DNA from: an uncultured Actinomycetes bacterium
GTDB lineage: Bacteria; Actinomycetota; Actinomycetes; Streptosporangiales; Streptosporangiaceae
Length of the DNA: 64,000 nucleotides
Direction: 5' to 3'
Assembly: GCA_963769715.1 (NCBI GenBank)
Contig: CAVYNE010000015.1
Coordinates: forward strand, 89,960-153,959
Shown: positions 1 to 64,000 of the stretch, one piece after another
How the letters are laid out: the number at the start of each line of letters is the position of its first letter
Position numbering within the stretch: the first letter of the stretch is position 1
The notes under the pieces: generated by a model
Seen by the model: the letters and a program-made list of their open reading frames with translations, nothing else
Told to the model about the DNA's origin: nothing
Databases searched by the model: none
Position numbers and translations under genes: made by a program

Positions 1-2
1 TG

Positions 3-1034
3 AACCACGAGTACACGGCCGAGACCGAGGTGCTCGAGACGATCAGCGAGAACCAGCCGCCGCCCGCGCCGCATTACAGCCGCCGCACCGTCTTCGTCTT
101 CGTGGACGGCTTCGACCTGGCCACCCTGGCCGCGCTGCGCTACGCCCGGAGCCTGCGGCCCACCACCATCCGCGCGGTGCACTTCGTCATCGACAACGTT
201 CGTGCCGACAAGCTCAGGGAGAAGTGGACCCGGGCGGACCGCGGCGTCACCCTCGACTTCATCGACTGCTCGGACCGCCGGCTGACCCGGGCGGCCGCCG
301 AGCTGGTGGAACGTGAGGCAGCCGATCCCGAGACGCACGTGACGGTCGTGCTGCCCCGGCGCAGCTACTCCGCGCTGCTCGGCCGGCTGCTGCACGACCG
401 GACCGCGGACAAGATCGCCGCGGTGGTGAGCCGCATCCCGCGATCGGCCGCGACCATCATCCCCTACGACGTCGAGAGCCGGGTCCGGGTGCTCGCCGAA
501 CGCCACGCTGCCAAGGCCGCGGCCACCGCTCCGGACCCCGCCGACCAGCACCTCACATCCAGGGAGACGAAGGTGGCCGCCAGCCACAGCTCCGCCGCCG
601 GCCCGGAAGCCAAGCAGCCGCCGGATACGGCAGCGCCCGCTCCGGAATCGGCGGCGAAGGCGAGTGGCCTGCTCAAGAGGAGGGCGCCCGGCGAGGGCAA
701 CGGCCAGCGGCCGGCGCCCGCCGGTCAGGCGGCCGACGCGCCGTCCGCGGTCCCCGGCATCACGCCAATCGGCTCGCTGACCCAACCGGGCCGGGCCACC
801 GTCGAGGGCCGCATCCGCGTGGTGGAGATCAGGCCGGTCGAGCGGAACTCCGTGCTGGCCTGCGAAATCTCCGACGGGACCGGCGAACTCACCGCGATGT
901 TCTACGGGCGCTCGCACATTCCCGGCATCGTGTGCAGCGCCCGCGTCCGCTTCAAGGGCTCGGTCGGCTTCCGGGCCGACGGCCAGCCGGTGATGATCAA
1001 TCCCGCCTACGAGCTACTCTTTCCTGCTGTTTAA
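3..1034 (+). CDS. APC-family permease paralogue, C-terminal part only (5' end outside window): USP-like cytoplasmic module + Ala/Pro-rich linker + OB-fold
   Basis: The frame is open from the window edge (NHEYTAETEVLETISE...) to the stop at 1032-1034. By eye it aligns to the last ~330 aa of the convergent 821-aa permease (VFVFVDGFDLATLAALRYARSLRP vs VIVFVDDFDLSTIAALRYAKSLRP; ATVEGRIRVVEIRPVERNSVLACEISDGTGELTAMFYGRS vs ATVEGRVRVLEIRSVERNSVLACEIADSTGDLTALFYGRS). Confidence 0.75.
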   Translation, partial: NHEYTAETEVLETISENQPPPAPHYSRRTVFVFVDGFDLATLAALRYARSLRPTTIRAVHFVIDNVRADKLREKWTRADRGVTLDFIDCSDRRLTRAAAELVEREAADPETHVTVVLPRRSYSALLGRLLHDRTADKIAAVVSRIPRSAATIIPYDVESRVRVLAERHAAKAAATAPDPADQHLTSRETKVAASHSSAAGPEAKQPPDTAAPAPESAAKASGLLKRRAPGEGNGQRPAPAGQAADAPSAVPGITPIGSLTQPGRATVEGRIRVVEIRPVERNSVLACEISDGTGELTAMFYGRSHIPGIVCSARVRFKGSVGFRADGQPVMINPAYELLFPAV

Positions 1035-1067
1035 CCGAGGCGGTAACACTGGACCGTTCGGCTCAAT

Positions 1068-3533
1068 TTATTCGTTTTCCTCCGCGGGCCTGCCTGTGAC
1101 GATGAGCTCGTACGCAGGATTGATCATGACGGGGGCGCCGTGCTTGATGCCGACCGGACCACGCAGCCGGACCCGGGACCCGCACATCAGGCCGGGAATG
1201 CGGGAGCGGCCGTAGAACAAGGCGGTGAGGTCACCGGTGGAGTCGGCGATCTCGCAGGCGAGCACGGAGTTCCGTTCCACCGACCGGATCTCCAAGACCC
1301 GGACGCGGCCCTCGACGGTGGCCCGGCCCGGCTGGTGCAGCGAGCCGATGGGGGTGACATCCGGCGGCGGTAGGGGCCGGTCGTAAGTGCCGGCGCCGGG
1401 CAGCGGCCCGGATTTGTCCTCGGCCGGCGTCGCGGCCGGGTCCGCCGCCTGGACGTCCTGGACGTCCTTGACCACCTGGCGTTCGTGCGTCGCGTCGTCG
1501 GCGGGCGGTCCGGGCGGCGGGATCACGGATCCGGGCGCCTGCCCGTCGTGCACGGCCTGGCGCTCATGCAGGATCTGTACCCGGTTCTGCACGTCGAACG
1601 GGATGATGGTGGCCGCGGCGTTGGGCACCCGGCTCACCACGCCGGCGATCTTGTCCGCGGTCCGGTCGTGCAGCAGCCGGCCGAGCAGCGAGAAGCTGCG
1701 CCGGGGCAAGATCGCGGTCACCTGCGTGCCCGGCGTATCCGCCTCGTGGCGGACCAGTTCGGCGGCGGCGCGGGGCAGCCTCCGGTCGGGACAGTCGATG
1801 AACTCCAGCGACACGTGGCGATCGGGCAGCCAGGCGGCCCGCAGCTGCTCCGCCTTCGCGGTGTCGATGACGAAGTGAACGGCGCGCACGACCGTGGGCC
1901 GCAGGCTTTTCGCGTACCGCAGCGCGGCGATGGTGGACAGGTCGAAGTCATCGACGAAGACGATGACCACCCGGCGGGAGTAGTTCGGCTGACGCTGGAC
2001 CCCGCCGGATGACGCCCGGCGCTCGCTGATGGTCTCAAGGACCCGGGCCTCGGTGCGGTACTCCCGGTTCAGCCGGATCAGCGCGAGCACCCCGATCGGG
2101 AAGATGATCAGGATCAGCCAGGCGCCCGAGGTGAACTTCACCACCGCGAAGATCACTACCACGATCGAGGTGAGCACCCCGGATGAGAAGCAGATGACCA
2201 GCTTGTGCCGCCGGCCTGGCACCTGGTGCGTGCGGAAGTACTTCGCCATGCCGAACCCGGCCATCGAGAAGGCGGTGAACACGCCGATCGCGTAGAACGG
2301 GACGAGCGCGTTCACATTGGCGCCGACCACCCCTATCAGCGTCACGGACAGTACCGTCAGCACGATGATGCCGTTGGAGAAGACCAGCCGCTGTCCGCGC
2401 TTCATCAACCACCGCGGCAGGAACGAGTCCTCGGCGACGAAGCTGGTCAGGAACGGGAAACCGTTGAAGCTCGTGTTGCCACCGGTGTACAGGATCAGCG
2501 CGGTCGCGATCTGCACCACGTAGAACATGAAATGCCCAGCGGACCCGAACACGATGTCCGCTTCCTGCGAGATCACCGTCGGGTAGCCGAGCTTATAGGG
2601 GGCGGCGTGGGTCAGGTGCGCCAGCCAGGAGATGCCGGCCACCAGCGTGCCGAGGATCAGGCCCTCCATCACCAGGACCCGGCGGGCGTTGATGCCCTCG
2701 GGGGGCTTGAACGCGCTGACGGCGTTGGAGACCGCCTCGATGCCGGTCAGGGAGGCGCCCCCGTTGGCGAACGCCTTCAGCAGCGTGAAGATGATAACCA
2801 AGCTGGTAAAGCTGGAGGCGCCTTTGCCGATTGGGAAAAGCCCGTGGAGGGCGTAGATGTTCTGCTGCGGCAGGTTACCGAACGCTTCGCGGACGATCCC
2901 GACCACGATCATCAGGATGACCGACCCGGAGAACAGGTAGGTGGGCAGCGCGAAGATCTTGCCCGCCTCACGGATACCGCGCAGGTTGCCGAAGCACATC
3001 AGCAGGATGACGCCGATGGATATCTCGGTCACGTAGGGACCGATGACGGAAAACTCAGGTATGGAAGCCACGGCCGCCGTGCCCGCGGCGACCTGCACCG
3101 CGACGGTGACCACATAATCGATCAGCAGCGCCACGGCGGCGACCTGCGCGATCCGCGGCCCGAAGTTGTCCCTGGCCACCACGTAGGACCCGCCAGCCCG
3201 GGTGTAGACGACCACGACCTCGCGATAGAGGAGCACCACGAGCAGCATGACGAACAAGATCACCGCGGTCATCGGCATCAGCACCGCGAACGCGGTGATG
3301 CCGAAGAGCTGGATCAGCTCAATGAGGATTTCCTCGGTGCCGTAGGCCGAGGAGGAGATGCCGTCCGGGGACAGCACGCCCAGCGCGAGAAATTTCGACA
3401 GCCGCTGCTCCCGGAGCTGCGCGTTGATCATCGGCGGCCCGAGCAGGCGGCGCTTGGCGTTGTACCAGAAGGTCTCCGGGCTCACGTCCCCGGGGCCGCG
3501 ATCGAGCAGGCCAGTCGCCTTACGCGTCGCCAC
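1068..3533 (-). CDS. APC-family (amino acid/polyamine-type) permease fused to a USP-like cytoplasmic module and a C-terminal OB-fold
   Basis: 821-aa ORF. The N-terminal ~480 aa is a polytopic hydrophobic region typical of APC permeases (GISSSAYGTEEIL...). It is followed by ...LRYAKSLRPTVVRAVHFVID...LPRRSFSLLGRLLHDRTADKI... and an OB-fold-like tail ending NPAYEL. Overlapping plus-strand ORFs (for example 2205-3536) are Arg/Gly/His-rich shadows. Confidence 0.85.
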   Translation of the reverse strand: MATRKATGLLDRGPGDVSPETFWYNAKRRLLGPPMINAQLREQRLSKFLALGVLSPDGISSSAYGTEEILIELIQLFGITAFAVLMPMTAVILFVMLLVVLLYREVVVVYTRAGGSYVVARDNFGPRIAQVAAVALLIDYVVTVAVQVAAGTAAVASIPEFSVIGPYVTEISIGVILLMCFGNLRGIREAGKIFALPTYLFSGSVILMIVVGIVREAFGNLPQQNIYALHGLFPIGKGASSFTSLVIIFTLLKAFANGGASLTGIEAVSNAVSAFKPPEGINARRVLVMEGLILGTLVAGISWLAHLTHAAPYKLGYPTVISQEADIVFGSAGHFMFYVVQIATALILYTGGNTSFNGFPFLTSFVAEDSFLPRWLMKRGQRLVFSNGIIVLTVLSVTLIGVVGANVNALVPFYAIGVFTAFSMAGFGMAKYFRTHQVPGRRHKLVICFSSGVLTSIVVVIFAVVKFTSGAWLILIIFPIGVLALIRLNREYRTEARVLETISERRASSGGVQRQPNYSRRVVIVFVDDFDLSTIAALRYAKSLRPTVVRAVHFVIDTAKAEQLRAAWLPDRHVSLEFIDCPDRRLPRAAAELVRHEADTPGTQVTAILPRRSFSLLGRLLHDRTADKIAGVVSRVPNAAATIIPFDVQNRVQILHERQAVHDGQAPGSVIPPPGPPADDATHERQVVKDVQDVQAADPAATPAEDKSGPLPGAGTYDRPLPPPDVTPIGSLHQPGRATVEGRVRVLEIRSVERNSVLACEIADSTGDLTALFYGRSRIPGLMCGSRVRLRGPVGIKHGAPVMINPAYELIVTGRPAEENE

Positions 3534-3612
3534 TAGGCTTCTCGCTCCGTCCCAGGCCCTCGGTTGCTGATCATCTCATCCGACGCTATTCGCGAGGCCG
3601 GCGGGCCGCCGT

Positions 3613-5640
3613 ATGCGGCCCGTCAAGCTTTGCGAGCGCGGCGTTAAGGTTCCGTATGGATCGATGATATTGCCTGGTAGCGCGGATGAAATAGCAGGCG
3701 AGATGAGACACGGTCCGCCCAAGCGCGCGATACCGGCGCCCTACGCGCTGCCGGTCGGCTTCGCCATGTTCCTGGCCGTGGGCACGGTGGCCGCCGGCCT
3801 GCACGGCCGCCTGCCCGCGACCGGGGTGCTGATCGCCTGCGCCGCGGTCGCCGGGGCCATGTCGTTCGCGGCCGAGCCGGTCGCGTCGGTCCTGCTGGCC
3901 GGCATCGGCTGGCTCACCACGGTCGGGTTCTCCCGGCCGCCTTACGCGCAGCTGCGGCCGACCGGGCCGGCCGCCGTCCACGCGGCCGTCGTCATCGGCG
4001 CGAGCGCGCTGGCCGGCGCCGCCCTTGGCGTGGTGTTCCGCTGGTACGCCCGACGGCTCACACTGGTAAGCATGGGTACGTATACGGGCATGCGAGCCCG
4101 CCGCCCGGCGCCAAAGGCCCCGAAGGCCTCGAATGGGCGTGGCCAGACGGCGCCGGAGGCCAAGCCAGGCGGCCGGACGGCGACCCTGGCCGGCGCGATC
4201 GGCGCGATCGGCGGCCGCCGGCTCGTCGCGGGCGTGGTCCTCGCCGCCGCTGTGCTGCCGCTGCTCACCGCGGTGCTCGCGGCCTGGCGGCCGCACCTGA
4301 ACCTGGCCGACGACCTGCTCATCTACCTCGTCGCGGTGGTCACGATCACGGTCCTGGGCGGCTTCTGGCCTGCCGTGCTCGCCGCCGTGGCCGCCAGCCT
4401 CCTGCTCAACTGGTACTTCACCGAGCCGCTGCACACGTTCACCATCGCCGAGCCCAAGAACCTGCTGGCGCTGCTGCTCTTCGTGACGGTCGCGGTCGCC
4501 GTCAGCAGCGTGGTCCACCTGTCCGCCCGGCGCGCCGTCCAGGCCGCGCAGGCCAGGGAAGAGGCGGCCGCCCAGCTGGAGCTGGCGCAGACCGTCCTGG
4601 GCGGCGCCGACTCGCCCGCGGCCATTCTCGATCACCTCACCAGGACTCATGGCGGCCAGGCCGAACTGCAGGAACGGGCGGGCGGCCGGTGGGTGCGGGC
4701 GGCCTCGAGCGGCGTCGAGGGCAGCCTGCCCGCGGCCTCGCGCATCGACATCCGCAGCGACCTGATCCTGCTGGTCACCGGGCAGGCCGAATCGGCCACG
4801 CCCGCCTTGCTGGCCGGCTACGCCGCCCAGGCGGCGGCCGCGCTCGACCGCGAACGGCTCCGCACCCAGGCCGCCCAGGCCGAGGCGCTGGCGGAGGGCA
4901 ACCGGATGCGGACCGCGCTGCTCGCGGCGGTCAGCCACGACCTGCGCACGCCGCTCGCCTCGATCAAGGCCAGCGTCAGCAGCCTGCGGCAGACGGACGT
5001 CGAATGGTCCGAGGCCGACCAGGCCGACCTGCTGGCGACGATCGAGCAGAACGCGGACCGGCTCGACGCTCTCATCGGCAACCTGCTGGACATGAGCCGC
5101 CTGCACACGGGATCGCTGCAGCCGTTCCTGCGCCCGACGGCGATCGACGAGGTGGCGCCGGCCGCCCTGCTCGGGCTCGACGACTGCCTGCAGCTCGAGA
5201 TGGCGGTACCCGACGGCTTCCCGCTGGTACTCGCCGATCCCGGCCTGCTCGAGCGGATCCTGGCCAACCTCTTCTCCAACGCGCTACGGTACTCGCCGCC
5301 CACGCTGCCGCCCGAGCTGCACGCCGAGCTGGTCGACGACACGGTGCTGCTCGAGGTGGTGGACCACGGCCAGGGCGTGCCTGACGAGCAGAAGGAGCGC
5401 GTCTTCGAGCCGTTCAGTACCTACCCGAGCGCGCGCGTCGGGCAAGCCGCCGCGCGGCCGCTCACCCGGGTCGGTGACCGCCATCCGGGCGTGGGGCTCG
5501 GACTCGCGGTGGCCAAGGGCTTCGCCGAGGCCATGGGCGGGCGGATCGTGGCCAAGGACACGCCGGGCGGCGGTCTCACGGTCCAGATCTCGCTCCCGGT
5601 GGCGAGCGGGGACAAGTCCGCGCTCGGCGCGGGGTCATGA
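3613..5640 (+). CDS. KdpD-like sensor histidine kinase (membrane/DUF4118-type region + HisKA + HATPase), lacking the N-terminal KdpD/Usp sensor module; start uncertain (ATG 3703 also possible)
   Basis: Membrane segment ...LLIYLVAVVTITVLGGFWPAVLAAVAASLLLNWYFTEPLHTF... H-box AVSHDLRTPLASI. ATPase motifs LFSNALRYS and GVGLGLAVAKGF. The stop overlaps the kdpE-like start (ATGA at 5637). Confidence 0.8.
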   Translation: MRPVKLCERGVKVPYGSMILPGSADEIAGEMRHGPPKRAIPAPYALPVGFAMFLAVGTVAAGLHGRLPATGVLIACAAVAGAMSFAAEPVASVLLAGIGWLTTVGFSRPPYAQLRPTGPAAVHAAVVIGASALAGAALGVVFRWYARRLTLVSMGTYTGMRARRPAPKAPKASNGRGQTAPEAKPGGRTATLAGAIGAIGGRRLVAGVVLAAAVLPLLTAVLAAWRPHLNLADDLLIYLVAVVTITVLGGFWPAVLAAVAASLLLNWYFTEPLHTFTIAEPKNLLALLLFVTVAVAVSSVVHLSARRAVQAAQAREEAAAQLELAQTVLGGADSPAAILDHLTRTHGGQAELQERAGGRWVRAASSGVEGSLPAASRIDIRSDLILLVTGQAESATPALLAGYAAQAAAALDRERLRTQAAQAEALAEGNRMRTALLAAVSHDLRTPLASIKASVSSLRQTDVEWSEADQADLLATIEQNADRLDALIGNLLDMSRLHTGSLQPFLRPTAIDEVAPAALLGLDDCLQLEMAVPDGFPLVLADPGLLERILANLFSNALRYSPPTLPPELHAELVDDTVLLEVVDHGQGVPDEQKERVFEPFSTYPSARVGQAAARPLTRVGDRHPGVGLGLAVAKGFAEAMGGRIVAKDTPGGGLTVQISLPVASGDKSALGAGS

Positions 5641-6314
5641 CGCGAGTGCTCGTCGTCGACGACGAGCCGTCCATCCTGCGCGCGCTGCGGATCAACCTCA
5701 GCGCGCGCGAATATGACGTCAGCACCGCTACCGACGGCACCACCGGGCTGGCCGCCGTGGCCCGCGACCGCCCCGACGTGATCATCCTGGACCTCGGCCT
5801 GCCCGACATGGACGGCACCGAGGTGATCCACGGCGTCCGCGGCTGGACCTCGATCCCGATCATCGTCCTGTCCGCGTGGGGGCAGGAGAGCCAGAAGGTG
5901 GCCGCGCTCGACGCGGGCGCCGATGACTACGTGACCAAGCCGTTCGGCATGGACGAGCTGCTCGCCCGGCTCCGCGCGGCGGTCCGCCGGGCGTCGCCCG
6001 CGCCGGACGAGCCAGTGGTCGCGACGGCCGACTTCACCGTGGACCTGGCGGCCAAGCGGGTCGTCCGCAGCGACGGCAGCGACGTCCGGCTGACTCCCAC
6101 CGAGTGGCAGCTGCTGGAGATCCTGGTCCGCAACAGCGGCCGCCTGGTCACCCAGCGGCAGCTGCTGCGGGAGGTCTGGGGCCCCTCGTACGAGACGGAG
6201 AGCAACTACCTGCGGGTCTACCTGGCCCAGCTGCGCCGCAAGCTGGAACCCGAACCCTCCCGGCCCAGGTACCTGCTCACCGAATCGGGCATGGGCTACC
6301 GGTTCAAGCCGTAA
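5637..6314 (+). CDS. kdpE: OmpR-family response regulator, KdpE-type
   Basis: MTRVLVVDDEPSILRALRINL...DVIILDLGLPDMDGTEVI...IPIIVLSAW...KVAALDAGADDYVTKPFGMDELLARLRAAVRR, plus a winged-helix C-terminus ...YLRVYLAQLRRKLE...GMGYRF. Confidence 0.85.
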   Translation: MTRVLVVDDEPSILRALRINLSAREYDVSTATDGTTGLAAVARDRPDVIILDLGLPDMDGTEVIHGVRGWTSIPIIVLSAWGQESQKVAALDAGADDYVTKPFGMDELLARLRAAVRRASPAPDEPVVATADFTVDLAAKRVVRSDGSDVRLTPTEWQLLEILVRNSGRLVTQRQLLREVWGPSYETESNYLRVYLAQLRRKLEPEPSRPRYLLTESGMGYRFKP

Positions 6315-6570
6315 CCGCTGGCGTAGATTTCCCGTCCGGGCATTGCGCGCCCAAGTTACTGAGTAGTAAGGGGAGAAAAGGCACATCGCCGTCCGTGCCG
6401 CCGAGGAGGCCACCGTGAGCACTTATGACCTGTGCACGACGCCGGTGGAGGCGGGCACCTGGGACGTGCCCTCGACCGGGGCCGCACGGTTCTCCTGGGC
6501 TGCGCGGCGATCTTGATCAGCGGGCCCCTTCGCGCGGGTAGGCGGCGCAGGTGACGGGTACGCACTATAC

Positions 6571-7497
6571 GTGCGGCAATCTCTCCTCCCCATGGCCAGG
6601 CGCGCCCGCAAGGCCCGCAAGGCCTCGCTGCTGTCCGGGCCGGCGGCCCTGGCCGAGCGCATCGAGCGTGCGCACGCCCTAGACCCCGTGGTCTACAGCC
6701 TTTCCGACACCGTGGTGCGCGCGCTGCCGGGCGGCGCGCGCACGGACGCCCTGCATGGCGTCCCGTTCGGCCAGCCCGCCCACCCCGCGCTGGTCCGGCT
6801 GCCGCTTGGCTGCTGGACTTCGGCGGTCCTGCTCGACCTGTTCCGTGGTACCGAACGCGCGGCCGGGGTCCTCATCGCGGCCGGCATCGCCGGCACGGCG
6901 CCGGCGGCGGCCACCGGGCTGGCCGACTGGTCGGCGCTGCACCGGGACCAGCAGCGGGTCGGTCTGGTGCACGCCGTCTGCCAGACTGGCGCGGCTGCGC
7001 TGTTCCTCGGCTCGCTGGCCGCGCGGGCCGGCGGCCGGGCCGGCTACGGCCGGGCGCTGTCCGCGTCCGGGCTCGCGGTGGCCACCGTCGGCTCCTACCT
7101 CGGCGGGCACCTGGCGCTCAGGCTCGGCGCGGGCACCAGCCACGCCGATCAGGTCAGCCACCTGGCCGGACTCGGCTGGCACGACCTGTGCGCGCTGACT
7201 GAACTGCCCGACCGGCGCCCCGTCCGGCGCCAGCTCGGCTACCTGTCCCTGCTGGTGTACCGGCAGGGACCCGAGGTCAGCGTGCTGTCAGACCGATGCT
7301 CCCATCTCGGTGGGCCCCTGCATCAGGGCCGGATCGTCGTGGCGCGGGGTGCTGCCTGCGTCGCCTGCCCCTGGCACGGATCCACCTTCGTGATCACCGA
7401 CGGCACCGTCGTTCACGGGCCTGCCACCGCCCGTCAGCCATCCTTCCAGACCCGGGTGACGACCGACGGGCGCGTCGAGCTCAGACCCCGGCCGTGA
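6571..7497 (+). CDS. Membrane-anchored Rieske [2Fe-2S] domain protein (DUF2231-like N-terminus)
   Basis: Rieske ligand boxes CSHLGGPL and CPWHGSTF in the C-terminal third. Hydrophobic helices in the N-terminal two thirds. Confidence 0.75.
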   Translation: MRQSLLPMARRARKARKASLLSGPAALAERIERAHALDPVVYSLSDTVVRALPGGARTDALHGVPFGQPAHPALVRLPLGCWTSAVLLDLFRGTERAAGVLIAAGIAGTAPAAATGLADWSALHRDQQRVGLVHAVCQTGAAALFLGSLAARAGGRAGYGRALSASGLAVATVGSYLGGHLALRLGAGTSHADQVSHLAGLGWHDLCALTELPDRRPVRRQLGYLSLLVYRQGPEVSVLSDRCSHLGGPLHQGRIVVARGAACVACPWHGSTFVITDGTVVHGPATARQPSFQTRVTTDGRVELRPRP

Positions 7498-7536
7498 CGG
7501 CCCGGCCCCAAGCGAGTTGAACCAGCAAACGGCAAC

Positions 7537-8322
7537 TCAGCGGGCCCGGGCGGTCCAGCGGGACTGCCGGTGCTCGATCTCCAGCTGGACGCCGAAGCAC
7601 CGGGACAGGTTCCGCGCGGTGAAGACCTCCTCGATGGGGCCGGCCGCGAGCACCGACCCCCGGCGCAGCAGCATGGCGTGGGTGAAGCCGTCGGGCACCT
7701 CTTCGACGTGGTGGGTGACCAGCACCATCATCGGCGCCTTGGGATCGCGGGCCAGCTTGGTGAGCCGCCGCAGCAGGTCCTCGCGGCCGCCCAGGTCGAG
7801 CCCGGCGGCCGGCTCGTCGAGCAGCAGCAACTCGGGGTCGGGCATCAGAGCCCGGGCGATCTGCACCCGCTTGCGCTCACCCTCGGACAGGGTGGAGAAC
7901 TTGCGCCTGATCAGGTGCGCGCAGCCGAGCGCGTCGAGTATCTCGACCGCGCGGGTGACGTCGGCGGAGTCGTATTCCTCTTTCCAGCGGCCGAGGATGG
8001 CGTACGAGGCGGTGAGCACCAGGTCGATGACCTTCTCCCCGGGCGGGACCTGCTCGGCGATCGCGGCGCTGGTCAGCCCGATCCTGGGCCGCAGGTCGAA
8101 GATGTCGACCTCGCCGAGCCGCTCGCCGAGCACGTCGACGGTGCCCTCGGTGGCGAACATCATGGTGGCGGCCACCTGGAGCAGGGTCGTCTTGCCCGCT
8201 CCATTCGGGCCGATCAGGATCCACCGCTCGTCCCCGTGTGCCGTCCAGTCCACGTTGCGCAGCAGGACCGCCGCGTCCCGCCGGACCTCAACGCCACGTA
8301 GCCGCAGCACCTCGTCGGACAT
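7537..8322 (-). CDS. Stand-alone ABC transporter ATP-binding protein
   Basis: Walker A GPNGAGKTT, signature LSEGERKR, Walker B LLLLDEPAAGLD. I prefer the internal ATG at 8322 (MSDEVLRLRG...), which is preceded by GGAGAAAGGGGG on the coding strand, over the ORF-track start at 8499. Confidence 0.85.
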   Translation of the reverse strand: MSDEVLRLRGVEVRRDAAVLLRNVDWTAHGDERWILIGPNGAGKTTLLQVAATMMFATEGTVDVLGERLGEVDIFDLRPRIGLTSAAIAEQVPPGEKVIDLVLTASYAILGRWKEEYDSADVTRAVEILDALGCAHLIRRKFSTLSEGERKRVQIARALMPDPELLLLDEPAAGLDLGGREDLLRRLTKLARDPKAPMMVLVTHHVEEVPDGFTHAMLLRRGSVLAAGPIEEVFTARNLSRCFGVQLEIEHRQSRWTARAR

Positions 8323-8587
8323 CAGGCCCCCTTTCTCCGCACGCGCCGCAATGGATCCGCCAGCTCGAATGTCGCCGAGACCGAACCTATGCCACCACCC
8401 CCCCTCCGGCCCACCCGGATGGACCGGTAAGTAAGCGCTCAGGGCAGCCCGTTCGGGAATCTCTCCTGCTGAGAGCCCGATCTGATGGTTTGTGTGCACG
8501 CTTGATGCTTTATATCCGGTTCTTCGATCACATCTGTAGGCCCCACTAGGTGGACAACATCATCGTCTACGCGCACCTGATCAGGGC

Positions 8588-9229
8588 CTAGGCCCCGTGC
8601 TCGTGCCGGACCGCGAGCAGGGCGGCCTGAGTGCGGTCCTGCACGCCGAGCTTGGCCAGCACCGAGCTCACGTGCGCCTTCACCGTCTTCTCCGCGACCC
8701 CCAGGGCTCGCGCGATCTCCCGGTTGGACCGGCCCTTGGCGAGTTCGGCGAGTACCTCGCGCTCGCGGCTGGTGAGCGCGTCCAGGCCTGCGCCGGGACC
8801 CCTGGCGGACGCCGAGCGGATCAGGCTGCCCGCCGCCTCGGGCGCGAGCAGCAAGTGGCCGTCGTGCACCGAACGGATCGCCCGCACCAGCGCATCAGGA
8901 TCCACGTCCTTGTAGAGCATCCCGGCCGCGCCTGAGCGCACCGCCAGGCTGGCCGACGCGGGTTCGGTGGCGCTGGTGAGCACGAGGACCCGGGCGGCGC
9001 TTTCGCGGGATCTCAGTTCACCCAGCACGGCGATGCCGTCCATGCCGGGCAGCTTGAGGTCGAGCAGGATCACGTCCGGAGCGTGCTCGGCGGCCAGCGC
9101 GAGCGCCGTGGCGCCGTCCCCGGCCTCGCCGGCCACCTCAATCCCGTCCTGCACCTCGAGCAGCACCCGGAGCCCGCGCCTGACCACCGGATGGTCGTCG
9201 ACGATCAGCACCGAGATGGGCCGCGTCAT
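8588..9229 (-). CDS. NarL/LuxR-family response regulator
   Basis: Receiver domain ISVLIVDDHPVVRRGL...DVILLDLKLPGMDG. LuxR HTH LTSREREVLAELAKGRSNREIARALGVAEKTVKAHVSSVLAKLGV. It overlaps the upstream kinase by 4 nt. Confidence 0.9.
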   Translation of the reverse strand: MTRPISVLIVDDHPVVRRGLRVLLEVQDGIEVAGEAGDGATALALAAEHAPDVILLDLKLPGMDGIAVLGELRSRESAARVLVLTSATEPASASLAVRSGAAGMLYKDVDPDALVRAIRSVHDGHLLLAPEAAGSLIRSASARGPGAGLDALTSREREVLAELAKGRSNREIARALGVAEKTVKAHVSSVLAKLGVQDRTQAALLAVRHEHGA

Positions 9230-10449
9230 CGCCCGCCCCCGGCCGAGACCGATACGACCTTGAACGGCACGGTCATCCGCACCAGGGTTCCCTGCTGGCC
9301 CGACCGGATGATCAGCGCGGCGTCCGCCGCCGCCGCGCGCTCCCGCATCGAGGCCAGCCCCAGCCCGCCGGACGGCGCCTCGGGCGCGAATCCGTGGCCG
9401 TCGTCTGACACCTCGAGGACGACCTGGCGCGGGGTCTTCGACGGTGCCTTTGACGGTGCCTTCGATAGGGCGACCCGGACGCCCGACGCCCCGGCGTGCC
9501 GCAGCGCGTTGTGCAGTGCCTCCTGCGCGACCCGGTAGAGCGCCGCCTCGGCCCGGGGCCCGAGCGCGGGCAGGTCCCCGGCGGTGAACGTGACCGGGAT
9601 CCCGTGCGCCCGCCCGGCCAGCACCGCGTACCGGCGCAGGGATTCGGCCAGCCCCGCCGCCAGGTCCGGCGGGGCCAGCCCGTCGATCGCCGCGCGCAGT
9701 TCGGCGTGGGCCTCGGCACCGAGCGTGCCGACCACCTCGATCTCGGCCCGGACCCGGGCCGCGTCCACCGGGTCCCTGGCGGCCAGGACCGCGGCGGCCC
9801 GCGCGTGCGCCCTGATGCTGAACAGCTTCTGCGTGACCGCGTCGTGCAGGTCCCTGGCCAGCCGGGAGCGCTCCTGCATCACGGAGAGCTCCCGGCTGCG
9901 CTCGTACAGCCGGGCGTTGGTCAGCGCGATCGCGGCGTGCGCGGCGAACAGCGAGAGGATCTCCTGGTCGCGCTCGGTGAACCCGCGGCCGGCCGCCGCG
10001 GCGGAGGTCTTGTTGGCCGCGAAGATGATGCCGAGGATCCGGTCCTGGTCGCGCACCGGCACCCCGAGGAAGTGCGACATCTGCGGATGGGCGGACGGCC
10101 AGCCCTCGAACCTCGGGTCCTCGCGGATATCCGCGAGCCGCTCAGGCCGGCCCTCGTTGAGCAGCACGGCGAGCATCCCGTGACGGCGCGGCAGCGGGCC
10201 GATCGCCTGCCACTCGGCTGCGCTGATCCCGTCCACCACGAACTCGGCGAACGAGTCGCCCTCGTCGGGCACGCCGAGCGCCGCGTAGCGCGCGCCGACC
10301 AGCGACCGCGCCGACCGAACGATCACCTGCAGCACGTCACGGACGGACATCTGCCGCGTGACGGACAGCACCGCCTGGCTCACCTGGTACAGCTCGTCGA
10401 GCCCATCGCTCATCCTCCCGACGTTAGCCGGGTTGCGCGGGCCCTGCAT
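9226..10449 (-). CDS. GAF-domain sensor histidine kinase (HisKA_3 type); start uncertain
   Basis: GAF-like N-terminal half. H-box LARDLHDAVTQKLFS. HATPase EALHNALRHAGA and GGLGLASMRERA. Contains an in-frame SKAPSKAPSKTP repeat. Confidence 0.85.
   Translation of the reverse strand: MQGPRNPANVGRMSDGLDELYQVSQAVLSVTRQMSVRDVLQVIVRSARSLVGARYAALGVPDEGDSFAEFVVDGISAAEWQAIGPLPRRHGMLAVLLNEGRPERLADIREDPRFEGWPSAHPQMSHFLGVPVRDQDRILGIIFAANKTSAAAAGRGFTERDQEILSLFAAHAAIALTNARLYERSRELSVMQERSRLARDLHDAVTQKLFSIRAHARAAAVLAARDPVDAARVRAEIEVVGTLGAEAHAELRAAIDGLAPPDLAAGLAESLRRYAVLAGRAHGIPVTFTAGDLPALGPRAEAALYRVAQEALHNALRHAGASGVRVALSKAPSKAPSKTPRQVVLEVSDDGHGFAPEAPSGGLGLASMRERAAAADAALIIRSGQQGTLVRMTVPFKVVSVSAGGGR
9437..9466 (-). 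repeat. In-frame 12-bp tandem repeat (~2.5 copies) encoding SKAP-SKAP-SK in the kinase ATPase domain
   Basis: ttcgacggtgcc / tttgacggtgcc / ttcgat read directly on the plus strand. Confidence 0.9.
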
Positions 10450-10535
10450 CGGGCGGCGGTCTTAGGACTATTGACCCAGGCCGGGCTGGCCCGGGGGCCG
10501 ATGCGCGGGGACGCGACCGCGCCTAGCGTGAAGAC

Positions 10536-11243
10536 ATGAACGACAAACCGACAGCCATGATCACGGGGGCCTCCCGCGGGCTGGGCCGCGCGCTGGCGGC
10601 CGGCCTGGCCCGCGAGGGCTTTGCCCTCGTCATCGACGCGAGGAACGCCGCGGCGCTGGACGGCGCGGCGGAGGCGATCAGGGCCGCGGGCGGTACCGTC
10701 ACCGCCATCGCCGGCGACGTCACCGACCCCGCGCACCGCGCCGCCTTGCGGCGGGCCGCCGACGCCGCAGGCCGGCTTGACCTGCTCGTGAACAACGCCG
10801 GGACGCTGGGGGTCAGCCCGCTGCCCGCGCTGGCCGACTACCCGCCCGACGAACTACGCGCCGCGTTCGAGGTGAACGTGATCGCGCCCATCGCGCTGAC
10901 CCAGCTGATGCTGCCGCTGCTGCGCGCCGACGGCGGCGCGGTGCTGAACATCACCTCGGACGCGGCCGAACAGGCCTACGCCGGCTGGGGCGGCTACGGC
11001 GCGGCCAAGGCCGCCCTGGAGCAGGCCTCGAACGTGCTGGCCGCCGAGGAGCCCGGGCTCCGGGTCTGGTGGGCCGATCCCGGCGACCTGCGCACCGACA
11101 TGCACCAGCTGGCCTTCCCCGGGGCGGACATATCGGACCGCCCAGAACCCGAGTCGGTGGTCCCCGCATTCGTCAGGCTCATCTCGCAGCGCCTGCCGAG
11201 CGGCCGGTACCGCGCGGCTCACCTGATGCCGGCCGCCAGGTAA
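10536..11243 (+). CDS. Short-chain dehydrogenase/reductase (SDR)
   Basis: TGASRGLGRA, NNAG, and YGAAKAAL catalytic Tyr-x3-Lys. Confidence 0.85.
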   Translation: MNDKPTAMITGASRGLGRALAAGLAREGFALVIDARNAAALDGAAEAIRAAGGTVTAIAGDVTDPAHRAALRRAADAAGRLDLLVNNAGTLGVSPLPALADYPPDELRAAFEVNVIAPIALTQLMLPLLRADGGAVLNITSDAAEQAYAGWGGYGAAKAALEQASNVLAAEEPGLRVWWADPGDLRTDMHQLAFPGADISDRPEPESVVPAFVRLISQRLPSGRYRAAHLMPAAR

Positions 11244-11247
11244 CGCC

Positions 11248-12306
11248 ATGATCACCGACCTCGCCCGGTCCGATTTCACGCTGACCGACTTCACGCTGAC
11301 CGACTTCACCCTGCCCGCCGAGCTCGAGGCGCACGACCCGCCCGAGGCGCGCGGCCTGGCCCGGGACGGCGTCCGGTTGCTGGTCAGCCGCCGCTCGTCC
11401 GGCGAGATCGGCCATCACGGCTTCCGCGACCTGCCCGGCCTGCTGCTCCCCGGCGACCTGCTGGTCGTCAACACCACCGCGACGCTGCCCGCCCAGGTGC
11501 GCGCCCACGACGGGCTGGCCGTGCACTTCTCCAGCCCGCAGCCCGACGGCGCGTGGCTGGTAGAGCTCCGGCAGGTCAAGGGCAAGATCTCGATGCCGAA
11601 CGGTCCCGGCTCCCCCGATCAGTCCATCAGCCTGCCTGGCGGGGCGGTCCTGACCCTGGCGGGCAAGGCCACCGGCAGGCTCTGGCGGGCCCGGCTGTCG
11701 GCGGCGGTGGTGCCGTACCTACTGCGATACGGCATCCCGATCCGGTACTCCTACGTGCACCGCGAGTGGGCGCTGCCGTTCTACCAGACGGTGTTCGCGC
11801 GGGAGCCGGGCAGCGCGGAGATGCCGAGCGCCAGCCGCCCGTTCACGCCGTCCGTGGTCACCGCGCTGGTGGCCCGCGGGGTGCTGATCGCCCCGCTCAC
11901 CCTGCACACCGGGGTGTCCTCACTCGAGGCCGGCGAGGATCCGTACCCGGAGCCCTACGACGTGCCGCCCGCGACGGCCCGGCTGGTCAACCACGTGCGG
12001 GCGCACGGCGGCCGGATCATCGCCGCGGGCACCACCGTGGTCCGCGCGCTCGAGACGGCCGCGCTGGATCGCCCGGATGGCCAGGTGGCGGCCTCGGCGG
12101 GCTGGACGTCGCACGTGGTCACGCCGGAGACCGGGGTCAAGGTGGTGGACGGGCTGCTCACCGGGCTGCACGAGCCGCGTTCTTCGCATCTGCGGATACT
12201 GGCCGCGTTCGCCGGTCCCGGGCTGCTGAGCCGGTGCTACGAAACCGCGATCAGGTCCCGGTACCTGTGGCACGAGTTCGGTGACGTGCACCTGCTGCTG
12301 CCCTAA
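11248..12306 (+). CDS. queA: S-adenosylmethionine:tRNA ribosyltransferase-isomerase (QueA-like)
   Basis: DLLVVNTTATLPAQV, FYQTVFAREPGSAEMPSASRPFT, IIAAGTTVVRALE, GLHEPRSSHLRILAAFAG. These match my recollection of the QueA core motifs. The N-terminus carries a DFTLT x3 repeat. Confidence 0.75.
   Translation: MITDLARSDFTLTDFTLTDFTLPAELEAHDPPEARGLARDGVRLLVSRRSSGEIGHHGFRDLPGLLLPGDLLVVNTTATLPAQVRAHDGLAVHFSSPQPDGAWLVELRQVKGKISMPNGPGSPDQSISLPGGAVLTLAGKATGRLWRARLSAAVVPYLLRYGIPIRYSYVHREWALPFYQTVFAREPGSAEMPSASRPFTPSVVTALVARGVLIAPLTLHTGVSSLEAGEDPYPEPYDVPPATARLVNHVRAHGGRIIAAGTTVVRALETAALDRPDGQVAASAGWTSHVVTPETGVKVVDGLLTGLHEPRSSHLRILAAFAGPGLLSRCYETAIRSRYLWHEFGDVHLLLP
11272..11316 (+). repeat. In-frame 15-bp tandem repeat x3 (DFTLT DFTLT DFTLP) at the QueA-like N-terminus
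   Basis: gatttcacgctgacc / gacttcacgctgacc / gacttcaccctgccc. Confidence 0.95.
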
Positions 12307-12366
12307 CGCTGTCGGGGGCGGCCCGTGCTTCCTGGCCAGGGCCGTTCGGGTAGCCTGGCGCCCGCG

Positions 12367-13602
12367 ATGAATACTCCGCGGACCTCGCTGCTTATCACCC
12401 TGACCGGCCGGGACCGGCCGGGCGTGACCTCCAGGCTGTTCGCCATCCTGGCCAGGCATCCGGTCAGCGTGCTTGACGTCGAGCAGGTGGTGATCCGGGG
12501 CCGCCTGGTGCTCGGCGTGCTGCTCGGCTGCGACTCGCCGCCCGACCTGACCGGCATCCACGCCGCGATCACCGCGCTCGCCACCGATCTCGGCCTGGAA
12601 GCCGAGATCACCACGGGTTCGGCGGTCTCGGGCGATCCGGCCGCCCGCGCCGGGCGGCTGCACGTCACCCTGCTGGGCAGCCCGCTGGCGCCGGCCGCCA
12701 TCACCGCCATCGCCGGGCGGATCGCGGCCAGCGGAGCGAACATCGACCGGATCGGCAGGCTCGCGCAGCAGCCGGTGACGTGCATCGAGATGGACGTCTC
12801 CGGCGGGGACCCGGCGATGCTCCGCGAGGACCTGGCCCGCATCGCGGTCGAGCAGGGGATCGACGTGGCCGTCCAGCGCGGCGGGCTGCACCGCCGCGCG
12901 CTGCGGCTGATCGTGATGGACGTGGACTCCACCCTCATCCAGGACGAGGTGATCGACCTGCTGGCCGTCCGGGCCGGCTGCGCCGAGGAGGTGGCGAAGG
13001 TGACCGCGGCCGCCATGCGCGGCGAGCTCGACTTCACCGCGTCGCTGCGCGAGCGGGTGTCGCTGCTCGCCGGGCTCGACGCGCGGGTCCTCGACGAGGT
13101 CCGGGCCGAGCTGCGGCTGACCGCGGGCGCGCGCACGCTGGTCAGGACGCTCAGCGACCTCGGCTACAAATCGGGCATCGTCAGCGGCGGCTTCGTCCAG
13201 GTCATCGAGCCGCTGGCCGCCGAGCTCGGCATCGGCTACGTGGCCGCCAACGAGCTGGAGATCGTGGCCGGCAAGCTCACCGGGCGCCTGCGCGGCCCGG
13301 TGATCGACCGGGCCGGGAAGGCGGAGGCGCTGCGCCGGTTCGCCGCCGACGCCGGGGTCCCGCTGTCCCAGACGGTGGCGGTCGGCGACGGCGCCAACGA
13401 CCTCGACATGATCGCCGCCGCCGGGCTCGGCGTCGCGTTCAACGCCAAGCCCGTGGTGCGCGACGCGGCCGACACCTCGCTGAGCGTCCCCTACCTGGAC
13501 GCCATCTTGTACCTGCTCGGCATCTCCAGCGACGATGTGGCCGCCGGGCCCGCTGGGTTAGTTGCTGTGTCAGGTCACGTAGCCCGCTTCGTCATCGTCT
13601 GA
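12367..13602 (+). CDS. serB: Phosphoserine phosphatase SerB with N-terminal ACT-like repeats
   Basis: HAD motifs LIVMDVDSTLIQDEVID, SGGF, GDGANDLDM. N-terminal LITLTGRDRPGVTSRLFAILA. Start chosen at ATG 12367 (MNTPRTSLL...). The last ~25 aa (…AAGPAGLVAVSGHVARFVIV) look atypical. Confidence 0.85.
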   Translation: MNTPRTSLLITLTGRDRPGVTSRLFAILARHPVSVLDVEQVVIRGRLVLGVLLGCDSPPDLTGIHAAITALATDLGLEAEITTGSAVSGDPAARAGRLHVTLLGSPLAPAAITAIAGRIAASGANIDRIGRLAQQPVTCIEMDVSGGDPAMLREDLARIAVEQGIDVAVQRGGLHRRALRLIVMDVDSTLIQDEVIDLLAVRAGCAEEVAKVTAAAMRGELDFTASLRERVSLLAGLDARVLDEVRAELRLTAGARTLVRTLSDLGYKSGIVSGGFVQVIEPLAAELGIGYVAANELEIVAGKLTGRLRGPVIDRAGKAEALRRFAADAGVPLSQTVAVGDGANDLDMIAAAGLGVAFNAKPVVRDAADTSLSVPYLDAILYLLGISSDDVAAGPAGLVAVSGHVARFVIV

Positions 13603-13987
13603 GGTCTTCATCACGTTTAGCCATCCTGGCTGCGGGCCGACGTGCTCGGTCGGCAGCTAGGACGAGGACCGCTGCGTCTGCGTTAAGACAGCCAGCATGG
13701 CTGATCTCTCCGCCGGGCCTCAGCTTGCCCGGGGATCTGGACTGTGGGGATTCTGTGGGACACGGGCTCAACGGGTCGCTGCCCGAGAGGTTCGTCGCGC
13801 CGCCGGGCGTGACTAGGCCAGGAACGGGTTGAGGACCTGGGCGCCGTCGTATGCCTGGCCAGGGTTGAGGTCCCCCGAGTGCACGGTGCCGCAGCGGGGC
13901 GTCAAGCGGCTTGGGGATCTTCCGCGTCGTCGTGACGAAGAATCCGCGCCTACCTCGACCGGCTCCCCGATACCCAGGTACGTGCTC

Positions 13988-14116
13988 ATGGTCCGGTTGT
14001 CCGGCTCGCTAGCTCTGCTCGCGCGCAGCGACATCTCCAGGGACGTGGAGATGTCGGTGTTGCGGCACGAGGTCGCAGCGGAAGCGGACACGGCGAAGCA
14101 TTGGTATCAGTGCTGA
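13988..14116 (+). pseudogene. Possible N-terminal remnant of an IS/integrase-type transposase gene
   Basis: MVRLSGSLALLARSDISRDVEMSVLRHEVAA resembles the ...L(L/P)xSDxxKDxEILxLRH(Q/E)xxVL... N-terminus common in actinomycete rve-type transposases. It is only ~35 aa long and then stops. Confidence 0.3.
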
Positions 14117-14128
14117 TACCATAATCAC
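14103..14128 (+). promoter_or_regulatory. Perfect 8+8 bp palindrome (GGTATCAG TG CTGATACC) followed by CATAAT immediately upstream of the antitoxin ATG; candidate operator/-10 of a leaderless phd-doc transcript
   Basis: ggtatcagtgctgatacc at 14103-14120, ataatcac, then ATG at 14129. No room for an SD sequence. Confidence 0.4.
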
Positions 14129-14332
14129 ATGGCGATGACATTGCGGCTGGCTGACCATGAGACCCAGGCACTGCGCAGGCGAGCCGAACTGGAGCAGCGG
14201 TCGATGCAAGACGTGGCCCGGCAGGCCATCAGGGAGTACGTCGAGAATCACAGTCGCAGCGAACTGCTCGACCGCGTGCTCGATGAAGAGCTGCCCCGGT
14301 ACGCCGAGGCACTTGAGCGGCTCGGCCAGTGA
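14129..14332 (+). CDS. Ribbon-helix-helix antitoxin (Phd-role partner of Doc)
   Basis: 67 aa, MAMTLRLADHETQALRRRAELEQRSMQDVARQAIREYV. It overlaps the Doc gene by 4 nt. Confidence 0.8.
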   Translation: MAMTLRLADHETQALRRRAELEQRSMQDVARQAIREYVENHSRSELLDRVLDEELPRYAEALERLGQ

Positions 14333-14709
14333 TCTACCTGACGCTGCCCGAACTGCTCCATGTTGCCGAGCGCACCCTCGGGGCCGATTTCATCGTGCGC
14401 GATTACGGCTTGCTGGAAGCCGCTCTCGCCCGCCCCCAGGCCACCGCCTTCGGCAAGGATGCCTACCCCACGCCGGACGGCAAGGCGGCAGCGCTGCTGC
14501 ACTCGCTCGCACGCAACCACGCCCTCATCGACGGCAACAAGCGGCTTGCGCTAGCGGCACTCATCGCCTTCTACGGCCTCAACGGCCGCCGCCTGACCCT
14601 GACCAACGATGCCGCGTACGACCTGGTAGTCAACGTCGCATCCGGGCAGCTCGACACCGCAGACGACATCGCCGCGATCCTTCAGGCCGCAACCGAGCCC
14701 CGTAACTAG
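14329..14709 (+). CDS. doc: Fic/Doc-family death-on-curing toxin
   Basis: Doc motif HSLARNHALIDGNKRLA (H-x-F/L-x-D/N-G-N-K-R). Confidence 0.9.
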   Translation: MIYLTLPELLHVAERTLGADFIVRDYGLLEAALARPQATAFGKDAYPTPDGKAAALLHSLARNHALIDGNKRLALAALIAFYGLNGRRLTLTNDAAYDLVVNVASGQLDTADDIAAILQAATEPRN

Positions 14710-14873
14710 CACACTGGCCACCAGCCCGGTGAGCGCGCTCCGGCATATCTCAGCAGGCACCAGCCGCTCTCAGCAGGCGCCAGCCGCGTCATAATGCCCG
14801 GACTACCGGATGCCGGCGATCGACCCCGATCCCGCGGGCGGGCTGGCCTGGGCGCCACGGTATGCAACTCCGG

Positions 14874-15239
14874 TCAGCGGATCTGCCGGATGGTTTCCCC
14901 GCTTTCCCAGCCAGTGTCCGCTGTGTACACGATGGCGTTGAGGCGGCGTCCGAGCGCGAGGCATAGCCGGTCCGCGAGCGACAGGCTGCTTCCCGATGTC
15001 CAGGTGACGGCGGCCTCCTCGGCGTCCTCGACGCTGACCGGCTCGAGATGAAGGCCGTAGCTGGCGAGCAGCGCCCTGGCCAGGTCCCAGTCGCGGCCGT
15101 GCGCCCTGATCTTCTGGGCGACCTCGGACCAGTTTGCCGTGCCGCATGTACCGCCGGCGCTAAGACCCGTCTCGACGGCCGCAGAGCCGTCTTCTCCCTG
15201 CAGGAACGCGAGCAGGGCGGACGCGTCGAAGACGTTCAC
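14874..15239 (-). CDS. vapC: PIN-domain toxin VapC
   Basis: MNVFDASALLAFL... (N-terminal acidic D) and ...LSLADRLCLALGRRLNAIVYTADTGW. It overlaps the upstream antitoxin by 4 nt. Confidence 0.85.
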   Translation of the reverse strand: MNVFDASALLAFLQGEDGSAAVETGLSAGGTCGTANWSEVAQKIRAHGRDWDLARALLASYGLHLEPVSVEDAEEAAVTWTSGSSLSLADRLCLALGRRLNAIVYTADTGWESGETIRQIR

Positions 15240-15478
15240 GCCGCGTCTTGGGCGGCCGCCTGCCGCCGGTCGGCGAGCAGTTCCCGGACGAGGTCGAGGC
15301 CGGCGAGGTCTTCTCGCACGAGTGACTTCAGCTGCTCTCGGCTCACGAGAAGCACCCCGCCCGGAGCGGCGATGAGCACCACCGGGGTGCCTTCGGTGAG
15401 CCCGGCCTGGGCCCGGAGTTCGGCGGGAATGACCAGCCGCCCCCGGTCGCCCATCGTAACCTGGTATGTCCCATTCAC
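15236..15478 (-). CDS. vapB: AbrB/SpoVT-fold antitoxin VapB
   Basis: VNGTYQVTMGDRGRLVIPAELRAQAGL. I placed the start at GTG 15478 (ATG 15454 is an alternative). The 237-aa ORF-track version is an upstream run-on. Confidence 0.75.
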   Translation of the reverse strand: MNGTYQVTMGDRGRLVIPAELRAQAGLTEGTPVVLIAAPGGVLLVSREQLKSLVREDLAGLDLVRELLADRRQAAAQDAA

Positions 15479-15929
15479 TTTACCAGCGTACCACTCGATG
15501 CACTCCGGTGGGACATGGCTCGTGCGAGCCCGAGCGCGCGGCCATCCGCGCCTGGGACGCCACTGAATAACTCTCATGCTCCAGGGCGCTGCGGGGCAGA
15601 TCGGCGGGCCCGTCGCCGAAGCCCAGGGACCACCAGTCCTGGCCGCGCGTGCGGACCTCGGTGAGTTCCATCTCGCACCGCGGCTCGCCGCCCAGCCCTG
15701 GGGCGCGCGCCACGACCCGGCCCGCTGGCCAGCCAGAACCGGCTGACGCGCCGCGTCTTGCGTACCGGTCTCTAGCCGGGCGGGCAGGCGCTGTCCTGGC
15801 GGGGCGGGCTGAAGGGAAAGGACCACTTCTGCCAGGACTGCATGGGTCCGCGGGCGCGTCCCGGCACCTGAAGGATTCCCGCGCTGCCGCGGTACATCTT
15901 TACCTCCAGTGCCGAGCCCCTGCGGACCT

Positions 15930-16319
15930 TTACCGGCAGCCCGGGGCAACGGCGGATCCAGCAGGTAGGTGTCCTGACGTGATTCCGTCCGGGCCGGGAA
16001 GCGCCCGAACCATCCGGCCTTTGCCCGGGACGGTCTGGAGCCAGTTGCTGGTCCTGCCGTCGGGGGCGGTGGGTCCGAAGTAGATGTCGGTGGAGCCGTC
16101 CGGGCTGGTTTTGACCGTGCCGGACTGGCTCCCGAGGTCCGGCCTGGGCTGGGCGGTCTGGAGCATGGAGCGGGTCTGGCGGTCGTAGGCCATCACGGAC
16201 CAGAAGCGGCTCTCGGGGATGCCGGGCGGGAGGGTGAGCCGGTAGCTGCGGGCCCCGTCGAGGAACTCCCCGGCAGAGCGGCCTAGCTGCTCTGACCTGG
16301 CGGAATCGGACGGCTTCAG
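15930..16319 (-). pseudogene. DUF1214-family gene remnant (5'-truncated, at least one frameshift)
   Basis: ...GARSYRLTLPPGIPESRFWSVMAYDRQTRSMLQT...DIYFGPTAPDGRTSNWLQTVPGKG. An in-frame TAG at 16320-16322 leaves no upstream start. After GKG the expected GWF... continues in another frame (KAGWFGRF...). Confidence 0.6.
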
Positions 16320-16366
16320 CTAGCGTGCGGTTAACTCCACGGCTGAGCCGGAACGGAGAGGGCGAG

Positions 16367-16702
16367 ATGGTGCGTGAGGTCAGGCCAGGGCGGGATGCCC
16401 AGACGGCGCCGGGGGCGGCGATCCCGGCAGCCGCCATCGAGCCAGTGCGGCAGGCACGGGCGATGCACCATAACCGGGCCGCCTGGTCCCTGATCGGGCT
16501 GAAGGTGGCCGGGGATGTTCTGCGCAGCCGCCGGACCCAGGAGCTGGCGATCGTTGGTGCCATCATGGTGGCAGCGCTGGCCCACGGGGCCCGCCAAAGC
16601 CAGGCTCAGATGCTGGCGCGGTTGATCGCCTGGGACAAGCAGCGGGAGCAGGCCCTGCGCCGTCACCTTTCGGCCGGGCTCGGTCAACGCAAGACCCGGT
16701 AA
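16367..16702 (+). CDS. Hypothetical protein (111 aa)
   Basis: Strong G/C third-position bias in this frame. It is followed by the hairpin terminator at 16775-16803. No recognisable family. Confidence 0.4.
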   Translation: MVREVRPGRDAQTAPGAAIPAAAIEPVRQARAMHHNRAAWSLIGLKVAGDVLRSRRTQELAIVGAIMVAALAHGARQSQAQMLARLIAWDKQREQALRRHLSAGLGQRKTR

Positions 16703-16774
16703 GGCCAGATCTTGCGCAGTGGGCTCACGCCAGGACTGGACTGAGCCAGCGGGAGGCGGTCGACGAACCTGGCA

Positions 16775-16803
16775 GGCCCCGGTCCCGGGGCCATTGCTGT
16801 TTC
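16775..16803. terminator. GC hairpin (GGCCCCGG tc CCGGGGCC) + T-rich tail between convergent genes
   Basis: ggccccggtcccggggcc then attgctgtttc. It lies between the stop at 16702 (+) and the hppA stop at 16827 (-). Confidence 0.5.
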
Positions 16804-16826
16804 AACCGTGCGTCCCTGGCAAAACG

Positions 16827-19220
<2,394 letters not shown>

Positions 19221-19506
19221 TCGACCTCCTGGAACTCCGAACGGAAGACGGTGCCGATCGGGACTAAACGAGTGGCCGGGAGTCTACGCACGCGCGAGCC
19301 GAACCACGAACACCGGGCCATTCCTAACAATTTCGTTATTTTTTCGTTACCATTACGCCGCACTAGCGTGATGACTGGAGCCATCGGTGATAACCGGCAG
19401 TCGCATGAGCTAACGGCAAGCGCGGCCCGTCGTGTCCTTCAGGCTGACCGCCCGGCTCTATCAGGCGGACGACCCGGCCCGGTGGCCAGTACTCAGGCGG
19501 CCCAGT

Positions 19507-19986
19507 TCAGGCGGCAGGAGCAGCCGACGGCCAGCTCATCTGGACGCTCACGCCGGAGCTGGTCGACCAGACGCGCACGTCGTCGGCCAGGCCGGTGATC
19601 ACGGCCAGCCCGAACCCGGCCGGGATCCCGGCGTCGTCGGCGCCCTGGACCAGGGCACTGGAGCCCGCGGGGCCGCCCTGGCTCACGCCGTGGCCGTTGG
19701 CGCCGGCCCCTGTGCCGACCGCTGGGGCGGTCTTCGTCGGGGCATGGTCACTCACCACGACGACGAACCGCTCACCCTGGTCGGTCATCTCGATCTTGAC
19801 CGGCTCGGCCGGGCAGTGCCGCCGGTGCGCCTCGACCGCGCGCGAGCAAGCCTCGCCCACGGCCAAGCGCACCTCGTCGAGCAGCGCTTCGTCCACACCG
19901 CTGCGCCGCGCTACCGCGGTGGCGACCAGCCGCGCGGTGCGAACATGCGCGGGCAGCGGCGTGAACGTGACTTCTACGGTGGCCAT
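19507..19986 (-). CDS. Anti-sigma regulatory Ser/Thr kinase (RsbW/SpoIIAB-like ATP-binding protein)
   Basis: MATVEVTFTPLPAHVRTARLVATAVARRSGVDEALLDEVRLAVGEACSRAV. It sits directly downstream of the STAS gene. Confidence 0.8.
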   Translation of the reverse strand: MATVEVTFTPLPAHVRTARLVATAVARRSGVDEALLDEVRLAVGEACSRAVEAHRRHCPAEPVKIEMTDQGERFVVVVSDHAPTKTAPAVGTGAGANGHGVSQGGPAGSSALVQGADDAGIPAGFGLAVITGLADDVRVWSTSSGVSVQMSWPSAAPAA

Positions 19987-20012
19987 CTCGTCAGGATCTT
20001 CGGGTCCCGGCT

Positions 20013-20363
20013 TTACTTCTCGGACTTCTTGGCCGCGATGGCCTCGTCCACGGTGTTGTGGATGCCGAAGACCTTCGTCAGCCCGGTGATCCTGAAGATC
20101 TTGAGTATGCGCTCCTGCGTGCAGACGAGATCCAGGGAGCCGTCGTGCGCACGCACTCGCTTCAGGCCGCCGACCAGCACTCCGAGACCGGTGGAGTCAA
20201 GGAACTCCACCTTCTCCATGTTGACGACGAGCTGGTAATTGTTCTTGTTGACCAGATCGATGAGCAGCTCACGGAGCCGCGGCGCCGTGTAGACATCGAT
20301 CTCGCCTTCGACGTCGACGACTTCGATGCCGTCCTTGTTGTAGTGACCCAGCTTCAGATCCAC
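20013..20363 (-). CDS. bldG: STAS-domain anti-sigma-factor antagonist, BldG-like
   Basis: [15 protein letters not shown]...[46 protein letters not shown]. Start set at GTG 20363, preceded by GGAGGATTT. Confidence 0.85.
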
Positions 20364-20574
20364 AAATCCTCCAGCGCCATGCACGGCGTCATCTCATCGT
20401 CCCGCCCAGGCACGCGGGCTGACCCTACCGGAGCCTAGGGCGTTATCCTCTGCGGCATTCAACCACGCTCCGGTGTCATGTCTATACGAAATCATGCCTC
20501 CGGGCATCCCCCAACGGCCCGACACACGCAAAATCCCCGAGCATTCGCCGACGGGATGTCACACTGAGGAAGCT

Positions 20575-22968
20575 GTGTCGACCCTCACCCCGGTTCCCCC
20601 GGCCGGACCTGCGATGCTCGCGGCAGGTACCGGCGCCGGGCGCACGGACCACGCCCCCGTCCAGGCCGAGAACCGCGCACTCGGCATCCTGCTCGATGAC
20701 GCGCGGGCGGGCCGGCCGGTCCACGTCGAGCACATCCCGGCCCGGGCCGGCCGGGAAGTGCCCTGGCCGCAGTGGGTTCCCGCCGAGGTCATCGGCGCCT
20801 TCGCGGCTCGCGGCATCCGCGCTCCGTGGAGTCACCAGGCGCAGGCCGCTGATCACGCCTGGGCCGGCCGGAACGTGATCATCTCCACCGCCGCGGCTTC
20901 CGGTAAGTCGCTCGGCTACCTGCTGCCTGCGCTCACCTCGGTGCAGGCGGGCGACACTGTGCTCTATGTCACGCCCACCAAGGCGCTCGCGGCCGACCAG
21001 CTCGCGTCGATCCGCTCGCTCGGCCTGCCAGGGGTGCAGGCGGCCACGTTCGACGGCGACTCGACCTACGCCGAGCGGGCCTGGGCGCGCAGCCACGCCA
21101 GGTACCTACTGACGACCCCGGACATGCTGCATCGCGCGCTGCTGCCGGGGCACGCCAGATGGTCCGGATTCTTCAGCCGGCTCCGTTTGGTGATAATCGA
21201 CGAATGCCATGGCTATCGCGGTGTCTTCGGCTCGCACGTGGGGCACGTGCTGCGCCGGCTGCGCCGGGTGGTGGCGCACCACGCCCCGGCGGACGACCGG
21301 CCGCGCCCGGTCTTCGTGCTCGCCTCAGCCACGGTCGGGGCGCCCGGCGTCTGCGCCCGCCTGCTCACCGGGCTCGACGCCGAGGAGGTGACCGAGGACG
21401 GCTCGCCGCGCGGGCCGCTGGCCTTCGCGCTGTGGGAGCCGCCGCTGACCGATGCCCGCGGCGAGACCGGCGCCCGGCTGCGCCGGACCGCCACCGCACA
21501 GGCGGCGGACCTGCTCGGCAGGCTGGTCAAGGAGAACGTCCAGACGCTCGCCTTCATCAGGTCCCGGCGCGGTGCCGAGGCGGTCGCGCTGGCCGCACGC
21601 CGGTCGCTGGACGCGGCGCCGCTGGACGAGAAGGGGGCGGACCAGGCGAAGGTAGCGGCCTACCGCTCTGGGTACCTGCCCGAAGACCGGCGCCGGCTGG
21701 AGGCGGCCTTGTCCGACGGGCGCCTGGTCGGGCTGGCCACCACGACCGCGCTCGAACTCGGGGTCAACATCACCGGCCTGGACGCGGTGCTGATCGCCGG
21801 ATGGCCCGGGACCTGGGCCTCGCTGTGGCAGCAGGCCGGGCGGGCCGGGCGCAGCGGGCGGTCCGCGGCCGCGGTCCTGATCGCCCGCGACGACCCCTTG
21901 GATACCTACCTGGTACGCCATCCGGAGATCTTGCTGCGGCACCCGGTGGAGGCCACGGTCCTGGACCCGGCCAACCCGTACGTACTAGCCCCGCACCTGT
22001 GCGCGGCGGCTGCGGAGCTGGCCCTGACCGAACAGGACCTGGACATCTTCGGCCCGGCGGCCCGGGCCGTCGTCGATGACCTCACCCGGGCGGGGCGGCT
22101 GCGCCGCCGGCCGGCCGGCTGGTACAGCATGCGCCGGGACGCGGCCGCCGCGACCGGCCTGCGCGGAGCCGGCCTGGCATCGGTCCGGGTAGTGGAGGAG
22201 GCGACGGGCCGGCTGGTCGGCACGGTGGACGAGCCCTCGGCGCACCTGATCGTGCACGAGGGCGCCATCTACGTGCACCAGGGCGACAGCTACCTGGTGA
22301 CGACGCTGGACCTCGACGACCGGGTGGCCCTGGTGGAACCGGGCGAGCCCGGCTACACCACCACCGCCAGGGACGTGACCGAGATCGAGGTCCGCGACGA
22401 ACTGCGCCGGGTGGCGTGGGGCCAGGCCGAGGTCCGCTTCGGTGACGTCCAGGTCACCCGGCAGGTCGTCAGCTTCACCCGGCGGCGCGCCGACACCGGC
22501 GCGGCGCTCGGCGAGACGCCGCTCGACCTGCCGCCCCGCCACCTGCTGACCCGGGCGGTGTGGTGGACGGTATCCGCCGATCAGGCCGACGCGCTCACCG
22601 TCGCGGGCGTCGACCTGGGCGGGGCGGCCCACGCGGCGGAGCACGCCTCGATCGGCCTGCTCCCGCTGTTCGCCACCTGCGACCGCTGGGACATCGGCGG
22701 GGTCTCCGCCGCCAGGCACCCGGCGACCGGGACGCTCACCGTCTTCGTCTACGACGGCCACGACGGCGGCGCCGGGTTCGCCGAACGCGGTTTCGGCGCC
22801 GCCGCGGAGTGGCTCCGCGCCACCAGGGCGGCCATCGCCAGCTGTGACTGCGAGGCCGGCTGTCCCTCGTGCGTGCAATCACCGAAGTGCGGCAATGCCA
22901 ACCACCCGCTGTCCAAGCAGGGCGCGGTGGCGCTGCTCGATACTCTCCTGGCCGGCTCCCCGACCTAA
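20575..22968 (+). CDS. DEAD/DEAH-box helicase with C-terminal DUF1998 Zn-ribbon (MrfA/YprA-like)
   Basis: Walker A TAAASGKS, DECH box (VIIDECHGYRG), and C-terminal CDCEAGCPSCVQSPKCGNANHPL. Start set at GTG 20575 after GAGGAA. Confidence 0.85.
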   Translation: MSTLTPVPPAGPAMLAAGTGAGRTDHAPVQAENRALGILLDDARAGRPVHVEHIPARAGREVPWPQWVPAEVIGAFAARGIRAPWSHQAQAADHAWAGRNVIISTAAASGKSLGYLLPALTSVQAGDTVLYVTPTKALAADQLASIRSLGLPGVQAATFDGDSTYAERAWARSHARYLLTTPDMLHRALLPGHARWSGFFSRLRLVIIDECHGYRGVFGSHVGHVLRRLRRVVAHHAPADDRPRPVFVLASATVGAPGVCARLLTGLDAEEVTEDGSPRGPLAFALWEPPLTDARGETGARLRRTATAQAADLLGRLVKENVQTLAFIRSRRGAEAVALAARRSLDAAPLDEKGADQAKVAAYRSGYLPEDRRRLEAALSDGRLVGLATTTALELGVNITGLDAVLIAGWPGTWASLWQQAGRAGRSGRSAAAVLIARDDPLDTYLVRHPEILLRHPVEATVLDPANPYVLAPHLCAAAAELALTEQDLDIFGPAARAVVDDLTRAGRLRRRPAGWYSMRRDAAAATGLRGAGLASVRVVEEATGRLVGTVDEPSAHLIVHEGAIYVHQGDSYLVTTLDLDDRVALVEPGEPGYTTTARDVTEIEVRDELRRVAWGQAEVRFGDVQVTRQVVSFTRRRADTGAALGETPLDLPPRHLLTRAVWWTVSADQADALTVAGVDLGGAAHAAEHASIGLLPLFATCDRWDIGGVSAARHPATGTLTVFVYDGHDGGAGFAERGFGAAAEWLRATRAAIASCDCEAGCPSCVQSPKCGNANHPLSKQGAVALLDTLLAGSPT

Positions 22969-23077
22969 AGGGATGCGCACCCGTCCACCACACAATGCCA
23001 GACAGGCACAGAGGTAACAGGAGCATCTCGGACGGGACCTCGACGGTCACAGAGGCAACTGTCGCCACAAAGGCACA

Positions 23078-23165
23078 GGAAAAAGGAGGCGGGCGCCGCC
23101 GGGGGGGAGAGCGACGCCCGCACGCACGGTCCGGCCCTGGGGGGGAGGCCGGCTCCGTCCTTATT
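23078..23165 (-). ncRNA. Candidate 6C small RNA (two stem-loops with C7 loops + U-tract)
   Basis: Read on the minus strand: CCGGCC-UCCCCCCCAG-GGCCGG (23131-23152), GCGGGCG...CUCCCCCCCGG...CGCCCGC (23089-23121), then CUCCUUUUUCC. This matches the defining description of actinobacterial 6C RNA. It lies in a gene-free gap. The ends are not determined. Confidence 0.6.
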
Positions 23166-23760
23166 AATAAGCTTATCCGCAAAGTCCTCCCGTATGCGAC
23201 CACCAGTGTCGTTTTCGCGACCACCGGTGGCGTATCCGCCACAGGCACCCGTTGCGGCGTCAGCCAATCGAATTACAACATATGCCGAAGGGTCTGAGAA
23301 GGGTCTATCGCGAGATTTGGCTACCCTGCGGTAGGAGTTTTCACTAAGTAAGATTCCGCGGCACGGCGGGTGCCGGGGCTCCGACACCGCCCCCGGCACC
23401 GGATGTATACCATCGACACTGTCCGCAAACAGCGGATTCGAATCATCATACCCCTTCTGTCCAGCCTCTAAGCGGTTGACGGGCCACGGTGAATGGCCGG
23501 GAAGCGAGCCACTAGTTAACGGCATGTGATCGGGGGGACTGATTAAGATCACGAATTGGTTACGTGGGGGGCTTTTCAGGCTGGCGATTTCGTCGTAGAA
23601 AGGTGATACGGACGCAGCAGCGTCCGGGCACGGCAGCCAGGTACCCACGCGCGACCAGCCGCGGGAGGCGTGTCAGACCAGGCCAGGTCGGTAGCGGCCA
23701 GCCTGGATGACAGAGAAGGTGCACGCTTGGTAGCCAGGCCTGACGTGGGTTTTCTGCGAC

Positions 23761-23792
23761 GGCGCCCCGGCCAGGGGCGCCGTTTGCTTTCC
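23761..23792 (+). terminator. Intrinsic-terminator-like hairpin with no annotated upstream gene
   Basis: GGCGCCCC ggcca GGGGCGCC followed by GTTTGCTTTCC. Confidence 0.4.
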
Positions 23793-24131
23793 GGCTCGCC
23801 CCACCGGGTCTCCGGGTCTCTGGTTCTGGGTATGCTCTGGATTTCTTCAGATTCCTGCGGGCTTCTGTTCACGCAATCGTGACGCTGCAATCCGGCGAAT
23901 CGCTACACATCGGTGTATATGTCCCATAACGCCTGCGCGTCAATTGGGTCGGGCGTACCAGATCGACGGCGCCTGGAGTGTGCTCCGTCGCACCGCCCCG
24001 GCGTGCTGCCATGATGACCAGCAACGCTAGCCTTGGAGTTTGCCGAACATGAGCTAGCCCCGAGGAGATATCGGACGCGGGCGCCCATTACCGTGCGGGA
24101 GCGCGGATAAGTGGTCCGCACACGATGGGAG

Positions 24132-24596
24132 ATGGACTCGATGGTCCGCAGCGATACGCCGGAACCGGCCGGCGCTGATCAGTCACTTGGGGATCTCGTC
24201 GCCCTGGCCGCCAAGGACGTGTCCCAGCTGATCAGGTATGAGATCGACTTGGCCAAGACCGAATTGCGCGACGACGCGAAGCGGGTCGGCATGGCGGGCG
24301 CCGGGATCGGCCTGGCCGCCTTCGTCGGCTGCCTGGTGCTCGTCCTGCTCAGCATCGCCCTGGCGCTTGGCCTGCACGCGCTGGGTATCTGGGACTGGGC
24401 GGCCTTCCTGATCGTCGCGGGTATCTACGTGCTGCTAGCCGCGGTGGTAGTGGGGATCGTCCTGCTGAGGGTGCGCAATCTGTCCGGCCTGCGCAAGACG
24501 CGCACTACCGTGACCGAGGGGCTCGGGATGCTGCGGCATGAGATCCAGCACCCCGACGGCCAGCAGCCCGAGCTCGCCGGGCGCAAGACCCAGTGA
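24132..24596 (+). CDS. Small membrane protein of the 'phage holin family / actinobacterial holin-X'-like type; start uncertain (24111/24132/24141)
   Basis: Amphipathic DVSQLIRYEIDLAKTELRDDAKRVG followed by two TM helices. Confidence 0.65.
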   Translation: MDSMVRSDTPEPAGADQSLGDLVALAAKDVSQLIRYEIDLAKTELRDDAKRVGMAGAGIGLAAFVGCLVLVLLSIALALGLHALGIWDWAAFLIVAGIYVLLAAVVVGIVLLRVRNLSGLRKTRTTVTEGLGMLRHEIQHPDGQQPELAGRKTQ

Positions 24597-24606
24597 GGTG
24601 AGCGCC

Positions 24607-25530
24607 ATGCCTGGCGGCGCCGACGCCGTGGTCCAGATCGGCGGCCCCTGGGCCCACCGGTCGGTATCGGCCAACGGCACCCGGTTCCATGCCGCCGAGG
24701 CAGGTGACGGGCCGCTGGTACTGCTACTGCACGGCTTCCCCGAGTTCTGGTGGACCTGGCGTCATCAGCTGGCCGTGCTGCCCGAAGCGGGCTTCCGCGC
24801 GGTCGCGGTGGACCTGCGCGGCTACGGCGGCAGCGACAAGCCGCCTCGCGGCTACGACCTGGTGACAGCGGCCTCCGATGCGGCCGGGCTGATCCGGGCC
24901 ATGGGCGAGGCGAACGCGATCGTGATCGGCCATGGCCTGGGCGGGCTGATCGCCTGGACGCTGGCCGCCTACTACCCCAAGGTGGTCCGGCGGCTGGCCG
25001 TGATCTCGATGGCGCACCCGCTGCGGATGCGTGCCTCGGTGTTCACCGACCCGCTCGGCCAGGGCCGCCGCATCGGCTACGCGCTCGGGTTCCAGCTGCC
25101 CGTATTCCCCGAGCGTCAGCTGCTGCGGGACGGCGCCTTGCGGGTGGGCCAGATGCTCGAGAAATGGTCCGCGCCTGGCTGGCCCGATCCGGAGACTGAG
25201 CGGATCTACGCCCGGGCCATGCGGATACCCTCGGTGGCGCACTCCGCGCTGGAATACCACCGCTGGCTGGCCCGCAGCGGCGTGCGGCCCGACGGCGTGC
25301 GCTACGCCCGGCACATGCGGGCCGCGATCCAGGCCCCGACCCTGCACCTGCACGGCGCCCTGGACAGCTGTGTGCTGCCGCAGACCGCGCGGGGTGCCGG
25401 GCGCTACGTCGAGGGTCCGTACCGCTGGCGCGTGATCGACGGCGCGGGCCACTTCCCGCACGAGGAACGGCCGGAGATCCTCGATACCGAGCTGCTCGGC
25501 TGGCTGGCCGACCCGGAACCCGAGCGTTGA
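24607..25530 (+). CDS. Alpha/beta hydrolase, epoxide-hydrolase-like
   Basis: LLLHGFPEFWWTWRHQL (HGxP + W) and the nucleophile elbow GHGLGG. Start at ATG 24607. Confidence 0.85.
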   Translation: MPGGADAVVQIGGPWAHRSVSANGTRFHAAEAGDGPLVLLLHGFPEFWWTWRHQLAVLPEAGFRAVAVDLRGYGGSDKPPRGYDLVTAASDAAGLIRAMGEANAIVIGHGLGGLIAWTLAAYYPKVVRRLAVISMAHPLRMRASVFTDPLGQGRRIGYALGFQLPVFPERQLLRDGALRVGQMLEKWSAPGWPDPETERIYARAMRIPSVAHSALEYHRWLARSGVRPDGVRYARHMRAAIQAPTLHLHGALDSCVLPQTARGAGRYVEGPYRWRVIDGAGHFPHEERPEILDTELLGWLADPEPER

Positions 25531-26060
25531 CGCGGGACCGCGACCCGGCCGGCCGGCCGCGGAACGCGCGACCCCGCGACGCCCTGGGACGCCCCCTGGA
25601 CCGCGCCGAGTCCGAGGCCGACCAGGCCAGGATTCCCGACGATCTCGCGATCACCGGCCCCGACGCGGCCAGGCTCGCCGATCAGCTGCTCCGCGAGGGC
25701 CGTCCGTTCCACGCGCACGAGGTGCTCGAGGCGGCCTGGAAGTCGGCCCCGCCGCGCGAGCGCGATCTGTGGCAGGGCCTGGCCCAGGTCGCGGTCGGGC
25801 TGACCCACGCTCGCCGGGGCAACGCCCGCGGCGCGGTCGCCCTGCTCCGGCGGGGCGCCCAGCGCGTCCGCGCATACCAGGACCAGCCCCAGCCGGACCA
25901 GCACCAGCCGCAGGTCGGGCCCGAATGGGCCCATCCGTACGGCATGGACATCCCGGCCGTCCTAGCGGCCGCAGACGGTATGGCGGCGCGCATCGAGCGG
26001 CACGGGCTCGACGGCCTTCCGCCCGCCGACCTGACGCCCCGGCTGCTGGTTCGTCCCTAG
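25527..26060 (+). CDS. DUF309-domain protein
   Basis: FHAHEVLEAAWKSAPPRERDLWQGLAQVAVGLTHARRGN. Confidence 0.7.
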   Translation: MTRDRDPAGRPRNARPRDALGRPLDRAESEADQARIPDDLAITGPDAARLADQLLREGRPFHAHEVLEAAWKSAPPRERDLWQGLAQVAVGLTHARRGNARGAVALLRRGAQRVRAYQDQPQPDQHQPQVGPEWAHPYGMDIPAVLAAADGMAARIERHGLDGLPPADLTPRLLVRP

Positions 26061-27259
26061 TCGCAGCCCATGGTGGAGACGGCCGTAGTGGATTGCGCGC
26101 CCGCCTGGGCGTCGGGGAGCACCTGGTTGGCGGTGAGCGCGAAGCCGGTGTCGGGCACGCCCACCGCGGCGGCGAACACCACGCCGTCGACGGTGCCGTC
26201 GGGCGAAAGGAGCGGGCCGCCCGAGTTACCCGACTCGACCACGGCCCTGATCTCGTAGATCTGGCGGGTCACGGTGCTGGTCTGGTAGATGTTCGGGCCC
26301 TGCGCGTTCTGGATGCCGCCGATCCTGGCCGGCACGGTATGCAGGGTCGGGGCGTCGAGGGGGTAGCCCGCGACTATGGCGTTGTCGCCGGGATTGGCCT
26401 GCCCGGCGAACTGCAGCGGGGCCAGGTTGAGGCCGGGCACGTACAGGACGGCCACGTCCACCTGCGGGTCGTAGAACACCACGGTGGCCGGCAGCTTCCG
26501 GCCGTCCGCGGTGAAGACCATCTGCTGTTGCGTCACCCCGGCCACCACGTGCGCGTTGGTCAGGACGTGGTCGGCTGAGATGACGAAGCCGGAGCCCTCG
26601 ATGGATCGCTGGCAGCTCGGCGCCACCCCCTGCACCCGGACCACCCGGTTTTCCGCCTCCCGGAAGCCCGGGCTGTTCAGCACGTTGGGGTCCGGGGCCG
26701 GGATGGCGAGGACGCGCTCCGCGCCGATCCCGCTGAACACCTCGGCGTAAGTGCTGTTGCTGGCCAGCAGCCTGCGGAAGTCGGAAAACATGGTCTTCGC
26801 CGGCGAGGGCATGAACTTGTCCAGTGTCTGCAGCGCCACTGAGTTGTTCACCTGCTGATCGACCACGGGGAACGGAGACTGGTTCAGCACCGATCCGACC
26901 ACCCAGGCGATCAGCAGCACGGAGACCATGCTGACGACGGAGCCGCCGACGGAGTCCAGGACCGTCGCTGAGCGCCAGGTCACCGTAGAGCGCATGGCCG
27001 CGCCGATGGAGGAGGCAATGAACTGCCCGATCACCGCGAAGCTCACCAGCAGGACGACGGCGATGACATCCTGCTGTGTCTGCCCGCCGACCAGCGCCCG
27101 GGAGATGCTCGGGCCGAACTCCGCACCGAGCAGCGCGCCGCCCACGAAGCCGAAGAAGCTGAGCACGCCGACGATGAAACCCTGCCGGTAACCGGACACC
27201 GCGAACGCGGCCACAACCACGATCAAGATGAGGTCGAGCACATCACCGCGCACGACCAC
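26057..27259 (-). CDS. marP: MarP-type membrane serine protease (CvpA-like TM domain + trypsin-like S1 domain)
   Basis: Four N-terminal TM helices. HVLTNAHVV (His) and GNSGGPLL (Ser). The position next to NUDIX and nth matches the mycobacterial marP neighbourhood. Confidence 0.8.
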   Translation of the reverse strand: MVVRGDVLDLILIVVVAAFAVSGYRQGFIVGVLSFFGFVGGALLGAEFGPSISRALVGGQTQQDVIAVVLLVSFAVIGQFIASSIGAAMRSTVTWRSATVLDSVGGSVVSMVSVLLIAWVVGSVLNQSPFPVVDQQVNNSVALQTLDKFMPSPAKTMFSDFRRLLASNSTYAEVFSGIGAERVLAIPAPDPNVLNSPGFREAENRVVRVQGVAPSCQRSIEGSGFVISADHVLTNAHVVAGVTQQQMVFTADGRKLPATVVFYDPQVDVAVLYVPGLNLAPLQFAGQANPGDNAIVAGYPLDAPTLHTVPARIGGIQNAQGPNIYQTSTVTRQIYEIRAVVESGNSGGPLLSPDGTVDGVVFAAAVGVPDTGFALTANQVLPDAQAGAQSTTAVSTMGCD

Positions 27260-27316
27260 AACGGTATAGCGTCTTAGCCGATGTGTGGCCCGTCAGCGCC
27301 AGTCAGTCAGCACCAG

Positions 27317-28015
27317 TCACAAATCCTCCACGACGGTGTCATCCCACGGTTTCTCCCAGCCGGCCAGGGCGAGCAGGCGGTCGACCAGCGCGGCGGTGAA
27401 CCCCCAGATGAGCATTCCCCGGACCCGGAACGCGGGGCTCATCCGCCCGTCAGGCACGCGGACCATCAGGCGCGCAGCGGGGTCGGCCAGCTCAGCGACG
27501 CTGACCCGTTCTACCGCGGCTACCTCGCCCGCGTCGACCGGGGCGACCGCGGACGGCCGCCGCCACCAGGCCAGGACGGGAACGACGCGGAAGCCCGTCC
27601 GCGGGATGAATACCTCGGGCAACGTCCCGACCACGTCGACACCGCTCGGGTCGAGGCCGACTTCCTCGACCGCCTCCCGCAGGGCGGCCCCGACCGGTCC
27701 CCCGTCGCCGGCGTCGATGGCCCCGCCGGGGAAGGCCGGCTGGCCGGCGTGCAGCCGGAGCTCCTCGCTGCGCTGGATGAGCAGAAGGTCCGGGCCACCC
27801 GGGCCGTCCGCGAACAGCATGAGCACCGCCGACGCCCGGCCGCCGGTGGCGGGCGGCATGAGCTGCGGATGTATCTCCATCGTCTCGGCCGCGGCCGCCA
27901 GCTGGCGCAGCCACTCCGGTGCAGGCGGCGCCGGCCCAGGCTCGGCTGGCAGGGTCTCGGCTGGCCCAGGCTCGGCTGGCAGGGTCTCGGCTGGCACGGG
28001 CTCGCCTGAGGTCAC
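27317..28015 (-). CDS. NUDIX hydrolase (CoA-pyrophosphatase-like)
   Basis: NUDIX box [25 protein letters not shown]. Start placed at GTG 28015, overlapping the nth stop (GTGA). The N-terminus carries a 30-bp tandem repeat. Confidence 0.8.
27931..27990 (-). repeat. In-frame 30-bp tandem duplication ([10 protein letters not shown] x2) in the NUDIX N-terminus
   Basis: ccggcccaggctcggctggcagggtctcgg / ctggcccaggctcggctggcagggtctcgg. Confidence 0.95.
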
Positions 28016-28719
28016 GAGAACGGGCCGGACTTGACGAGCTTCGCGGCCACCTCCGGATCGGTGGGACCCTCGCCGAAGGAGGGGCAGAGCGGGGCCAGCG
28101 CGCACGCGCCGCAGGCGGGCCTGCGGGCATGGCAGACCCGCCGGCCGTGCCAGATCATCCGGTGCGAGAGGACCGTCCAGTCCTTGCGCGGGATGAGCGT
28201 GGCCACCTCGGCCTCGACCTTTTCCGGCTCCAGGCTCGTAGTCCAGCCGAACCGCCTGGCCAGCCGCCCGAAATGGGTGTCCACGGTGATGCCAGGGATA
28301 CCGAAGGCGTTCCCGAGCACCACGTTCGCGGTCTTCCGGCCCACGCCGGGCAGGGTGACGAGATCGCGCAGCCGCGGGGGCACCTCCCCGCCGAACCTCT
28401 CGCAGAGCGCCTGCCCGAGTCCGATCAGGCTGTTCGCCTTGGCGTGGTAGAAGCCGGTCGACTGGATGATCTTCTCGAGCTCGTCGCGATCGGCGGCGGC
28501 GTAGTCCGCGGCCGTGGGGTACCGCGCGAACAGCGTGGGAGTCACCATGTTCACGCGCTTGTCGGTGGTCTGCGCGGACAGGATCGTCGCGACGAGCAAC
28601 TCGAGCGGGGAGGAGAAGTCCAGCTCGGTGTGCACGTCTGGATAGAGCAGGGCCAGTTCGCGGCTGATCCGGCGCGCGCGCCTGACCAGCGCGGTATGCG
28701 AAGGGGGCTCGGCGGTCAC
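28012..28719 (-). CDS. nth: Endonuclease III
   Basis: Hh[21 protein letters not shown], catalytic D in VDTHFGR, and the C-terminal 4Fe-4S cluster [17 protein letters not shown]. Confidence 0.95.
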
Positions 28720-28790
28720 GATTCCAGCTTAGGCCTGCGGGCCTGCTGCCCGGCGCGGTCGCGGGTCGCGCCGGGCCCTGGCGGTTCGCC

Positions 28791-28973
28791 CTACGACGAG
28801 GGCGGGGACGCCGGCGCAGCGAGCGTGTCGCACAGCGCGACTTGCGCTATTTCGCGATTCCGCAGCATGCTCCAGCAGTATCGAAAGAGATCGTCACCGT
28901 ACGCGTCAATGAGCTCGGCGAGCGCATCAGGTGAGCCGGCGCGCAGGGCGGCTGCGATCTGGCGGTAATTCAT
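28791..28973 (-). pseudogene. Short sigma-70 region-2-like N-terminal fragment (60-73 aa), probably a remnant
   Basis: ALAELIDAYGDDLFRYCWSMLRNREIAQVALCDTL resembles the start of ECF sigma region 2, then terminates. No convincing RBS. Confidence 0.3.
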
Positions 28974-29150
28974 GGCCAAAATCTCTAGAGCAAAACAAGT
29001 GAGCTCAGCCACCTATTCAATGTAACGAGCGTTTAAACCAGTACTATTTCCTTAGTGCACGGAAAGGATTCAATGATTGCTGCTGCCACTCATCACACTA
29101 TTATCACGATAAAGCACTCTGCGCCCTTGGCGACCCATTGAGGAGCAGGC

Positions 29151-29960
29151 TCAGGTTTGGGCGTGTACGGCGCATTTGGCCATGTCGTAGGGGGCCGGGG
29201 CGAGCCGGGCGGCCAGCAGGCCGCCCAGTCGGTCCGCCGGGTCGATGTGGCGGCCGAGCACCACGACCGCCACATGCCGGGCGCCCGCCCGCTTAAGCGC
29301 AGCGGCGGCGGACTGGGCGCTGGCGCCCGATACCCAGGTGTCCTCAAGCAGCAGCACACTGGCTGGTGCCGTAAACCGTTCGGCATAGAACCGGTTCACG
29401 TTCGGGTCACGGCCCTGCTCCCCCGGCCGGATGACCAGCCGGGTCACCGGCAGCCGCAGGTAGGGAGCGGACAGCGCGAGCAGCGGGTGCGGCCCCGGAC
29501 GGCCGCAGCCGGTCGGCACCACGGCCAGCCGGCCGGGCGCGGGCATGCCCGCGTGCCGCCAGACGCAGGTCCCGTGGTCGTGCAGGAAGGCGAGCAGCAG
29601 GGCTCGCATCGATGTCTGCGCGGCGTCGCTCGGCGCCCGCCAGGACTTGTAGCGCCACAGGTCGGCGGCAAACGCGGTGCCTTTGACCGCGTAGGAGATG
29701 GGCACCACGGCGTCGGCGAGCAAGCCCGGGCCCAGCAGGTCATGCCGTGCGCACTGATAGCAGCGGGCGAATCCGGGCCGCACCGGACCGCGGCACAGGA
29801 CGCATACGGCGGCGCCGGACGGCGCCATGGACGGCTGCGACGGATACGGCTCAAGCGGGTACAAAGAGATCGCCGGCGGCCGCAGCCGCCGCCGCAGGAT
29901 GTCCCAGGGGTCGGCGCGAGGCTCGCGGTCGGGCAGGTTCGGCGACATTGATCCGGACAT
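29151..29960 (-). CDS. ComF-like phosphoribosyltransferase-fold protein with N-terminal Cys4 ribbon
   Basis: CVLCRGPV...CYQCARH. PRT-type nucleotide loop VLLLEDTWVSGASAQSAAAALKRAGA. Confidence 0.7.
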   Translation of the reverse strand: MSGSMSPNLPDREPRADPWDILRRRLRPPAISLYPLEPYPSQPSMAPSGAAVCVLCRGPVRPGFARCYQCARHDLLGPGLLADAVVPISYAVKGTAFAADLWRYKSWRAPSDAAQTSMRALLLAFLHDHGTCVWRHAGMPAPGRLAVVPTGCGRPGPHPLLALSAPYLRLPVTRLVIRPGEQGRDPNVNRFYAERFTAPASVLLLEDTWVSGASAQSAAAALKRAGARHVAVVVLGRHIDPADRLGGLLAARLAPAPYDMAKCAVHAQT

Positions 29961-30215
29961 GCGGTGATGCTAAGGACTGCCACTGACAAAGCACTCAGGG
30001 ACCGCTAGAATGGGACATTGAGCTAGGCCGTGATACACCTCACATCGTTACCTGGGTCGGCAATCCGGTCGCAATTGGTGACGACACTGGCCAAATCCCG
30101 CTCATAGTCCCGCCTGTTACCCCGGGATGCGGCAGAATGAGCCCTGCCAGGAAGGCGGCCGGGCATTAGCGCGGCATCTCCCGCTGCCCGATGCGACTCA
30201 TGGCAAGGATTCTGG

Positions 30216-31853
30216 GTGACCAACAGGAGCAAAGCCGTATTGCCGGCCGCGGGATTCCCAGCCGCGGGCCAGGTTGACGCGGACACCGGTGCCGTCGCGG
30301 TCGACGGGGTCGACGGGTCGGGGTCCCGCCTCGACCGGGCCATCTGGGCCGCCCTGGACATCGTGCGCCGGCACTGGGTATTCGGGCTGCTGCTGGCCGC
30401 CGGGCTGGTACTGCGCGTCGTGGCCCAGCTCGGGTATGAGCCCGCGCTGCTGTTCATCGACTCGAAGAAGTACATATTCGGGACTCAGTTCAGCACGACC
30501 GCGTGGGGATCTTTCGACCCGATCGGCTACACGCTGCTGGTGCTGCGCCCGGCGCTGATGGTCGCCGACCTGGCCTTCGTGGCCTTGCTCCAGCATGTGG
30601 CCGGGATCGCGATAGCAGCCGCGCTCTACGTGCTGATGCTGCGCCGCGGCGTGACACGCTGGCTCGCCGCCCTGGCCGTGGCGCCGGTGCTGCTGGACGC
30701 CTACCAGCTGAACGCGGAACAGACGATCATGCCTGACGTGCTGTTCGAGGCGCTGCTGGTGGCCGGGATCGTCCTGCTGCTCTGGCAGCCCCGGCCCGGG
30801 CTCGCGCTGGTCGTCCTGGGCGGCCTGGCCCTCGGCGCGTCCGCTCCCGTCCGCCAGGTGGGCGAGGCGCTCATCGGGCCGGCCTTGATCTACGTGCTGG
30901 CCGCCGCGCCGGGCTGGCGGACCCGCCTGCTGCACGGCGCGGCCCTGACGCTGTGTTTCGCGCTGCCGGTGGTGGGCTACATGAGCTACTCCGCGGTGAT
31001 CCTGCACTACGGGTTCGAGCTGTCCAACATGGGCGATGCGTACCTGTACGGGCGGACGGCCCACGCGGCCGACTGCGCCACGCTGAAGATCCCCGCCGAC
31101 GAGCAGCCGCTGTGCCCGAGCGCGTCGGTTTCGGCCTCGCTGGGCGTCGATGGCCTGGTCAACGCGAAAACCGCGCCGCGCGTGCTGTACCAGCCGGTCG
31201 ACGTCCAGCTGGGCCTGGTGATCGATACCGTGCCGATGCAGCGCCAGCTCGCCTACAGCGTGCTGGCGCAGCAGCCGATGCGGGTGGTCGGCGACATCGC
31301 CAAGGACTCGGTCAAGATCTTCGCGCTGACCAGGAACGCCGACGAAGGCGACACCCCGATCTCCCGCTGGCAGTTCCAGACCAGCTATCCGTACTACCCG
31401 CCCGGCATCACCCACTACGGCTCGAACAGCGCCAGCAACGTGTTCGCCGAGGCGGGCGGCGGCGGGAAGGCGCGGGTCAACGTGACGGCCGCCACCGCGC
31501 TGCGGGACTACCAGCTGCACGGCGGGTACACGCCGGGCCCGGTGTTCCTGCTCGCCCTGCTGGCCGGCCTCGCCGGGATCCTCACCTTCCGCCGTCGCCG
31601 TGACCCGGGACTCGCCCTGGCCTGCCTGCTGATCACCGGGTCCGCGGTCGCCGTGCTGCTCGGCGCGGACCTGTACGAGTTCTCCTGGCGCTATCAGCTG
31701 CCCGCCCTGGTCACGCTGCCCGTCGCGGGCGCGTTCGGCGCCACCGCGGTAGCCCGGCACATCCGGGCGCGCCGACGGCCCTCGAAGACCACGCCCGTTC
31801 CGGTCGGCCCTGTCGGCGAGCTGGCGACAGCCGTCTCCGAGCAGGTTCCCTAG
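30216..31853 (+). CDS. Polytopic membrane protein, GT-C-like (ArnT/PMT-style) putative glycosyltransferase
   Basis: 545 aa with >=9 hydrophobic helices. An early loop carries FIDSKKY. The family is not firmly recognised. The 734-aa antisense ORF is a shadow. Confidence 0.6.
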   Translation: MTNRSKAVLPAAGFPAAGQVDADTGAVAVDGVDGSGSRLDRAIWAALDIVRRHWVFGLLLAAGLVLRVVAQLGYEPALLFIDSKKYIFGTQFSTTAWGSFDPIGYTLLVLRPALMVADLAFVALLQHVAGIAIAAALYVLMLRRGVTRWLAALAVAPVLLDAYQLNAEQTIMPDVLFEALLVAGIVLLLWQPRPGLALVVLGGLALGASAPVRQVGEALIGPALIYVLAAAPGWRTRLLHGAALTLCFALPVVGYMSYSAVILHYGFELSNMGDAYLYGRTAHAADCATLKIPADEQPLCPSASVSASLGVDGLVNAKTAPRVLYQPVDVQLGLVIDTVPMQRQLAYSVLAQQPMRVVGDIAKDSVKIFALTRNADEGDTPISRWQFQTSYPYYPPGITHYGSNSASNVFAEAGGGGKARVNVTAATALRDYQLHGGYTPGPVFLLALLAGLAGILTFRRRRDPGLALACLLITGSAVAVLLGADLYEFSWRYQLPALVTLPVAGAFGATAVARHIRARRRPSKTTPVPVGPVGELATAVSEQVP

Positions 31854-31856
31854 CCG

Positions 31857-32423
31857 ATGCCCGGCCCACCCGACGGCGCGGATATCCGCATGCTCGCCTC
31901 CGGCATCGTCTACGAAGACAACTGGATGCGCCTGCGCCGTGACGATATCCAGCGGCGCGACGGTTCGGTCGGCACGTACGCATTCGTCGAGAAGCCCGAC
32001 TTCGCGATGGTCATCCCGGCCGAGAACGACGGCTTCCACCTGGTCGAGGAGTTCCGCTACCCGATCGGACGGCGGACCTGGTCGTTCCCGCAGGGCGGGT
32101 TCCCGCCCGGGGAGTCGGGCGACCCGACCGAACTCGCCCGGCTGGAGCTCGCGCAGGAAACCGGGCTGCGCGCCCGGATCCTGGTCAAGCTCGGGTACCT
32201 GAACGCCGCGCACGGCATGAGCAACGAGGGCTGCCACTTCTTCCTGGCCACCGGACTCGAGCCGGGCCCGCCAGAGCGGGAACAAGAAGAGCAGGACATG
32301 CGCCAGGCCTGGGTGCCCAGGGCCAGGTTCGAGGAGATGATCGGCGAAGGCGCCATCACCGATGACGCCACCGTCGCGGCGTACGCGCTGTTGCTGATGC
32401 ACGAACAGGGCCTCGGCGCTTAG
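31857..32423 (+). CDS. NUDIX hydrolase (ADP-ribose pyrophosphatase-like)
   Basis: NUDIX box GGFPPGESGDPTELARLELAQETGL. Confidence 0.85.
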   Translation: MPGPPDGADIRMLASGIVYEDNWMRLRRDDIQRRDGSVGTYAFVEKPDFAMVIPAENDGFHLVEEFRYPIGRRTWSFPQGGFPPGESGDPTELARLELAQETGLRARILVKLGYLNAAHGMSNEGCHFFLATGLEPGPPEREQEEQDMRQAWVPRARFEEMIGEGAITDDATVAAYALLLMHEQGLGA

Positions 32424-32495
32424 CCGCCGCGCTCAGGTCGCCGGATCATCCCGGATTACGGACCAGGGATCGCACCACGGGTCACTTGCGTTCGG

Positions 32496-33515
32496 TTACT
32501 GTGACGGTCTTGGGGTCGCGGCGGAGTCGTCGGGCAGGACGCGGGGCAGCCCGAAGGCTCGCAGCGTGTGCGATTCGAACCGGGTGAGGCCAGCCACCTG
32601 GTCGCCGCGCAAGGTGATGACCAGGAGCCCGCTGCCGTGCCATAGTCCGTTTGTCTCGTCGCGGGTGTAGACGGCGAGGGCGGGCTGCCGGTTCGCGCGG
32701 GTCTGGACGAACCGGGCCTCCGGGACGAGCCGGAACGCCACCTCGGCCAGAAATTCGGCGGCGCGGCTCCGGCCCTCCCAGACGGCGGGAAGCGGTGGCA
32801 TCGCGATCCGCACGTCCTCGGCGAGCAGGCTCACCACCTCATCGACGTCGTTCGCGGTGAAGGCCGCCGCGAGGCGGCGGACCAGTTTTGCCTCCGCCGC
32901 CGTGCTCGCCCGGGCCGGGGATCGCGGCGACGTGCCACGCAGCGACGCGCGGGCCCGGCTGAGCGTCATCGCGACGGCTTCCCCGGTCGAGTCGAGGGTG
33001 CCGGCGACCTCGCGCGCGCTGAAGCCGAGGACATCTCGGAGAATGAGAACGGCCCGCGCGCGCGGCGAGAGCAGCTGCAGCGCGGTCACGAACGCGAGGG
33101 AGACCGCCTCGTTCTGCTCCACGCGCACGTCCGGGCCGGGTGCATCGTCGGGCAGGGCGTCGAGCAGCATGTCAGGGTAGGGCTGGAGCCAGGTGATCTT
33201 TTCCGAGCCGGTCGGGGCGGGTGCCGTCGCGGGCAGGGGTTCGGTCAGCTGCGGCCTCCGGGTCGCGGTCCGGACCATGTTCAGGCAGGTGTTGGTGGCG
33301 ACACGGTAGAGCCAGGTGCGCAGGGAGGCTCTCGCCTGGAACGTCGCGAGTCCCCGCCACGCTGCCAGCAACGTCTCCTGCACGGCGTCGTCGGCGTCGT
33401 CGAACGAGCCGAGCATCCGGTAGCAGTGCACGTGCAGCTCGCGCTGATGCGGCTCAACCAGCTCCGCGAAGGCGTCTGCGTCGCCGGAGCGGGCCCGGTC
33501 TACCAAGGCCGTCAT
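32496..33515 (-). CDS. ECF sigma factor with C-terminal NTF2/SnoaL-like extension (SigG/SigJ type)
   Basis: Region 2 ELHVHCYRMLGSFDDADDAVQETLLAAWR. Region 4 RAVLILRDVLGFSAREVAGTLDSTGEAVAMTLSRAR. A ~130-aa C-terminal extension. Start set at MTALVDRARSGD (33515). Confidence 0.85.
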   Translation of the reverse strand: MTALVDRARSGDADAFAELVEPHQRELHVHCYRMLGSFDDADDAVQETLLAAWRGLATFQARASLRTWLYRVATNTCLNMVRTATRRPQLTEPLPATAPAPTGSEKITWLQPYPDMLLDALPDDAPGPDVRVEQNEAVSLAFVTALQLLSPRARAVLILRDVLGFSAREVAGTLDSTGEAVAMTLSRARASLRGTSPRSPARASTAAEAKLVRRLAAAFTANDVDEVVSLLAEDVRIAMPPLPAVWEGRSRAAEFLAEVAFRLVPEARFVQTRANRQPALAVYTRDETNGLWHGSGLLVITLRGDQVAGLTRFESHTLRAFGLPRVLPDDSAATPRPSQ

Positions 33516-33597
33516 CCGTCCGTCCCCTTCCGTCCTGATGTTCGCGCCGACGGGCGACGGGCCGCGTACCAGGCGCGCGGCCCGCGTCGCCACGGTC

Positions 33598-33993
33598 TCA
33601 GCCGACAGTCTGCTGCGAAAAATGGTTCGTGAGCGGCGTGAGGTAGAACGTCGGCCAGTTGGTGTCGACGTGGTCGTGCCAGTCTTCCGGTTCGCCGTGC
33701 TGCTCGATGACCAGGCGCGTGCCGCCGGCCTCAGGCACGAGGGTGAAGCGGACGATCGAGTACGTCCCCGGCTCCCACACCGGGAAGCGCCAGGCCTGCA
33801 CGATCCGCTCGCCGGGCGCGAGCTCGATCTGTCGGCCGGTGACGTGGCCGTCGAAGGCCGAGAACTCTTCGCCCGCCGACCGGCCAGGCACGCCCGGCAT
33901 CCCGGACAGGGCGGACAGCGCTGCGGCGTCGGCGAGGACTGCGTACACCTGCGCCGGGTCGGCGGGGATCATGACCTGCTGCTTGATGCTCAT
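33598..33993 (-). CDS. SRPBCC-superfamily protein (AHSA1/START-like)
   Basis: MSIKQQVMIPADPAQVYAVLADAAALSAL...IVQAWRF...TRLVIEQHG. Confidence 0.8.
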   Translation of the reverse strand: MSIKQQVMIPADPAQVYAVLADAAALSALSGMPGVPGRSAGEEFSAFDGHVTGRQIELAPGERIVQAWRFPVWEPGTYSIVRFTLVPEAGGTRLVIEQHGEPEDWHDHVDTNWPTFYLTPLTNHFSQQTVG

Positions 33994-34029
33994 CGTGGTG
34001 TCCCTCTCTGATCGAGTCGTTCAGGCCCC

Positions 34030-34056
34030 GATGGCCTCGATGGCCTCGATGGCCTC
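34030..34056. repeat. 9-bp direct repeat x3 (GATGGCCTC) in the intergenic region upstream of the SRPBCC gene
   Basis: gatggcctcgatggcctcgatggcctc, 37-63 nt upstream of ATG 33993 (minus-strand gene). Confidence 0.95.
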
Positions 34057-34155
34057 GACCAGGTAGACACCAGCGCACAAGAGAACCTAACAGCGCGCTG
34101 CCGCCAGGCGACGACATGGCATGGATGCGGCAACGTACCCCGTGGGGACGGCGGG

Positions 34156-34860
34156 CTACTGGGTACGGCGCGGCTCGCCCAGGGCACCGGCCCCGGCCAT
34201 GGATCGGCGCAGGCGGTTCAGGCAGCGGGCTCGCTGCGGGCCGATGCTGCCGATCGGGATGCCCAGCGCGGCGGAGATTTCCGCGTAGGAACGGGGCGGG
34301 TCGCTGGTCAGCATGGAAAGCAGTTGCTGGCAGCGGGCCGGAAGCTCGGCGAGGGCCGCGCGCAGCGCGGCATCCCGCTCGGCGGCGAGGATCTGCGTGT
34401 CGAGCGCTTCGTCATCCGCGGGCGACGCCAGGTCCGTCGCCAGCAACCCGGACCGCCGCGCCGCACTCACCACGCGCAGGCATTCCCGCGCGGTGGTCGT
34501 GGCCAGCCAGCCGGGCAGTGCGGCGGGCTGGCGAAGGTTGCCGATCTGCTCCACCAGCAGCATCCATACCCGCTGGCCCACGTCTTCCATGTCGTGCTGG
34601 CTCAGCCGGTACCGCGTGCAGATGGCGTACACCAGCGGCACGTAGCGGTCGATGATCCGGTTCCACGCGTCGGAGTCCCCGGCGGCGGCCCGGTTAACCA
34701 GCGCGGTCACCGACGAGTCCGCATCCTCGAGGGTGCGGTGGAGCCTGGCCTCAACTTCGTCCGGGCTGATCCGCGAGGCGATCTCGCCGGCCAGGTCGAA
34801 GACGGTCCCGAACAGGTCCTCCAAGGACTCGTTCGCACCGTCGGGTGCATGAGCGCTCAT
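34156..34860 (-). CDS. Sigma-70-family (group 4-like) sigma factor with ~60-aa N-terminal extension
   Basis: DAWNRIIDRYVPLVYAICTRYRLSQHDMEDVGQRVWMLL, LRQPAALPGWLATTTARECL, and region 4 SYAEISAALGIPIGSIGPQRARCLNRLR. Confidence 0.8.
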   Translation of the reverse strand: MSAHAPDGANESLEDLFGTVFDLAGEIASRISPDEVEARLHRTLEDADSSVTALVNRAAAGDSDAWNRIIDRYVPLVYAICTRYRLSQHDMEDVGQRVWMLLVEQIGNLRQPAALPGWLATTTARECLRVVSAARRSGLLATDLASPADDEALDTQILAAERDAALRAALAELPARCQQLLSMLTSDPPRSYAEISAALGIPIGSIGPQRARCLNRLRRSMAGAGALGEPRRTQ

Positions 34861-35348
34861 TGAGCCTCCCCCCCAAGGGATACCGTCAGTCTCTTACGGG
34901 CCGCGCGCAGGTTCTGGCGGACCGCCGCCTCGGTCTTCCCGAGCAGTTGCGCGATCTCCTGCGGGGTGAACATGTCGACCAGGCAGGCCAGCACCTGCCG
35001 CTGGGCCTCCGGCAGCGACTTCAGCAGCAACGTCACCCACTCCTGCTGTTCCCAGACCAGCAGGGCGGGATCCAGGTCACCTTCGGGCGGGACGTCTCCC
35101 CGCTCGATGAGCCGTTCTGAGATCCGCCGCAGGCCTCGCTGCCTGCTCTTGATCATGTTGTTGATGGCCGCCCGGCGGGCGTACGCCCGCGGGCTCGCGA
35201 TGGCGTCCCAGCGCTGGAGCATGTCGACCATCGCGGCGCACACCGCGTCCTCCGCCTCATCCGGATGGCCGCCCGCGAAGATGACATCCCGCACCAGCGG
35301 CTGGTAGGCGTCCCGGAAGAACTCCCCGAAGGCCGTCCTCGCCCTCAT
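34857..35348 (-). CDS. ECF-type sigma factor
   Basis: Region 2 EAEDAVCAAMVDMLQRW...YARRAAINNMIKSRQR. Region 4 LPEAQRQVLACLVDMFTPQEIAQLLGKTEAAVRQNLRAARKRL. 4-nt ATGA overlap with the next sigma gene. Confidence 0.8.
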   Translation of the reverse strand: MRARTAFGEFFRDAYQPLVRDVIFAGGHPDEAEDAVCAAMVDMLQRWDAIASPRAYARRAAINNMIKSRQRGLRRISERLIERGDVPPEGDLDPALLVWEQQEWVTLLLKSLPEAQRQVLACLVDMFTPQEIAQLLGKTEAAVRQNLRAARKRLTVSLGGEAQ

Positions 35349-35370
35349 GGCATCCTCCCTCCAGACGCAC

Positions 35371-36285
35371 TCAATCTTTAGATCCGGCTGACGGCCCTGG
35401 CGTGAGCAACGGGGCGAGCAGATCGCCGAACTCGGCCACCCGGTCGGGGACCGCCTCGGCGGTGAAGAACAGGTCCTGCGGCTGGCGGCAGGCCTGCACC
35501 TCGTCCCAGCTGACCGGTGTCGAGACCGTGGGGAACTGGCGGGCCCGCAGCGAGTAGGGGGCGACGGTGGTCTTGGAGCCGTTGTTCTGGCTCCAGTCGA
35601 TGAGGACCTTGCCGGTGCGCAGCGCCTTGGTCATCCGCGACACCGCGCGGCGGGGCTGATCGCGCTCGAGCCGTTCGGCGTACGTCTTGGCCAGGTCGCT
35701 GGCCTGCTCGGAGGTCAGGCCGGAGACCGGGGCGTACAGCTGCAGCCCCTTGCCGCCCGAGGTCTTGGCCAGCGGCGCCAGGCCGTCCGCCTCCAGGACT
35801 GGCCGCAAATCGCAAGCCACCCGGCAGCAGTCCACGATGTTGGCGGGCGCCCCCGGGTCGAGGTCAAAGACCAGCAGGTCGGGCTCGCGGACGTGGGGCA
35901 GCCGCCACATCGGGACATGCAGTTCCAGGCCGGCCAGGTTGGCCGCCCAGATGAGCGCGGGCAGGTCGTCCACCACCAGGTAGGTCACGCTGGTGCCGCG
36001 CGCCCGCGAGCTTCCCGAGTCGACCCGGGCGGTCCGGATCCAGTCCGGCCGGTGCGCGGTGACGTGCTTCTGGAAGAAGGCCTCGCCGTCCACGCCCTCG
36101 GGGTACCGCTTCAACGTCAATGGCCGGCCCGCGATGTGCGGCAGCAGCACGGGCGCCACCCGCTGGTAGTAGTCGAGCACCTCGGCCTTGGTGAACCCGC
36201 TCTGCGGATACAGGACCTTGCCGAGGTTGGTCAGCGTCAGGGTCCGCCCGTCCACCTGGACGGCGACCTTGGTATCGGGGCTCAC
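35371..36285 (-). CDS. NHEJ LigD polymerase/primase-domain protein (stand-alone)
   Basis: VDGRTLTLTNLGKVLYPQSGFTKAEVLDYYQRVAPVLLPHIAGRPLTLKRYPEGV and DLDPG. GTG 36285 overlaps the stop of the upstream ligase gene (GTGA). Confidence 0.85.
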   Translation of the reverse strand: MSPDTKVAVQVDGRTLTLTNLGKVLYPQSGFTKAEVLDYYQRVAPVLLPHIAGRPLTLKRYPEGVDGEAFFQKHVTAHRPDWIRTARVDSGSSRARGTSVTYLVVDDLPALIWAANLAGLELHVPMWRLPHVREPDLLVFDLDPGAPANIVDCCRVACDLRPVLEADGLAPLAKTSGGKGLQLYAPVSGLTSEQASDLAKTYAERLERDQPRRAVSRMTKALRTGKVLIDWSQNNGSKTTVAPYSLRARQFPTVSTPVSWDEVQACRQPQDLFFTAEAVPDRVAEFGDLLAPLLTPGPSAGSKD

Positions 36286-37730
36286 GGCGGCTCCCGGACC
36301 ACGTCGGCTGGGTCCTTGTCGTCGCGCAGGCCCTTGTACACCGGCGCCCGCATCCGGCCTGCCCTGGTCCAGGAGTCGAAGGTCACCTCGATCACCAGCC
36401 GTGGCTCTACCCACACCGCGGTGCGGGCATGCTCGGGCGGCACCGGTCCGCGATAAGGAGAGTCCGAACGACGCAGCGGCTCAAGCCTGCGCCCTAGCAA
36501 ACGCAGCGTCTGCACGCTGAAGCCGGTCCCGACGTGACCCGCGTAGATCAGCCCGGAGGAGTCGTTCACCCCGATGAGCAACGACCCGACCTGGCCGGTC
36601 CGGTTGCCTTTCCCCGGCTTGTAGCCGGCCACGACGACCTCCTGGCGCCGCAGGTTCTTGATCTTGCGCCAGAGATCGGTCCGCTCCCCGGGCAGGTACT
36701 TGGCGTCCAGCCGCTTGGCCACCACGCCTTCCATGCCGTGCTCGACCGAGACGGCCTGCACGGCCGGGAAGTCCTCGCCGGGGAACGACGGCGGGGTCTG
36801 CCAGTAAGGCCCGGCCAGGCCCAGTGAATCGAGCAGCGCTCGGCGCTCGGCGTACTGCTCCTCGAGCAGTGGCCTGCCGTCCAGCTGCAGCACGTCGAAT
36901 ACCAGGTAGGTCACCGGGTTCTGCCCGGCCAGCATTTTCGCCTGCGGCGCGTCGGAGACGTGCATGCGCGGCTGCAGCGCCTCGAACTCGGGCCAGCCTC
37001 CCGCGCCGAACACCACGATCTCCCCGTCGAGCAGCAGTTGCTTGTGGTCGGTGGCGTTGCCCAGGGCAGCCAGCTCGGGGTAGGCGACGGTGATGTCGCG
37101 TCCGGTCCTGGACATCAGGCGGACCCGGCCGCGCTCGACGAAGGCCAGCGCCCGCACGCCGTCCCACTTCATCTCCAGCGCCCAGTTCCCGTCGTCGGGC
37201 GGCGGCGTCGCCCAGGACGTCGCGAGCATGGGCCGGACGCCGGTGGGCAGCGGCTGGCGGTCCCGGTGGATCATCCACTGGTTGCCGCGGGTCTGGAACA
37301 GTGCGAACTCCCCGGCGACCCGCCGCCCGTGCAACCGGACCTTGACCTCCTTCGGCGCCCACTTCAGCGTCTCGTAGCGCCCGGAGTCCCAGATGGTGAC
37401 CGCGCCGGCCCCGTACTCCCCCCGCGGGATCTCCCCCTCGAAGCCGCCGTACTGCAGCGGATGATCTTCGGTGTGCACGGCCAGGTGATTGACGGCCGGA
37501 TCGGCCGGCACCCCCTTCGGCAGCGCCCAGGACACCAGCACCCCGTCGCGCTCGAGCCGGAAATCCCAGTGCAGCCGCCGGGCGTGGTGCTCCTGGATCA
37601 CGAACGTCCCGCCGTCGCCATCCTCGGCGGCCGGAGCCTCCCCCGCTGCTACCGGCTCGGCGGGCACAGGCTCGGGCGTGCGACCAGCGTCTCGCTTGTC
37701 CCGGTACGCCTGCAGCTTGTCCGCGTCCAC
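36282..37730 (-). CDS. ligD: LigD 3'-phosphoesterase + ATP-dependent DNA ligase domains
   Basis: PE domain FVIQEHHARRLHWDFRLE...WALPKG. Ligase adenylation motif EMKWDGVRA and OB domain. Confidence 0.85.
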   Translation of the reverse strand: MDADKLQAYRDKRDAGRTPEPVPAEPVAAGEAPAAEDGDGGTFVIQEHHARRLHWDFRLERDGVLVSWALPKGVPADPAVNHLAVHTEDHPLQYGGFEGEIPRGEYGAGAVTIWDSGRYETLKWAPKEVKVRLHGRRVAGEFALFQTRGNQWMIHRDRQPLPTGVRPMLATSWATPPPDDGNWALEMKWDGVRALAFVERGRVRLMSRTGRDITVAYPELAALGNATDHKQLLLDGEIVVFGAGGWPEFEALQPRMHVSDAPQAKMLAGQNPVTYLVFDVLQLDGRPLLEEQYAERRALLDSLGLAGPYWQTPPSFPGEDFPAVQAVSVEHGMEGVVAKRLDAKYLPGERTDLWRKIKNLRRQEVVVAGYKPGKGNRTGQVGSLLIGVNDSSGLIYAGHVGTGFSVQTLRLLGRRLEPLRRSDSPYRGPVPPEHARTAVWVEPRLVIEVTFDSWTRAGRMRAPVYKGLRDDKDPADVVREPP

Positions 37731-37818
37731 GTCCCCTGTCTACCCGGGTTAGCCGACCAGGGAACGGATAGCCTGGTTCGTTCGGTGCCGGACATTCCTG
37801 AGGCATCGTCCGCCTACA

Positions 37819-39126
37819 GTGGTCAGCGTGACTGAAACCTGGCAGGTAGAACCGTCCGGGCCGCTGCGCGGCGATATCGGTGTGCGCGGGTCGAAGAACG
37901 CGGTGACCAAGCACATGGTCGCGGCGATGCTCGGCGAGGGGCCGAGCACGATCCGCAACGCCCCGGAGGTCGGCGACGTCGACATCACGGCCGCGATGCT
38001 GGAGGCCGTCGGGTATCAGGTCGGCCGTTCGGGGGCCGACATCACGGTCGCGCCGGGAAGCGAGGTCCAGCCGCGGGTCCCCGAGGCGTTCACCGGGCTG
38101 AACCGGATCCCGATCTTGATGCTCGGGCCGTTGCTGCACCGGACCGGGGAGGCGTTCGTGCCGCTGGTCGGCGGCGACCCGATCGGGCGGCGGCCGGTCG
38201 ACTTCCACGTCGCGGCGCTGCGCGCGCTCGGCGCCGAGGTCGAGGTGGGCCCGGCCGGCATCACCGCGCAGGCCTCCCGGCTGTACGGTGCGCGCATCGA
38301 CCTGCCGTACCCGAGCGTGGGCGCGACCGAGACGGTGCTGCTCACCGCCGTGCTGGCCGAGGGGAAGACGGTCCTGCGCAACGCCGCCACCGAACCCGAG
38401 GTGGTCGAACTCGCGCTGTTCCTGCAGCGGATGGGCGCGCACATCGAGCTCAGCCCGGACCGGCGGATCGTCATCGAGGGCGTGCCGCGGCTGCGCGGGG
38501 CGTCACGGTGGCTGGCCGGCGACCGGCTCGAGGCGTTCTCGTACCTGGTAGCCGGGCTGATCACTCGCGGTGAGGTCCGGGTGCACGGCTGCCCGCAGGA
38601 CCGGCTGGTCACGGCGATCACCACGCTGGCCGCCATGGGCGCGCAGCTCGACATCACCGACGAGTGGATCACCGCGTCGGCGCCGTCGGGGTTGCGGCCC
38701 GCCGCGGTGCACACCGACACCCATCCCGGGTTCATGACAGACTGGCAGCAGCCGCTGATGGTGCTGTTCACCCAGGCCGACGGGATGTCGGTGCTGCACG
38801 AGACGGTGTTCGAGAACCGGCTCGTGTACGTGCCCGCGCTGCAGAAGATGGGCTGCGAGATCGAGGTGTTCGCGGCCTGCCTCGGCGGCCCCGCGTGCCG
38901 TTTCCACGACACGAACTCGGTGCATTCGGCCGTGATCAGGGGCGTGTCCAAGCTGCGCGGTGCCGACGTCACGCTGCCCGACGTGCGCGCCGGGTTCTCC
39001 GCCGTGCTGGCCGCGGCCGTGGCCGACCGGCCGTCGCTGCTGCGCGGGATCCACCACATCGAGCGCGGCTACCACCGGCCGTTCGAGCAGTTCGGCTCTC
39101 TCGGCCTGACCATCCGGCGCGGCTGA
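37819..39126 (+). CDS. murA: UDP-N-acetylglucosamine 1-carboxyvinyltransferase
   Basis: VRGSKNAVTKHMVAAML, GGDPIGRRPVDFH, and PGFMTDWQQP. Confidence 0.9.
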   Translation: MVSVTETWQVEPSGPLRGDIGVRGSKNAVTKHMVAAMLGEGPSTIRNAPEVGDVDITAAMLEAVGYQVGRSGADITVAPGSEVQPRVPEAFTGLNRIPILMLGPLLHRTGEAFVPLVGGDPIGRRPVDFHVAALRALGAEVEVGPAGITAQASRLYGARIDLPYPSVGATETVLLTAVLAEGKTVLRNAATEPEVVELALFLQRMGAHIELSPDRRIVIEGVPRLRGASRWLAGDRLEAFSYLVAGLITRGEVRVHGCPQDRLVTAITTLAAMGAQLDITDEWITASAPSGLRPAAVHTDTHPGFMTDWQQPLMVLFTQADGMSVLHETVFENRLVYVPALQKMGCEIEVFAACLGGPACRFHDTNSVHSAVIRGVSKLRGADVTLPDVRAGFSAVLAAAVADRPSLLRGIHHIERGYHRPFEQFGSLGLTIRRG

Positions 39127-39174
39127 GCCCCAAATGGTCCTTTTTTATACCGAACGGGTGGCTAGGCTGCGGTT

Positions 39175-39999
39175 ATGACCACGGCTTTCGTCCTCGGCGG
39201 CGGAGGGCTGCTCGGCGCGCACGAGGTCGGCATGCTGCGAGCGCTGGCCGAAGCCGACGTCAAGCCCGACCTGGTGGTAGGCACCTCGATCGGCGCTCTG
39301 AACGGCGTGCTCGTAGCGGCCGACCCCGACGGCGCGGCGGACCGGCTCAGCCGGATGTGGCAGGGCGAGGAACTGCGGCTGGCGTTCAGCGAGAAGCTCT
39401 GGGGCCGGGCGGCCCGGCTGGTGCGTTCGGGCACCCATCTGCACTCGTTCGAGTCGCTGCGCATCCTGCTGGCCCGGGCGCTCCCCGGTTCCGATTTCGC
39501 CGACCTCAAGCTGCCGTTCCAGTGCGTGGCGGCCAGCATCGAGGACGCCAGCGCCCGCTGGTTCTCTAGCGGGCCGGTGGTGCCCGCGGTCATGGCCTCG
39601 TGCGCCGTGCCCGGGCTGCTGCCGCCGGTCGAGATCGACGGCGCCCACTACTTCGACGGCGGCCTGGTCGACTCGATCCCAGTCGGACGGGCGGTCATGC
39701 TCGGCGCCAGCACGGTCTACGTGCTGCAGGTGGGCCGGATCGAAAGCCCGCTCGCGGTGCCGACCAAGCCGTGGCAGGTGGGGCTGGTGGCGTTCGAGAT
39801 CGCCCGCAGGCACCGGTTCCACGAGGAGATGTCGTCGCTGCCGGAGAATGTTCGGGTGCATGTGCTGCCGACCGGCGGAGACCGGCTCCCGCCGGGATGG
39901 AAACAGTTCCGGTACCGGGACAAAGCCAAGGTGGGGCTGAGCATCGAGCGCGCGTACACGGCATCCGCGAGCTATCTCACGGAGCTAGCCAGGAGCTAG
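39175..39999 (+). CDS. Patatin-like phospholipase
   Basis: Oxyanion GGGGLLG, nucleophile GTSIGA (GxSxG), and DGG catalytic Asp (YFDGGLVDSIP). Confidence 0.85.
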   Translation: MTTAFVLGGGGLLGAHEVGMLRALAEADVKPDLVVGTSIGALNGVLVAADPDGAADRLSRMWQGEELRLAFSEKLWGRAARLVRSGTHLHSFESLRILLARALPGSDFADLKLPFQCVAASIEDASARWFSSGPVVPAVMASCAVPGLLPPVEIDGAHYFDGGLVDSIPVGRAVMLGASTVYVLQVGRIESPLAVPTKPWQVGLVAFEIARRHRFHEEMSSLPENVRVHVLPTGGDRLPPGWKQFRYRDKAKVGLSIERAYTASASYLTELARS

Positions 40000-40109
40000 G
40001 TCTTGGCCTGCCGCAAAAAGTGTCAGCTCACCGCAAAAGCCGCGTCCGCGCGAGCGGATCAGCGACTAGCGTTTGCTAGGGAGCCCGGGCTTGGCCTAAG
40101 GCGGGATAT

Positions 40110-40523
40110 ATGTACCTGTTCGAGTGCGAGGCCACATTCGAGGCTGAGCCCGCTGAGGTCTGGAAGGTGTGGACCGACGTGGAACGCTGGCCTGAGTGGG
40201 ATGTCAGCAAGGAGATCGCCCGGCTCGATGGCCCGTTCCAGCCCGGTGTCTCCGGCTGGGCCAAGCAGCGCGGCAACCTCGGCGGCTCCTTCACCATCAC
40301 CGTGGTCGATGACGGGCGCCGCTGGGTGACCGAATGCCCGGTACCCATGGGCAAGGTGGTCTTCGAGCACGTCCTCGAGCCAGTCGCCGGGGGACGTGTC
40401 CGGGTGGTCAAGAGGGCCGAGGTGCAGGGCGGATTCGGATCCCTGCTCCTGCTGCTCGCCCCCAAGATGCGCCGCGAAACCGCCCGGTCCCTGGCTGCCC
40501 TGCAACGACAGGTGTCCCCATAG
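40110..40523 (+). CDS. SRPBCC/polyketide-cyclase-like protein
   Basis: FEAEPAEVWKVWTDVERWPEWD. Confidence 0.75.
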   Translation: MYLFECEATFEAEPAEVWKVWTDVERWPEWDVSKEIARLDGPFQPGVSGWAKQRGNLGGSFTITVVDDGRRWVTECPVPMGKVVFEHVLEPVAGGRVRVVKRAEVQGGFGSLLLLLAPKMRRETARSLAALQRQVSP

Positions 40524-40568
40524 CGCACTGCCTGGGTCGGGCGGAAGCGGCCGCATCTGGGCCGCCGG

Positions 40569-40745
40569 TTACCGGGCGCCCCCGAACAGCCTCAGCAGCC
40601 GCATCGGACTCAGCAGCAGCCGTCGTCTTCGCTGCTGTCTCATCATCCTGCTGTTTTCGTTGTGAATGCACAGGCCGGTGTCGTCCAGAAGGCAGCCGCC
40701 CAGGCAGTCTCCCCAGCAATGCCGGCAGTGGCGAACGGCGGTCAT
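40569..40745 (-). CDS. Unlisted 58-aa Cys/His-rich small ORF
   Basis: My own translation: MTAVRHCRHCWGDCLGGCLLDDTGLCIHNENSRMMRQQRRRRLLLSPMRLLRLFGGAR. ATG 40745 is preceded by GAAGGA 8 nt upstream, with a TAA stop. It falls below the ORF-track length cut-off. Confidence 0.45.
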   Translation of the reverse strand: MTAVRHCRHCWGDCLGGCLLDDTGLCIHNENSRMMRQQRRRRLLLSPMRLLRLFGGAR

Positions 40746-40904
40746 ACGCAGATCCTTCAGGGCGCAGTGACGCTCACATAGGACGTATTACCCCTCTTCC
40801 GCCCTTCCGCGACCTCACCGCAGCCAGATCCGCTCAGTGGGCCGTTGACAGGGCGCGCCGCAGATGACCAAGGCCTGGTCCGCCAGCAGTTCTGACAGGC
40901 ACGG

Positions 40905-41435
40905 TCATTGACCGAACCGCCAGCGTGTCGCGCCATTCGGCTCGGCGGTGCTCAAACCGACGACCGTGTGGAAAGTGAACCGGTAAAGATGCCACGGCGG
41001 CGGCCCGGCGCTCGGCGCGCTGTAGGGCGCGGTGAAGGCGTCGCCGGTTACCTCGGCCGGCCAGCCGATGTCGCGGTAGATGGCGGCCACCCGCTCCAAG
41101 ATCGCCGACTCGGCCACCCGCATCGCCGTACCGTCCACGGTCAGGTCCATGCCGGGAAGCTTGACCGAGATCGTACAGGCCGGGTTCGACGCCAGGTTCC
41201 GTGCCTTGCGAGTTCCGGGCCCGCTGGTGAAATAAAGGTCGCCATCATGCCACACCGCACCGATCCCGGCGGCGTGCGGGCGCCCGTCAGGCCGGACCGT
41301 GCCCAGGAAGAAGCCGGCAAGCGGCCCCTTCGGGCCGGACGCGAGGAGATCATGGGCTCGGCTCCACGGCAGTACCGGATCTCCGTACCGGTCAAGATTC
41401 GTGACCTCACTAGGCTGCCGATCAGTCATTTCCAT
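40905..41435 (-). CDS. Pyridoxamine-5'-phosphate-oxidase-fold (PPOX/F420-type) family protein
   Basis: FFLGTVRPDGRPHAAGIGAVWHDGDLYFTSGPGTRKARNLASNPACTISV. Confidence 0.8.
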   Translation of the reverse strand: MEMTDRQPSEVTNLDRYGDPVLPWSRAHDLLASGPKGPLAGFFLGTVRPDGRPHAAGIGAVWHDGDLYFTSGPGTRKARNLASNPACTISVKLPGMDLTVDGTAMRVAESAILERVAAIYRDIGWPAEVTGDAFTAPYSAPSAGPPPWHLYRFTFHTVVGLSTAEPNGATRWRFGQ

Positions 41436-41540
41436 ACCTCCGGTCTGGATTGCGTCGGGCCGTGGACAGGGCGGCCCCGGTGGGCAACAGCGTTTCTGGT
41501 AGTCAGACGCAGCGCCCAGAGCGAACTCATCGTTCCGGTG

Positions 41541-42119
41541 TCAGCGTGCGAACCGGTTACGGAACCTGTCCACATGCAATGTCTCCCCGCGGAGCAGGCC
41601 AGTCTCGATCTCGGTGGGATATGCAGTGCCGTCCTCGTACAGCAGGTGGCCGAAATAGAAGGCGCCGGGTGTTGTGGCCGCTTCTCGTTCCAACGCCCGG
41701 AACCGTTTGCCCTGGTCCGACCAGCCGCGGTTCAGGTCCCGGCGCTGCCGGAAGATGTTCGGGCCGAACTCGCCTCCGGAAAGGTGGGGGATGAGATGTC
41801 CCCGGTCCACCGACGTGCCATCGGGATCGGGCGGCAGCGGGAATCCGCGCTGGTAGGAGACATCGCGTTTGCCGACTGTGGCTGGCGTCATGGTCCAGGC
41901 CGCCAGTGTGCGATCCTCCTGCTCTGCCCCCACGGCGCTGGCCAGGTCAAACAAGTAGGTGGCTCCAGACTGCACGAATTGCAGCAGCGAGCAATCCGGG
42001 AATTGATGTTCGTAACGCTCCGCCACCGCGTCGAGCAGCGCCGCGCCAAGATCGGCAGGTGCCAGCGGCATCCGGAGGCCGCGCACCAGCCCTGCGTAGT
42101 CCACCGACAACCGGGTCAT
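41541..42119 (-). CDS. Small cytoplasmic DRGH-motif beta-beta-alpha-Me nuclease (DNA/RNA non-specific endonuclease family-like)
   Basis: VDRGHLIPHLSGGEFGPNIFRQRRDLNRGWS...FRALE parallels the Serratia-type pattern DRGHxxP...NIxPQxxxLNxGxW...LE. No signal peptide. Confidence 0.65.
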   Translation of the reverse strand: MTRLSVDYAGLVRGLRMPLAPADLGAALLDAVAERYEHQFPDCSLLQFVQSGATYLFDLASAVGAEQEDRTLAAWTMTPATVGKRDVSYQRGFPLPPDPDGTSVDRGHLIPHLSGGEFGPNIFRQRRDLNRGWSDQGKRFRALEREAATTPGAFYFGHLLYEDGTAYPTEIETGLLRGETLHVDRFRNRFAR

Positions 42120-42244
42120 CCCGCTGTTCTACCAGGTGGTCACTAGTGGGCGGCACGAAGCGCCGGTCCACTGCCGCAACAGCGGTCGCCAGGCGAACGG
42201 CGTCGATTCGGCAGCTCTGCGCGCTGACCGCAGCACGAGAGCGC

Positions 42245-42288
42245 CCGCGGAAGCGCCTTGTGAAATTCTGCACAAGGCGCTTCCGCGG
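42245..42288. promoter_or_regulatory. Perfect 18-bp inverted repeat with 8-nt loop in a divergent promoter region
   Basis: CCGCGGAAGCGCCTTGTG aaattctg CACAAGGCGCTTCCGCGG. No flanking T-tract on either strand. Confidence 0.85.
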
Positions 42289-42470
42289 AAACGTCATGGA
42301 CTTGGCGGCCAGCGCTACCACGATCCGGGCCTGGGCCCTGTCCGCGCGTGGGCGCGTGTTCATGTTGCCGGCTGTTGTGCATAGTCATACGGGTTGGGTC
42401 AGCCCATCTTGAGGCCGGTATCTTCGGCTATCTGGGTGGTCCCTTTTTAGAGCATGGGAGGCGGGTTGCG

Positions 42471-43229
42471 GTGAAGCCAGTACTGGAGGGCACGGTCGCG
42501 CTGGTGACCGGGGCTTCGAGCGGCATCGGCGCGGCCACGGCCGCCGCGCTGGCCGCCCGGGGCGCGGCCGTGGCGCTGGCGGCGCGGCGCCAGGACCGGC
42601 TGGAGGCGGTCGCCGCCGACATCCGCGGCCAGGGCGGCACCGCGCTGGTGCTGGAGTCCGACATCACGGACCAGCAGCAGGCGGCAGATGCTGTTGCGCG
42701 CACGGTCGCCGGGCTGGGGCGCCTGGACACGCTCATCAACAACGCCGGCGTGATGCTGCTCGGCCCGGCGGCCGGCGCGCCGCTGTCGGAATGGCAGCAG
42801 ATGGTCGAGCTCAACGTGCTCGGCCTGCTCTACTGCGCGCACGCCGCGCTGCCCCATCTGCTGCGCGCCGCCGCCGACGGGCCGCGTCGGGTCGCCGACA
42901 TGGTGAACATCAGCTCGGTGGCGGGCCGGGCGGCCCGCAACGGCAACGGCGTCTACTCCTTGACCAAGCACGGCGCCGGCGCATTCAGCGAGTCCCTGCG
43001 CCAGGAGGTGACCGGGCGCTACGTACGCGTTTCCCTGGTCGAGCCGGGCGCGACCGCGACAGAGCTGGCCAGCCACAACCGGCCCGAGGTGCTCGACAGC
43101 ATCCGGAGCCAGTTCGGGCAGAGGATGCAGGCCGGGGACATCGCCGACGCGATCCTGTACATCGTGACCCGGCCGCGGCACGTCGCGGTGAATGAGATGC
43201 TGATCCGCCCGACCGAGCAGGAGCGGTAG
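42471..43229 (+). CDS. Short-chain dehydrogenase/reductase (SDR)
   Basis: TGASSGIGAA, NNAG, and YSLTKHG. GTG 42471 comes after GGGAGG. Confidence 0.85.
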   Translation: MKPVLEGTVALVTGASSGIGAATAAALAARGAAVALAARRQDRLEAVAADIRGQGGTALVLESDITDQQQAADAVARTVAGLGRLDTLINNAGVMLLGPAAGAPLSEWQQMVELNVLGLLYCAHAALPHLLRAAADGPRRVADMVNISSVAGRAARNGNGVYSLTKHGAGAFSESLRQEVTGRYVRVSLVEPGATATELASHNRPEVLDSIRSQFGQRMQAGDIADAILYIVTRPRHVAVNEMLIRPTEQER

Positions 43230-43458
43230 GAGCCCCGCGCTGGCCGGGTGCCTCAGAACCGCGGCGCCCGCCAGGATGGCCACGACCGCGGCGGTGACAT
43301 TCAGTAACGGCTTGGCGACAAGCGTTACCGCGGAGACGCCGGGGCCCGCAACCGCCCGGCGCAGCGTTATGCCGAGCCGACACAGGCGCCCGGGGTGCCG
43401 GCGTTCGGCTTACGGCCGGGCGCAGGTGGACGTGGCGTTTCCGGTATGCCTATCGTGG

Positions 43459-43492
43459 CTTGAGATGGTGGCCTTGGGCCCGCCATCTCAAG
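43459..43492. promoter_or_regulatory. 10-bp perfect inverted repeat (CTTGAGATGG n14 CCATCTCAAG) upstream of the MFS gene, flanked by direct ATCGTGGCT repeats
   Basis: Read directly. ATCGTGGCT occurs at 43452-43460 and 43508-43516. Confidence 0.4.
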
Positions 43493-43557
43493 CAGCATTC
43501 CCGGGCCATCGTGGCTCCGGACTCCGCTAGCGCTCCGCGCGAGGGGGCATAGGTCTC

Positions 43558-45225
43558 ATGTCATCTGCCATCCAGGGCCGTCCGGCGGCCCCCGTCGACC
43601 GGCGCTGGCTGGTCCTGGTCGTGGTGGCTATCGCCCAGCTGATGGTGGTCCTGGATTCCACGGTCGTGAACATCGCGCTGCCGTCGGCGCAGCGTTCTCT
43701 GGGGTTCCCGAACGGCGACCGGCAGTGGGTGGTGACGGCTTACGCCCTGGCTTTCGGCAGCCTGCTGCTGGTGGGCGGCCGGCTCGGCGACATGTACAGC
43801 CGCAAGTGGGTCTTCATCACCGGCCTGGCCGGATTCGCCATATCCTCAGCCATCGGGGGCGCCGCCGTCTCGTTCGAGATGCTGGTGGCGGCCCGGACGC
43901 TGCAGGGCGCGTTCGGCGCCATCCTCGCGCCGTCCGCCCTCGGGACCCTGGTCAGCACCTTCCAGGACCCGCGCGAGCGGGGGCGGGCCTTCGGCGTCTT
44001 CGGCTCGGTCGCCGCCGGTGGCGGCGGCGTGGGCCTGATCCTCGGCGGGGTGCTCACCCAGTACCTGTCCTGGCGCTGGACGCTCTACATCAATCTGGTG
44101 TTCGCCGCGATCGCGATAGCCGGCGCCCTGGCCTTCATGCGCAGCAGCCGGCCCGCCATCCGGCCGCGGATGGACTGGCCCGGGGCGGTACTGGCCTGCG
44201 CCGGGCTTTTCCTCATCGTGTTCGGCTTCTCCCACGCCGAGACGGCCGGCTGGACGGCCGGGCTGACGATCGGCTCCCTGGTCCTCGGCGCGGTCCTGCT
44301 CGCCGGGTTCGTGCTCGCCGAGCGGCGGAGCAGTCACCCGCTGCTGCCGCTGCACGTGATACTCGACCGCACCCGGGGCGGCTCCTATGTCGCGGTCGGC
44401 ATCTCGGGAATCGCGATCTTCGGCGTCTTCCTGTTCCTCACGTACTACCTGCAGGAGGTCAAGGGATACAGCCCGGTGACCAGCGGGCTGGCCTTCCTGC
44501 CGATGATCGGCTGCATCCTGCTCAGCTCCAATGTCTCCAGCATCGTGACCTTGCCCCGGTTCGGGCCGCGCGTCCTGATCACCACCGGCATGCTGCTGGG
44601 CACCGGCGCGATGGCCTACCTGGCCCAGCTCACCGTGACCTCCAGCTACCTCGGCGGCGTGCTGCCGGCCCTGCTCGTCATGGGCCTGGGCTTCGGCATG
44701 ATCTTCGCGCCGGCCATCAACACGGCCACGGCCGGCGTCCAGCGCCAGGACTCAGGCGTAGCCTCCGCGCTGGTCAACACCATGCAGCAGGTCGGCGGAT
44801 CAATCGGGACGGCCCTGCTGAGCACCATCGCGCTGACCGCGACGACCAGCTACCTCGCCGCGCACCACACGGGGCCGCTGGCGCCGGCGATCGCGGCCAC
44901 CCACGGTTACACCGTGGCCTTCGCGGTGTCTGCGGGAATCTTCGGTCTCGGCGTGATCCTCGCGATCGTCCTGCTGCCATCCCGGCGGCGGCTTACAGAA
45001 CTCAGGGCTGCCGCCGCGGCCGCGGCCGAAGCTGCGCCCCGCGCCGCCGCGCCCGCGCCCGCCGCCGCGCCAGCGCCCGCCGCCGCGGCGCACGCCGCTG
45101 CCCCCGCCGCCCACCTCGCGCCGGCGCTCGAGACACACGCGATTCACGCGATTCCGGTCGCCCTGATCTGCTGCTCGCCGGTGATCAAGCCCGCTTCGCT
45201 TCCGGGGGGCAGGCCCGCCGGGTGA
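43558..45225 (+). CDS. MFS transporter, DHA2 (14-TMS EmrB/QacA-like) with Ala/Pro-rich C-terminal tail
   Basis: LVLVVVAIAQLMVVLDSTVVNIALPS, GGRLGDMYSRK, and ~14 hydrophobic segments. Confidence 0.9.
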   Translation: MSSAIQGRPAAPVDRRWLVLVVVAIAQLMVVLDSTVVNIALPSAQRSLGFPNGDRQWVVTAYALAFGSLLLVGGRLGDMYSRKWVFITGLAGFAISSAIGGAAVSFEMLVAARTLQGAFGAILAPSALGTLVSTFQDPRERGRAFGVFGSVAAGGGGVGLILGGVLTQYLSWRWTLYINLVFAAIAIAGALAFMRSSRPAIRPRMDWPGAVLACAGLFLIVFGFSHAETAGWTAGLTIGSLVLGAVLLAGFVLAERRSSHPLLPLHVILDRTRGGSYVAVGISGIAIFGVFLFLTYYLQEVKGYSPVTSGLAFLPMIGCILLSSNVSSIVTLPRFGPRVLITTGMLLGTGAMAYLAQLTVTSSYLGGVLPALLVMGLGFGMIFAPAINTATAGVQRQDSGVASALVNTMQQVGGSIGTALLSTIALTATTSYLAAHHTGPLAPAIAATHGYTVAFAVSAGIFGLGVILAIVLLPSRRRLTELRAAAAAAAEAAPRAAAPAPAAAPAPAAAAHAAAPAAHLAPALETHAIHAIPVALICCSPVIKPASLPGGRPAG

Positions 45226-45349
45226 TCGCGGCGTGTCGTGCGCCAGGTCCGGCATGCTGTAGTCGTCTCCGCGGCCGGCTGGTTATCTGGACGGCCACCC
45301 ATCGTCAACCTGACCGCCTCAGCCGGCTGTGCAGCTGGCCGCCTCGAAA

Positions 45350-46329
45350 TCAGCTCGTGTAGCCGACCTCGGACCAGTCGACCGCCTCTCCGGCGTACCA
45401 GTTTATTCCGGTTATGTTCCTACGCGTGCTCACCTGGAAGCCGGGCTGCGCGATCCAGAGCCAGGGGGCATCGTTCGCGATTATCTGGGCACAGCGCTTG
45501 TGCTCCTCGACCCGCTGGTCCCAAGTGAGTTGGGGGCGCCCTGCCTCGGCCAAGCAGGCGTCGGTCTTCGCGCTCTTGTATCCCCCCCAATTGTTGGAGC
45601 TCTTCGACTGGTAGAAGACCCCCAGCGCGTAGGCGGGGTCCGGCGTATCGGCCCCAAAGGTCTGGAAGAACATTGGCCGCTTGCCAGTGAACAGCGCTTG
45701 CGTGAACGTCGGGGGCGGGAGCGCTTCGAGCTCGAGTGTCACTCCGACGTCTGCGAAGGCGATCCGGAGCTGAGTGCCTATAGGCTCTCCGAGCGGTTCC
45801 GCGGTGCTGTAGGCCAATGTCGTCTTGAACCCGTTCCCATGGCCGGCCTCCCGCAAGAGCTCACGCGCCCGTCCGGGGTCGTAGGTGTACGGGCTCAGGT
45901 TAGGGTCGAACCCGGCGGCGTGATCCGAGAGCGGGCCGTGGGCCGGCCCGGCGAACCCTCGGTAGACCTTCTCGAGGATCTGCGGATAGGGCGTCGCGTA
46001 TGACAGGGCCTGCCGGACCCGGGCGTCGCCGAGCGGCGGGTACTTCGGGTTCATGGGACACGACGCGATGACATAGCCCCTGGAAGTTCCACAGGCGCAG
46101 GTCATTGCGGTTCTCTACTCGTTGCATGTCCGTGGGCAGCAAGTACTCAGCGGCCTGCGCTTCTCCGGTCATCAGCATGGCGAGCCTGTTGGACGACTCC
46201 GGCACCTGCCTGAACGTGATCTGGTCGAGCTTCGGAGGGAAGGGATGCTCCTTGTGGGCCACCCATACGACATGGCGCCCAGGGCTGAGGTCAGCGAGCT
46301 TGAACGGGCCGAAGCCCTCACCGGGGGGG
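45350..46329 (-). pseudogene. Family-5 (peptide/nickel-type) ABC substrate-binding protein gene remnant: frameshifted and lacking most of the N-terminal lobe
   Basis: GPFKLADLSPGRHVVWVAHKEHPFPPKLDQITFRQVPESSNRLAMLMTGEAQAAEYL is in one frame. NPKYPPLGDARVRQALSYA...WLWIAQPGFQVSTRRNITGINW is in another, with the shift near 46080-46100. No signal or N-lobe sequence was recognised. Confidence 0.7.
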
Positions 46330-46346
46330 TCGTCAGGCCGGCGTTC

Positions 46347-48110
46347 GTGGTGTTGTTCGTGTCGGAACCCTCGTTGCGCGCAGCGGTTACAGACACGGCG
46401 CCGGTGCAGCTCGCCGTCGGCGGCACCTCCGCTGGAGGTCTTGGCGGAACGGCGGCCGCGCGCAGCACGTTCACCGAAGCCGGACAGCGATTCGAGGTTG
46501 CCGTGGCGCTGGAACCAGTCTCCGGCGCCGCGGTGGTCCTGCCTTGGATCATCCTCGCCGCCGGCCTCGTCCTCGCCGCCCTCGCCGGCGCGCTCGGCGT
46601 CAACGCGGCGCGGCGAGCCAAGGCGAAGGCCGAGGTTGACCGCCTGTTCACGCTCTCTCCTGACCTGATCACGGTGGCGGGATTCGACGGTTTCTGGAAG
46701 CGCGTCAATCCGGCCTTCGAGACGCGCCTCGGTTACACCGAGCGCGAGGCGCTTGCGCGACCGTACCTGGAGTTCGTCCACCCGGACGACCGCGAGCAGA
46801 CCGAGGCAGAGGCACTCCGCCTCGTCGAAGGCAAGACGATGCTTGCATTCGAGAACCGGCTCGTCTGCAAGGACGGCTCCTACAGGTGGATCGAGTGGAC
46901 GGCGACGCCCGTCCCGAAGGAAGGCGTGCTCTACGGGGTTGGGCGCGACGTGACGGAGCGCCGGCAGGCCGAAAGCGAGCTGAGACGGCTTGCGGGCGAG
47001 CAGGCGGCGAGGCGGCGTGTGGCGACGCTCGTCGCCACGGGCGTGTCGCCGGCGGAAGTCTTCTCGGCTGTCGCGGAGGAGGTGGAGCGGCTTCTCGACG
47101 CCCAGGCCACAGCGATGGGGCGGCTCGACCCCGACGGGACGATGGCCATCGTTGCCAGCAGCGGTACCGCGAGAGACGAACTGCCGGTGGGCACCCGTCT
47201 GAAGCTTGAGTCGGAGTTGGCATTGACCATGGTGGTACGAACCGGCCGGTCAGCTCGCGTCGACGGCTACGGCCGCGCGTCGGAGTCCGTCCACCTTAGG
47301 GCGCAACGGTTGGGGATTCGTGGCACCGTGGCGGTCCCGATTATGGTCGAGGGGTCTCTCTGGGGGTCGATTGCCGCCGGGACGGACGGCGACCGGTTCC
47401 CGGCCGGCGCGGAGCAGCGCATGGCGGAGTTCACGGACCTGGTGGCCACCGCGATCGCGAATGCCGACAGCAGGGCGCAGCTAGCCGCCTCGCGCAGGCG
47501 GATCGTTGCGGCGGCGGACGAGGCTCGCCGGGAGATCGAGCGAAACCTCCACGACGGCACGCAGCAGCGGCTGGTTTCGCTCGGACTGGCGGTGCGCGCC
47601 GCGGAGGCGGATGTCTCTCCCGACCGGGGCGCCCTGCGAGTCGAGTTGTCCCGGATCGCGACCGGGCTGATGGACGCGGTCGCAGAGCTGCGCGAGATCT
47701 CGCGCGGGATCCACCCGGCGATCCTTTCCAGGGCCGGTCTCGGCCCGGCGTTGCGAACGCTCGCGCGCCGCTCGACGATCCCCGTTGATCTCGACGTCAG
47801 GACGGACACGCGCCTCCCGGAGCCGATCGAGGTCGCGGCGTATTTTGTCGCGTCGGAGGCCCTGGCCAACGCAGCGAAGCATGCCCAGGCGTCACACATG
47901 GAGGTTTCGCTCGCAACGCGCAACGGCAGCCTGGTGCTGTCGATCCGCGACGACGGCGCCGGCGGAGCGGATCCCCGCCGGGGCTCGGGACTCGTCGGCT
48001 TGCGGGATCGTGTCGAGGCGCTCGGCGGGACGATCAGGATCGATAGCCCGCCGGGCGGCGGAACGTCGCTCGTCGTCACGCTTACGCTCGACGTCGAGCC
48101 GACAGGATAG
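46347..48110 (+). CDS. PAS-GAF sensor histidine kinase (HisKA_3 type); N-terminus unresolved, possibly 5'-truncated
   Basis: TM helix VVLPWIILAAGLVLAALAGALGV. PAS FWKRVNPAFETRLGYTEREALARPYLEFVHPDD. GAF domain. H-box IERNLHDGTQQRLVSL. HATPase SEALANAAKHA and GSGLVGLRDRVEALGG. 46347 is only the first in-frame GTG after the junction. Confidence 0.75.
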   Translation: MVLFVSEPSLRAAVTDTAPVQLAVGGTSAGGLGGTAAARSTFTEAGQRFEVAVALEPVSGAAVVLPWIILAAGLVLAALAGALGVNAARRAKAKAEVDRLFTLSPDLITVAGFDGFWKRVNPAFETRLGYTEREALARPYLEFVHPDDREQTEAEALRLVEGKTMLAFENRLVCKDGSYRWIEWTATPVPKEGVLYGVGRDVTERRQAESELRRLAGEQAARRRVATLVATGVSPAEVFSAVAEEVERLLDAQATAMGRLDPDGTMAIVASSGTARDELPVGTRLKLESELALTMVVRTGRSARVDGYGRASESVHLRAQRLGIRGTVAVPIMVEGSLWGSIAAGTDGDRFPAGAEQRMAEFTDLVATAIANADSRAQLAASRRRIVAAADEARREIERNLHDGTQQRLVSLGLAVRAAEADVSPDRGALRVELSRIATGLMDAVAELREISRGIHPAILSRAGLGPALRTLARRSTIPVDLDVRTDTRLPEPIEVAAYFVASEALANAAKHAQASHMEVSLATRNGSLVLSIRDDGAGGADPRRGSGLVGLRDRVEALGGTIRIDSPPGGGTSLVVTLTLDVEPTG

Positions 48111-48160
48111 GAACAGGCAGCGGGACCAAGTAGCGGTGACGCGGGGGCGTGTCGGCCGGG

Positions 48161-49018
48161 TCAAGCGCGAGCGCTAACGCCGGTGGCGCTTGCTTGGCCG
48201 TTCGGCAAACGGCTCGGCCGAGGCCGGGGTAAGGACTGGCGGTCACGCGCACCGCGTTCGCGCTGGAGGTAGCCGGCCGTCATCCCGCCGTCGATCAGCA
48301 GCGTGGTCCCGGTGATGAACTCGGCCTCGCTGCTGGCGTAGAACACCGCCGCGGCGGCCACGTCGCTGGCCTGGCCGACCCGGCCGATCGGCGGCACCGG
48401 CCACTGGTCGCCGCTTTCATCCCGGTCCTGCTCGCCGGGCGGGGCCATGTGCCGCATGCCGGGCCAGATGTCGCCCGGGCACAGCACGTTGGAGCGCACG
48501 CCGTCCGGGCCGCCGTCCAGCGCGAGCATCTTTCCCAGCATGACCACGGCGGCCTTGGTCACCGAGTACAGGCCGGTGGCCTGCTCGCCCCAGATCCCCG
48601 CGTCAGAGGCGACGTGGATCATGCAGCCGCGGCGCCGGGCCAGGTGCGGGTAGGCCTGCTGCGCGTACAGCAGATAGCCCCGCACGTTGACATTCATCAC
48701 CCGGTCATAATCGGCTAGCGGCGTGTCGATCAGCCGGGCGGTCACCCCTGCGCCCGCGTTGTTCACCAGCACGTCCAGCCCGCCCAGATGATCCGCGGCG
48801 GCCCGCACCGACGACGCGACGGCGGCCGGGTCGGCGGCGTCCGCGGCCACGAACCGGACGCCCGGCCCGAGCGCCTGCTCAGCGCGTCCGCCCAGATCAT
48901 GATCCCGGCCGGTGATCACCACCCGTGCGCCCTCATGCCGGAACCGCCCGGCGATGGCCAGGCCCAGGCCGGTGGTACCCCCCGTGATCAGCGCACACTT
49001 CCCCTCTAGCAACCCCAT
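48161..49018 (-). CDS. Short-chain dehydrogenase/reductase (SDR) with unusual ~35-aa C-terminal extension
   Basis: ITGGTTGLGLAIA, NNAG, YSVTKAA, and IDGGMTAGY. ATG 49018 is preceded by GGTGGAGGA. The 535-aa ORF-track version is an upstream run-on. Confidence 0.85.
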   Translation of the reverse strand: MGLLEGKCALITGGTTGLGLAIAGRFRHEGARVVITGRDHDLGGRAEQALGPGVRFVAADAADPAAVASSVRAAADHLGGLDVLVNNAGAGVTARLIDTPLADYDRVMNVNVRGYLLYAQQAYPHLARRRGCMIHVASDAGIWGEQATGLYSVTKAAVVMLGKMLALDGGPDGVRSNVLCPGDIWPGMRHMAPPGEQDRDESGDQWPVPPIGRVGQASDVAAAAVFYASSEAEFITGTTLLIDGGMTAGYLQRERGARDRQSLPRPRPSRLPNGQASATGVSARA

Positions 49019-49459
49019 GGTGTCCTCCACCGAGCTCATGGCCGTCCAGTCTAAGAGCCGGCCGTGAGGTATCACGACCCGGAGATGCCGAGGCTGGGCA
49101 CCGCACCGGATGCGGAATGAGCGGAGGCGGGAAACAGTGGCTTTGCGGAACATCGGCAAGATCGTGCTCACGCCCTGAGGCGCCTCCGGCACATCAGGCA
49201 GCGAAAGACACTGTCCAGCGATCACATATTCGTGTGCATCGCTCTGGCAAGAGCCCGCCCGCTGTGGCTCTGGCCCGTGGCAGCAACCGCGCAACTGCTT
49301 CGTCAAGTTTGCCGGGCGGGGATCTGTGCCAGCGCAGCCTGGTCCGCTCGCATACCGGGTGAACCGGATATCCGCGGCTACGATCATGGCACCGGATGTA
49401 CTCAGGCGTGTGTCCGGCCCCGGGCTGACGGGCCGCCCGGGCGGCGAGGTGGAGGAACC

Positions 49460-51331
49460 GTGAGCAGCGAGATAGTCCGGCAGCGGGCTGAGATCGAGGG
49501 TGTGATAGCGGGCCGCACCCTGTGTGATGAGTTGCGCCACGTCGCCGAGACCTCGGGTGATGCCTGGGCGTACTCCGGGGAGGCCGTGACTGGTGCCGAT
49601 GCCGGGGCCGGTGACGGCTGGCAGTCCCTGACCTGGTCGCAGGTGAGGCAGCGGGTGCTGGAAGTGGCAGCCGGGTTCGCCGCCCTGGGGCTGGCGCCCG
49701 GCGAGCGAGTCGCTTTGATGCTGCCGAACCGCAGCGAGCATGTCCTGGCCGACCTCGGGGCGGTACATGCGGGCGGGCTGGGGGTGACGTTGTACGCCAC
49801 GCTGGCGCCTGAGCAGATCGGGTACGTGGCCGCCGACTGTGATGCCCGGATCGCGGTGCTGGACGGGGCGGGCGAACTTGCCCGCTGGCGGCCAATCCTG
49901 GAGCAGCTACCGGGGGTAACGAAGGTCATTGTCCGTGATCCGGCCGCCTGCCCAGCCGGTGACCGGTATATGACGTGGGACGGCTTCGCGGCGCTAGGCC
50001 GGGAACGGTTCGCCGCCGAGCCTGGGCAGATCATGGCCCGGGTGGCGGCGATCAAGCCCGATGACCCGCTGGCTTTGCTGTACACCTCTGGCACCACAGG
50101 AAACCCGAAGGGCGTCCTGCTCACTCACCGCAACATCCTCTACCAGATGGCCGCAGCCGACACGATGGGTCTCATCATTCCGCGTGTCCGCTGGGTCTCC
50201 TATCTGCCGCTGGCGCACATCGCTGAGCGCATGTTCAGCATTTACCTGGCTATTCAGGCCGTCAGCCACGTCCATTTCTGTCCTGACGCCGCACAGCTCG
50301 TGCGGGTGATCGGGAAAGTGCGCCCTACCGCGTTCTTCGGCGTGCCCCGGGTGTGGGAGAAAGTCAGGGCAGGTATCCAGGCGCTGCTCACGGCTGAGCA
50401 GGACGAGGGTCAGCGGGCGGCCGTGCAGCAGGCCATGGAAACCGGCCGCCGTTACGTGCAGAGCTGCCAGTACGGGCATACGACATCACCGGAACTGGCG
50501 GCCCGGTTCCGGGCGGCGGACGAGCAGGTGCTCGGGCCGATCCGCAGCCTGCTCGGCCTCGGTGAGGCCAGCACGGTCTTCAGCGCCGCAGCCCCGCTGC
50601 CCCCGGACGTGGCCGCCTTCTTCGCCGGGCTGGGCATGAAGATCCTCGACGTGTACGGCATGACGGAAACCACGGGGGCCTTCACCGCCAACACGCCCGC
50701 CGAATTCAAGCTCGGGACGGTTGGCCGGCCAGCCGCCGGCATCGAGGTCACGATCGCTGAAGACGGCGAGATCCTGGCCCGCGGGCCGCTCATCACCCCC
50801 GGCTACCTCAGCCGGCCCGACCTGACCGACGCCCTCATCGATGCCGGCAGGTGGCTGCGGACCGGGGACATCGGCACCATCGACACCGACGGGTTCGTGT
50901 CGGTGACGGACCGGAAAAAGGAACTGATCATTACCGCGGGCGGCGAGAACATCGCGCCCGCAGCGGTTGAGAACCTGCTGGTCGCCCATCCGCTGATCGG
51001 CCAGGCACTGGCCTACGGTGACCGCCGGCCGTACGTGGTCGCCCTGCTCACGCTGGACGGCGACGTCGCCCCCGCCTGGGCCCGGGCCCGCGGTATCACC
51101 GCCGGCTCACTGGCGGCGCTGGCCTCGGACCCGCAGGTGCTGGCCGAAGTGGCTGCCGGGGTAGCCGCCGCCAACGAACGGATGGCCCGGGTGCAGCAGG
51201 TGAAGCGGTGGCGCTTGCTGCCCGTGGAGTGGACCGCGGAGACCGAGGAACTGACCCCCACGCTCAAGCTCAAGCGCCGCGTCGTGCACGCCAAGTACGC
51301 CGACGTCATCGACTCCCTCTATGCCGGGTGA
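49460..51331 (+). CDS. AMP-dependent long-chain fatty acid-CoA ligase (FadD-like)
   Basis: AMP-binding motif YTSGTTGNPKGV, YGMTE, TGDIG, and the KLKRR tail. GTG 49460 comes after GGAGGA. Confidence 0.9.
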   Translation: MSSEIVRQRAEIEGVIAGRTLCDELRHVAETSGDAWAYSGEAVTGADAGAGDGWQSLTWSQVRQRVLEVAAGFAALGLAPGERVALMLPNRSEHVLADLGAVHAGGLGVTLYATLAPEQIGYVAADCDARIAVLDGAGELARWRPILEQLPGVTKVIVRDPAACPAGDRYMTWDGFAALGRERFAAEPGQIMARVAAIKPDDPLALLYTSGTTGNPKGVLLTHRNILYQMAAADTMGLIIPRVRWVSYLPLAHIAERMFSIYLAIQAVSHVHFCPDAAQLVRVIGKVRPTAFFGVPRVWEKVRAGIQALLTAEQDEGQRAAVQQAMETGRRYVQSCQYGHTTSPELAARFRAADEQVLGPIRSLLGLGEASTVFSAAAPLPPDVAAFFAGLGMKILDVYGMTETTGAFTANTPAEFKLGTVGRPAAGIEVTIAEDGEILARGPLITPGYLSRPDLTDALIDAGRWLRTGDIGTIDTDGFVSVTDRKKELIITAGGENIAPAAVENLLVAHPLIGQALAYGDRRPYVVALLTLDGDVAPAWARARGITAGSLAALASDPQVLAEVAAGVAAANERMARVQQVKRWRLLPVEWTAETEELTPTLKLKRRVVHAKYADVIDSLYAG

Positions 51332-51486
51332 TAGCGGCTTCGCGGTGATCACCGGACGAGGCGTACAAAACCGGCTGATCTGGCAGCTGCAAGGCGGGCC
51401 GGCCGCCTGCATGTGCCGCCCCGGCACCCGCCCGGATGGTGCTCACCTCCCACCGGGACCGCTGGCCCGGAGGCGCGCCGCGTTAT

Positions 51487-51726
51487 TCATGCGGGGCTGC
51501 CTGGCGGGGTTGCCAGGCCGGGGCGGTCTTGGAGGTCGGCCAGAACCAGGACCAGCCGCGTCCAGGTCCCCTCGGCCTCGGGTTCGGCGAACCCGGCGGC
51601 GATCTGGGCGAGGTGGCCGCGCAGTTCGGCCAGCGCCTCGTCGGTCAGCCGTAGCGCGCCCCGGGTCACGTCGACCTCCCGACGGCGGCCTGCCTGCTTG
51701 GCCTGGTATGCCGCCGTGATGTCCAT
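51487..51726 (-). CDS. Hypothetical 79-aa protein divergent from the conjugation module
   Basis: MDITAAYQAKQAGRRREVDVTRGALRLTDEALAELRGHLAQIAAGF... ATG 51726 is preceded by GGAGG 8 nt upstream. Confidence 0.5.
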   Translation of the reverse strand: MDITAAYQAKQAGRRREVDVTRGALRLTDEALAELRGHLAQIAAGFAEPEAEGTWTRLVLVLADLQDRPGLATPPGSPA

Positions 51727-52076
51727 CGCGGGGCCTCCAGCACGAAAGGGGGGGATCCTGGACATGAACCACGCAAGGCGGCAGGGACACCGGGTCCGAC
51801 GCCGCCCGCTACGACCGGATAACCGGCCCCCGGGAACAGGGCGTGCCCGGAACACGACGATCCGCGCTGCTCGCCCTCAGCAACCTCACCACCATCTTCC
51901 GCAACGCCACCCCGCTCGCGCTTACATGACAGAACGTAATCATGACGATGCGCTTACAGATGCCTCGGGCGTCCGCCACTCGCCCGCCCCCACGGAACAA
52001 TCATCACATCCCGTGCGCTTCTGAACACACGGGGCATTCGGGACTGGTGTTACTGCGGTAAAAACCTGGGGACATC

Positions 52077-52847
52077 ATGGCGGCACAGGCACAGGCACAC
52101 GACATCGTTACCGCGGCGAAGGCGCGGCCACCGCGGCGCGGGGACCCCGGGGCACGGCGCGGGGACCCTGGGACGGTCCAGCTCAGCCAGCGCGACATCG
52201 ACGGGCTCCTGCTCTGCGGCGAGCACTACGGAGTCCCGTACGATCTGCTCGCCGGCGCGCTGCGCGTCCACTCCAAGCGGCTGGAAAAGATCACGGCCCG
52301 GTGGCGCCGCGCCGGGTACGTGGCCACCGGGCGGCTCGGCCCGGGCCCGTCGTGGTGCTGGCTGACCCGGGACGGGATGACCGCCACCGGGCTCGGCTTC
52401 CCCGCGGGCCGCCCGGCCCTGGCCCGCCTGGCGCACATCCGCGCGGTCCTGGCCGTCCGGCTGTGGCTGGCCGCCGGGCCCGCCTGGACGGACGGCCGGG
52501 CGTGGTGGCACTCCGAACGGCGGCTGCGCGCCGCCCAGCCGGCGGCCGGCCGCCACGAGCACATCCCGGACGCCGAGATCCACTGGCCCAGCATCGAGGG
52601 CAGCCCGTATGCGGGGCAGGTCTGGGCGATCGAGGTCGAGCTGACGCCCAAGCCGATCGCCCGGACCGCCGGGATCATGACCGGGCTGCTGACCCCGATG
52701 CAGTACGCCACGGTCGTGTACCTGACCGCACCGGCCGCCCGCCCGGTGGTCCTGCGGGCCGCGGCCTCGCTGCCGCCCGGGGAGCAGGTCAGGGTCGCGG
52801 TCCGGGACCTGCCGGCCGCCGCGTTCACCCCGGAGCCGTCGCGATGA
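52077..52847 (+). CDS. Replication-relaxation (Replic_Relax)-family protein
   Basis: LSQRDIDGLLLCGEHYGVPYDLLA (wHTH-like), LAHIRAVLAVRLWL, and a PD-(D/E)xK-like HIPDAEIHW...VWAIEVELTPK. The stop overlaps the next start (ATGA). Confidence 0.6.
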   Translation: MAAQAQAHDIVTAAKARPPRRGDPGARRGDPGTVQLSQRDIDGLLLCGEHYGVPYDLLAGALRVHSKRLEKITARWRRAGYVATGRLGPGPSWCWLTRDGMTATGLGFPAGRPALARLAHIRAVLAVRLWLAAGPAWTDGRAWWHSERRLRAAQPAAGRHEHIPDAEIHWPSIEGSPYAGQVWAIEVELTPKPIARTAGIMTGLLTPMQYATVVYLTAPAARPVVLRAAASLPPGEQVRVAVRDLPAAAFTPEPSR

Positions 52848-54728
52848 GCGTCTGGTCATGGCTCAAGCTGAGCGTGTGCCTGTGGCTGCTGCGCAAGATG
52901 ATCAAGGGGACAGGGTGGCTGCTGCTGGCCGGCCTGGCGGTCGCCGTCTGGCCGGTCACCGCCGTGGCGGTCACCGGGTACGTCGCGGCGTGGCTGCGCG
53001 GCTGGCCGCCGGTCCGTTTGGGCCGCGTCGCCGCCGCCGCCCTGCCGCTGACCGTCATCTGGCTCGGCGCCGAAGGAGCCCGGCATACCGCCTGGCAGGC
53101 CATCGCGCTGGCTCCCGTCCGGGACTGGGCGCACGGGTGGCACCACCTCACGCTCACCGGCGTGACCCGGACGTTCCTGCTGGTGGCCCCGGTCGCGATC
53201 CCGGTCGGGCTCGGGCTGGCCGCGCTGGCGTGGGGGTGGCGGATCTACGCGCTGACTACCGGGATCGGCGGCTGGCTCGCCTCGGCGCCGATCACGTTCG
53301 ACGCCCGGCAGTGGAAACATCAGGTCCGGACGGCCAGGGGCCGGACCGCCGCCCCGGGCAGCGTCCCGTTGCTGGCCCGGGGCGCGCGGATCGGTGTCGG
53401 CGGCACCATCCGTGCCATCGGGCACCGCTGGCACCCAGTCTTCACCGTCCCGCACGCGGCGTGCGCCCGGCACATGGTGATCGTCGGCGCGACCGGCAGC
53501 GGGAAGACGAACCTGATGATGCGGCTGTGGGCCGGCTGGTTCACCGCCGCCCTGGCCGCGGCCCGGCCCCAGAATGCGGGGCGGGGCCACCGGCCGCTGC
53601 TGGTCGTGCTGGACTGCAAGGGCGGACCGGACGCCCGGACCAAGGCGAACCGCACCCGCCGCCTGCTGTACGGCGCGGGCGCCCGCCGCGTCGCGATCTG
53701 GCCCGACGAGGCGCGGCTGTCCCTATGGAATCTTCCGCCGAACGATCTGGCCGTCTTGCTCTACCAGATGATCGACAGTGGCACCGGGGCGGCCGCCTAC
53801 TACGCCGACATCCTGCAGGCCGTCCTCACTCTCGCCATCATGGCGCCCGGCGGCCCGCCACTGAACGCGGCCGCGTTCACTGATCGCCTGGACGTTAGGT
53901 GGCTACAGCGCGCCTGGGGGGACGGCCGGCACGCGGAGGAGCTGGCCCGGGTGCGCGGCGCGGCCCGGCACCTGCCCGACATCCAGCTCCGGTTCGCCAC
54001 CCTGCTCGGGCGGCTCGGCCCGGCGCTGGACGGCCCGGGGACCCTGGCCGACGCCGACGCGTGGTACTTCATCCTGGAAGGCACCCGCGAGCCGTCGGTC
54101 GCCGAGGCCCAGGCCATGGCCATCACCGAACTGGCCGCGCACGCGGCCACGGACCTGGCGAGCGAGCCGCGGGCGATGCTGCTGGCCGCCGATGACTACA
54201 GCGCCGTGTCCCGCCGGGTGCCCCTGTCCAACCTGTACGAACGCGGCCGGTCCCTGGGGATAGGAGTGCAGGTTTCCGCCCAGACCTGGCAGGGCCTGGG
54301 CCGGGACGAGGACGAGCGGTACCGGATCGCGGCCACCGCCGACGGCGGCATCTTCCTCATGCACACGCCCCACCCGGAGCCGCTGGCCGCGCTGGCCGGG
54401 CAGCGCCGGGTGCTGCAGACCGCGCACGAGTTCGTCGGCGCCACCTGGGGCGACCGGGGCACCACCCGGGAGGGGCGGGCCTGGAACGCCGACCCCGACC
54501 TGATCCGCCGCCTGCAGGTCGGCCAGGCCTGCTACATCCACCGGGGCGCGGCCACCTTCGTCCAGGTCGCCCGGCCCGTGGCCTCCCCGCTCGGCCTGCT
54601 CCCCGCGCGGGTCCCGGTCGACCTGCCCGCCCCCCGCCGGGAAGCCGCTGTCCGCGGTATCCGGGTCCGAGCCGATCCCGGCCAACCTCAACGATGTCCT
54701 CGGACCTGGAGGCTCCCGATGGCCGTGA
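52844..54728 (+). CDS. Type IV coupling protein (VirD4/TraD/TraG-like), apparent frameshift near a C6 run (54630-54635)
   Basis: N-terminal TM helices, Walker A VGATGSGKTN, LLVVLDCKGG, MLLAADDYS, and RGRSLGIGVQVSAQTWQGL. After ~54640 the G/C third-position bias moves to the +1 frame, which ends at TGA 54726-54728 (...PIPANLNDVLGPGGSRWP*). Confidence 0.65.
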
Positions 54729-55235
54729 ACCCGTTCGACGCGCTCGGCCTGCCGGCCCGTCCCGACCTGACCGATGAGCAGGTCCGCGCCGCCTGGCGCG
54801 CCATCGCCGCCGCCACCCACCCGGACCGGCCCGGCGGCGGGGACGTCGCCCGCTACACTGCAGCCACCGCCGCCTACGCCGTGCTGCGCACGCCCTGGGG
54901 CCGCAGCGAGGCCTTCGCCGACTTGGGCGCTGACGATCGACGACACCACTCCGCTACCCGCCGTCGATGCCGCCGGCCCGGGGCCCGCCGCCCGGCCGTC
55001 CCGGCCATCCTGGTCCGCCCGGCCGGGGGATCTGATCGCGGCCATGGGGCAGCTGCCCGCCCGGATCCGTCACGGCCGCCCGCTGCGCCTGGTCATCCGG
55101 GCCCTGGCCGCCGCGCTGCTGTGCCTGGCCGTGCTGGCCTTGATCCCCGGCCAGCCCGCCGCGCCGGCGCTAGTGACCGGCCTGATTACCTGGTTCCTGC
55201 TTACCGGCCGCTCGGACCTGGCACCCCCGCCGTAG
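54719..55235 (+). CDS. J-domain (DnaJ-like, HPD motif) protein with hydrophobic C-terminal part; needs a frame change near 54900-54930
   Basis: ATG 54719 comes after GGAGG. MAVNPFDALGLPARPDLTDEQVRAAWRAIAAATHPDRPGGGD...AAYAVLRTPWGR. The downstream codon bias and TM-like LRLVIRALAAALLCLAVLALIPG...LITWFLL lie in the +1 frame, which ends at 55235. Confidence 0.5.
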
Positions 55236-55288
55236 TCCGGGTGCGCACCAAGGCTAATACCGATACTGCCTTATGGTCCTGATGATGA

Positions 55289-55864
55289 TTACGCGGAGAC
55301 GGTCACTTGGGCCAGCGACAGCACGAGCTGGCGGACGAATGCGGCCGGGTCGGGCCACGGGAAGCGTGGTAGCGCCGCGCGCAGGCTGACGGTCCCGTGC
55401 AGGGCGACCCACACGGCGGTGGCATCGGCGACGACGTCGGTGCTCGCGGAGACCCCTGCGGCGGCGCAGTCCTCGATGGCCTGGACGAGGAGCGCGAATG
55501 ACTGGGCCCCGAATTCGAGCACCGGTCGGCCGTCAGGCCCGATCGGGACCGGCTTGCAGTAGTCCGGCGCGGTCGGCCGCTGCGTGGAGAACAGCACGCC
55601 GTAACGGGCGGGGTGCTCGAGCCCGAAGGCCACATACGCCTCGCAGCCTGCGACCAGGCGGCCGGCCGGATCCTGGCCGGCCGACTTCTGGCCTTGCTCG
55701 ATCGCCTGGGTCAGCTCGTCGAAGATCCGGACGACGACAGCCATGAGGACGGCGTCCCGGTCCGGGAAGTGGGCGTAGATCGACGGGGCGGCGATACCGG
55801 CCTCCCGGGCGACCGCGCGCAGCGTGACCGCCTCCGCCGAGCCGGTCCGGCGACCTGCGCGCAC
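55289..55864 (-). CDS. TetR/AcrR-family transcriptional regulator
   Basis: HTH VTLRAVAREAGIAAPSIYAHFPDRDAVL. Confidence 0.85.
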   Translation of the reverse strand: MRAGRRTGSAEAVTLRAVAREAGIAAPSIYAHFPDRDAVLMAVVVRIFDELTQAIEQGQKSAGQDPAGRLVAGCEAYVAFGLEHPARYGVLFSTQRPTAPDYCKPVPIGPDGRPVLEFGAQSFALLVQAIEDCAAAGVSASTDVVADATAVWVALHGTVSLRAALPRFPWPDPAAFVRQLVLSLAQVTVSA

Positions 55865-55956
55865 TTGCGGAAGCAGCCGAGATTCACGTAGAGCTCGTCC
55901 CGGTTTAACCTGCCGCTCGTCTGCCTTAGGGCTTGTTCCGGCTCGGCTGACGCCGA

Positions 55957-56757
55957 TTAGAGTGACCGCTGCCTGAGCCAGTCCAGCGCTGCCTGCGCGA
56001 CCTCGCGCCAGCCGTGGTCGATCGTCAGCGAGTGGCCGCGATCCGGGAACTCGAGGAAGTCGGTGATGGCCGGTGACTTGTGGTAGAGCTTGCGGGTCGA
56101 CGTCGTGATGGCCGCCGGTACGGTGTGATCGTTGCCCCCGGCCGTGAGCAGCAGCGGCCCGCGGGTCTTGTTTGCGGTATTCACCTTCGCGGGCGACCGC
56201 GCGGTGAAGTTCGCCAGGGCGGCTTCGAACAGCGGCTTGCCTGGCGAGGGCACGGTCCAGCGGTCATACAGCTCAGCTGACTCCTGCTCGGGAAGCGCGT
56301 TCCCGAAGCCGTACCGGAACTGTTCCGCGGTGAGGGATATCGCCAGGTTACGGTTGGCTGGCTTGCGCAGCGCGATCGAGGCGACTTTGAGCGCGGAAAC
56401 GGGCAGTTTGAGCACGCCCTTGATGGGCGCAGCGTCGATCGCCACTGCGGCAGCGGCCAGGTCCTGGCCGAGCAGCCGCTGCGCGATGAGACCCCCGAAG
56501 GAGTGGCCGATGACGACCGGAGGGGCCTCAAGCCCGCGGATGATCCGGGCGTAGTGGCCGACCACATCGTCGATGCCCTTGCCCGCCACCTGGCCGGGGT
56601 CCCGGCGGCTGTCCTCCACCGTGTCCGAGTCACCTGGCCAGCCCGGTGCTGTCGGTGCGTAGCCCGCCTCCTGGAACAGTTCTAGCCACGGGTCCCACGA
56701 GCTGGCATGCAGCCATAGGCCATGAACAAACACTGCGGGCCTGCCTGGTTGTGTCAT
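55957..56757 (-). CDS. Alpha/beta hydrolase
   Basis: VFVHGLW, nucleophile elbow GHSFGG, and C-terminal DRGHSL. Confidence 0.85.
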   Translation of the reverse strand: MTQPGRPAVFVHGLWLHASSWDPWLELFQEAGYAPTAPGWPGDSDTVEDSRRDPGQVAGKGIDDVVGHYARIIRGLEAPPVVIGHSFGGLIAQRLLGQDLAAAAVAIDAAPIKGVLKLPVSALKVASIALRKPANRNLAISLTAEQFRYGFGNALPEQESAELYDRWTVPSPGKPLFEAALANFTARSPAKVNTANKTRGPLLLTAGGNDHTVPAAITTSTRKLYHKSPAITDFLEFPDRGHSLTIDHGWREVAQAALDWLRQRSL

Positions 56758-56925
56758 TTCGCGCTCTCTTCCTCAGCGTGGCCGCGATGCCCGCAGAGCC
56801 GGCACCTAACAAGCAGTTCTACTCCATCCGCCCCGACCGTAACGAGCCCCTGCGCACGGCATGCCGACCACCGAGGCCGAGACGATCAACGCCGACCTGC
56901 TTACGCCGACGCTCTCTCCCTGGCG

Positions 56926-57345
56926 TCATACTGCGCATGTGGGGGTGCGGGCTAACGACTCGGCGTCGTGGAAGTCACGCGTGTAGTCCGACCGGGGAGC
57001 CGGAAGCACGACCTCCAGACGCGAGCCCGACTCGGCCAGCAATTCGCGCGCCACCAGTCGGTCGGCCCCCTCGGCCAGGGAAGACACCGCCACCAGGACA
57101 ACATCCGAGCCTGCGCCCTCCGGGAGCATGTCCCTGAGCAGTCGCACCGCCTCCCGGATAGCCGGGACGAGCGCCTCCGGATCACCCAGGCATCGATGCC
57201 CCGTTATCCCGATCCGGAGAACAAACGGGATCCTCCCCTGGCCGTCCGGGCGGAGCCCGGCAGCCTGGTCATCGCCGCCAGGCATAGGACGGGCAAGGGA
57301 ACCCGTGTGATTACGGCTGGCGCTGTTCAATCGTCGGCCCCTCAA
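56926..57345 (-). pseudogene. Truncated SLOG/DprA-LOG-like Rossmannoid domain gene (motif-level assignment)
   Basis: RIGITGHRCLGDPEALVPAIREAVRLL...VVLVAVSSLAEGADRLVARELLAESGSRLEVVLP...DYTRDF, then a premature stop. No continuation in other frames. Confidence 0.4.
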
Positions 57346-57398
57346 GATGCAGGCATTCCGGATTAGGAATTCGCTAATGCCATTCGTCTAAGTCCATA

Positions 57399-57740
57399 TC
57401 ACTGCCTGCACAGTCGCTGGTACGGTAGTTGAGGATATAAGTTTGTCACTGCTGGGCCGCGAGTTCCGGCTGTGGTACAGATCCGTTTAGTAGCGTAATC
57501 GACGTTCAGGTTCCGTAGCCGGATCGCCCCGTCAATGATGCCGCTGGCCAGCGCGTGGCCATCTGGGCTGAACGCGACCGATACGGCAGCGCCAATGCCG
57601 TCGGTCAGGAGCGGCCCGAGCAGGTGGGGGGCGCCGGATCGGCGGCATCGGTCAGCCAGACATTGCCGTCCAGGTCAGCACTCGCCAGCGTACGGCCATC
57701 GGGGCTGAACGCCACAGCCAGGACAGACTGGCATCGCACT
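57399..57740 (-). pseudogene. C-terminal remnant of a WD40-repeat protein gene, frameshifted at a G6/C6 run (57626-57631)
   Basis: SVLAVAFSPDGRTLASADLDGNVWLTDAADPA, then a shift, then LLGPLLTDGIGAAVSVAFSPDGHALASGIIDGAIRLRNLNVDYATKRICTTAG...LPYQRLC* (stop at 57399-57401). This is the typical C-terminal ending of actinomycete STAND-WD40 proteins. Confidence 0.7.
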
Positions 57741-58343
57741 GTGCTGCAGCAGATCCATATCATCGATGCTGTCCGATCGCTCTTGCGATGTGTTTCTCCG
57801 CTCAGCACGTGGAAGCTTCAGCAACTCCCATCGGCCCAGTCCAGAGGGCACCTTTCGCGTCGACGCGCCCGACCGCAACCCTATTTACGCGGTGGATTAA
57901 CGCTTAGTGCCACGGACAACCTGCCCGCCGGAAAGTCGATGCTGGTCCTGGGCGAATCGGAGCGGCTCGCAGGTGGATCTAGAAGGCGCTCGAACGGCCA
58001 GACGTCGACGGAGAGGCTACATGTTGGCTCGCTCGGCGTTATCATCCAGTGTCGGCAGGTGTCCAGATCACAATGCCTGGTTCTGGGCATGCCCAGTAAG
58101 TGACGGAGTTCCTGCACCGGCCCAGCGGCGCTCTCGGTTTGTGGCGTAGGAGGAACAGCAACTGGCCCGGTGTGGTGCGATTCCATGAAATGGAGTTGAT
58201 CATGTTGACGCTCACGCCGGGCCTAATGCCGTTCACGCCAACTCTACGCGAAACAGTAACACTCTGACCTTCTCGGCGTATACTGGCTAAGAGGAGTGCA
58301 AGGGGGAATCTTGGGCTACCCGGTCGGTCAAGCGTCGTGCCTC

Positions 58344-58378
58344 GCCGAGCGCACGCTCGGCTTGGATTTGGTTTTCCC
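58344..58378 (+). terminator. Intrinsic terminator-like hairpin upstream of the TIR-SIR2 gene
   Basis: GCCGAGCG ca CGCTCGGC followed by TTGGATTTGGTTTTCCC. Confidence 0.5.
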
Positions 58379-58630
58379 GCTGTTGTTGACGGACGTGGTT
58401 GTTCAGCGGGCTTTCCCTGATACGCGGGCTTCTCTGCGCTGGGCCGGTGCCGGTTGCGGGCTGTACGCACGTGTCGGCCCGCGTCGGGTTCAGCGGCCGG
58501 AGCAGCGCGTCTTGGGTCGCGTTACACCCCAGGCTCTGGAAGCTCGGCGCTCGTGTCCGGGGATCGGCACAGTTTCTGTCGGGCTCCAGTCGGATCGGCA
58601 ACCCTAGACCAGGGCGCGCAGGGGCAGGGC

Positions 58631-60169
58631 ATGGATATGGGTGGCTCGCACGAGACCGAAGGCGGCTTTTCTGATACGCCGCCAGCCAAATCGCCACTTA
58701 GGGTCTTCATCAACTACCGCCACGAGGACACGCAAGGCACGGCGTGGGCGCTTTATATGAAGCTCGAGGTCCGGTTTGGCGCTGAGAACGTGTTCTTCGA
58801 CAACGGCACACTCCGGCCGGGGATGCTATGGCTGAACGAGATCAGATCCCATCTGGCCGACGGTGGCGCGTTCATCGCGCTGATTGGACAGAACTGGATG
58901 CCGAGCCTGAGAACTCATCTGCACCGCGGTGGCGAGGACTATGTCTCCAAGGAGATCGACCTTGCCCTGCGCAGCGGCCCACGAATGATCGTAATCCCCG
59001 TACTAGTGGACGATACCGAGCTGCCGAATCCTCGCGAGCTTCCGCCGTCATTGAGTAAGCTTTTGGATTGCCAGCAAGAGCGTTTGCGCCACACGCACTT
59101 GCGTCATGACATCGACCATCTGATTGCGCGCCTCGGTGAGGCTCGAGACGAACCGGAACCGGTCGTCGTGGGTCCTGTTCATCCACCTCGGCGGCGTACT
59201 GGGTCCGAGTTCGTTGCTCCGCGTCCTGATGAAGATCACTACCGAATGGTGGCCAGGCATGCCGGCAACCTCGTCGTCTTCCTCGGCGCGGGCGCGAACG
59301 CGGACCGCGATGAGCCCTGGTCGCCGGGCTCGGGGATGCTCCCCGACGACCGGGACCTTGCGAAGTACCTCGCGTCGCACGTTGGGCTGAAGGGCGCGCC
59401 CATGCACTTGGCTGAAGTCGCGCAATATGCGGGTGCGGTCTACGGTGAAACGGAATTGTTCGACTGGATCACTCAGGTTCTGAAGGTCGATTCAGAGCCG
59501 AGCCCTGTGCACAGATATCTCGCGCATCTTCCCGAACGACTAGGAAGACGCTGCCAGATGATTGTCACACCGAAGTATGACGCGGTGCTGGAAAAGGCAT
59601 TCAGGGAAGCAAACGAGGACTTCGACCTAGCCGTCTACATGGCCCCCGGGACAGAACAGGCAGGCAGGTTCGTCCACCTGCCATGGGGGGAGCTTCCGCG
59701 GCCAATCGACAAGCCCAACGAGTACGCGGGGTTTCCAATCGCCGCCGAGGACCGCAGGCTGCAGCGCACGGTGATCGTCAGAATCAGCGGCGCGGTTGAT
59801 GATCCGTCGGCAGGCTTCCCATGGGAAGACAATTACGTGATCACCGAGGATCACTATATTGACTACCTGAATGGCCGCTCGGCGGAGGAGGCCGTGCCCA
59901 GCCAGCTCCTCGCGAAGTTGAGGAAAGCAAACTACTTGTTCCTCGGCTACACGATCGCCGATTGGCGCCTCAGGGTCTTCCTGCAACGGATCTGGAAGGG
60001 CGCCAGACTCGGGCGCGCCAAGTACTGGGCGGTCGAGCAGGAGCCTGACGTGCTCGAGAGAGACCTCTGGCAGCAAGCGGGCGTCAGCCTCTACCAGAGC
60101 AGCCTGACCGATTACCTGAAGGGACTTTACGACTTCCTCGATGACCACCCCGGCGAAGCGCAGCGATGA
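58631..60169 (+). CDS. TIR-domain / SIR2-like (SIR2_2-type) two-domain protein
   Basis: TIR: LRVFINYRHEDTQG...ENVFFD...FIALIGQNW...DYVSKEIDLAL...VIPVLVDD. SIR2_2-like: NLVVFLGAGAN, IVTPKYDAVLEKAF, VIVRISGAVDD, NYVITEDHYIDYL, YLFLGYTIADWRLRVFL. Start chosen at ATG 58631, with the RBS weak. Confidence 0.85.
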   Translation: MDMGGSHETEGGFSDTPPAKSPLRVFINYRHEDTQGTAWALYMKLEVRFGAENVFFDNGTLRPGMLWLNEIRSHLADGGAFIALIGQNWMPSLRTHLHRGGEDYVSKEIDLALRSGPRMIVIPVLVDDTELPNPRELPPSLSKLLDCQQERLRHTHLRHDIDHLIARLGEARDEPEPVVVGPVHPPRRRTGSEFVAPRPDEDHYRMVARHAGNLVVFLGAGANADRDEPWSPGSGMLPDDRDLAKYLASHVGLKGAPMHLAEVAQYAGAVYGETELFDWITQVLKVDSEPSPVHRYLAHLPERLGRRCQMIVTPKYDAVLEKAFREANEDFDLAVYMAPGTEQAGRFVHLPWGELPRPIDKPNEYAGFPIAAEDRRLQRTVIVRISGAVDDPSAGFPWEDNYVITEDHYIDYLNGRSAEEAVPSQLLAKLRKANYLFLGYTIADWRLRVFLQRIWKGARLGRAKYWAVEQEPDVLERDLWQQAGVSLYQSSLTDYLKGLYDFLDDHPGEAQR

Positions 60170-63100
60170 GCGAGCTTCCAGGAACGGTTAGGCCTCGCGA
60201 CTGCCCGTACGTCGGCCTAGATTTCTACCAGGAGAAATTCGGTGCCTGGTTCTTCGGACGGGAGGCCGAGCGCGACAAGATCATCACTAACCTGCAGGCC
60301 GCCCGCCTGACGCTCCTGCACGCCGAGAGCGGCGTCGGCAAGAGTTCGCTGTTGCGCGCGGGTGTCGCGTGGCAGCTGCGCCGACAGATCACGCGCCGGG
60401 GAACCCTCCAGGGCGCAGCCGTTGACGTCCCGGTCGTCTTCAGCTCGTGGCAGGACGCTCCCGTCCTGAAGCTAGTCGGGGCGATCCGAGAGGCGATCGA
60501 GCCGTTGGTGACCGGCCATTCCGAGCCCGAGCTGCCGACCCATCGGCTCGACGCCGCAATCGAGGCGGCGGCCGACGTCGCGGACGCTGGCCTGCTCGTC
60601 ATCCTCGACCAGTTCGAAGAGTACTTCCTCTACCGTTCCCGAGAGCCCGTCCCCGAGCAGTTTGCTGATGAACTCGCCCGCTGCGTCAACCGGGCTGATC
60701 TTCCCGTCAATTTCCTTATCGCGATCCGCGAGGACGCGTATGCGGGCTTGGGTGACCTTTTCAAGGGCCGGATCGCCAACGTCTACGGAAATTATCTCCA
60801 CATCGACTACCTCGATCGGGCGTCGGCGGAGAGGGCGATCCGGCAGCCCCTTGCGGTCTACAACGGCCAGCCTGGCATAACTGAGCGCGTCGAGATCCAA
60901 GACGAGCTCGTCGAGGCGGTGCTCGACCAGGTAAGGGCCCATGATGTCAGCGACCTGGTCCAAGGCGAGGCGACGGCCGCTGACGGCGGCGGGCGTATCG
61001 CGACCCCGCTGCTGCAACTGGTGATGGAGACGATCTGGCAGCGAGATCGCGACGCGGGCTCCCGTGAGCTGCGGCTGGCGACGCTGCAGAACCTGCAGGG
61101 CGTCGAGAAGATCGTCGATACCCATCTTTGGAAGGCGCTCCGCGCCCTTGGCGGCCGAGAGCGCCAAACCGCGATCGACGTGTTCGACCACCTCGTGACC
61201 CCTTCAGGTGGGAAGATCGCGGAACCGGTCCCCGACCTGGCGCGTCGGACTGGTCACAGTGAGGAGCAGGTCGGCAGCGTCTTGGAGAAGCTCGATCATG
61301 CGCGTGTGGTCAGGCCACTCCCGGCGCCGCCGGGCCAGGATCCCCAGCGGTTCCGCCGCTACGAGATCTTCCACGACGTACTCACGCCGGCGATCAACCG
61401 CACGATCGCTGTACGTGAGGAGCGGCGCCGCGCGCGGCGGTTCCGACGCTTGACTGCGCTAGCAGTCAGCCTGCTGATCGTGACCACGGCGATCGGGGGT
61501 GGCATCTTCTACTTGTATCGCACTGCGATTACCCAGAAGCAGGCCGCGGATTCGGGCCAGTTGGCCGCAGCTGCGGACGCGAACCTCGCGCGCGATCCAG
61601 AGCTCAGCGCACGGCTGGCTCTGCAGGCACTGCGCCTGCGCTACACGAGCGCGGCGGAGGCGGCGCTGCGGGACGCGCTCCCCAAACTTCAGGCGGTGCG
61701 GACGTTCCAGGACGGGACTTTGGTGTTCTCGGCAGCATTCGATCCAGTCGACCCGAACAAGGTCGCCAGCGCCGATAAGGATGGAGCAGCCTGGATCTGG
61801 GACGTCCGGACCGAGCGCCGCCTTGTGCGCCTGGCACCCGTGGGCGCCTCCGGGAATGCTGGAACCGCCGACACTGTGGCCTACAACCCGGCCGGTACCA
61901 AGGTAGCGGTCGGCTATGCAAACGGCACGGTGGCCTTGTTCGACGCCGCCAGCGGGAAAGAGCGGCAGCCGATCACAGTCGGACCGGTAGTCACGATCAC
62001 GGTCGGACCGGTAGTCAAAGGTGTCCAGTTCGTCGGGAGCACCGGCGAGCTGGCGATCGCAACGCAGCGCGGTGTCGGCCTGTGGCTGCCCGAGTATGGG
62101 TCAAGGTGCTGCGACATCCTGTCGCGGACCGAGCAAGCAAACAGCATCGCCGTCGACCCAGGCAACCCGCTGGAGTTCGCCGTGGCCACGGACAATGGCA
62201 CGGTCATCTGGACCCTGCGAGGCGACCTAAGCCCCGCGCAACACAGATCGCTAGATACGCGCTCCGACAACGATGCGGAGTTCAATCCAGACGGCAGGGA
62301 AGTCGTAACCGCTGCCACCGACGGGAAAGTGCGGGTATACGACCTCGCCACCTTTCAGGAGAAAATGACCCTCGACGCGGGCGAGGCTAACGTCCTGAAT
62401 GCGGCGTTCAGTCCGGACGAAACGCGGATCGTGGCAGCGTACTCGAGCGGGACGGCGCGCGTATGGGACGCCTCAAGCGGACTCCCGTTGGCGCTGCTCG
62501 TCGGCCACGCCTCGTCTGCCGGGAGCGCCAGGTTCAACGCCGACAGCAACGAGGTGGTGACGGCAGGCAATGACGGCACGATCCGTGTCTGGCAGGCCCA
62601 GCCGCGCGAGCTGCGGACCGCGTTTCCCAGCTCGTTCAGCGGTGGCAGCCCGAACCTGCCGAACCCTGTTTATGCGGCCAAGTACAGTCCTGAGGGCGGC
62701 CGGATACTCACCGTTGACAGCTCGGGAGCTGCCTACCTGTTCACGGCCGGCGGCGAGCCGGTCTACTCCCACGGCCTGCCGGTCCTCATCTACCCCGGCG
62801 CGAAAGTGAACTCGGCGCGGTTCAATCGCGCCGGCACGGAGATAGTCACGGCCGACTCGGACGGGACGGTAAACCTGTGGAATGCCGGCGGCCCGGACTA
62901 CGCCCAGATCCGCCTTCCGGTACCGATCCACCTGAAGGGCCCGGCGGACTACGCCGATTTCGGTCCAGATGGGTCCCAAATGGTAATCGTGACCAGCGAT
63001 GACAAGGTGGAGGTACGAAGCACCCGGACCGGCCAGCTGCTGCGGACGCTCAATCCCCAGCACGGATTTCCCCTCTCGGTGGCCGTGTTCAGCCCAAACG

Positions 63101-63999
63101 GGCGACAGATCCTCACTGGGGATGGCAACGGCCAGGTGGAGATATGGGACGCCGCCACTGGACGCGAAATCCGGGTGCTTGACACACCTGGTCCCGTCAG
63201 CGACGTTGAATTCAACAGCCGCGGCAGCGAGTTCGTCACCACGTCTGATAGCGGCGCGGTAACTATGTGGTCCGCGCGCGACGACCGGCCGCTGAATGGC
63301 CCGTTCAATGCGTGCCCGACACCCAGCACAGCCTCGTTCAGCCCCGATGGCAGCAAGCTGGTGGTTGCCTGCGGGAACGGCAACGTGCCAGTGTTCAACA
63401 CCGTCACCGGCCAGCAGCTAACTGCGCTGCCGGCAACCAGCGCAGGGACTGCCAACAGTGCCGAATTCAGCCCGGACGGCAAGAGCATCGTCACGGCCAT
63501 CGGCGGCGAGGATAGCGGTGACGTGCGGGTCTGGAATACCGAGCTCGCGACAGCCTCGCTTCAGGCCCTCGAACTGGAGGCTGCCGGGAGCGCCGTGAAA
63601 CCGGGTTTCGCCTCGACCGCCAGTCCAGAGGCCGCGATCCTGAACGGCACCTGGACCGGCTCCTACGACTGCCCCCAGGGTGCGACCGGGCTCAGCCTTG
63701 TGATCCATGCGATCCCTGGCGGCACCCTCACGGCGGCATTTAACTTCTATGCCGTCCCGCATCACCCTAGTATTCAAGGCAGCTTCACGATGACCGGTAC
63801 CTACTCGGCCGCGGGAGTTGATCTGAGCCGGAGTCAATGGATCAGCATCAGCCAACCCTTCGAATACATCATGGTGGATCTCAGCGCTGGCCTGCCCGCC
63901 AAAGGCGGGACGGTCCTCAGCGGCCATGTCGCGACTCCAGGACTGAATGTTTGCACTACCTTCGCCGTGACAAAATCCGCTTCGAGCGGGTCAGGTTGA
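60166..63999 (+). CDS. nSTAND-type P-loop NTPase - hydrophobic helix - ~14 WD40 repeats - unassigned C-terminal domain (1277 aa)
   Basis: CPYVGLDFYQEKFGAWFFGREAE, Walker A ESGVGKSSLLRAG, Walker B LLVILDQFEEYF, PLLQLVMETIW, and hydrophobic LTALAVSLLIVTTAIGGGIFYLY. Repeated ...FSPDG...(V/I)(R/E)(V/I)WD... units. ATG 60166 overlaps the upstream stop (ATGA). Confidence 0.9.
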   Translation: MSELPGTVRPRDCPYVGLDFYQEKFGAWFFGREAERDKIITNLQAARLTLLHAESGVGKSSLLRAGVAWQLRRQITRRGTLQGAAVDVPVVFSSWQDAPVLKLVGAIREAIEPLVTGHSEPELPTHRLDAAIEAAADVADAGLLVILDQFEEYFLYRSREPVPEQFADELARCVNRADLPVNFLIAIREDAYAGLGDLFKGRIANVYGNYLHIDYLDRASAERAIRQPLAVYNGQPGITERVEIQDELVEAVLDQVRAHDVSDLVQGEATAADGGGRIATPLLQLVMETIWQRDRDAGSRELRLATLQNLQGVEKIVDTHLWKALRALGGRERQTAIDVFDHLVTPSGGKIAEPVPDLARRTGHSEEQVGSVLEKLDHARVVRPLPAPPGQDPQRFRRYEIFHDVLTPAINRTIAVREERRRARRFRRLTALAVSLLIVTTAIGGGIFYLYRTAITQKQAADSGQLAAAADANLARDPELSARLALQALRLRYTSAAEAALRDALPKLQAVRTFQDGTLVFSAAFDPVDPNKVASADKDGAAWIWDVRTERRLVRLAPVGASGNAGTADTVAYNPAGTKVAVGYANGTVALFDAASGKERQPITVGPVVTITVGPVVKGVQFVGSTGELAIATQRGVGLWLPEYGSRCCDILSRTEQANSIAVDPGNPLEFAVATDNGTVIWTLRGDLSPAQHRSLDTRSDNDAEFNPDGREVVTAATDGKVRVYDLATFQEKMTLDAGEANVLNAAFSPDETRIVAAYSSGTARVWDASSGLPLALLVGHASSAGSARFNADSNEVVTAGNDGTIRVWQAQPRELRTAFPSSFSGGSPNLPNPVYAAKYSPEGGRILTVDSSGAAYLFTAGGEPVYSHGLPVLIYPGAKVNSARFNRAGTEIVTADSDGTVNLWNAGGPDYAQIRLPVPIHLKGPADYADFGPDGSQMVIVTSDDKVEVRSTRTGQLLRTLNPQHGFPLSVAVFSPNGRQILTGDGNGQVEIWDAATGREIRVLDTPGPVSDVEFNSRGSEFVTTSDSGAVTMWSARDDRPLNGPFNACPTPSTASFSPDGSKLVVACGNGNVPVFNTVTGQQLTALPATSAGTANSAEFSPDGKSIVTAIGGEDSGDVRVWNTELATASLQALELEAAGSAVKPGFASTASPEAAILNGTWTGSYDCPQGATGLSLVIHAIPGGTLTAAFNFYAVPHHPSIQGSFTMTGTYSAAGVDLSRSQWISISQPFEYIMVDLSAGLPAKGGTVLSGHVATPGLNVCTTFAVTKSASSGSG
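61972..62019 (+). repeat. In-frame 24-bp tandem duplication (ITVGPVVT / ITVGPVVK) inside the WD40 region
   Basis: atcacagtcggaccggtagtcacg / atcacggtcggaccggtagtcaaa. Confidence 0.95.
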
Positions 64000-64000
64000 G

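Follow-up and report, generated by a model that had tools for sequence, protein, structure and literature searches.

STAND NTPases oligomerise upon activation, and AfsR unites such an NTPase with a SARP module and TPR repeats. The active sites of TIR NADases assemble across TIR–TIR interfaces, as in SARM1, plant TNLs, SPARTA and ThsB. Two-gene STAND conflict systems of the EAD/EACC type have been described (Kaur et al. 2020, eLife, PMC7159879), the nSTAND1 clade was defined in 2021 (eLife, PMC8195603), and a TIR protein together with a SLATT protein (ThsH) is the validated configuration of type VII Thoeris, with cADPR as its signal (bioRxiv 10.64898/2025.12.03.692087).

Here we present a computational analysis of a gene pair found in a 64,000-nucleotide stretch of DNA (the window). 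The pair, a predicted membrane STAND receptor together with a TIR–SIR2-like protein, appears to be an undescribed variant of the STAND/TIR systems.

A two-gene operon

The two genes, A and B, occupy the following positions; after the stop codon of B no complete codon is left in the window, where the view ends.

58631..60169, + strand: gene A, 512 aa, with a TIR domain, a flexible linker and a SIR2-like domain (ORF and translation, Pfam)
60166..63999, + strand: gene B, 1277 aa, with an nSTAND1 NTPase, one predicted transmembrane (TM) helix, 14 WD40 blades and a C-terminal beta-barrel
60166..60169, + strand: stop/start overlap of A and B, ATGA (direct sequence reading)

The reading frames, their lengths, strand and overlap agree with a preliminary description of this DNA, and the ATGA overlap bears out the translational coupling that it proposed. 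For A, 26 homologues begin at the position aligned with the ATG at 58631, which is therefore preferred over a TTG further upstream, at 58454. GC3 was likewise found to be weaker than in the backbone, as had been noticed, at 0.73 in A and 0.79 in B against 0.89–0.93 in backbone genes. All four domain calls of that description (TIR_2, SIR2_2, nSTAND1 and WD40) were confirmed in profile searches.

Predicted functions of the two domains of A

Two domains make up most of A.

58703..59140, + strand: TIR domain, about residues 25–170, with a catalytic-type Glu108 (SARM1 sequence and fold matches)
59216..60145, + strand: SIR2-like domain, about residues 196–505, predicted to be catalytically inactive (SIR2_2, fold matches, motif alignment)

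More than 1100 full-length homologues of A were found. The AlphaFold2 (AF2) model of A has a pLDDT of 75.6, with a disordered linker at residues 174–192. The N-terminal part of the protein matches TIR_2 over residues 25–141 (Pfam, E 2.8e-10, 41 bits, cut-off 28), and the TIR domain of SARM1 is its best match both in sequence (hmmsearch, E ~2e-7) and in fold (Foldseek, TMt 0.80). In the alignment with SARM1, E108 falls on the catalytic Glu of the 'KEI' motif, and 27/27 relatives have Glu there without exception. The TIR domain of A, which has both the TIR fold and the catalytic Glu found in enzymatic TIRs, is therefore predicted from its retained Glu108 and its SARM1-like sequence and fold to be catalytically competent.

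The C-terminal part of A matches SIR2_2 over residues 310–487 (Pfam, E 2.1e-14, 54 bits, cut-off 24.5), and its fold matches the SIR2 domains of KomC, ThsA, DSR2, SIR2/HerA, SPARSA and Avs5 (Foldseek, E 7e-11 to 1e-6; for KomC, ThsA and DSR2, E 7e-11 to 1e-7 with TMt ~0.65). By fold and HMM match it is thus a SIR2 domain of the defence type. Neither the catalytic Asn (TTNYD) nor the catalytic His (KLHG) of NAD+ hydrolysis is present in A, which has TPKYD (K315) and RISGA (S386) instead: the Asn of DSR2 TTNYD is aligned to K315, while the position of DSR2 His171, located visually with the help of the residues on either side of the aligned block, corresponds to S386. Among 27 close relatives, position 315 is occupied by K (22), N (3), Q (1) or T (1), and position 386 by N (19) or S (8), with His in none. 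L014, L018 and the SARP-type proteins, which are related at a greater distance, keep the His, and A itself retains the Gly-rich 'FLGAGAN' loop. This loss of both defence-sirtuin catalytic residues, read from alignments at ~15–20% identity, argues against the 'double NAD-related module' first attributed to A. At the same time, the SIR2-like domain is the better conserved of the two in 283/351 pairs (90%, against 81% for the TIR domain, between A and its counterpart in the closest relative, L094), and is found in every homologous locus, whatever N-terminal domain precedes it. In this clade it is better read as a putative non-catalytic adaptor or regulatory domain.

Predicted membrane topology of B

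Protein B comprises four regions.

60205..61449, + strand: nSTAND1 NTPase module including the winged-helix region, residues 14–428 (Pfam, 144 bits)
61450..61518, + strand: TM helix, about residues 429–451, LTALAVSLLIVTTAIGGGIFYLY (conserved hydrophobic 19-mer, charge bias)
61678..63573, + strand: fourteen WD40 blades, predicted to be extracytoplasmic (Pfam WD40 and beta-propeller models)
63640..63978, + strand: C-terminal 8-stranded beta-barrel with two conserved Cys, about residues 1159–1271 (AF2, homologue survey)

The NTPase module belongs to nSTAND1 by an HMM match above the gathering score (Pfam PF20703, residues 14–428, E 1.2e-41, 144 bits, cut-off 27.1) and by intact Walker motifs, GVGKS (Walker A K59) and LDQFEE (Walker B D148). 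The Walker A Lys and Walker B Asp are kept in ~90–93% of 68 homologues, the rest being truncated starts, and K59, like E108 of A, lies where the preliminary description placed it. Only 12–13 residues stand ahead of the CPY...FFGRE motif; B was correctly described as having no N-terminal effector, the output being carried by a separate polypeptide, A.

An Arg-rich stretch, REERRRARRFRR, directly precedes the TM helix, and a hydrophobic 19-mer is found at the matching position in essentially all complete B homologues, down to 37% identity. In 67 homologues the 15 residues before the helix contain a mean of 6.3 K+R, versus 3.5 after it, and this positive-inside bias holds in 62/67. Beyond the helix, the WD40 match (Pfam, E 2e-42) and 14 blade-ending motifs (about residues 510–1136) define what are predicted to be two 7-bladed propellers. 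The C-terminal domain, modelled by AF2 with a pLDDT of 88, has no match in Pfam or NCBIfam, and was found in 1230 representative clusters at E<=1e-3. Its fold weakly resembles that of lipocalin-like barrels, the periplasmic domain of ToxS among them. Signal peptides or lipoboxes precede this domain in 32/38 small homologues, and it also occurs after the TM segment of Ser/Thr kinases. In relatives of B, the WD40 region is replaced by the ectodomains RskA_C, CHASE2 or NHL, and by a weak PASTA match in one.

The TM helix, the charge bias and the exported ectodomain families predict a single-pass type II topology for B (N in, C-terminal ectodomain out). The WD40 sensor is probably extracytoplasmic, because the TM helix is conserved together with its positive-inside bias and the family of the C-terminal domain is exported or membrane-anchored. 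Pfam-type WD40 propellers are rarely exported, and the topology of B is a prediction.

In the model put forward initially, the propellers were ligand sensors, implicitly intracellular as in Avs: a cytoplasmic WD40 phage sensor would act through the NTPase to activate TIR and SIR2 as a double NADase. The domain families are those of NAD+-depleting defence proteins, and the pairing and translational coupling on which the model relies are real. We nevertheless consider it very unlikely, since the SIR2 Asn and His are replaced and the NTPase and WD40 regions lie on either side of a TM helix with positive-inside bias, while the secreted or membrane-anchored family of the C-terminal domain, together with the sister proteins that carry CHASE2, RskA_C, NHL or (weakly matched, in one) PASTA in place of WD40, points to the outside of the cell.

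Conservation and variation of the pair

The adjacency of A and B is strongly conserved elsewhere, which supports the preliminary description. A SIR2-like gene lies immediately upstream of an nSTAND1 gene in ~79/80 loci found with A as the seed, and the pairing recurs in every informative B-seeded locus; the surveyed loci are phylogenetically related, so that these counts, like the Fisher test below, overstate independence. As a rule the intergenic gap is ~-3 to +30 nt, and the 4-nt overlap recurs in L084–L086. The sensors in the B-seeded pairs are RskA_C (L084, L085), CHASE2 (L086), NHL-type (L091) and WD40 (L090, L094), and L092 has an A/B-type pair whose nSTAND1 partner lacks an assigned sensor. 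All 50 scanned partners matched SIR2_2, and their N-terminal domains were BTAD/Trans_reg_C (SARP) in 43, TIR_2 in three and XRE-HTH in one. On these comparisons, the SIR2-like domain is the constant partner of the NTPase, while the N-terminal output and the ectodomain of B vary. The pair is widespread in soil actinobacteria.

Upstream remnants and genomic context

Two remnants lie upstream of A.

56926..57345, - strand: truncated 5' stub of a SLOG–SLATT effector gene, ~100–139 codons, divergent from A (similarity to the L009 protein)
57605..57808, - strand: single WD40-repeat fragment lying between the stub and A, in DNA of non-coding appearance (Pfam WD40, E 7.6e-6, 67-aa ORF)

The stub aligns with the N-terminus of a 612-aa SLOG–SLATT protein of L009 (45% identity, E 9e-16), whose gene lies directly 3' of the B counterpart; the remainder of the gene is not in the window. 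Full-length relatives match SLATT_1 and DUF4231. The gene is intact in six related loci, and the divergent layout is also seen in L006, L007 and L015. A SLOG–SLATT gene is present at 7/21 non-redundant TIR-type loci versus 0/59 SARP-type loci (Fisher p = 3.7e-5, in which the relatedness of the loci overstates independence). No such gene lies within 12 kb of the pair in L094 and, because this is the closest relative, a signalling branch through SLOG–SLATT is optional at best. The preliminary description did not include this third gene, the variable N-terminal output (SARP, TIR or HTH) or the variable ectodomain of B.

The DNA around the WD40 fragment has low GC and no frame bias, and a tblastn search of the window with A and B as queries returned nothing beyond themselves at E<=1e-3. 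Of the 'decayed sister copy' once suggested beside the pair there thus remain one WD40 fragment and the SLOG–SLATT stub, and no second A or B. An 'MGE remnant' suggested at the same place is not borne out by the window, in which no tRNA, no transposase or integrase domain and no plasmid similarity was found. Elsewhere in the window lie a truncated SBP_bac_5 gene (45350–46114) and a frame change in the ORFs of the 52–55 kb region.

The pair might itself be decaying, as a horizontally acquired operon on its way to loss like the neighbouring stub and fragment. The truncated SLOG–SLATT gene and orphan WD40 fragment just upstream, the truncated SBP_bac_5 gene, the frame change and the low GC3 of A and B would all suit such a history. 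It is unlikely, however, given that both reading frames run unbroken for 512 and 1277 codons and retain the Walker A and Walker B motifs and the catalytic Glu, and that L094, at 78–90% identity, has an intact pair of equal lengths without SLOG–SLATT, which argues that A and B form a stable unit under purifying selection.

The other neighbours of the pair in the window are metabolic and regulatory genes, and no recognised defence genes were found in this neighbourhood. SARP-type sister pairs of Gaiellaceae lie in housekeeping rpsA–coaE–uvrB synteny, and the family is all but missing from viral contigs. These data do not bear out the usual setting of a defence island, as which the locus had been presented.

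They bear on a further alternative, possible if doubtful, in which the pair serves non-immune transmembrane signalling and reports an envelope or extracellular cue (nutrients, cell-wall state or a developmental signal). Its outputs would be transcription in the SARP and HTH versions and an NAD-derived messenger or the NAD+ level in the TIR version, which would be used in physiology or developmental cell death and not against phages. The AfsR-type SARP output (Trans_reg_C and BTAD) of 43/50 scanned partners is consistent with this, as are the Gaiellaceae loci syntenic between rpsA/coaE and uvrB, the response-regulator gene ahead of the pair in L092, the classical signal-transduction ectodomains CHASE2, RskA_C and (as a weak match) PASTA, and the lack of a defence-island context in the window and of occurrences on viral contigs. 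By contrast, the TIR-type clade specifically gains conflict-type neighbours: SLOG–SLATT, caspase and trypsin genes in L086, TPR-S/LSDAT genes in L087 and an FxSxx-COOH/TIR locus in L003. The low GC3 of the pair suggests horizontal acquisition, and the bacterial TIR NADases characterised so far are, to our knowledge, all defence or toxin proteins.

Discussion

Overall, a STAND receptor system that faces the envelope and has TIR as its output is the best explanation of these data, and one to which we give about an even chance. In such a system, B would be a single-pass membrane protein with its nSTAND1 module in the cytoplasm and its two propellers and lipocalin-like barrel beyond the cytoplasmic membrane. 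A would be cytoplasmic, synthesised in step with B via translational coupling and docked on the NTPase through its SIR2-like pseudo-enzyme domain, which might retain nucleotide binding. Binding of an extracytoplasmic ligand to the ectodomain (a phage or competitor envelope component, or envelope damage) would convert the NTPase to an NTP-bound oligomer, like other STAND proteins, whereupon the attached TIR domains would cluster and form NAD+-cleaving sites around Glu108. The output would be NAD+ depletion or an ADP-ribose-derived signal. At about a third of related TIR-type loci, the adjacent SLOG–SLATT membrane protein would be a signal-activated killer, as in type VII Thoeris; here, because the SLOG–SLATT gene of the window is only a stub, the output would have to come from the cleavage of NAD+ as such or from an unlinked effector. 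We infer the A–B contact through the SIR2-like domain and the activation by oligomerisation, and likewise the kind of ligand, what the TIR domain produces and any part played in immunity. Against an envelope receptor of immunity, the SARP output of most of the family and the Gaiellaceae housekeeping synteny resemble ordinary signal transduction, the window is without recognised defence genes, and the family is off viral contigs.

The preliminary description was aware of no experimentally characterised system of this composition, and no named system in PADLOC or NCBIfam corresponds to the pair; it is undescribed in the literature searched, and was not found in the main text of PMC7159879 and PMC8195603. 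Avs and other antiviral STAND proteins (Avs5 SIR2–STAND, TIR–STAND) and bacterial NACHT proteins likewise combine a STAND NTPase, an NAD+-directed effector fold and a repeat sensor, and the SIR2 domain of EfAvs5 is a structural match of that of A. In the present pair, however, a second polypeptide carries the effector, the NTPase is of the nSTAND1 clade, the SIR2 domain is without catalytic residues, and the sensor lies behind a TM helix, predicted outside, whereas it is in the cytoplasm that Avs sensors bind phage proteins. A and B thus lack the Avs arrangement of effector, STAND module and cytoplasmic sensor on one polypeptide, and no Avs model matched in PADLOC.

With Thoeris types I (ThsB TIR and ThsA SIR2–SLOG) and VII, the TIR-type loci share the four-domain set of TIR, SIR2, SLOG and SLATT, and a TIR with catalytic Glu adjoins a SLOG–SLATT membrane protein at 7/21 of them. 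Unlike Thoeris, these loci have TIR fused to SIR2 and SLOG fused to SLATT, and a membrane STAND receptor is the presumptive sensor, whereas the Thoeris TIR protein itself senses infection. The only candidate in the window for the signal-binding effector gene that accompanies the TIR gene in Thoeris is a stub of at most 139 codons, and no family-level match to ThsA or ThsB was obtained (PADLOC ThsA 30 bits, ThsB 15 bits, partial domain; NCBIfam ThcB4 15 bits versus a cut-off of 220).

The EAD/EACC systems similarly couple a variable effector protein to an adjacent NTPase–sensor protein, with a matching NTPase clade and a preference for soil bacteria with complex life styles. In those systems both proteins bear a common small adaptor. 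B, by comparison, starts without any N-terminal domain, and what stays constant in the present pair is a SIR2-like fold of ~310 aa on one partner only. No shared adaptor was found on A and B, and tblastn of A against the window matches A alone. Most relatives of A resemble AfsR in carrying its SARP module (NCBIfam AfsR, E 6e-59) and working with a STAND NTPase. In the window protein, however, a TIR domain takes the place of SARP, SARP and NTPase are otherwise on separate polypeptides bridged by the SIR2-like domain, and the sensor is a TM-anchored ectodomain where AfsR has cytoplasmic TPR repeats.

By analogy only, Toll-like receptors also combine a repeat sensor outside the cell with a single TM helix and a TIR output in the cytoplasm, and SARM1, whose TIR is the closest to that of A, has its TIR regulated by a non-catalytic domain. 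The present pair differs from both in the STAND NTPase interposed and in the TIR on a second protein, and no homology is implied for sensor or architecture. In that sense its layout recalls a Toll-like receptor, with a STAND receptor predicted to cross the membrane and a separate TIR protein inside the cell.

A two-gene operon at the end of the window

Two overlapping genes were delimited on the forward strand, and the whole of the analysis described here was computational.

58631–60169, + strand: gene A, ORF of 512 aa
60166–63999, + strand: gene B, ORF of 1277 aa
60166–60169, + strand: ATGA stop/start overlap of A and B, read in the sequence

The ORFs, their lengths and the overlap are as given in the preliminary description. 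The start of A was placed at ATG 58631, with a TTG at 58454 as the longer alternative, because 26 homologues begin at the aligned position; the last codon of the window is the stop of B, so the region 3′ of B lies outside view. Exact look-ups of B and of the hydrolase gene gave no match, and that of A reached just short Logan contigs ending within B. Profile-HMM searches bore out the TIR, SIR2, nSTAND and WD40 calls, all with Pfam matches above the curated cut-offs: TIR_2 at A residues 25–141 (E 2.8e-10), SIR2_2 at A residues 310–487 (E 2.1e-14), nSTAND1 at B residues 14–428 (E 1.2e-41) and WD40 in B (E 2e-42), where 14 blade-ending motifs can be read over residues ~510–1136, in line with the roughly 14 blades first proposed. 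As had also been noted, B lacks an N-terminal effector or adaptor, since just 12–13 residues precede its CPYVGL...FFGRE motif. Both K59 (GVGKS) and D148 (LDQFEE) of B are conserved among homologues, and by these motifs the NTPase is intact. The weaker GC3 bias ascribed to the locus held as well, with values of 0.73 in A, 0.79 in B and 0.89–0.93 in backbone genes. Base composition and relatives mark the source as a high-GC actinomycete.

The SIR2-like domain and the NTPase are constant partners with exchangeable outputs

Homologues of A fall into more than 1100 clusters, as do those of B. A neighbourhood survey of A-seeded and B-seeded loci found that TIR–SIR2-like ORFs recur upstream of nSTAND genes, a recurrence that the preliminary description had left to be checked. 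The A-seeded scan, at one genome per species, gave 80 loci, nearly all in MAGs of uncultured soil Actinomycetota (Gaiellaceae, Solirubrobacterales, Thermoleophilia, Trebonia; one bin is labelled Acidobacteriaceae); being seeded from A or B, the surveys sample mostly related soil MAGs, of which a part carry long-read frameshifts. In all non-truncated loci an nSTAND1 homologue starts ~−3 to +30 nt from the stop of the SIR2-like gene and continues with a TM segment and propeller. TIR stands ahead of the SIR2-like domain in just ~20 of the 80 loci (TIR-type loci). Among the 50 partner proteins scanned, SIR2_2 was matched in every one, BTAD in 43 and Trans_reg_C in 41, these last two being the SARP module of AfsR (SARP-type loci; NCBIfam AfsR model, E 6e-59), TIR_2 in three, and an XRE-type HTH in one (L008, SIR2 part 84% identical). 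A minimal variant is seen in locus L092 (GCA_044233465.1, 138–3850), where a gene for a response-regulator receiver stands ahead of two genes with a 4-nt overlap, the first for a 317-aa protein with SIR2_2 alone and the second for an nSTAND1 protein. B relatives with other C-terminal domains, found in B-seeded searches, still have TIR_2 and SIR2_2 directly upstream, with a 4-nt gene overlap in loci L084–L086 and 3-nt spacing in L091. The invariant feature of the family is a SIR2-like domain encoded directly ahead of the NTPase, and we infer that the NTPase docks on this domain.

Clustering of flanking ORFs around SARP-type loci returned lineage synteny only (uvrB, coaE, rpsA). The pairs of SARP-SIR2 and nSTAND1-TM-WD40 genes in Gaiellaceae and relatives (L022–L083) lie within a conserved rpsA-coaE-...-uvrB neighbourhood (for example L034 15941–18532, L063 4197–5093 and L075 2912–4603). 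The SARP majority among partners and this housekeeping synteny in Gaiellaceae both favour the main rival explanation, that the family serves ordinary transmembrane signalling, which we consider rather unlikely. A second SARP fusion, Trans_reg_C-BTAD-guanylate cyclase-AAA_16-TPR (L053 1–4134), is often found near SARP-type pairs.

Two database proteins annotated as SIR2_2 plus nSTAND1 (P0185 and P0208) were considered as Rosetta-stone fusions and rejected, their junctions and internal stretches reading like frameshifted read-through, in long-read MAGs, over the overlapping stop/start of the pair.

Gene A joins an intact TIR domain to a predicted pseudo-sirtuin

With a profile of 27 homologues, the best solved relative of the A TIR domain was that of SARM1 (E ~2e-7), and E108 of A, invariant in 27/27 homologues, aligned to the Glu of the SARM1 'KEI' motif; this alignment shows the TIR catalytic residue to be intact. 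An AlphaFold2 model of A (pLDDT 75.6, linker 174–192 disordered) matched the SARM1 TIR domain at TMt 0.80, while its C-terminal two thirds matched KomC, ThsA, DSR2, SIR2/HerA, SPARSA and EfAvs5 (E 7e-11 to 1e-6). Matches to SARM1 TIR and to defence sirtuins support the fold assignments of A.

The sirtuin active site is altered. In the HMMER alignment 'VITTNYD' of DSR2 pairs with 'IVTPKYD' of A, so that K315 takes the place of the catalytic Asn. His171 of DSR2 lies just ahead of the aligned block 'KGFKGENVVLKEDDY' / 'AGFPWEDNYVITEDHY' and corresponds to S386 in 'RISGA' of A, a position set by eye from the residues flanking that block. The 27 close relatives have K (22), N (3), Q (1) or T (1) at position 315, and N (19) or S (8) at position 386, where none has His. 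The KomC and DSR2 mutants deposited in the PDB carry His-to-Asn or His-to-Ala at the position equivalent to 386, and changes of this kind inactivate these enzymes. The Gly-rich loop 'FLGAGAN' is retained, and conservation is higher in the SIR2-like than in the TIR domain (pairwise identity averages 0.645 versus 0.601 and is higher in 283 of 351 pairs; 90% versus 81% between A and its closest relative, L094). On these residues the SIR2-like domain of A is predicted to be catalytically dead, a SIR2_2 fold whose catalytic residues are replaced, and a fold that is conserved while its catalytic residues are lost suggests that the domain serves structure or ligand binding and is not a second NADase. 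At the level of catalytic residues, the 'double NAD-related module' first proposed was upheld in its TIR half and not in its SIR2 half. SARP-type proteins keep the His, keep the Asn in about half of cases and have a degenerate Gly-rich loop, and loci L014 and L018 join TIR to a SIR2 domain with both catalytic residues; catalytic loss would therefore be a derived trait of the clade to which the window belongs.

Gene B is predicted to be a membrane receptor with its sensor outside

The single hydrophobic helix of B, LTALAVSLLIVTTAIGGGIFYLY (~residues 429–451), preceded by REERRRARRFRR, proved to be a conserved TM segment, a hydrophobic 19-mer being found at the same place in essentially all complete B homologues, down to 37% identity. 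Across 67 homologues, K+R averaged 6.3 in the 15 residues before the helix and 3.5 in the 15 after it, with more before than after in 62 and the reverse in one. As far as alignment and prediction define the topology of B, this bias is a positive-inside signature of an N-in, C-out anchor.

NTPase relatives at 46–74% identity carry RskA_C, CHASE2, SH3_3, NHL or DUF4397 in place of WD40, and one relative has a weak PASTA match; all of these are kinds of domain that membrane sensors expose on their outer face. The last 138 residues of B, described earlier as an unassigned C-terminal domain, indeed gave no Pfam or NCBIfam match, and can now be placed in a barrel family. This domain (window 63640–63978, ~residues 1159–1271) matched 1230 representative clusters; a signal peptide, lipobox or membrane anchor precedes it in 32 of 38 informative small proteins, and a TM segment precedes it in Ser/Thr kinases, some with tandem copies (P0241, P0257). 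Two Cys are nearly invariant, and the domain models confidently (pLDDT 88) as an 8-stranded β-barrel, whose fold matches lipocalin-like barrels, among them the ToxS periplasmic domain, weakly (E 1e-3 to 3e-2). Since no further hydrophobic segment lies between the propellers and the barrel, both should be on the same side of the membrane. Three independent lines (TM helix, alternative sensors and C-terminal domain family) argue that B is probably a membrane receptor with its sensor facing out. The Avs-like picture of WD40 sensing inside the cell, implicit in the preliminary description, is contradicted by the predicted anchor and the exported-type ectodomains.

As a by-product, the barrel represents a large extracytoplasmic domain family without a Pfam model, whose members (P0241, P0257, P0290, P0262 and P0321 among database proteins) occur as small secreted proteins, lipoproteins and Ser/Thr protein kinase ectodomains.

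An accessory SLOG-SLATT gene and other neighbours

Two gene remnants lie upstream of A.

56926–57345, − strand: SLOG-SLATT stub, 139-aa ORF divergent from A
57605–57808, − strand: isolated WD40-repeat fragment (Pfam E 7.6e-6)

The stub contains a 'GITGHR...SSLAEGAD' motif. In locus L009 the gene directly 3′ of the B homologue encodes a 612-aa protein whose N-terminus matches the stub at 45% identity (E 9e-16). Full-length relatives have an N-terminal SLOG-like domain, called from a weak YAcAr match and motifs read, and two C-terminal SLATT modules (NCBIfam SLATT_1 at 44 bits versus a cut-off of 41; SLATT_1 and DUF4231 over the gathering score in L006). In the fetched flanks the gene was present at 7 of 21 non-redundant TIR-type loci, the window stub counted, and at none of the 59 SARP-type loci (Fisher p = 3.7e-5, computed on phylogenetically non-independent loci). 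L006, L007 and L015 share the upstream, divergent layout of the window, where the gene is gone beyond ~codon 100–139 and an alpha/beta-hydrolase gene follows 170 nt further on. The closest relative, L094, lacks SLOG-SLATT within 12 kb and retains the pair at the same gene lengths, with B 78% identical over its full length; the two-gene pair would thus be the stable unit and SLOG-SLATT an accessory. TIR plus SLATT has been validated experimentally as a Thoeris configuration (type VII, cADPR signal; bioRxiv 10.64898/2025.12.03.692087).

A third gene conserved across all loci was sought and rejected, flanking-ORF clustering giving lineage synteny or locus-limited genes instead. TIR-type flanks yielded SLOG-SLATT (6–7 loci), TrkA_N-RyR (3 loci) and an MFS transporter (5 loci), the recurrence of the last being probably chance. 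The ~600-aa protein with TrkA_N (an NAD-binding Rossmann domain) and RyR adjoins the TIR-SIR2 gene in three loci that are otherwise unlike one another (L005 7970–9778, L087 3340–5076 and L090 7023–8840), followed in L087 by MAP3K_TRAF_bd/TPR-S and LSDAT (SLOG-family) genes. Caspase and trypsin genes are neighbours in L086. Upstream of the TIR-SIR2 gene in L003/L004 (~400–6000) are an FxSxx-COOH peptide gene, a radical-SAM gene, a TPR/DUF7779 protein and a further protein with TIR_2 flanking a ParA-like (AAA_31/VirC1) stretch; these genes are a second TIR-containing system adjoining the pair.

The WD40 fragment, in low-GC DNA without frame bias between the stub and A, may be all that is left of a further propeller gene. 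The decayed sister copy first described was only partly borne out: at E≤1e-3 tblastn found neither gene a second time in the window, leaving just the fragment and the stub. The supposed mobile-element remnant was not borne out, as 56760–58630 has no tRNA, no Pfam match besides the fragment and only 49 nt of plasmid similarity. Those 49 nt (56853–56901, just upstream of the alpha/beta-hydrolase gene) are 88–94% identical to plasmid DNA inside alpha/beta-hydrolase genes of Azospirillum and Burkholderia. Farther upstream, 52077–55282 (+) encodes a 256-aa ORF without matches and a ~810-aa P-loop protein with weak DUF87/HerA/CedB-type Walker A and HscB J-domain-like matches; a switch of the high-GC3 frame near 54.85 kb points to a frameshift or to an overlapping gene. 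A SBP_bac_5 solute-binding ORF at 45350–46114 (−) spans profile positions 204–367 only and looks truncated, and genes at 46–51 kb have a GC3 of 0.82 versus ~0.91 for the backbone. No defence genes were found around the window pair, contrary to the defence-island setting first proposed, and a search of viral contigs gave a single match, at 21% identity; both observations add to the case for ordinary signalling.

A proposed receptor-to-TIR scheme

The scheme that we propose, whose correctness as a whole we rate as evenly balanced, would place B in the membrane with its NTPase on the cytoplasmic side. An external ligand would switch the NTPase to an oligomeric NTP state; A, tethered via its SIR2-like domain, would be clustered with it, and the clustered TIR domains would form active sites and cleave NAD+. 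The outcome would be NAD+ depletion, or a product that signals to the SLOG-SLATT pore where present.

More tentatively, and with somewhat less than even confidence, the family can be read as Toll-like-receptor logic in bacteria, an outward STAND receptor with a pseudo-sirtuin-tethered TIR enzyme, an optional SLOG-SLATT pore and SARP/HTH re-use. Exchangeable ectodomains (WD40, CHASE2, RskA_C, NHL, lipocalin-like barrel) would watch the envelope or exterior and fire a cytoplasmic TIR enzyme, its tether a sirtuin turned pseudo-enzyme adaptor; the pore would be an optional executioner, and the same chassis would serve transcription with SARP or HTH outputs. If immune, such a receptor would sense an attack at the point of entry or earlier, an ability that to our knowledge has been shown for no characterised bacterial STAND system. 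The immune-type scheme and ordinary signalling are compatible: the chassis may have a regulatory role when it carries SARP and act in conflict or cell death when it carries TIR. With TIR, SARP and HTH outputs exchanged on a single receptor chassis, the family is also a natural experiment, informative on the evolution of immune STAND proteins from regulatory ones and the reverse.

Comparison with known systems

PADLOC v2 and NCBIfam (June 2026) hold no model for A or B, in keeping with the preliminary remark that no experimentally characterised system of this composition is known, and only a generic SLATT domain model for the SLOG-SLATT protein. Full-text searches, covering article texts, gave no account of a SIR2-like plus nSTAND1 pair or a TIR-SIR2 fusion, and literature searches for CHASE2-STAND-TIR found no description of the pair. 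Judged by its domains, the A/B pair is a STAND/TIR system variant that is apparently undescribed, though supplementary tables of comparative-genomics papers may list it.

By its profile match B is a member of nSTAND1 as defined in Kaur et al. 2021 (PMC8195603). Identity with EACC1 systems was rejected because their composition, a TM EACC1 protein and a caspase protein (Kaur 2020, PMC7159879), differs, and B lacks the shared adaptor of EAD/EACC systems. Thoeris as defined differs in that the window has no intact effector, and ThsA/ThsB matches are weak and domain-level. Unlike Avs, for which PADLOC gave no match, the pair is split over two polypeptides with a TM helix in B. The characterised bacterial STAND/NLR-like immune proteins known to us (Avs, bNACHT) sense phage proteins in the cytoplasm, each as a single chain. 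Against these, the putative pseudo-sirtuin adaptor, outward-facing exchangeable sensor and swappable outputs stand out. A membrane STAND receptor with an exported, exchangeable sensor would, if the predictions hold, carry NLR-like signalling in bacteria out to the cell surface, in a widespread family. It would also be the second case, after ThsA, of a sirtuin fold linked to TIR enzymes, the sirtuin serving in this instance as a catalytically dead adaptor.

Follow-up and report, generated by a model that had tools for sequence, protein, structure and literature searches.

A predicted non-catalytic SIR2-like domain fused to a TIR domain and encoded beside an nSTAND1-WD40 gene in an uncultured actinomycete

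The window analysed here, a stretch of 64,000 nucleotides from an uncultured Actinomycetes bacterium, encodes a protein in which an N-terminal TIR domain is fused to a SIR2-like domain lacking both sirtuin catalytic residues. In our view this pseudo-sirtuin has probably been kept to couple the TIR domain, as NADase effector, to the nSTAND1-WD40 sensor encoded downstream, a docking or oligomerisation role suggested by gene linkage and domain architecture. The open reading frame at 58454-60169 (+) most likely starts at ATG 58631, and the resulting 512-aa product is 100% identical to the database protein P0001. The features on which the argument rests are as follows.

58631-60169, + strand: TIR-(pseudo)SIR2 gene, 512 aa, ATG at 58631 and TGA at 60167-60169 (ORF list; Pfam TIR_2 and SIR2_2)
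58703-59146, + strand: TIR domain, residues 25-172 (Pfam TIR_2; phmmer against the SARM1 TIR; AF2 elements E25 to H172)
58952-58954, + strand: codon of E108, the predicted TIR catalytic Glu (alignment to SARM1 'HKEIVTAL')
59147-59227, + strand: disordered linker, residues 173-199 (AF2 pLDDT; domain junction in the alignment)
59228-60145, + strand: SIR2-like (SIR2_2) domain, residues 200-505, predicted non-catalytic (Pfam; Foldseek; profile against PDB)
59285-59299, + strand: GAGAN, Rossmann glycine-rich motif, G219-N223 (aligned to DSR2 'GAGVS')
59561-59581, + strand: IVTPKYD, residues 311-317, with the K315 codon (59573-59575) in the catalytic Asn column
59771-59803, + strand: VIVRISGAVDD, residues 381-391, with the S386 codon (59786-59788) in the catalytic His column
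59939-59974, + strand: FLGYTIADWRLR motif, residues 437-448 (HMMER alignment to KomC 'FIGYSLSDINIR' and DSR2 'FIGYGLGDYNIN')
60166-63999, + strand: nSTAND1 NTPase and WD40 beta-propeller gene (Pfam), extending past the window end
60331-60345, + strand: Walker A GVGKS, residues 56-60 of the nSTAND1 NTPase (read from the sequence)
56950-57246, - strand: remnant of a SLOG-like/SLATT gene, about 100 of about 630 residues (hmmsearch; alignment)

Both domains of the fusion were recognised by Pfam, TIR_2 at residues 25-141 (E 2.8e-10, 41.2 bits, cutoff 28) and SIR2_2 (PF13289) at residues 310-487 (E 2.1e-14, 54.2 bits, cutoff 24.5). The linker between them, in which residues 175-192 fall below a pLDDT of 50 in the AF2 model, is the point at which the relative P0063 carries an HTH instead of a TIR domain. 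The downstream ATG at 60166 overlaps the TIR-SIR2 stop codon (ATGA), and the protein that it opens matches Pfam nSTAND1 at residues 14-428 (E 1.2e-41) together with multiple WD40/beta-propeller models. The marks of nSTAND1 membership, namely the NTPase domain, an intact Walker A and a C-terminal WD40 repeat sensor, are all present in the window.

Catalytic columns of the SIR2-like and TIR domains

The initial annotation had read the two motifs as IVTPKYD, with Lys for Asn, and VIVRISGAVDD, with Ser for His, and we read them in the same way; the sub-coordinates that it attached to them (59567-59581 and 59780-59794) span just TPKYD and RISGA, but do contain both key residues. Its claim that the two sirtuin catalytic residues are absent was borne out by profile, pairwise and family alignments, which agree on the columns of K315 and S386. 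A profile of the domain built from 22 sequences and searched against PDB pairs 'ivtpkYD' with 'IYTTNYD' of KomC and 'ITTNYD' of DSR2, and 'tvivrinGavdd' with 'TQIIKFNGDFDD' of KomC(H146N); the SIR2-like part needed this domain-only family profile, the aligned matches of a single-sequence PDB search being to the SARM1 TIR only. The ungapped BLASTP alignment to P0143, a full-length TIR-SIR2 relative (42% identity, E 7e-121), sets QMIVTPKYD against QLIVTTNYD and VIVRISGAV against VIVKIHGAV. Among the 196 members of the family HMM alignment, the 85 that keep both Asn and His, called intact here, have N at column 315 and H at column 386 throughout (85/85 each), and Lys at column 384 in 99%, where the window protein has R384. 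At column 446 the window protein has R446, and Asn is found in KomC, DSR2 and 60/85 intact members. A shift in register, the outcome named beforehand as speaking against the claim, was found in none of the three independent alignments.

The missing Asn is that of the TTNYD block (N112 of ThsA, N133 of DSR2), and the missing His is that of K-x-H-G (H152 of ThsA, H171 of DSR2 and H146 of KomC). Since N133A and H171A each abolish the function of DSR2 (PMC11087589), and H146A that of KomC (PMC13454610), we infer that sirtuin-type NADase chemistry has been lost from the window protein, and it is reasonable to regard its SIR2-like domain as one that would no longer hydrolyse NAD+. H408 of TEDHY was considered as a relocated catalytic residue and set aside: it is invariant in close homologues, but its position is H, D, Q or N in active relatives.

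The TIR domain presents the opposite picture. As had been proposed, it keeps its catalytic Glu, E108, which phmmer aligns to the Glu of SARM1 'HKEIVTAL' and which is found in 51/51 members of the dead clade to which the window protein belongs. The TIR domain is thus best read as the predicted NAD-cleaving enzyme of the protein. The stronger wording, that it is the only enzyme, is fair as regards the retained TIR Glu and the vanished sirtuin dyad, but overlooked the NTPase of the STAND partner.

Conservation of the fold and of the former NAD+ pocket

The sirtuin fold itself is kept, in agreement with the initial annotation: the AF2 model of the TIR-SIR2 protein (mean pLDDT 80.6) gives Foldseek matches to defence SIR2 structures, the best being KomC (E 1e-10, TM 0.68 on target), ThsA, DSR2 and SIR2-HerA. 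The members without His form a monophyletic clade (61 sampled members, His 0/61), and outside it N and H are kept in 85/115 members; the two substitutions thus define a monophyletic clade and the loss is therefore not a matter of chance. Within the clade, column 315 is K in 80%, the rest being N, Q or T; column 386 is N in 72%, the rest being S, G or K and never H; and column 446 is R in 95%. Close relatives switch between N and S at 386 and among K, Q and T at 315.

About 66 positions are conserved at 85% or more in intact relatives, and about 55 of them are retained in the clade. The changes cluster in the catalytic motifs (T314->P, N315->K, which is variable, a relaxed Y316, K384->R, H386->N/S and N446->R), and the clade has gained conserved charged residues at D240, R384, R446 and mostly K315. 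Gains of this kind look less like simple decay than like a remodelled pocket, one that would suit a new ligand. Throughout the clade the glycine-rich motif keeps G219 and N223 without exception, with any of G, D, A, E and R at the G221 position. For the SIR2-like domain the mean pairwise identity is 64%, for the TIR domain 60%, with SIR2 exceeding TIR in 80% of pairs; judging from the aligned sequences, the SIR2-like domain is under purifying selection, with conservation at least equal to that of the TIR domain. The wider family comprises about 700 clusters at 50% identity, and the dead group comes mostly from soil Actinomycetota.

This conservation bears directly on the idea that the SIR2-like domain is a functionless, decaying relic, or that the loss is an artefact of alignment or sequencing. 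Frameshifted or split genes do occur at some related loci (L025, L027, L035 and L047). Nevertheless, the full-length domain is retained by more than 1100 close homologues, at least 40 of its positions are invariant, its conservation lies above that of the TIR domain, three independent alignments agree, and a database entry identical to the window protein occurs in several assemblies, all of which makes the idea hardly credible.

The same strong overall conservation could instead be taken to mean that the domain is still an enzyme, acting as NADase or ADP-ribosyltransferase through non-canonical residues and turning the protein into a double NAD-consuming effector. K315 and R384, which stand where the catalytic centre used to be, are basic and conserved, and the HTH-SIR2 plus nSTAND1 loci offer no other candidate effector. 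However, Asn and His are needed in every tested defence sirtuin (DSR2, PMC11087589; KomC, PMC13454610), the two columns vary in the clade (K/N/Q/T and N/S/G/K) as catalytic residues do not, and no alternative His or Asn, H408 included, was gained specifically by the clade (93% level). We consider this explanation improbable.

Somewhat less improbable, though still unlikely, is that the non-catalytic pocket binds NAD+, ADP-ribose or a nucleotide made by the TIR domain, and so acts as an allosteric TIR regulator, a sensor or feed-forward switch. The pocket-lining G219, N223, T313, D317, G387 and GY..D motif are retained, the charges gained in the clade could serve such a ligand, and the Asn that is the clade consensus at the His column is the very substitution that traps NAD fragments in KomC(H146N), while DSR2(H171A) still binds NAD+ (8WYB; both according to PDB titles); the SLOG-SLATT genes beside 5 related operons likewise make nucleotide signalling plausible. 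On the other hand, the His-less module is also fused to caspase, CHAT, kinase, PNP and HTH domains, none of which makes an ADPR signal, so sensing of a TIR product cannot be its common role. Furthermore, a tuned binding site would not be expected to differ between close relatives as positions 315 and 386 do, and the second glycine of GxG has become D, E, R or A in 8/19 dead-clade loci; the change to R (GSRVN) is, however, also met in presumably active TIR-SIR2 relatives with N and H, so that this glycine tells little about NAD binding.

nSTAND1 linkage and interchangeable N-terminal domains

An nSTAND1 gene lies directly downstream of the SIR2-like gene, in the same orientation, in the window and in 36/36 related loci from Actinomycetota, Cyanobacteria, Myxococcales, Chloroflexota and Acidobacteriota. 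The linkage does have an exception, in that no nSTAND1 gene follows the fusion of a caspase to a dead SIR2 at L010. Natural nSTAND1-SIR2 fusions also occur (P0241, P0244 and P0265). The domain N-terminal to the SIR2 module may be TIR, caspase, CHAT, protein kinase, PNP_UDP_1 or HTH: the caspase C14 form (P0122, L010) has the pore toxin EACC1 encoded upstream, the CHAT form (L042) has Trypco2/Pepco upstream, and the HTH form P0063 is 84% identical in the SIR2 part. HTH-SIR2 variants (P0063, P0226 and P0228) carry no obvious enzymatic effector, and in these the SIR2-like domain could do more than dock.

Catalytic loss goes with fusion. In genome loci it is seen in 0/6 standalone vs 22/29 N-terminally fused forms (Fisher p = 0.001), and among 50%-identity representatives in 13/57 vs 41/89 (p = 0.005), neither set of counts being phylogenetically independent. 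Three apparent cases of a standalone dead SIR2 (P0136, P0072 and P0055) do not break the pattern in which loss goes along with an effector, since a TIR ORF, separate or frameshifted, lies immediately upstream of each. One locus (L049) combines an intact standalone SIR2 with a STAND protein that bears a His-less SIR2 domain of its own, which is consistent with SIR2-SIR2 pairing; in the window STAND protein, no recognisable adaptor or SIR2 domain for homotypic contact was found. What had looked like a third gene at L007 is the WD40 part of the STAND, split off from the rest.

Three roles had been offered for a dead SIR2-like domain, namely a sensor of NAD or ADPR derivatives, an oligomerisation scaffold and a docking surface for the STAND partner. 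Comparative genomics favours the docking surface or the scaffold, because nSTAND1 is downstream in all 36 loci, is occasionally fused to the module, and the module carries swappable N-terminal domains. We therefore return to coupling of the TIR domain to the nSTAND1-WD40 protein as the preferred reading. The ancestor of the SIR2-like domain would have been an active NADase working with an nSTAND1 receptor, with the catalytic centre lost later. In the present-day system, the STAND WD40 propellers would recognise an invader-derived ligand and, as STAND biology suggests, the NTPase would oligomerise. [quoted passage not shown] Clustered TIR domains would form composite active sites and cleave NAD+, and the outcome might be NAD+ depletion or the making of a signalling nucleotide.

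A bolder version, which we put forward only tentatively as possible, holds that the sirtuin fold was exapted as a general nSTAND1 adaptor with a rebuilt pocket, and that some loci encode a STAND-triggered pathway from TIR to SLOG-SLATT. Such an adaptor would let a single sensor chassis be fitted with TIR, caspase or CHAT (with pore toxins), kinase, nucleoside phosphorylase or HTH, and K315, R384, R446 and D240 in the former NAD+ pocket might serve to lock the domain or to accommodate a new ligand. In the three-gene form, of which the P0111-type operon (L006, 8001-14877) is an example, the nucleotide made by the STAND-activated TIR would be read by the linked SLOG-SLATT membrane effector, and the whole would amount to a STAND-triggered, Thoeris-like pathway with a structural sirtuin.

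SIR2 and TIR domains in defence loci are usually annotated as NAD-depleting effectors. Here, a large SIR2_2 group is without the sirtuin catalytic dyad and yet strongly constrained, and loss of His or Asn recurs where a second effector domain is fused, so that the function of dead-SIR2 proteins would be predicted wrongly if the domain name were the sole guide. For the study of STAND effector recruitment the family provides a natural series, from intact standalone SIR2 through TIR-intact SIR2 and TIR-dead SIR2 to caspase-, kinase- and HTH-dead SIR2. Its members suggest an adaptor in the form of a sirtuin-fold pseudoenzyme, of which no description was found in the literature searched.

Comparison with known systems

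Compared with the SIR2_2 defence sirtuins (ThsA, DSR2, KomC and SIR2-HerA), the window protein shares the fold and the layout GAG..., TTNYD, K-x-H-G, T-E-D-x-Y and G-Y-x-x-x-D, with Foldseek E values of 1e-10 to 1e-8 and a PADLOC match to ThsA (4.9e-8) that is domain-level only. Unlike them, it has Lys for Asn, Ser for His and Arg in the C-terminal D-x-N, is without a SLOG, Macro, HerA or KomB partner domain, and carries an N-terminal TIR, with nSTAND1-WD40 as its partner. As to that TIR domain, it aligns with SARM1-type TIR NADases over about 140 residues, including the catalytic Glu (equivalent to SARM1 E642), and reaches Foldseek TM scores of 0.77-0.81 on target. In contrast to SARM1, the window protein is bacterial and has no ARM or SAM domains; its oligomerisation presumably depends on the SIR2-like module together with the STAND partner.

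Thoeris likewise combines TIR and SIR2 in one system, and the SLOG-domain effector gene linked in some relatives recalls the signal sensing of ThsA. Full-length SLOG-SLATT relatives carry DUF4231/SLATT_1, and the intact gene, which adjoins 5 related operons, is a true third gene at some loci only; its linkage suggests that the TIR domain of these relatives produces a signal and does not just deplete NAD+. The window holds a remnant only (hmmsearch E 2e-23, family HMM positions 61-161 of 633). Unlike in Thoeris, TIR and SIR2 are fused, the SIR2 is without SLOG/Macro and the catalytic residues, the sensor is a STAND NTPase, and a SLATT membrane domain is part of the SLOG partner found in relatives. 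With the NCBIfam Thoeris ThcB4 model, the window protein scored 15 bits against a cutoff of 220.

Avs5, too, pairs a SIR2-fold module with a STAND NTPase bearing a C-terminal repeat sensor, and the EfAvs5 structure (9jap) is among the Foldseek matches (E 1.4e-6). There, however, an active SIR2 effector is fused to the STAND, whereas the window has a separate, translationally coupled protein, with two genes joined by the ATGA overlap; its NTPase belongs to the nSTAND1 clade with WD40, its SIR2 is without Asn and His, and the TIR domain supplies the enzyme. PADLOC gave no Avs match for the window STAND protein, holds no model for this partner or for the SLOG-SLATT protein, and has none that matches the TIR-SIR2 plus nSTAND1 system as a whole.

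A further parallel is offered by the effector-associated adaptor domains and inactive enzyme modules (EADs and iSTAND) of STAND conflict systems, in which a constant non-catalytic module likewise links swappable effectors (TIR, caspase, kinase and PNPase) to an NTPase sensor, as described, together with the definition of nSTAND1, by Kaur et al. 2020 (PMC7159879) and Kaur et al. 2021 (PMC8195603). No description of the present SIR2 module was found in those passages of the two papers that matched the search, nor one of the present system in the literature searched for TIR-SIR2 fusion, inactive SIR2 and nSTAND1 with SIR2. Unlike the EADs, the window adaptor would be a sirtuin-fold pseudoenzyme, not a Death-like or alpha-helical domain, and its STAND partner is usually without a matching copy. 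Taken together with these systems, we rate the TIR-pseudoSIR2/nSTAND1 pair as a variant of the known TIR/SIR2/STAND systems.

Catalytic positions of the SIR2-like domain

The TIR-SIR2 gene, whose mechanical ORF begins at TTG 58454, 5' of the ATG, is followed without a gap by its partner, its stop codon overlapping the nSTAND1 start in the ATGA at 60166-60169.

Features of the window
58631-60169, + strand: TIR-SIR2 gene, 512 aa from ATG 58631, identical to a database protein
60166 to beyond 63999, + strand: nSTAND1 NTPase gene, Walker A GVGKS, then WD40 propellers (Pfam)
56926-57345 (matching part 56950-57246), - strand: SLOG-SLATT remnant, E 2e-23, ~100 of ~630 residues

Pfam assigned residues 25-141 of the protein to TIR_2 (E 2.8e-10) and residues 310-487 to SIR2_2 (E 2.1e-14; 54.2 bits vs a cutoff of 24.5), and the AlphaFold2 model, with 47 homologues as input, comprised two folded domains and a disordered linker at residues 175-192 (mean pLDDT 80.6). 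In Foldseek, the N-terminal domain grouped with the TIR domain of SARM1 and the C-terminal one with the defence sirtuins, KomC (E 1e-10; TM 0.68 on target) being followed by ThsA, DSR2, SIR2-HerA, SPARSA and Avs5.

The initial annotation had proposed, from an alignment made by eye, that the SIR2-like domain lacks both catalytic residues and that the TIR domain keeps its glutamate. That alignment is correct: K315 (59573-59575) occupies the Asn position and S386 (59786-59788) the His position in three concordant alignments (profile, BLASTP and HMM), and no alternative register brings back either residue. When a profile of the isolated domain was searched against PDB sequences, the family 'ivtpkYD' paired with TTNYD in both KomC and DSR2, and 'tvivrinGavdd' with 'TQIIKFNGDFDD' of KomC(H146N). 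By BLASTP, the full-length TIR-SIR2 relative P0143 (42% identical, E 7e-121) aligned without gaps, placing QMIVTPKYD and VIVRISGAV of the window opposite QLIVTTNYD and VIVKIHGAV, and the HMM alignment of 196 family members placed Asn and His in their columns in 85/85 members keeping both residues. The claim on the TIR glutamate also stands, E108 lining up with the Glu in SARM1 'HKEIVTAL'. Since N133A and H171A abolish the NADase activity of DSR2 (PMC11087589) and H146A abolishes defence by KomC (PMC13454610), it is reasonable to infer, by analogy, that sirtuin-type NAD+ hydrolysis has been lost in the window domain.

Extent of the loss and conservation of the domain

An exhaustive profile search returned 3380 cluster representatives at E <= 1e-3 (703 of these at E <= 1e-30), and the consensus of the 150 best representatives is canonical (IVTTNYD and IVKIHGA). 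In a neighbour-joining tree built from 176 domain sequences, the window protein falls within a monophyletic clade of 61 leaves, hereafter the dead clade, in which His occurs in 0/61 members (the column being N, S, G or K) and the Asn column holds K in 49/61 and N, Q or T in the remainder. Both residues are kept in 85/115 members outside it, and the tree indicates several independent losses of His, which different clades have replaced with Y, N, S, L or R. Among near kin the catalytic positions toggle: P0002, a database protein with 85% identity to that of the window, has N in place of its S, and other close relatives carry Q or T at position 315.

Intact relatives (those keeping Asn and His) share ~66 positions conserved at 85% or more, and the dead clade keeps roughly 55 of these. 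Its departures concentrate around the former catalytic centre, with T314 replaced by P, N315 by K, K384 by R and H386 by N or S, and with Y316 relaxed. The clade has also gained two residues, namely R446, where actives, KomC and DSR2 have Asn, and D240, where actives have Gly or Ala. Pairs of clade members are on average 64% identical in SIR2 vs 60% in TIR, with the SIR2 domain more conserved in 80% of the pairs, and the TIR Glu is kept in 51/51 members. The SIR2-like domain is not decaying; at the level of sequence, the pattern is the signature of a pseudoenzyme kept for a non-catalytic role. That the domain is a functionless relic, or the catalytic loss an artefact, is contradicted by these conservation data and seems to us barely credible.

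Gene context and exchangeable N-terminal domains

Gene context is the strongest lead on what the SIR2-like domain is kept for. An nSTAND1 gene lies directly downstream, on the same strand, in 36/36 related loci from representative genomes, those of uncultured soil Actinomycetes, Solirubrobacterales, Streptosporangiaceae, Acidimicrobiaceae, Acidobacteriaceae, Anaerolineae, Myxococcales and the cyanobacteria Nostoc, Anabaena, Mastigocoleus and Crocosphaera, and in P0241, P0244 and P0265 the two are naturally fused, with SIR2 C-terminal to nSTAND1. At locus L049 (4885-9237), a standalone SIR2 with both motifs intact (TTNYD/KIHG) lies ahead of an nSTAND1-HEAT protein with its own C-terminal SIR2, which is without His (KING); L050 (4482-10410) is similar, its STAND-borne SIR2 reading KLSG (His to Ser) and a second nSTAND1 gene coming after. 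This arrangement hints at homotypic SIR2-SIR2 adaptor pairing.

Locus L030 (5060-7963) carries two tandem TIR-SIR2 genes before one nSTAND1 gene, the first with His kept and Asn gone (STTFD/KIHG) and the second with both gone (TSKFD/RING). At L003, a MAP3K_TRAF_bd/TPR-S gene and an LSDAT_prok (SLOG-family) gene (4111-6221) lie 2 kb upstream of a dead-clade TIR-SIR2 gene, whose partner has an uncalled nSTAND1 part (gap 9572-10494) and then a WD40-only ORF. In the window, the ~140 residues past the last WD40 match (63574-63999, +) have no Pfam assignment, continue beyond the window end and may form an additional sensor or accessory domain.

N-terminal to the SIR2 module lies TIR in the majority, and caspase C14, CHAT, protein kinase, PNP_UDP_1 or HTH in others. 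In P0063, HTH stands instead of TIR, swapped exactly at the linker, with a SIR2 part 84% identical to that of the window. HTH-SIR2 loci without any other effector would favour some residual, non-canonical catalysis by the SIR2-like domain, but both catalytic positions are variable, and we regard this as quite improbable. Two loci carry protease forms of the arrangement: at L010 (3-2334), EACC1 is followed by the gene of the dead-clade caspase C14-SIR2 protein P0122, with no nSTAND1 gene downstream, and at L042 (5642-10961, Anabaena minutissima), Trypco2/Pepco is followed by CHAT-SIR2 (His to Tyr) and then nSTAND1. Because the pore toxins EACC1 and Pepco are activated by proteases (PMC12642450), the SIR2-like module of such loci sits at the expected site of a regulatory or sensor-coupling module. 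A non-catalytic, ligand-binding sensor would agree with the retained pocket motifs and the charged residues gained in the dead clade; however, non-TIR effectors are served by the same module, which makes this role unlikely.

Catalytic loss (Asn or His) goes along with fusion to a second domain, affecting 0/6 standalone vs 22/29 N-terminally fused genes in the genome loci (Fisher p = 0.001, kinship ignored) and 13/57 vs 41/89 among 50%-identity representatives (p = 0.005, kinship ignored). Three proteins taken at first sight for standalone and dead were rejected as such, each having a separate TIR ORF directly upstream.

We consider it rather probable that the SIR2-like module couples the effector to STAND, oligomerises it, or both, its catalytic centre having lapsed. 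Beyond the domain assignments, we infer every step: an ancestral active SIR2 effector would have partnered nSTAND1, and in lineages gaining a second effector the sirtuin centre would have lapsed while the domain was kept as a coupling and/or oligomerising module. In the window system, the WD40 propellers would recognise a ligand, leading to STAND assembly, the SIR2-like module would bring the TIR domains together, and TIR would cleave NAD+.

Flanking genes and comparison with known systems

A ~600-aa gene stands beside the operon in five distinct dead-clade loci (L006/L017, L013/L015, L023, L024, L035), its start overlapping the STAND stop in L006 and the gene lying directly upstream on the same strand in L023. 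Its product has a SLOG-like N-terminal domain (RIGVTGHR, SLAEGADRLVA, GGT), with weak Pfam matches to the YAcAr, YpsA and DprA SLOG families, and a C-terminal SLATT two-transmembrane domain (DUF4231 5/5, SLATT_1 4/5, best E 1.1e-8). Given this neighbour, TIR may, by analogy with Thoeris, signal to a SLOG-SLATT membrane effector in some relatives; in the window, where the gene survives only as the truncated remnant, this Thoeris-like arm appears to have been lost.

An isolated WD40 fragment (57605-57808, -; Pfam WD40 E 7.6e-6), with no intact gene around it, lies in a poorly coding stretch (57350-58630) on the opposite strand to the TIR-SIR2 gene; with the SLOG remnant on one side and the start of TIR-SIR2 on the other, it is probably debris of another STAND-WD40 gene. 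Farther upstream, a large ORF (52301-55282, +) gives weak, sub-threshold matches to HerA/FtsK-type P-loop (DUF87, FtsK_SpoIIIE) and DnaJ-like domains, followed by TetR (55289-55864, -) and alpha/beta hydrolase (55957-56757, -) genes. The related operon at L007 likewise has a TetR_C_33 and hydrolase pair beside it, and this may reflect conserved synteny or a mobile-element context.

By structure, the window domain belongs to the SIR2_2 family, and it departs from the ThsA/DSR2/KomC class at both catalytic positions (K315, S386). Thoeris identity is ruled out, the SIR2 protein having no SLOG or Macro domain and scoring 15 bits vs a cutoff of 220 with the NCBIfam Thoeris model. Neither is the system Avs5, because SIR2 and STAND are on separate polypeptides and PADLOC gave no Avs match. 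In the searched literature, including passages of Kaur et al. (PMC7159879, PMC8195603), we found no description of a sirtuin-fold adaptor and no TIR-SIR2 fusion with a degenerate SIR2. The system proposed here shares its logic, a constant adaptor plus a variable effector, with the STAND conflict systems of those papers, where nSTAND1 was named.
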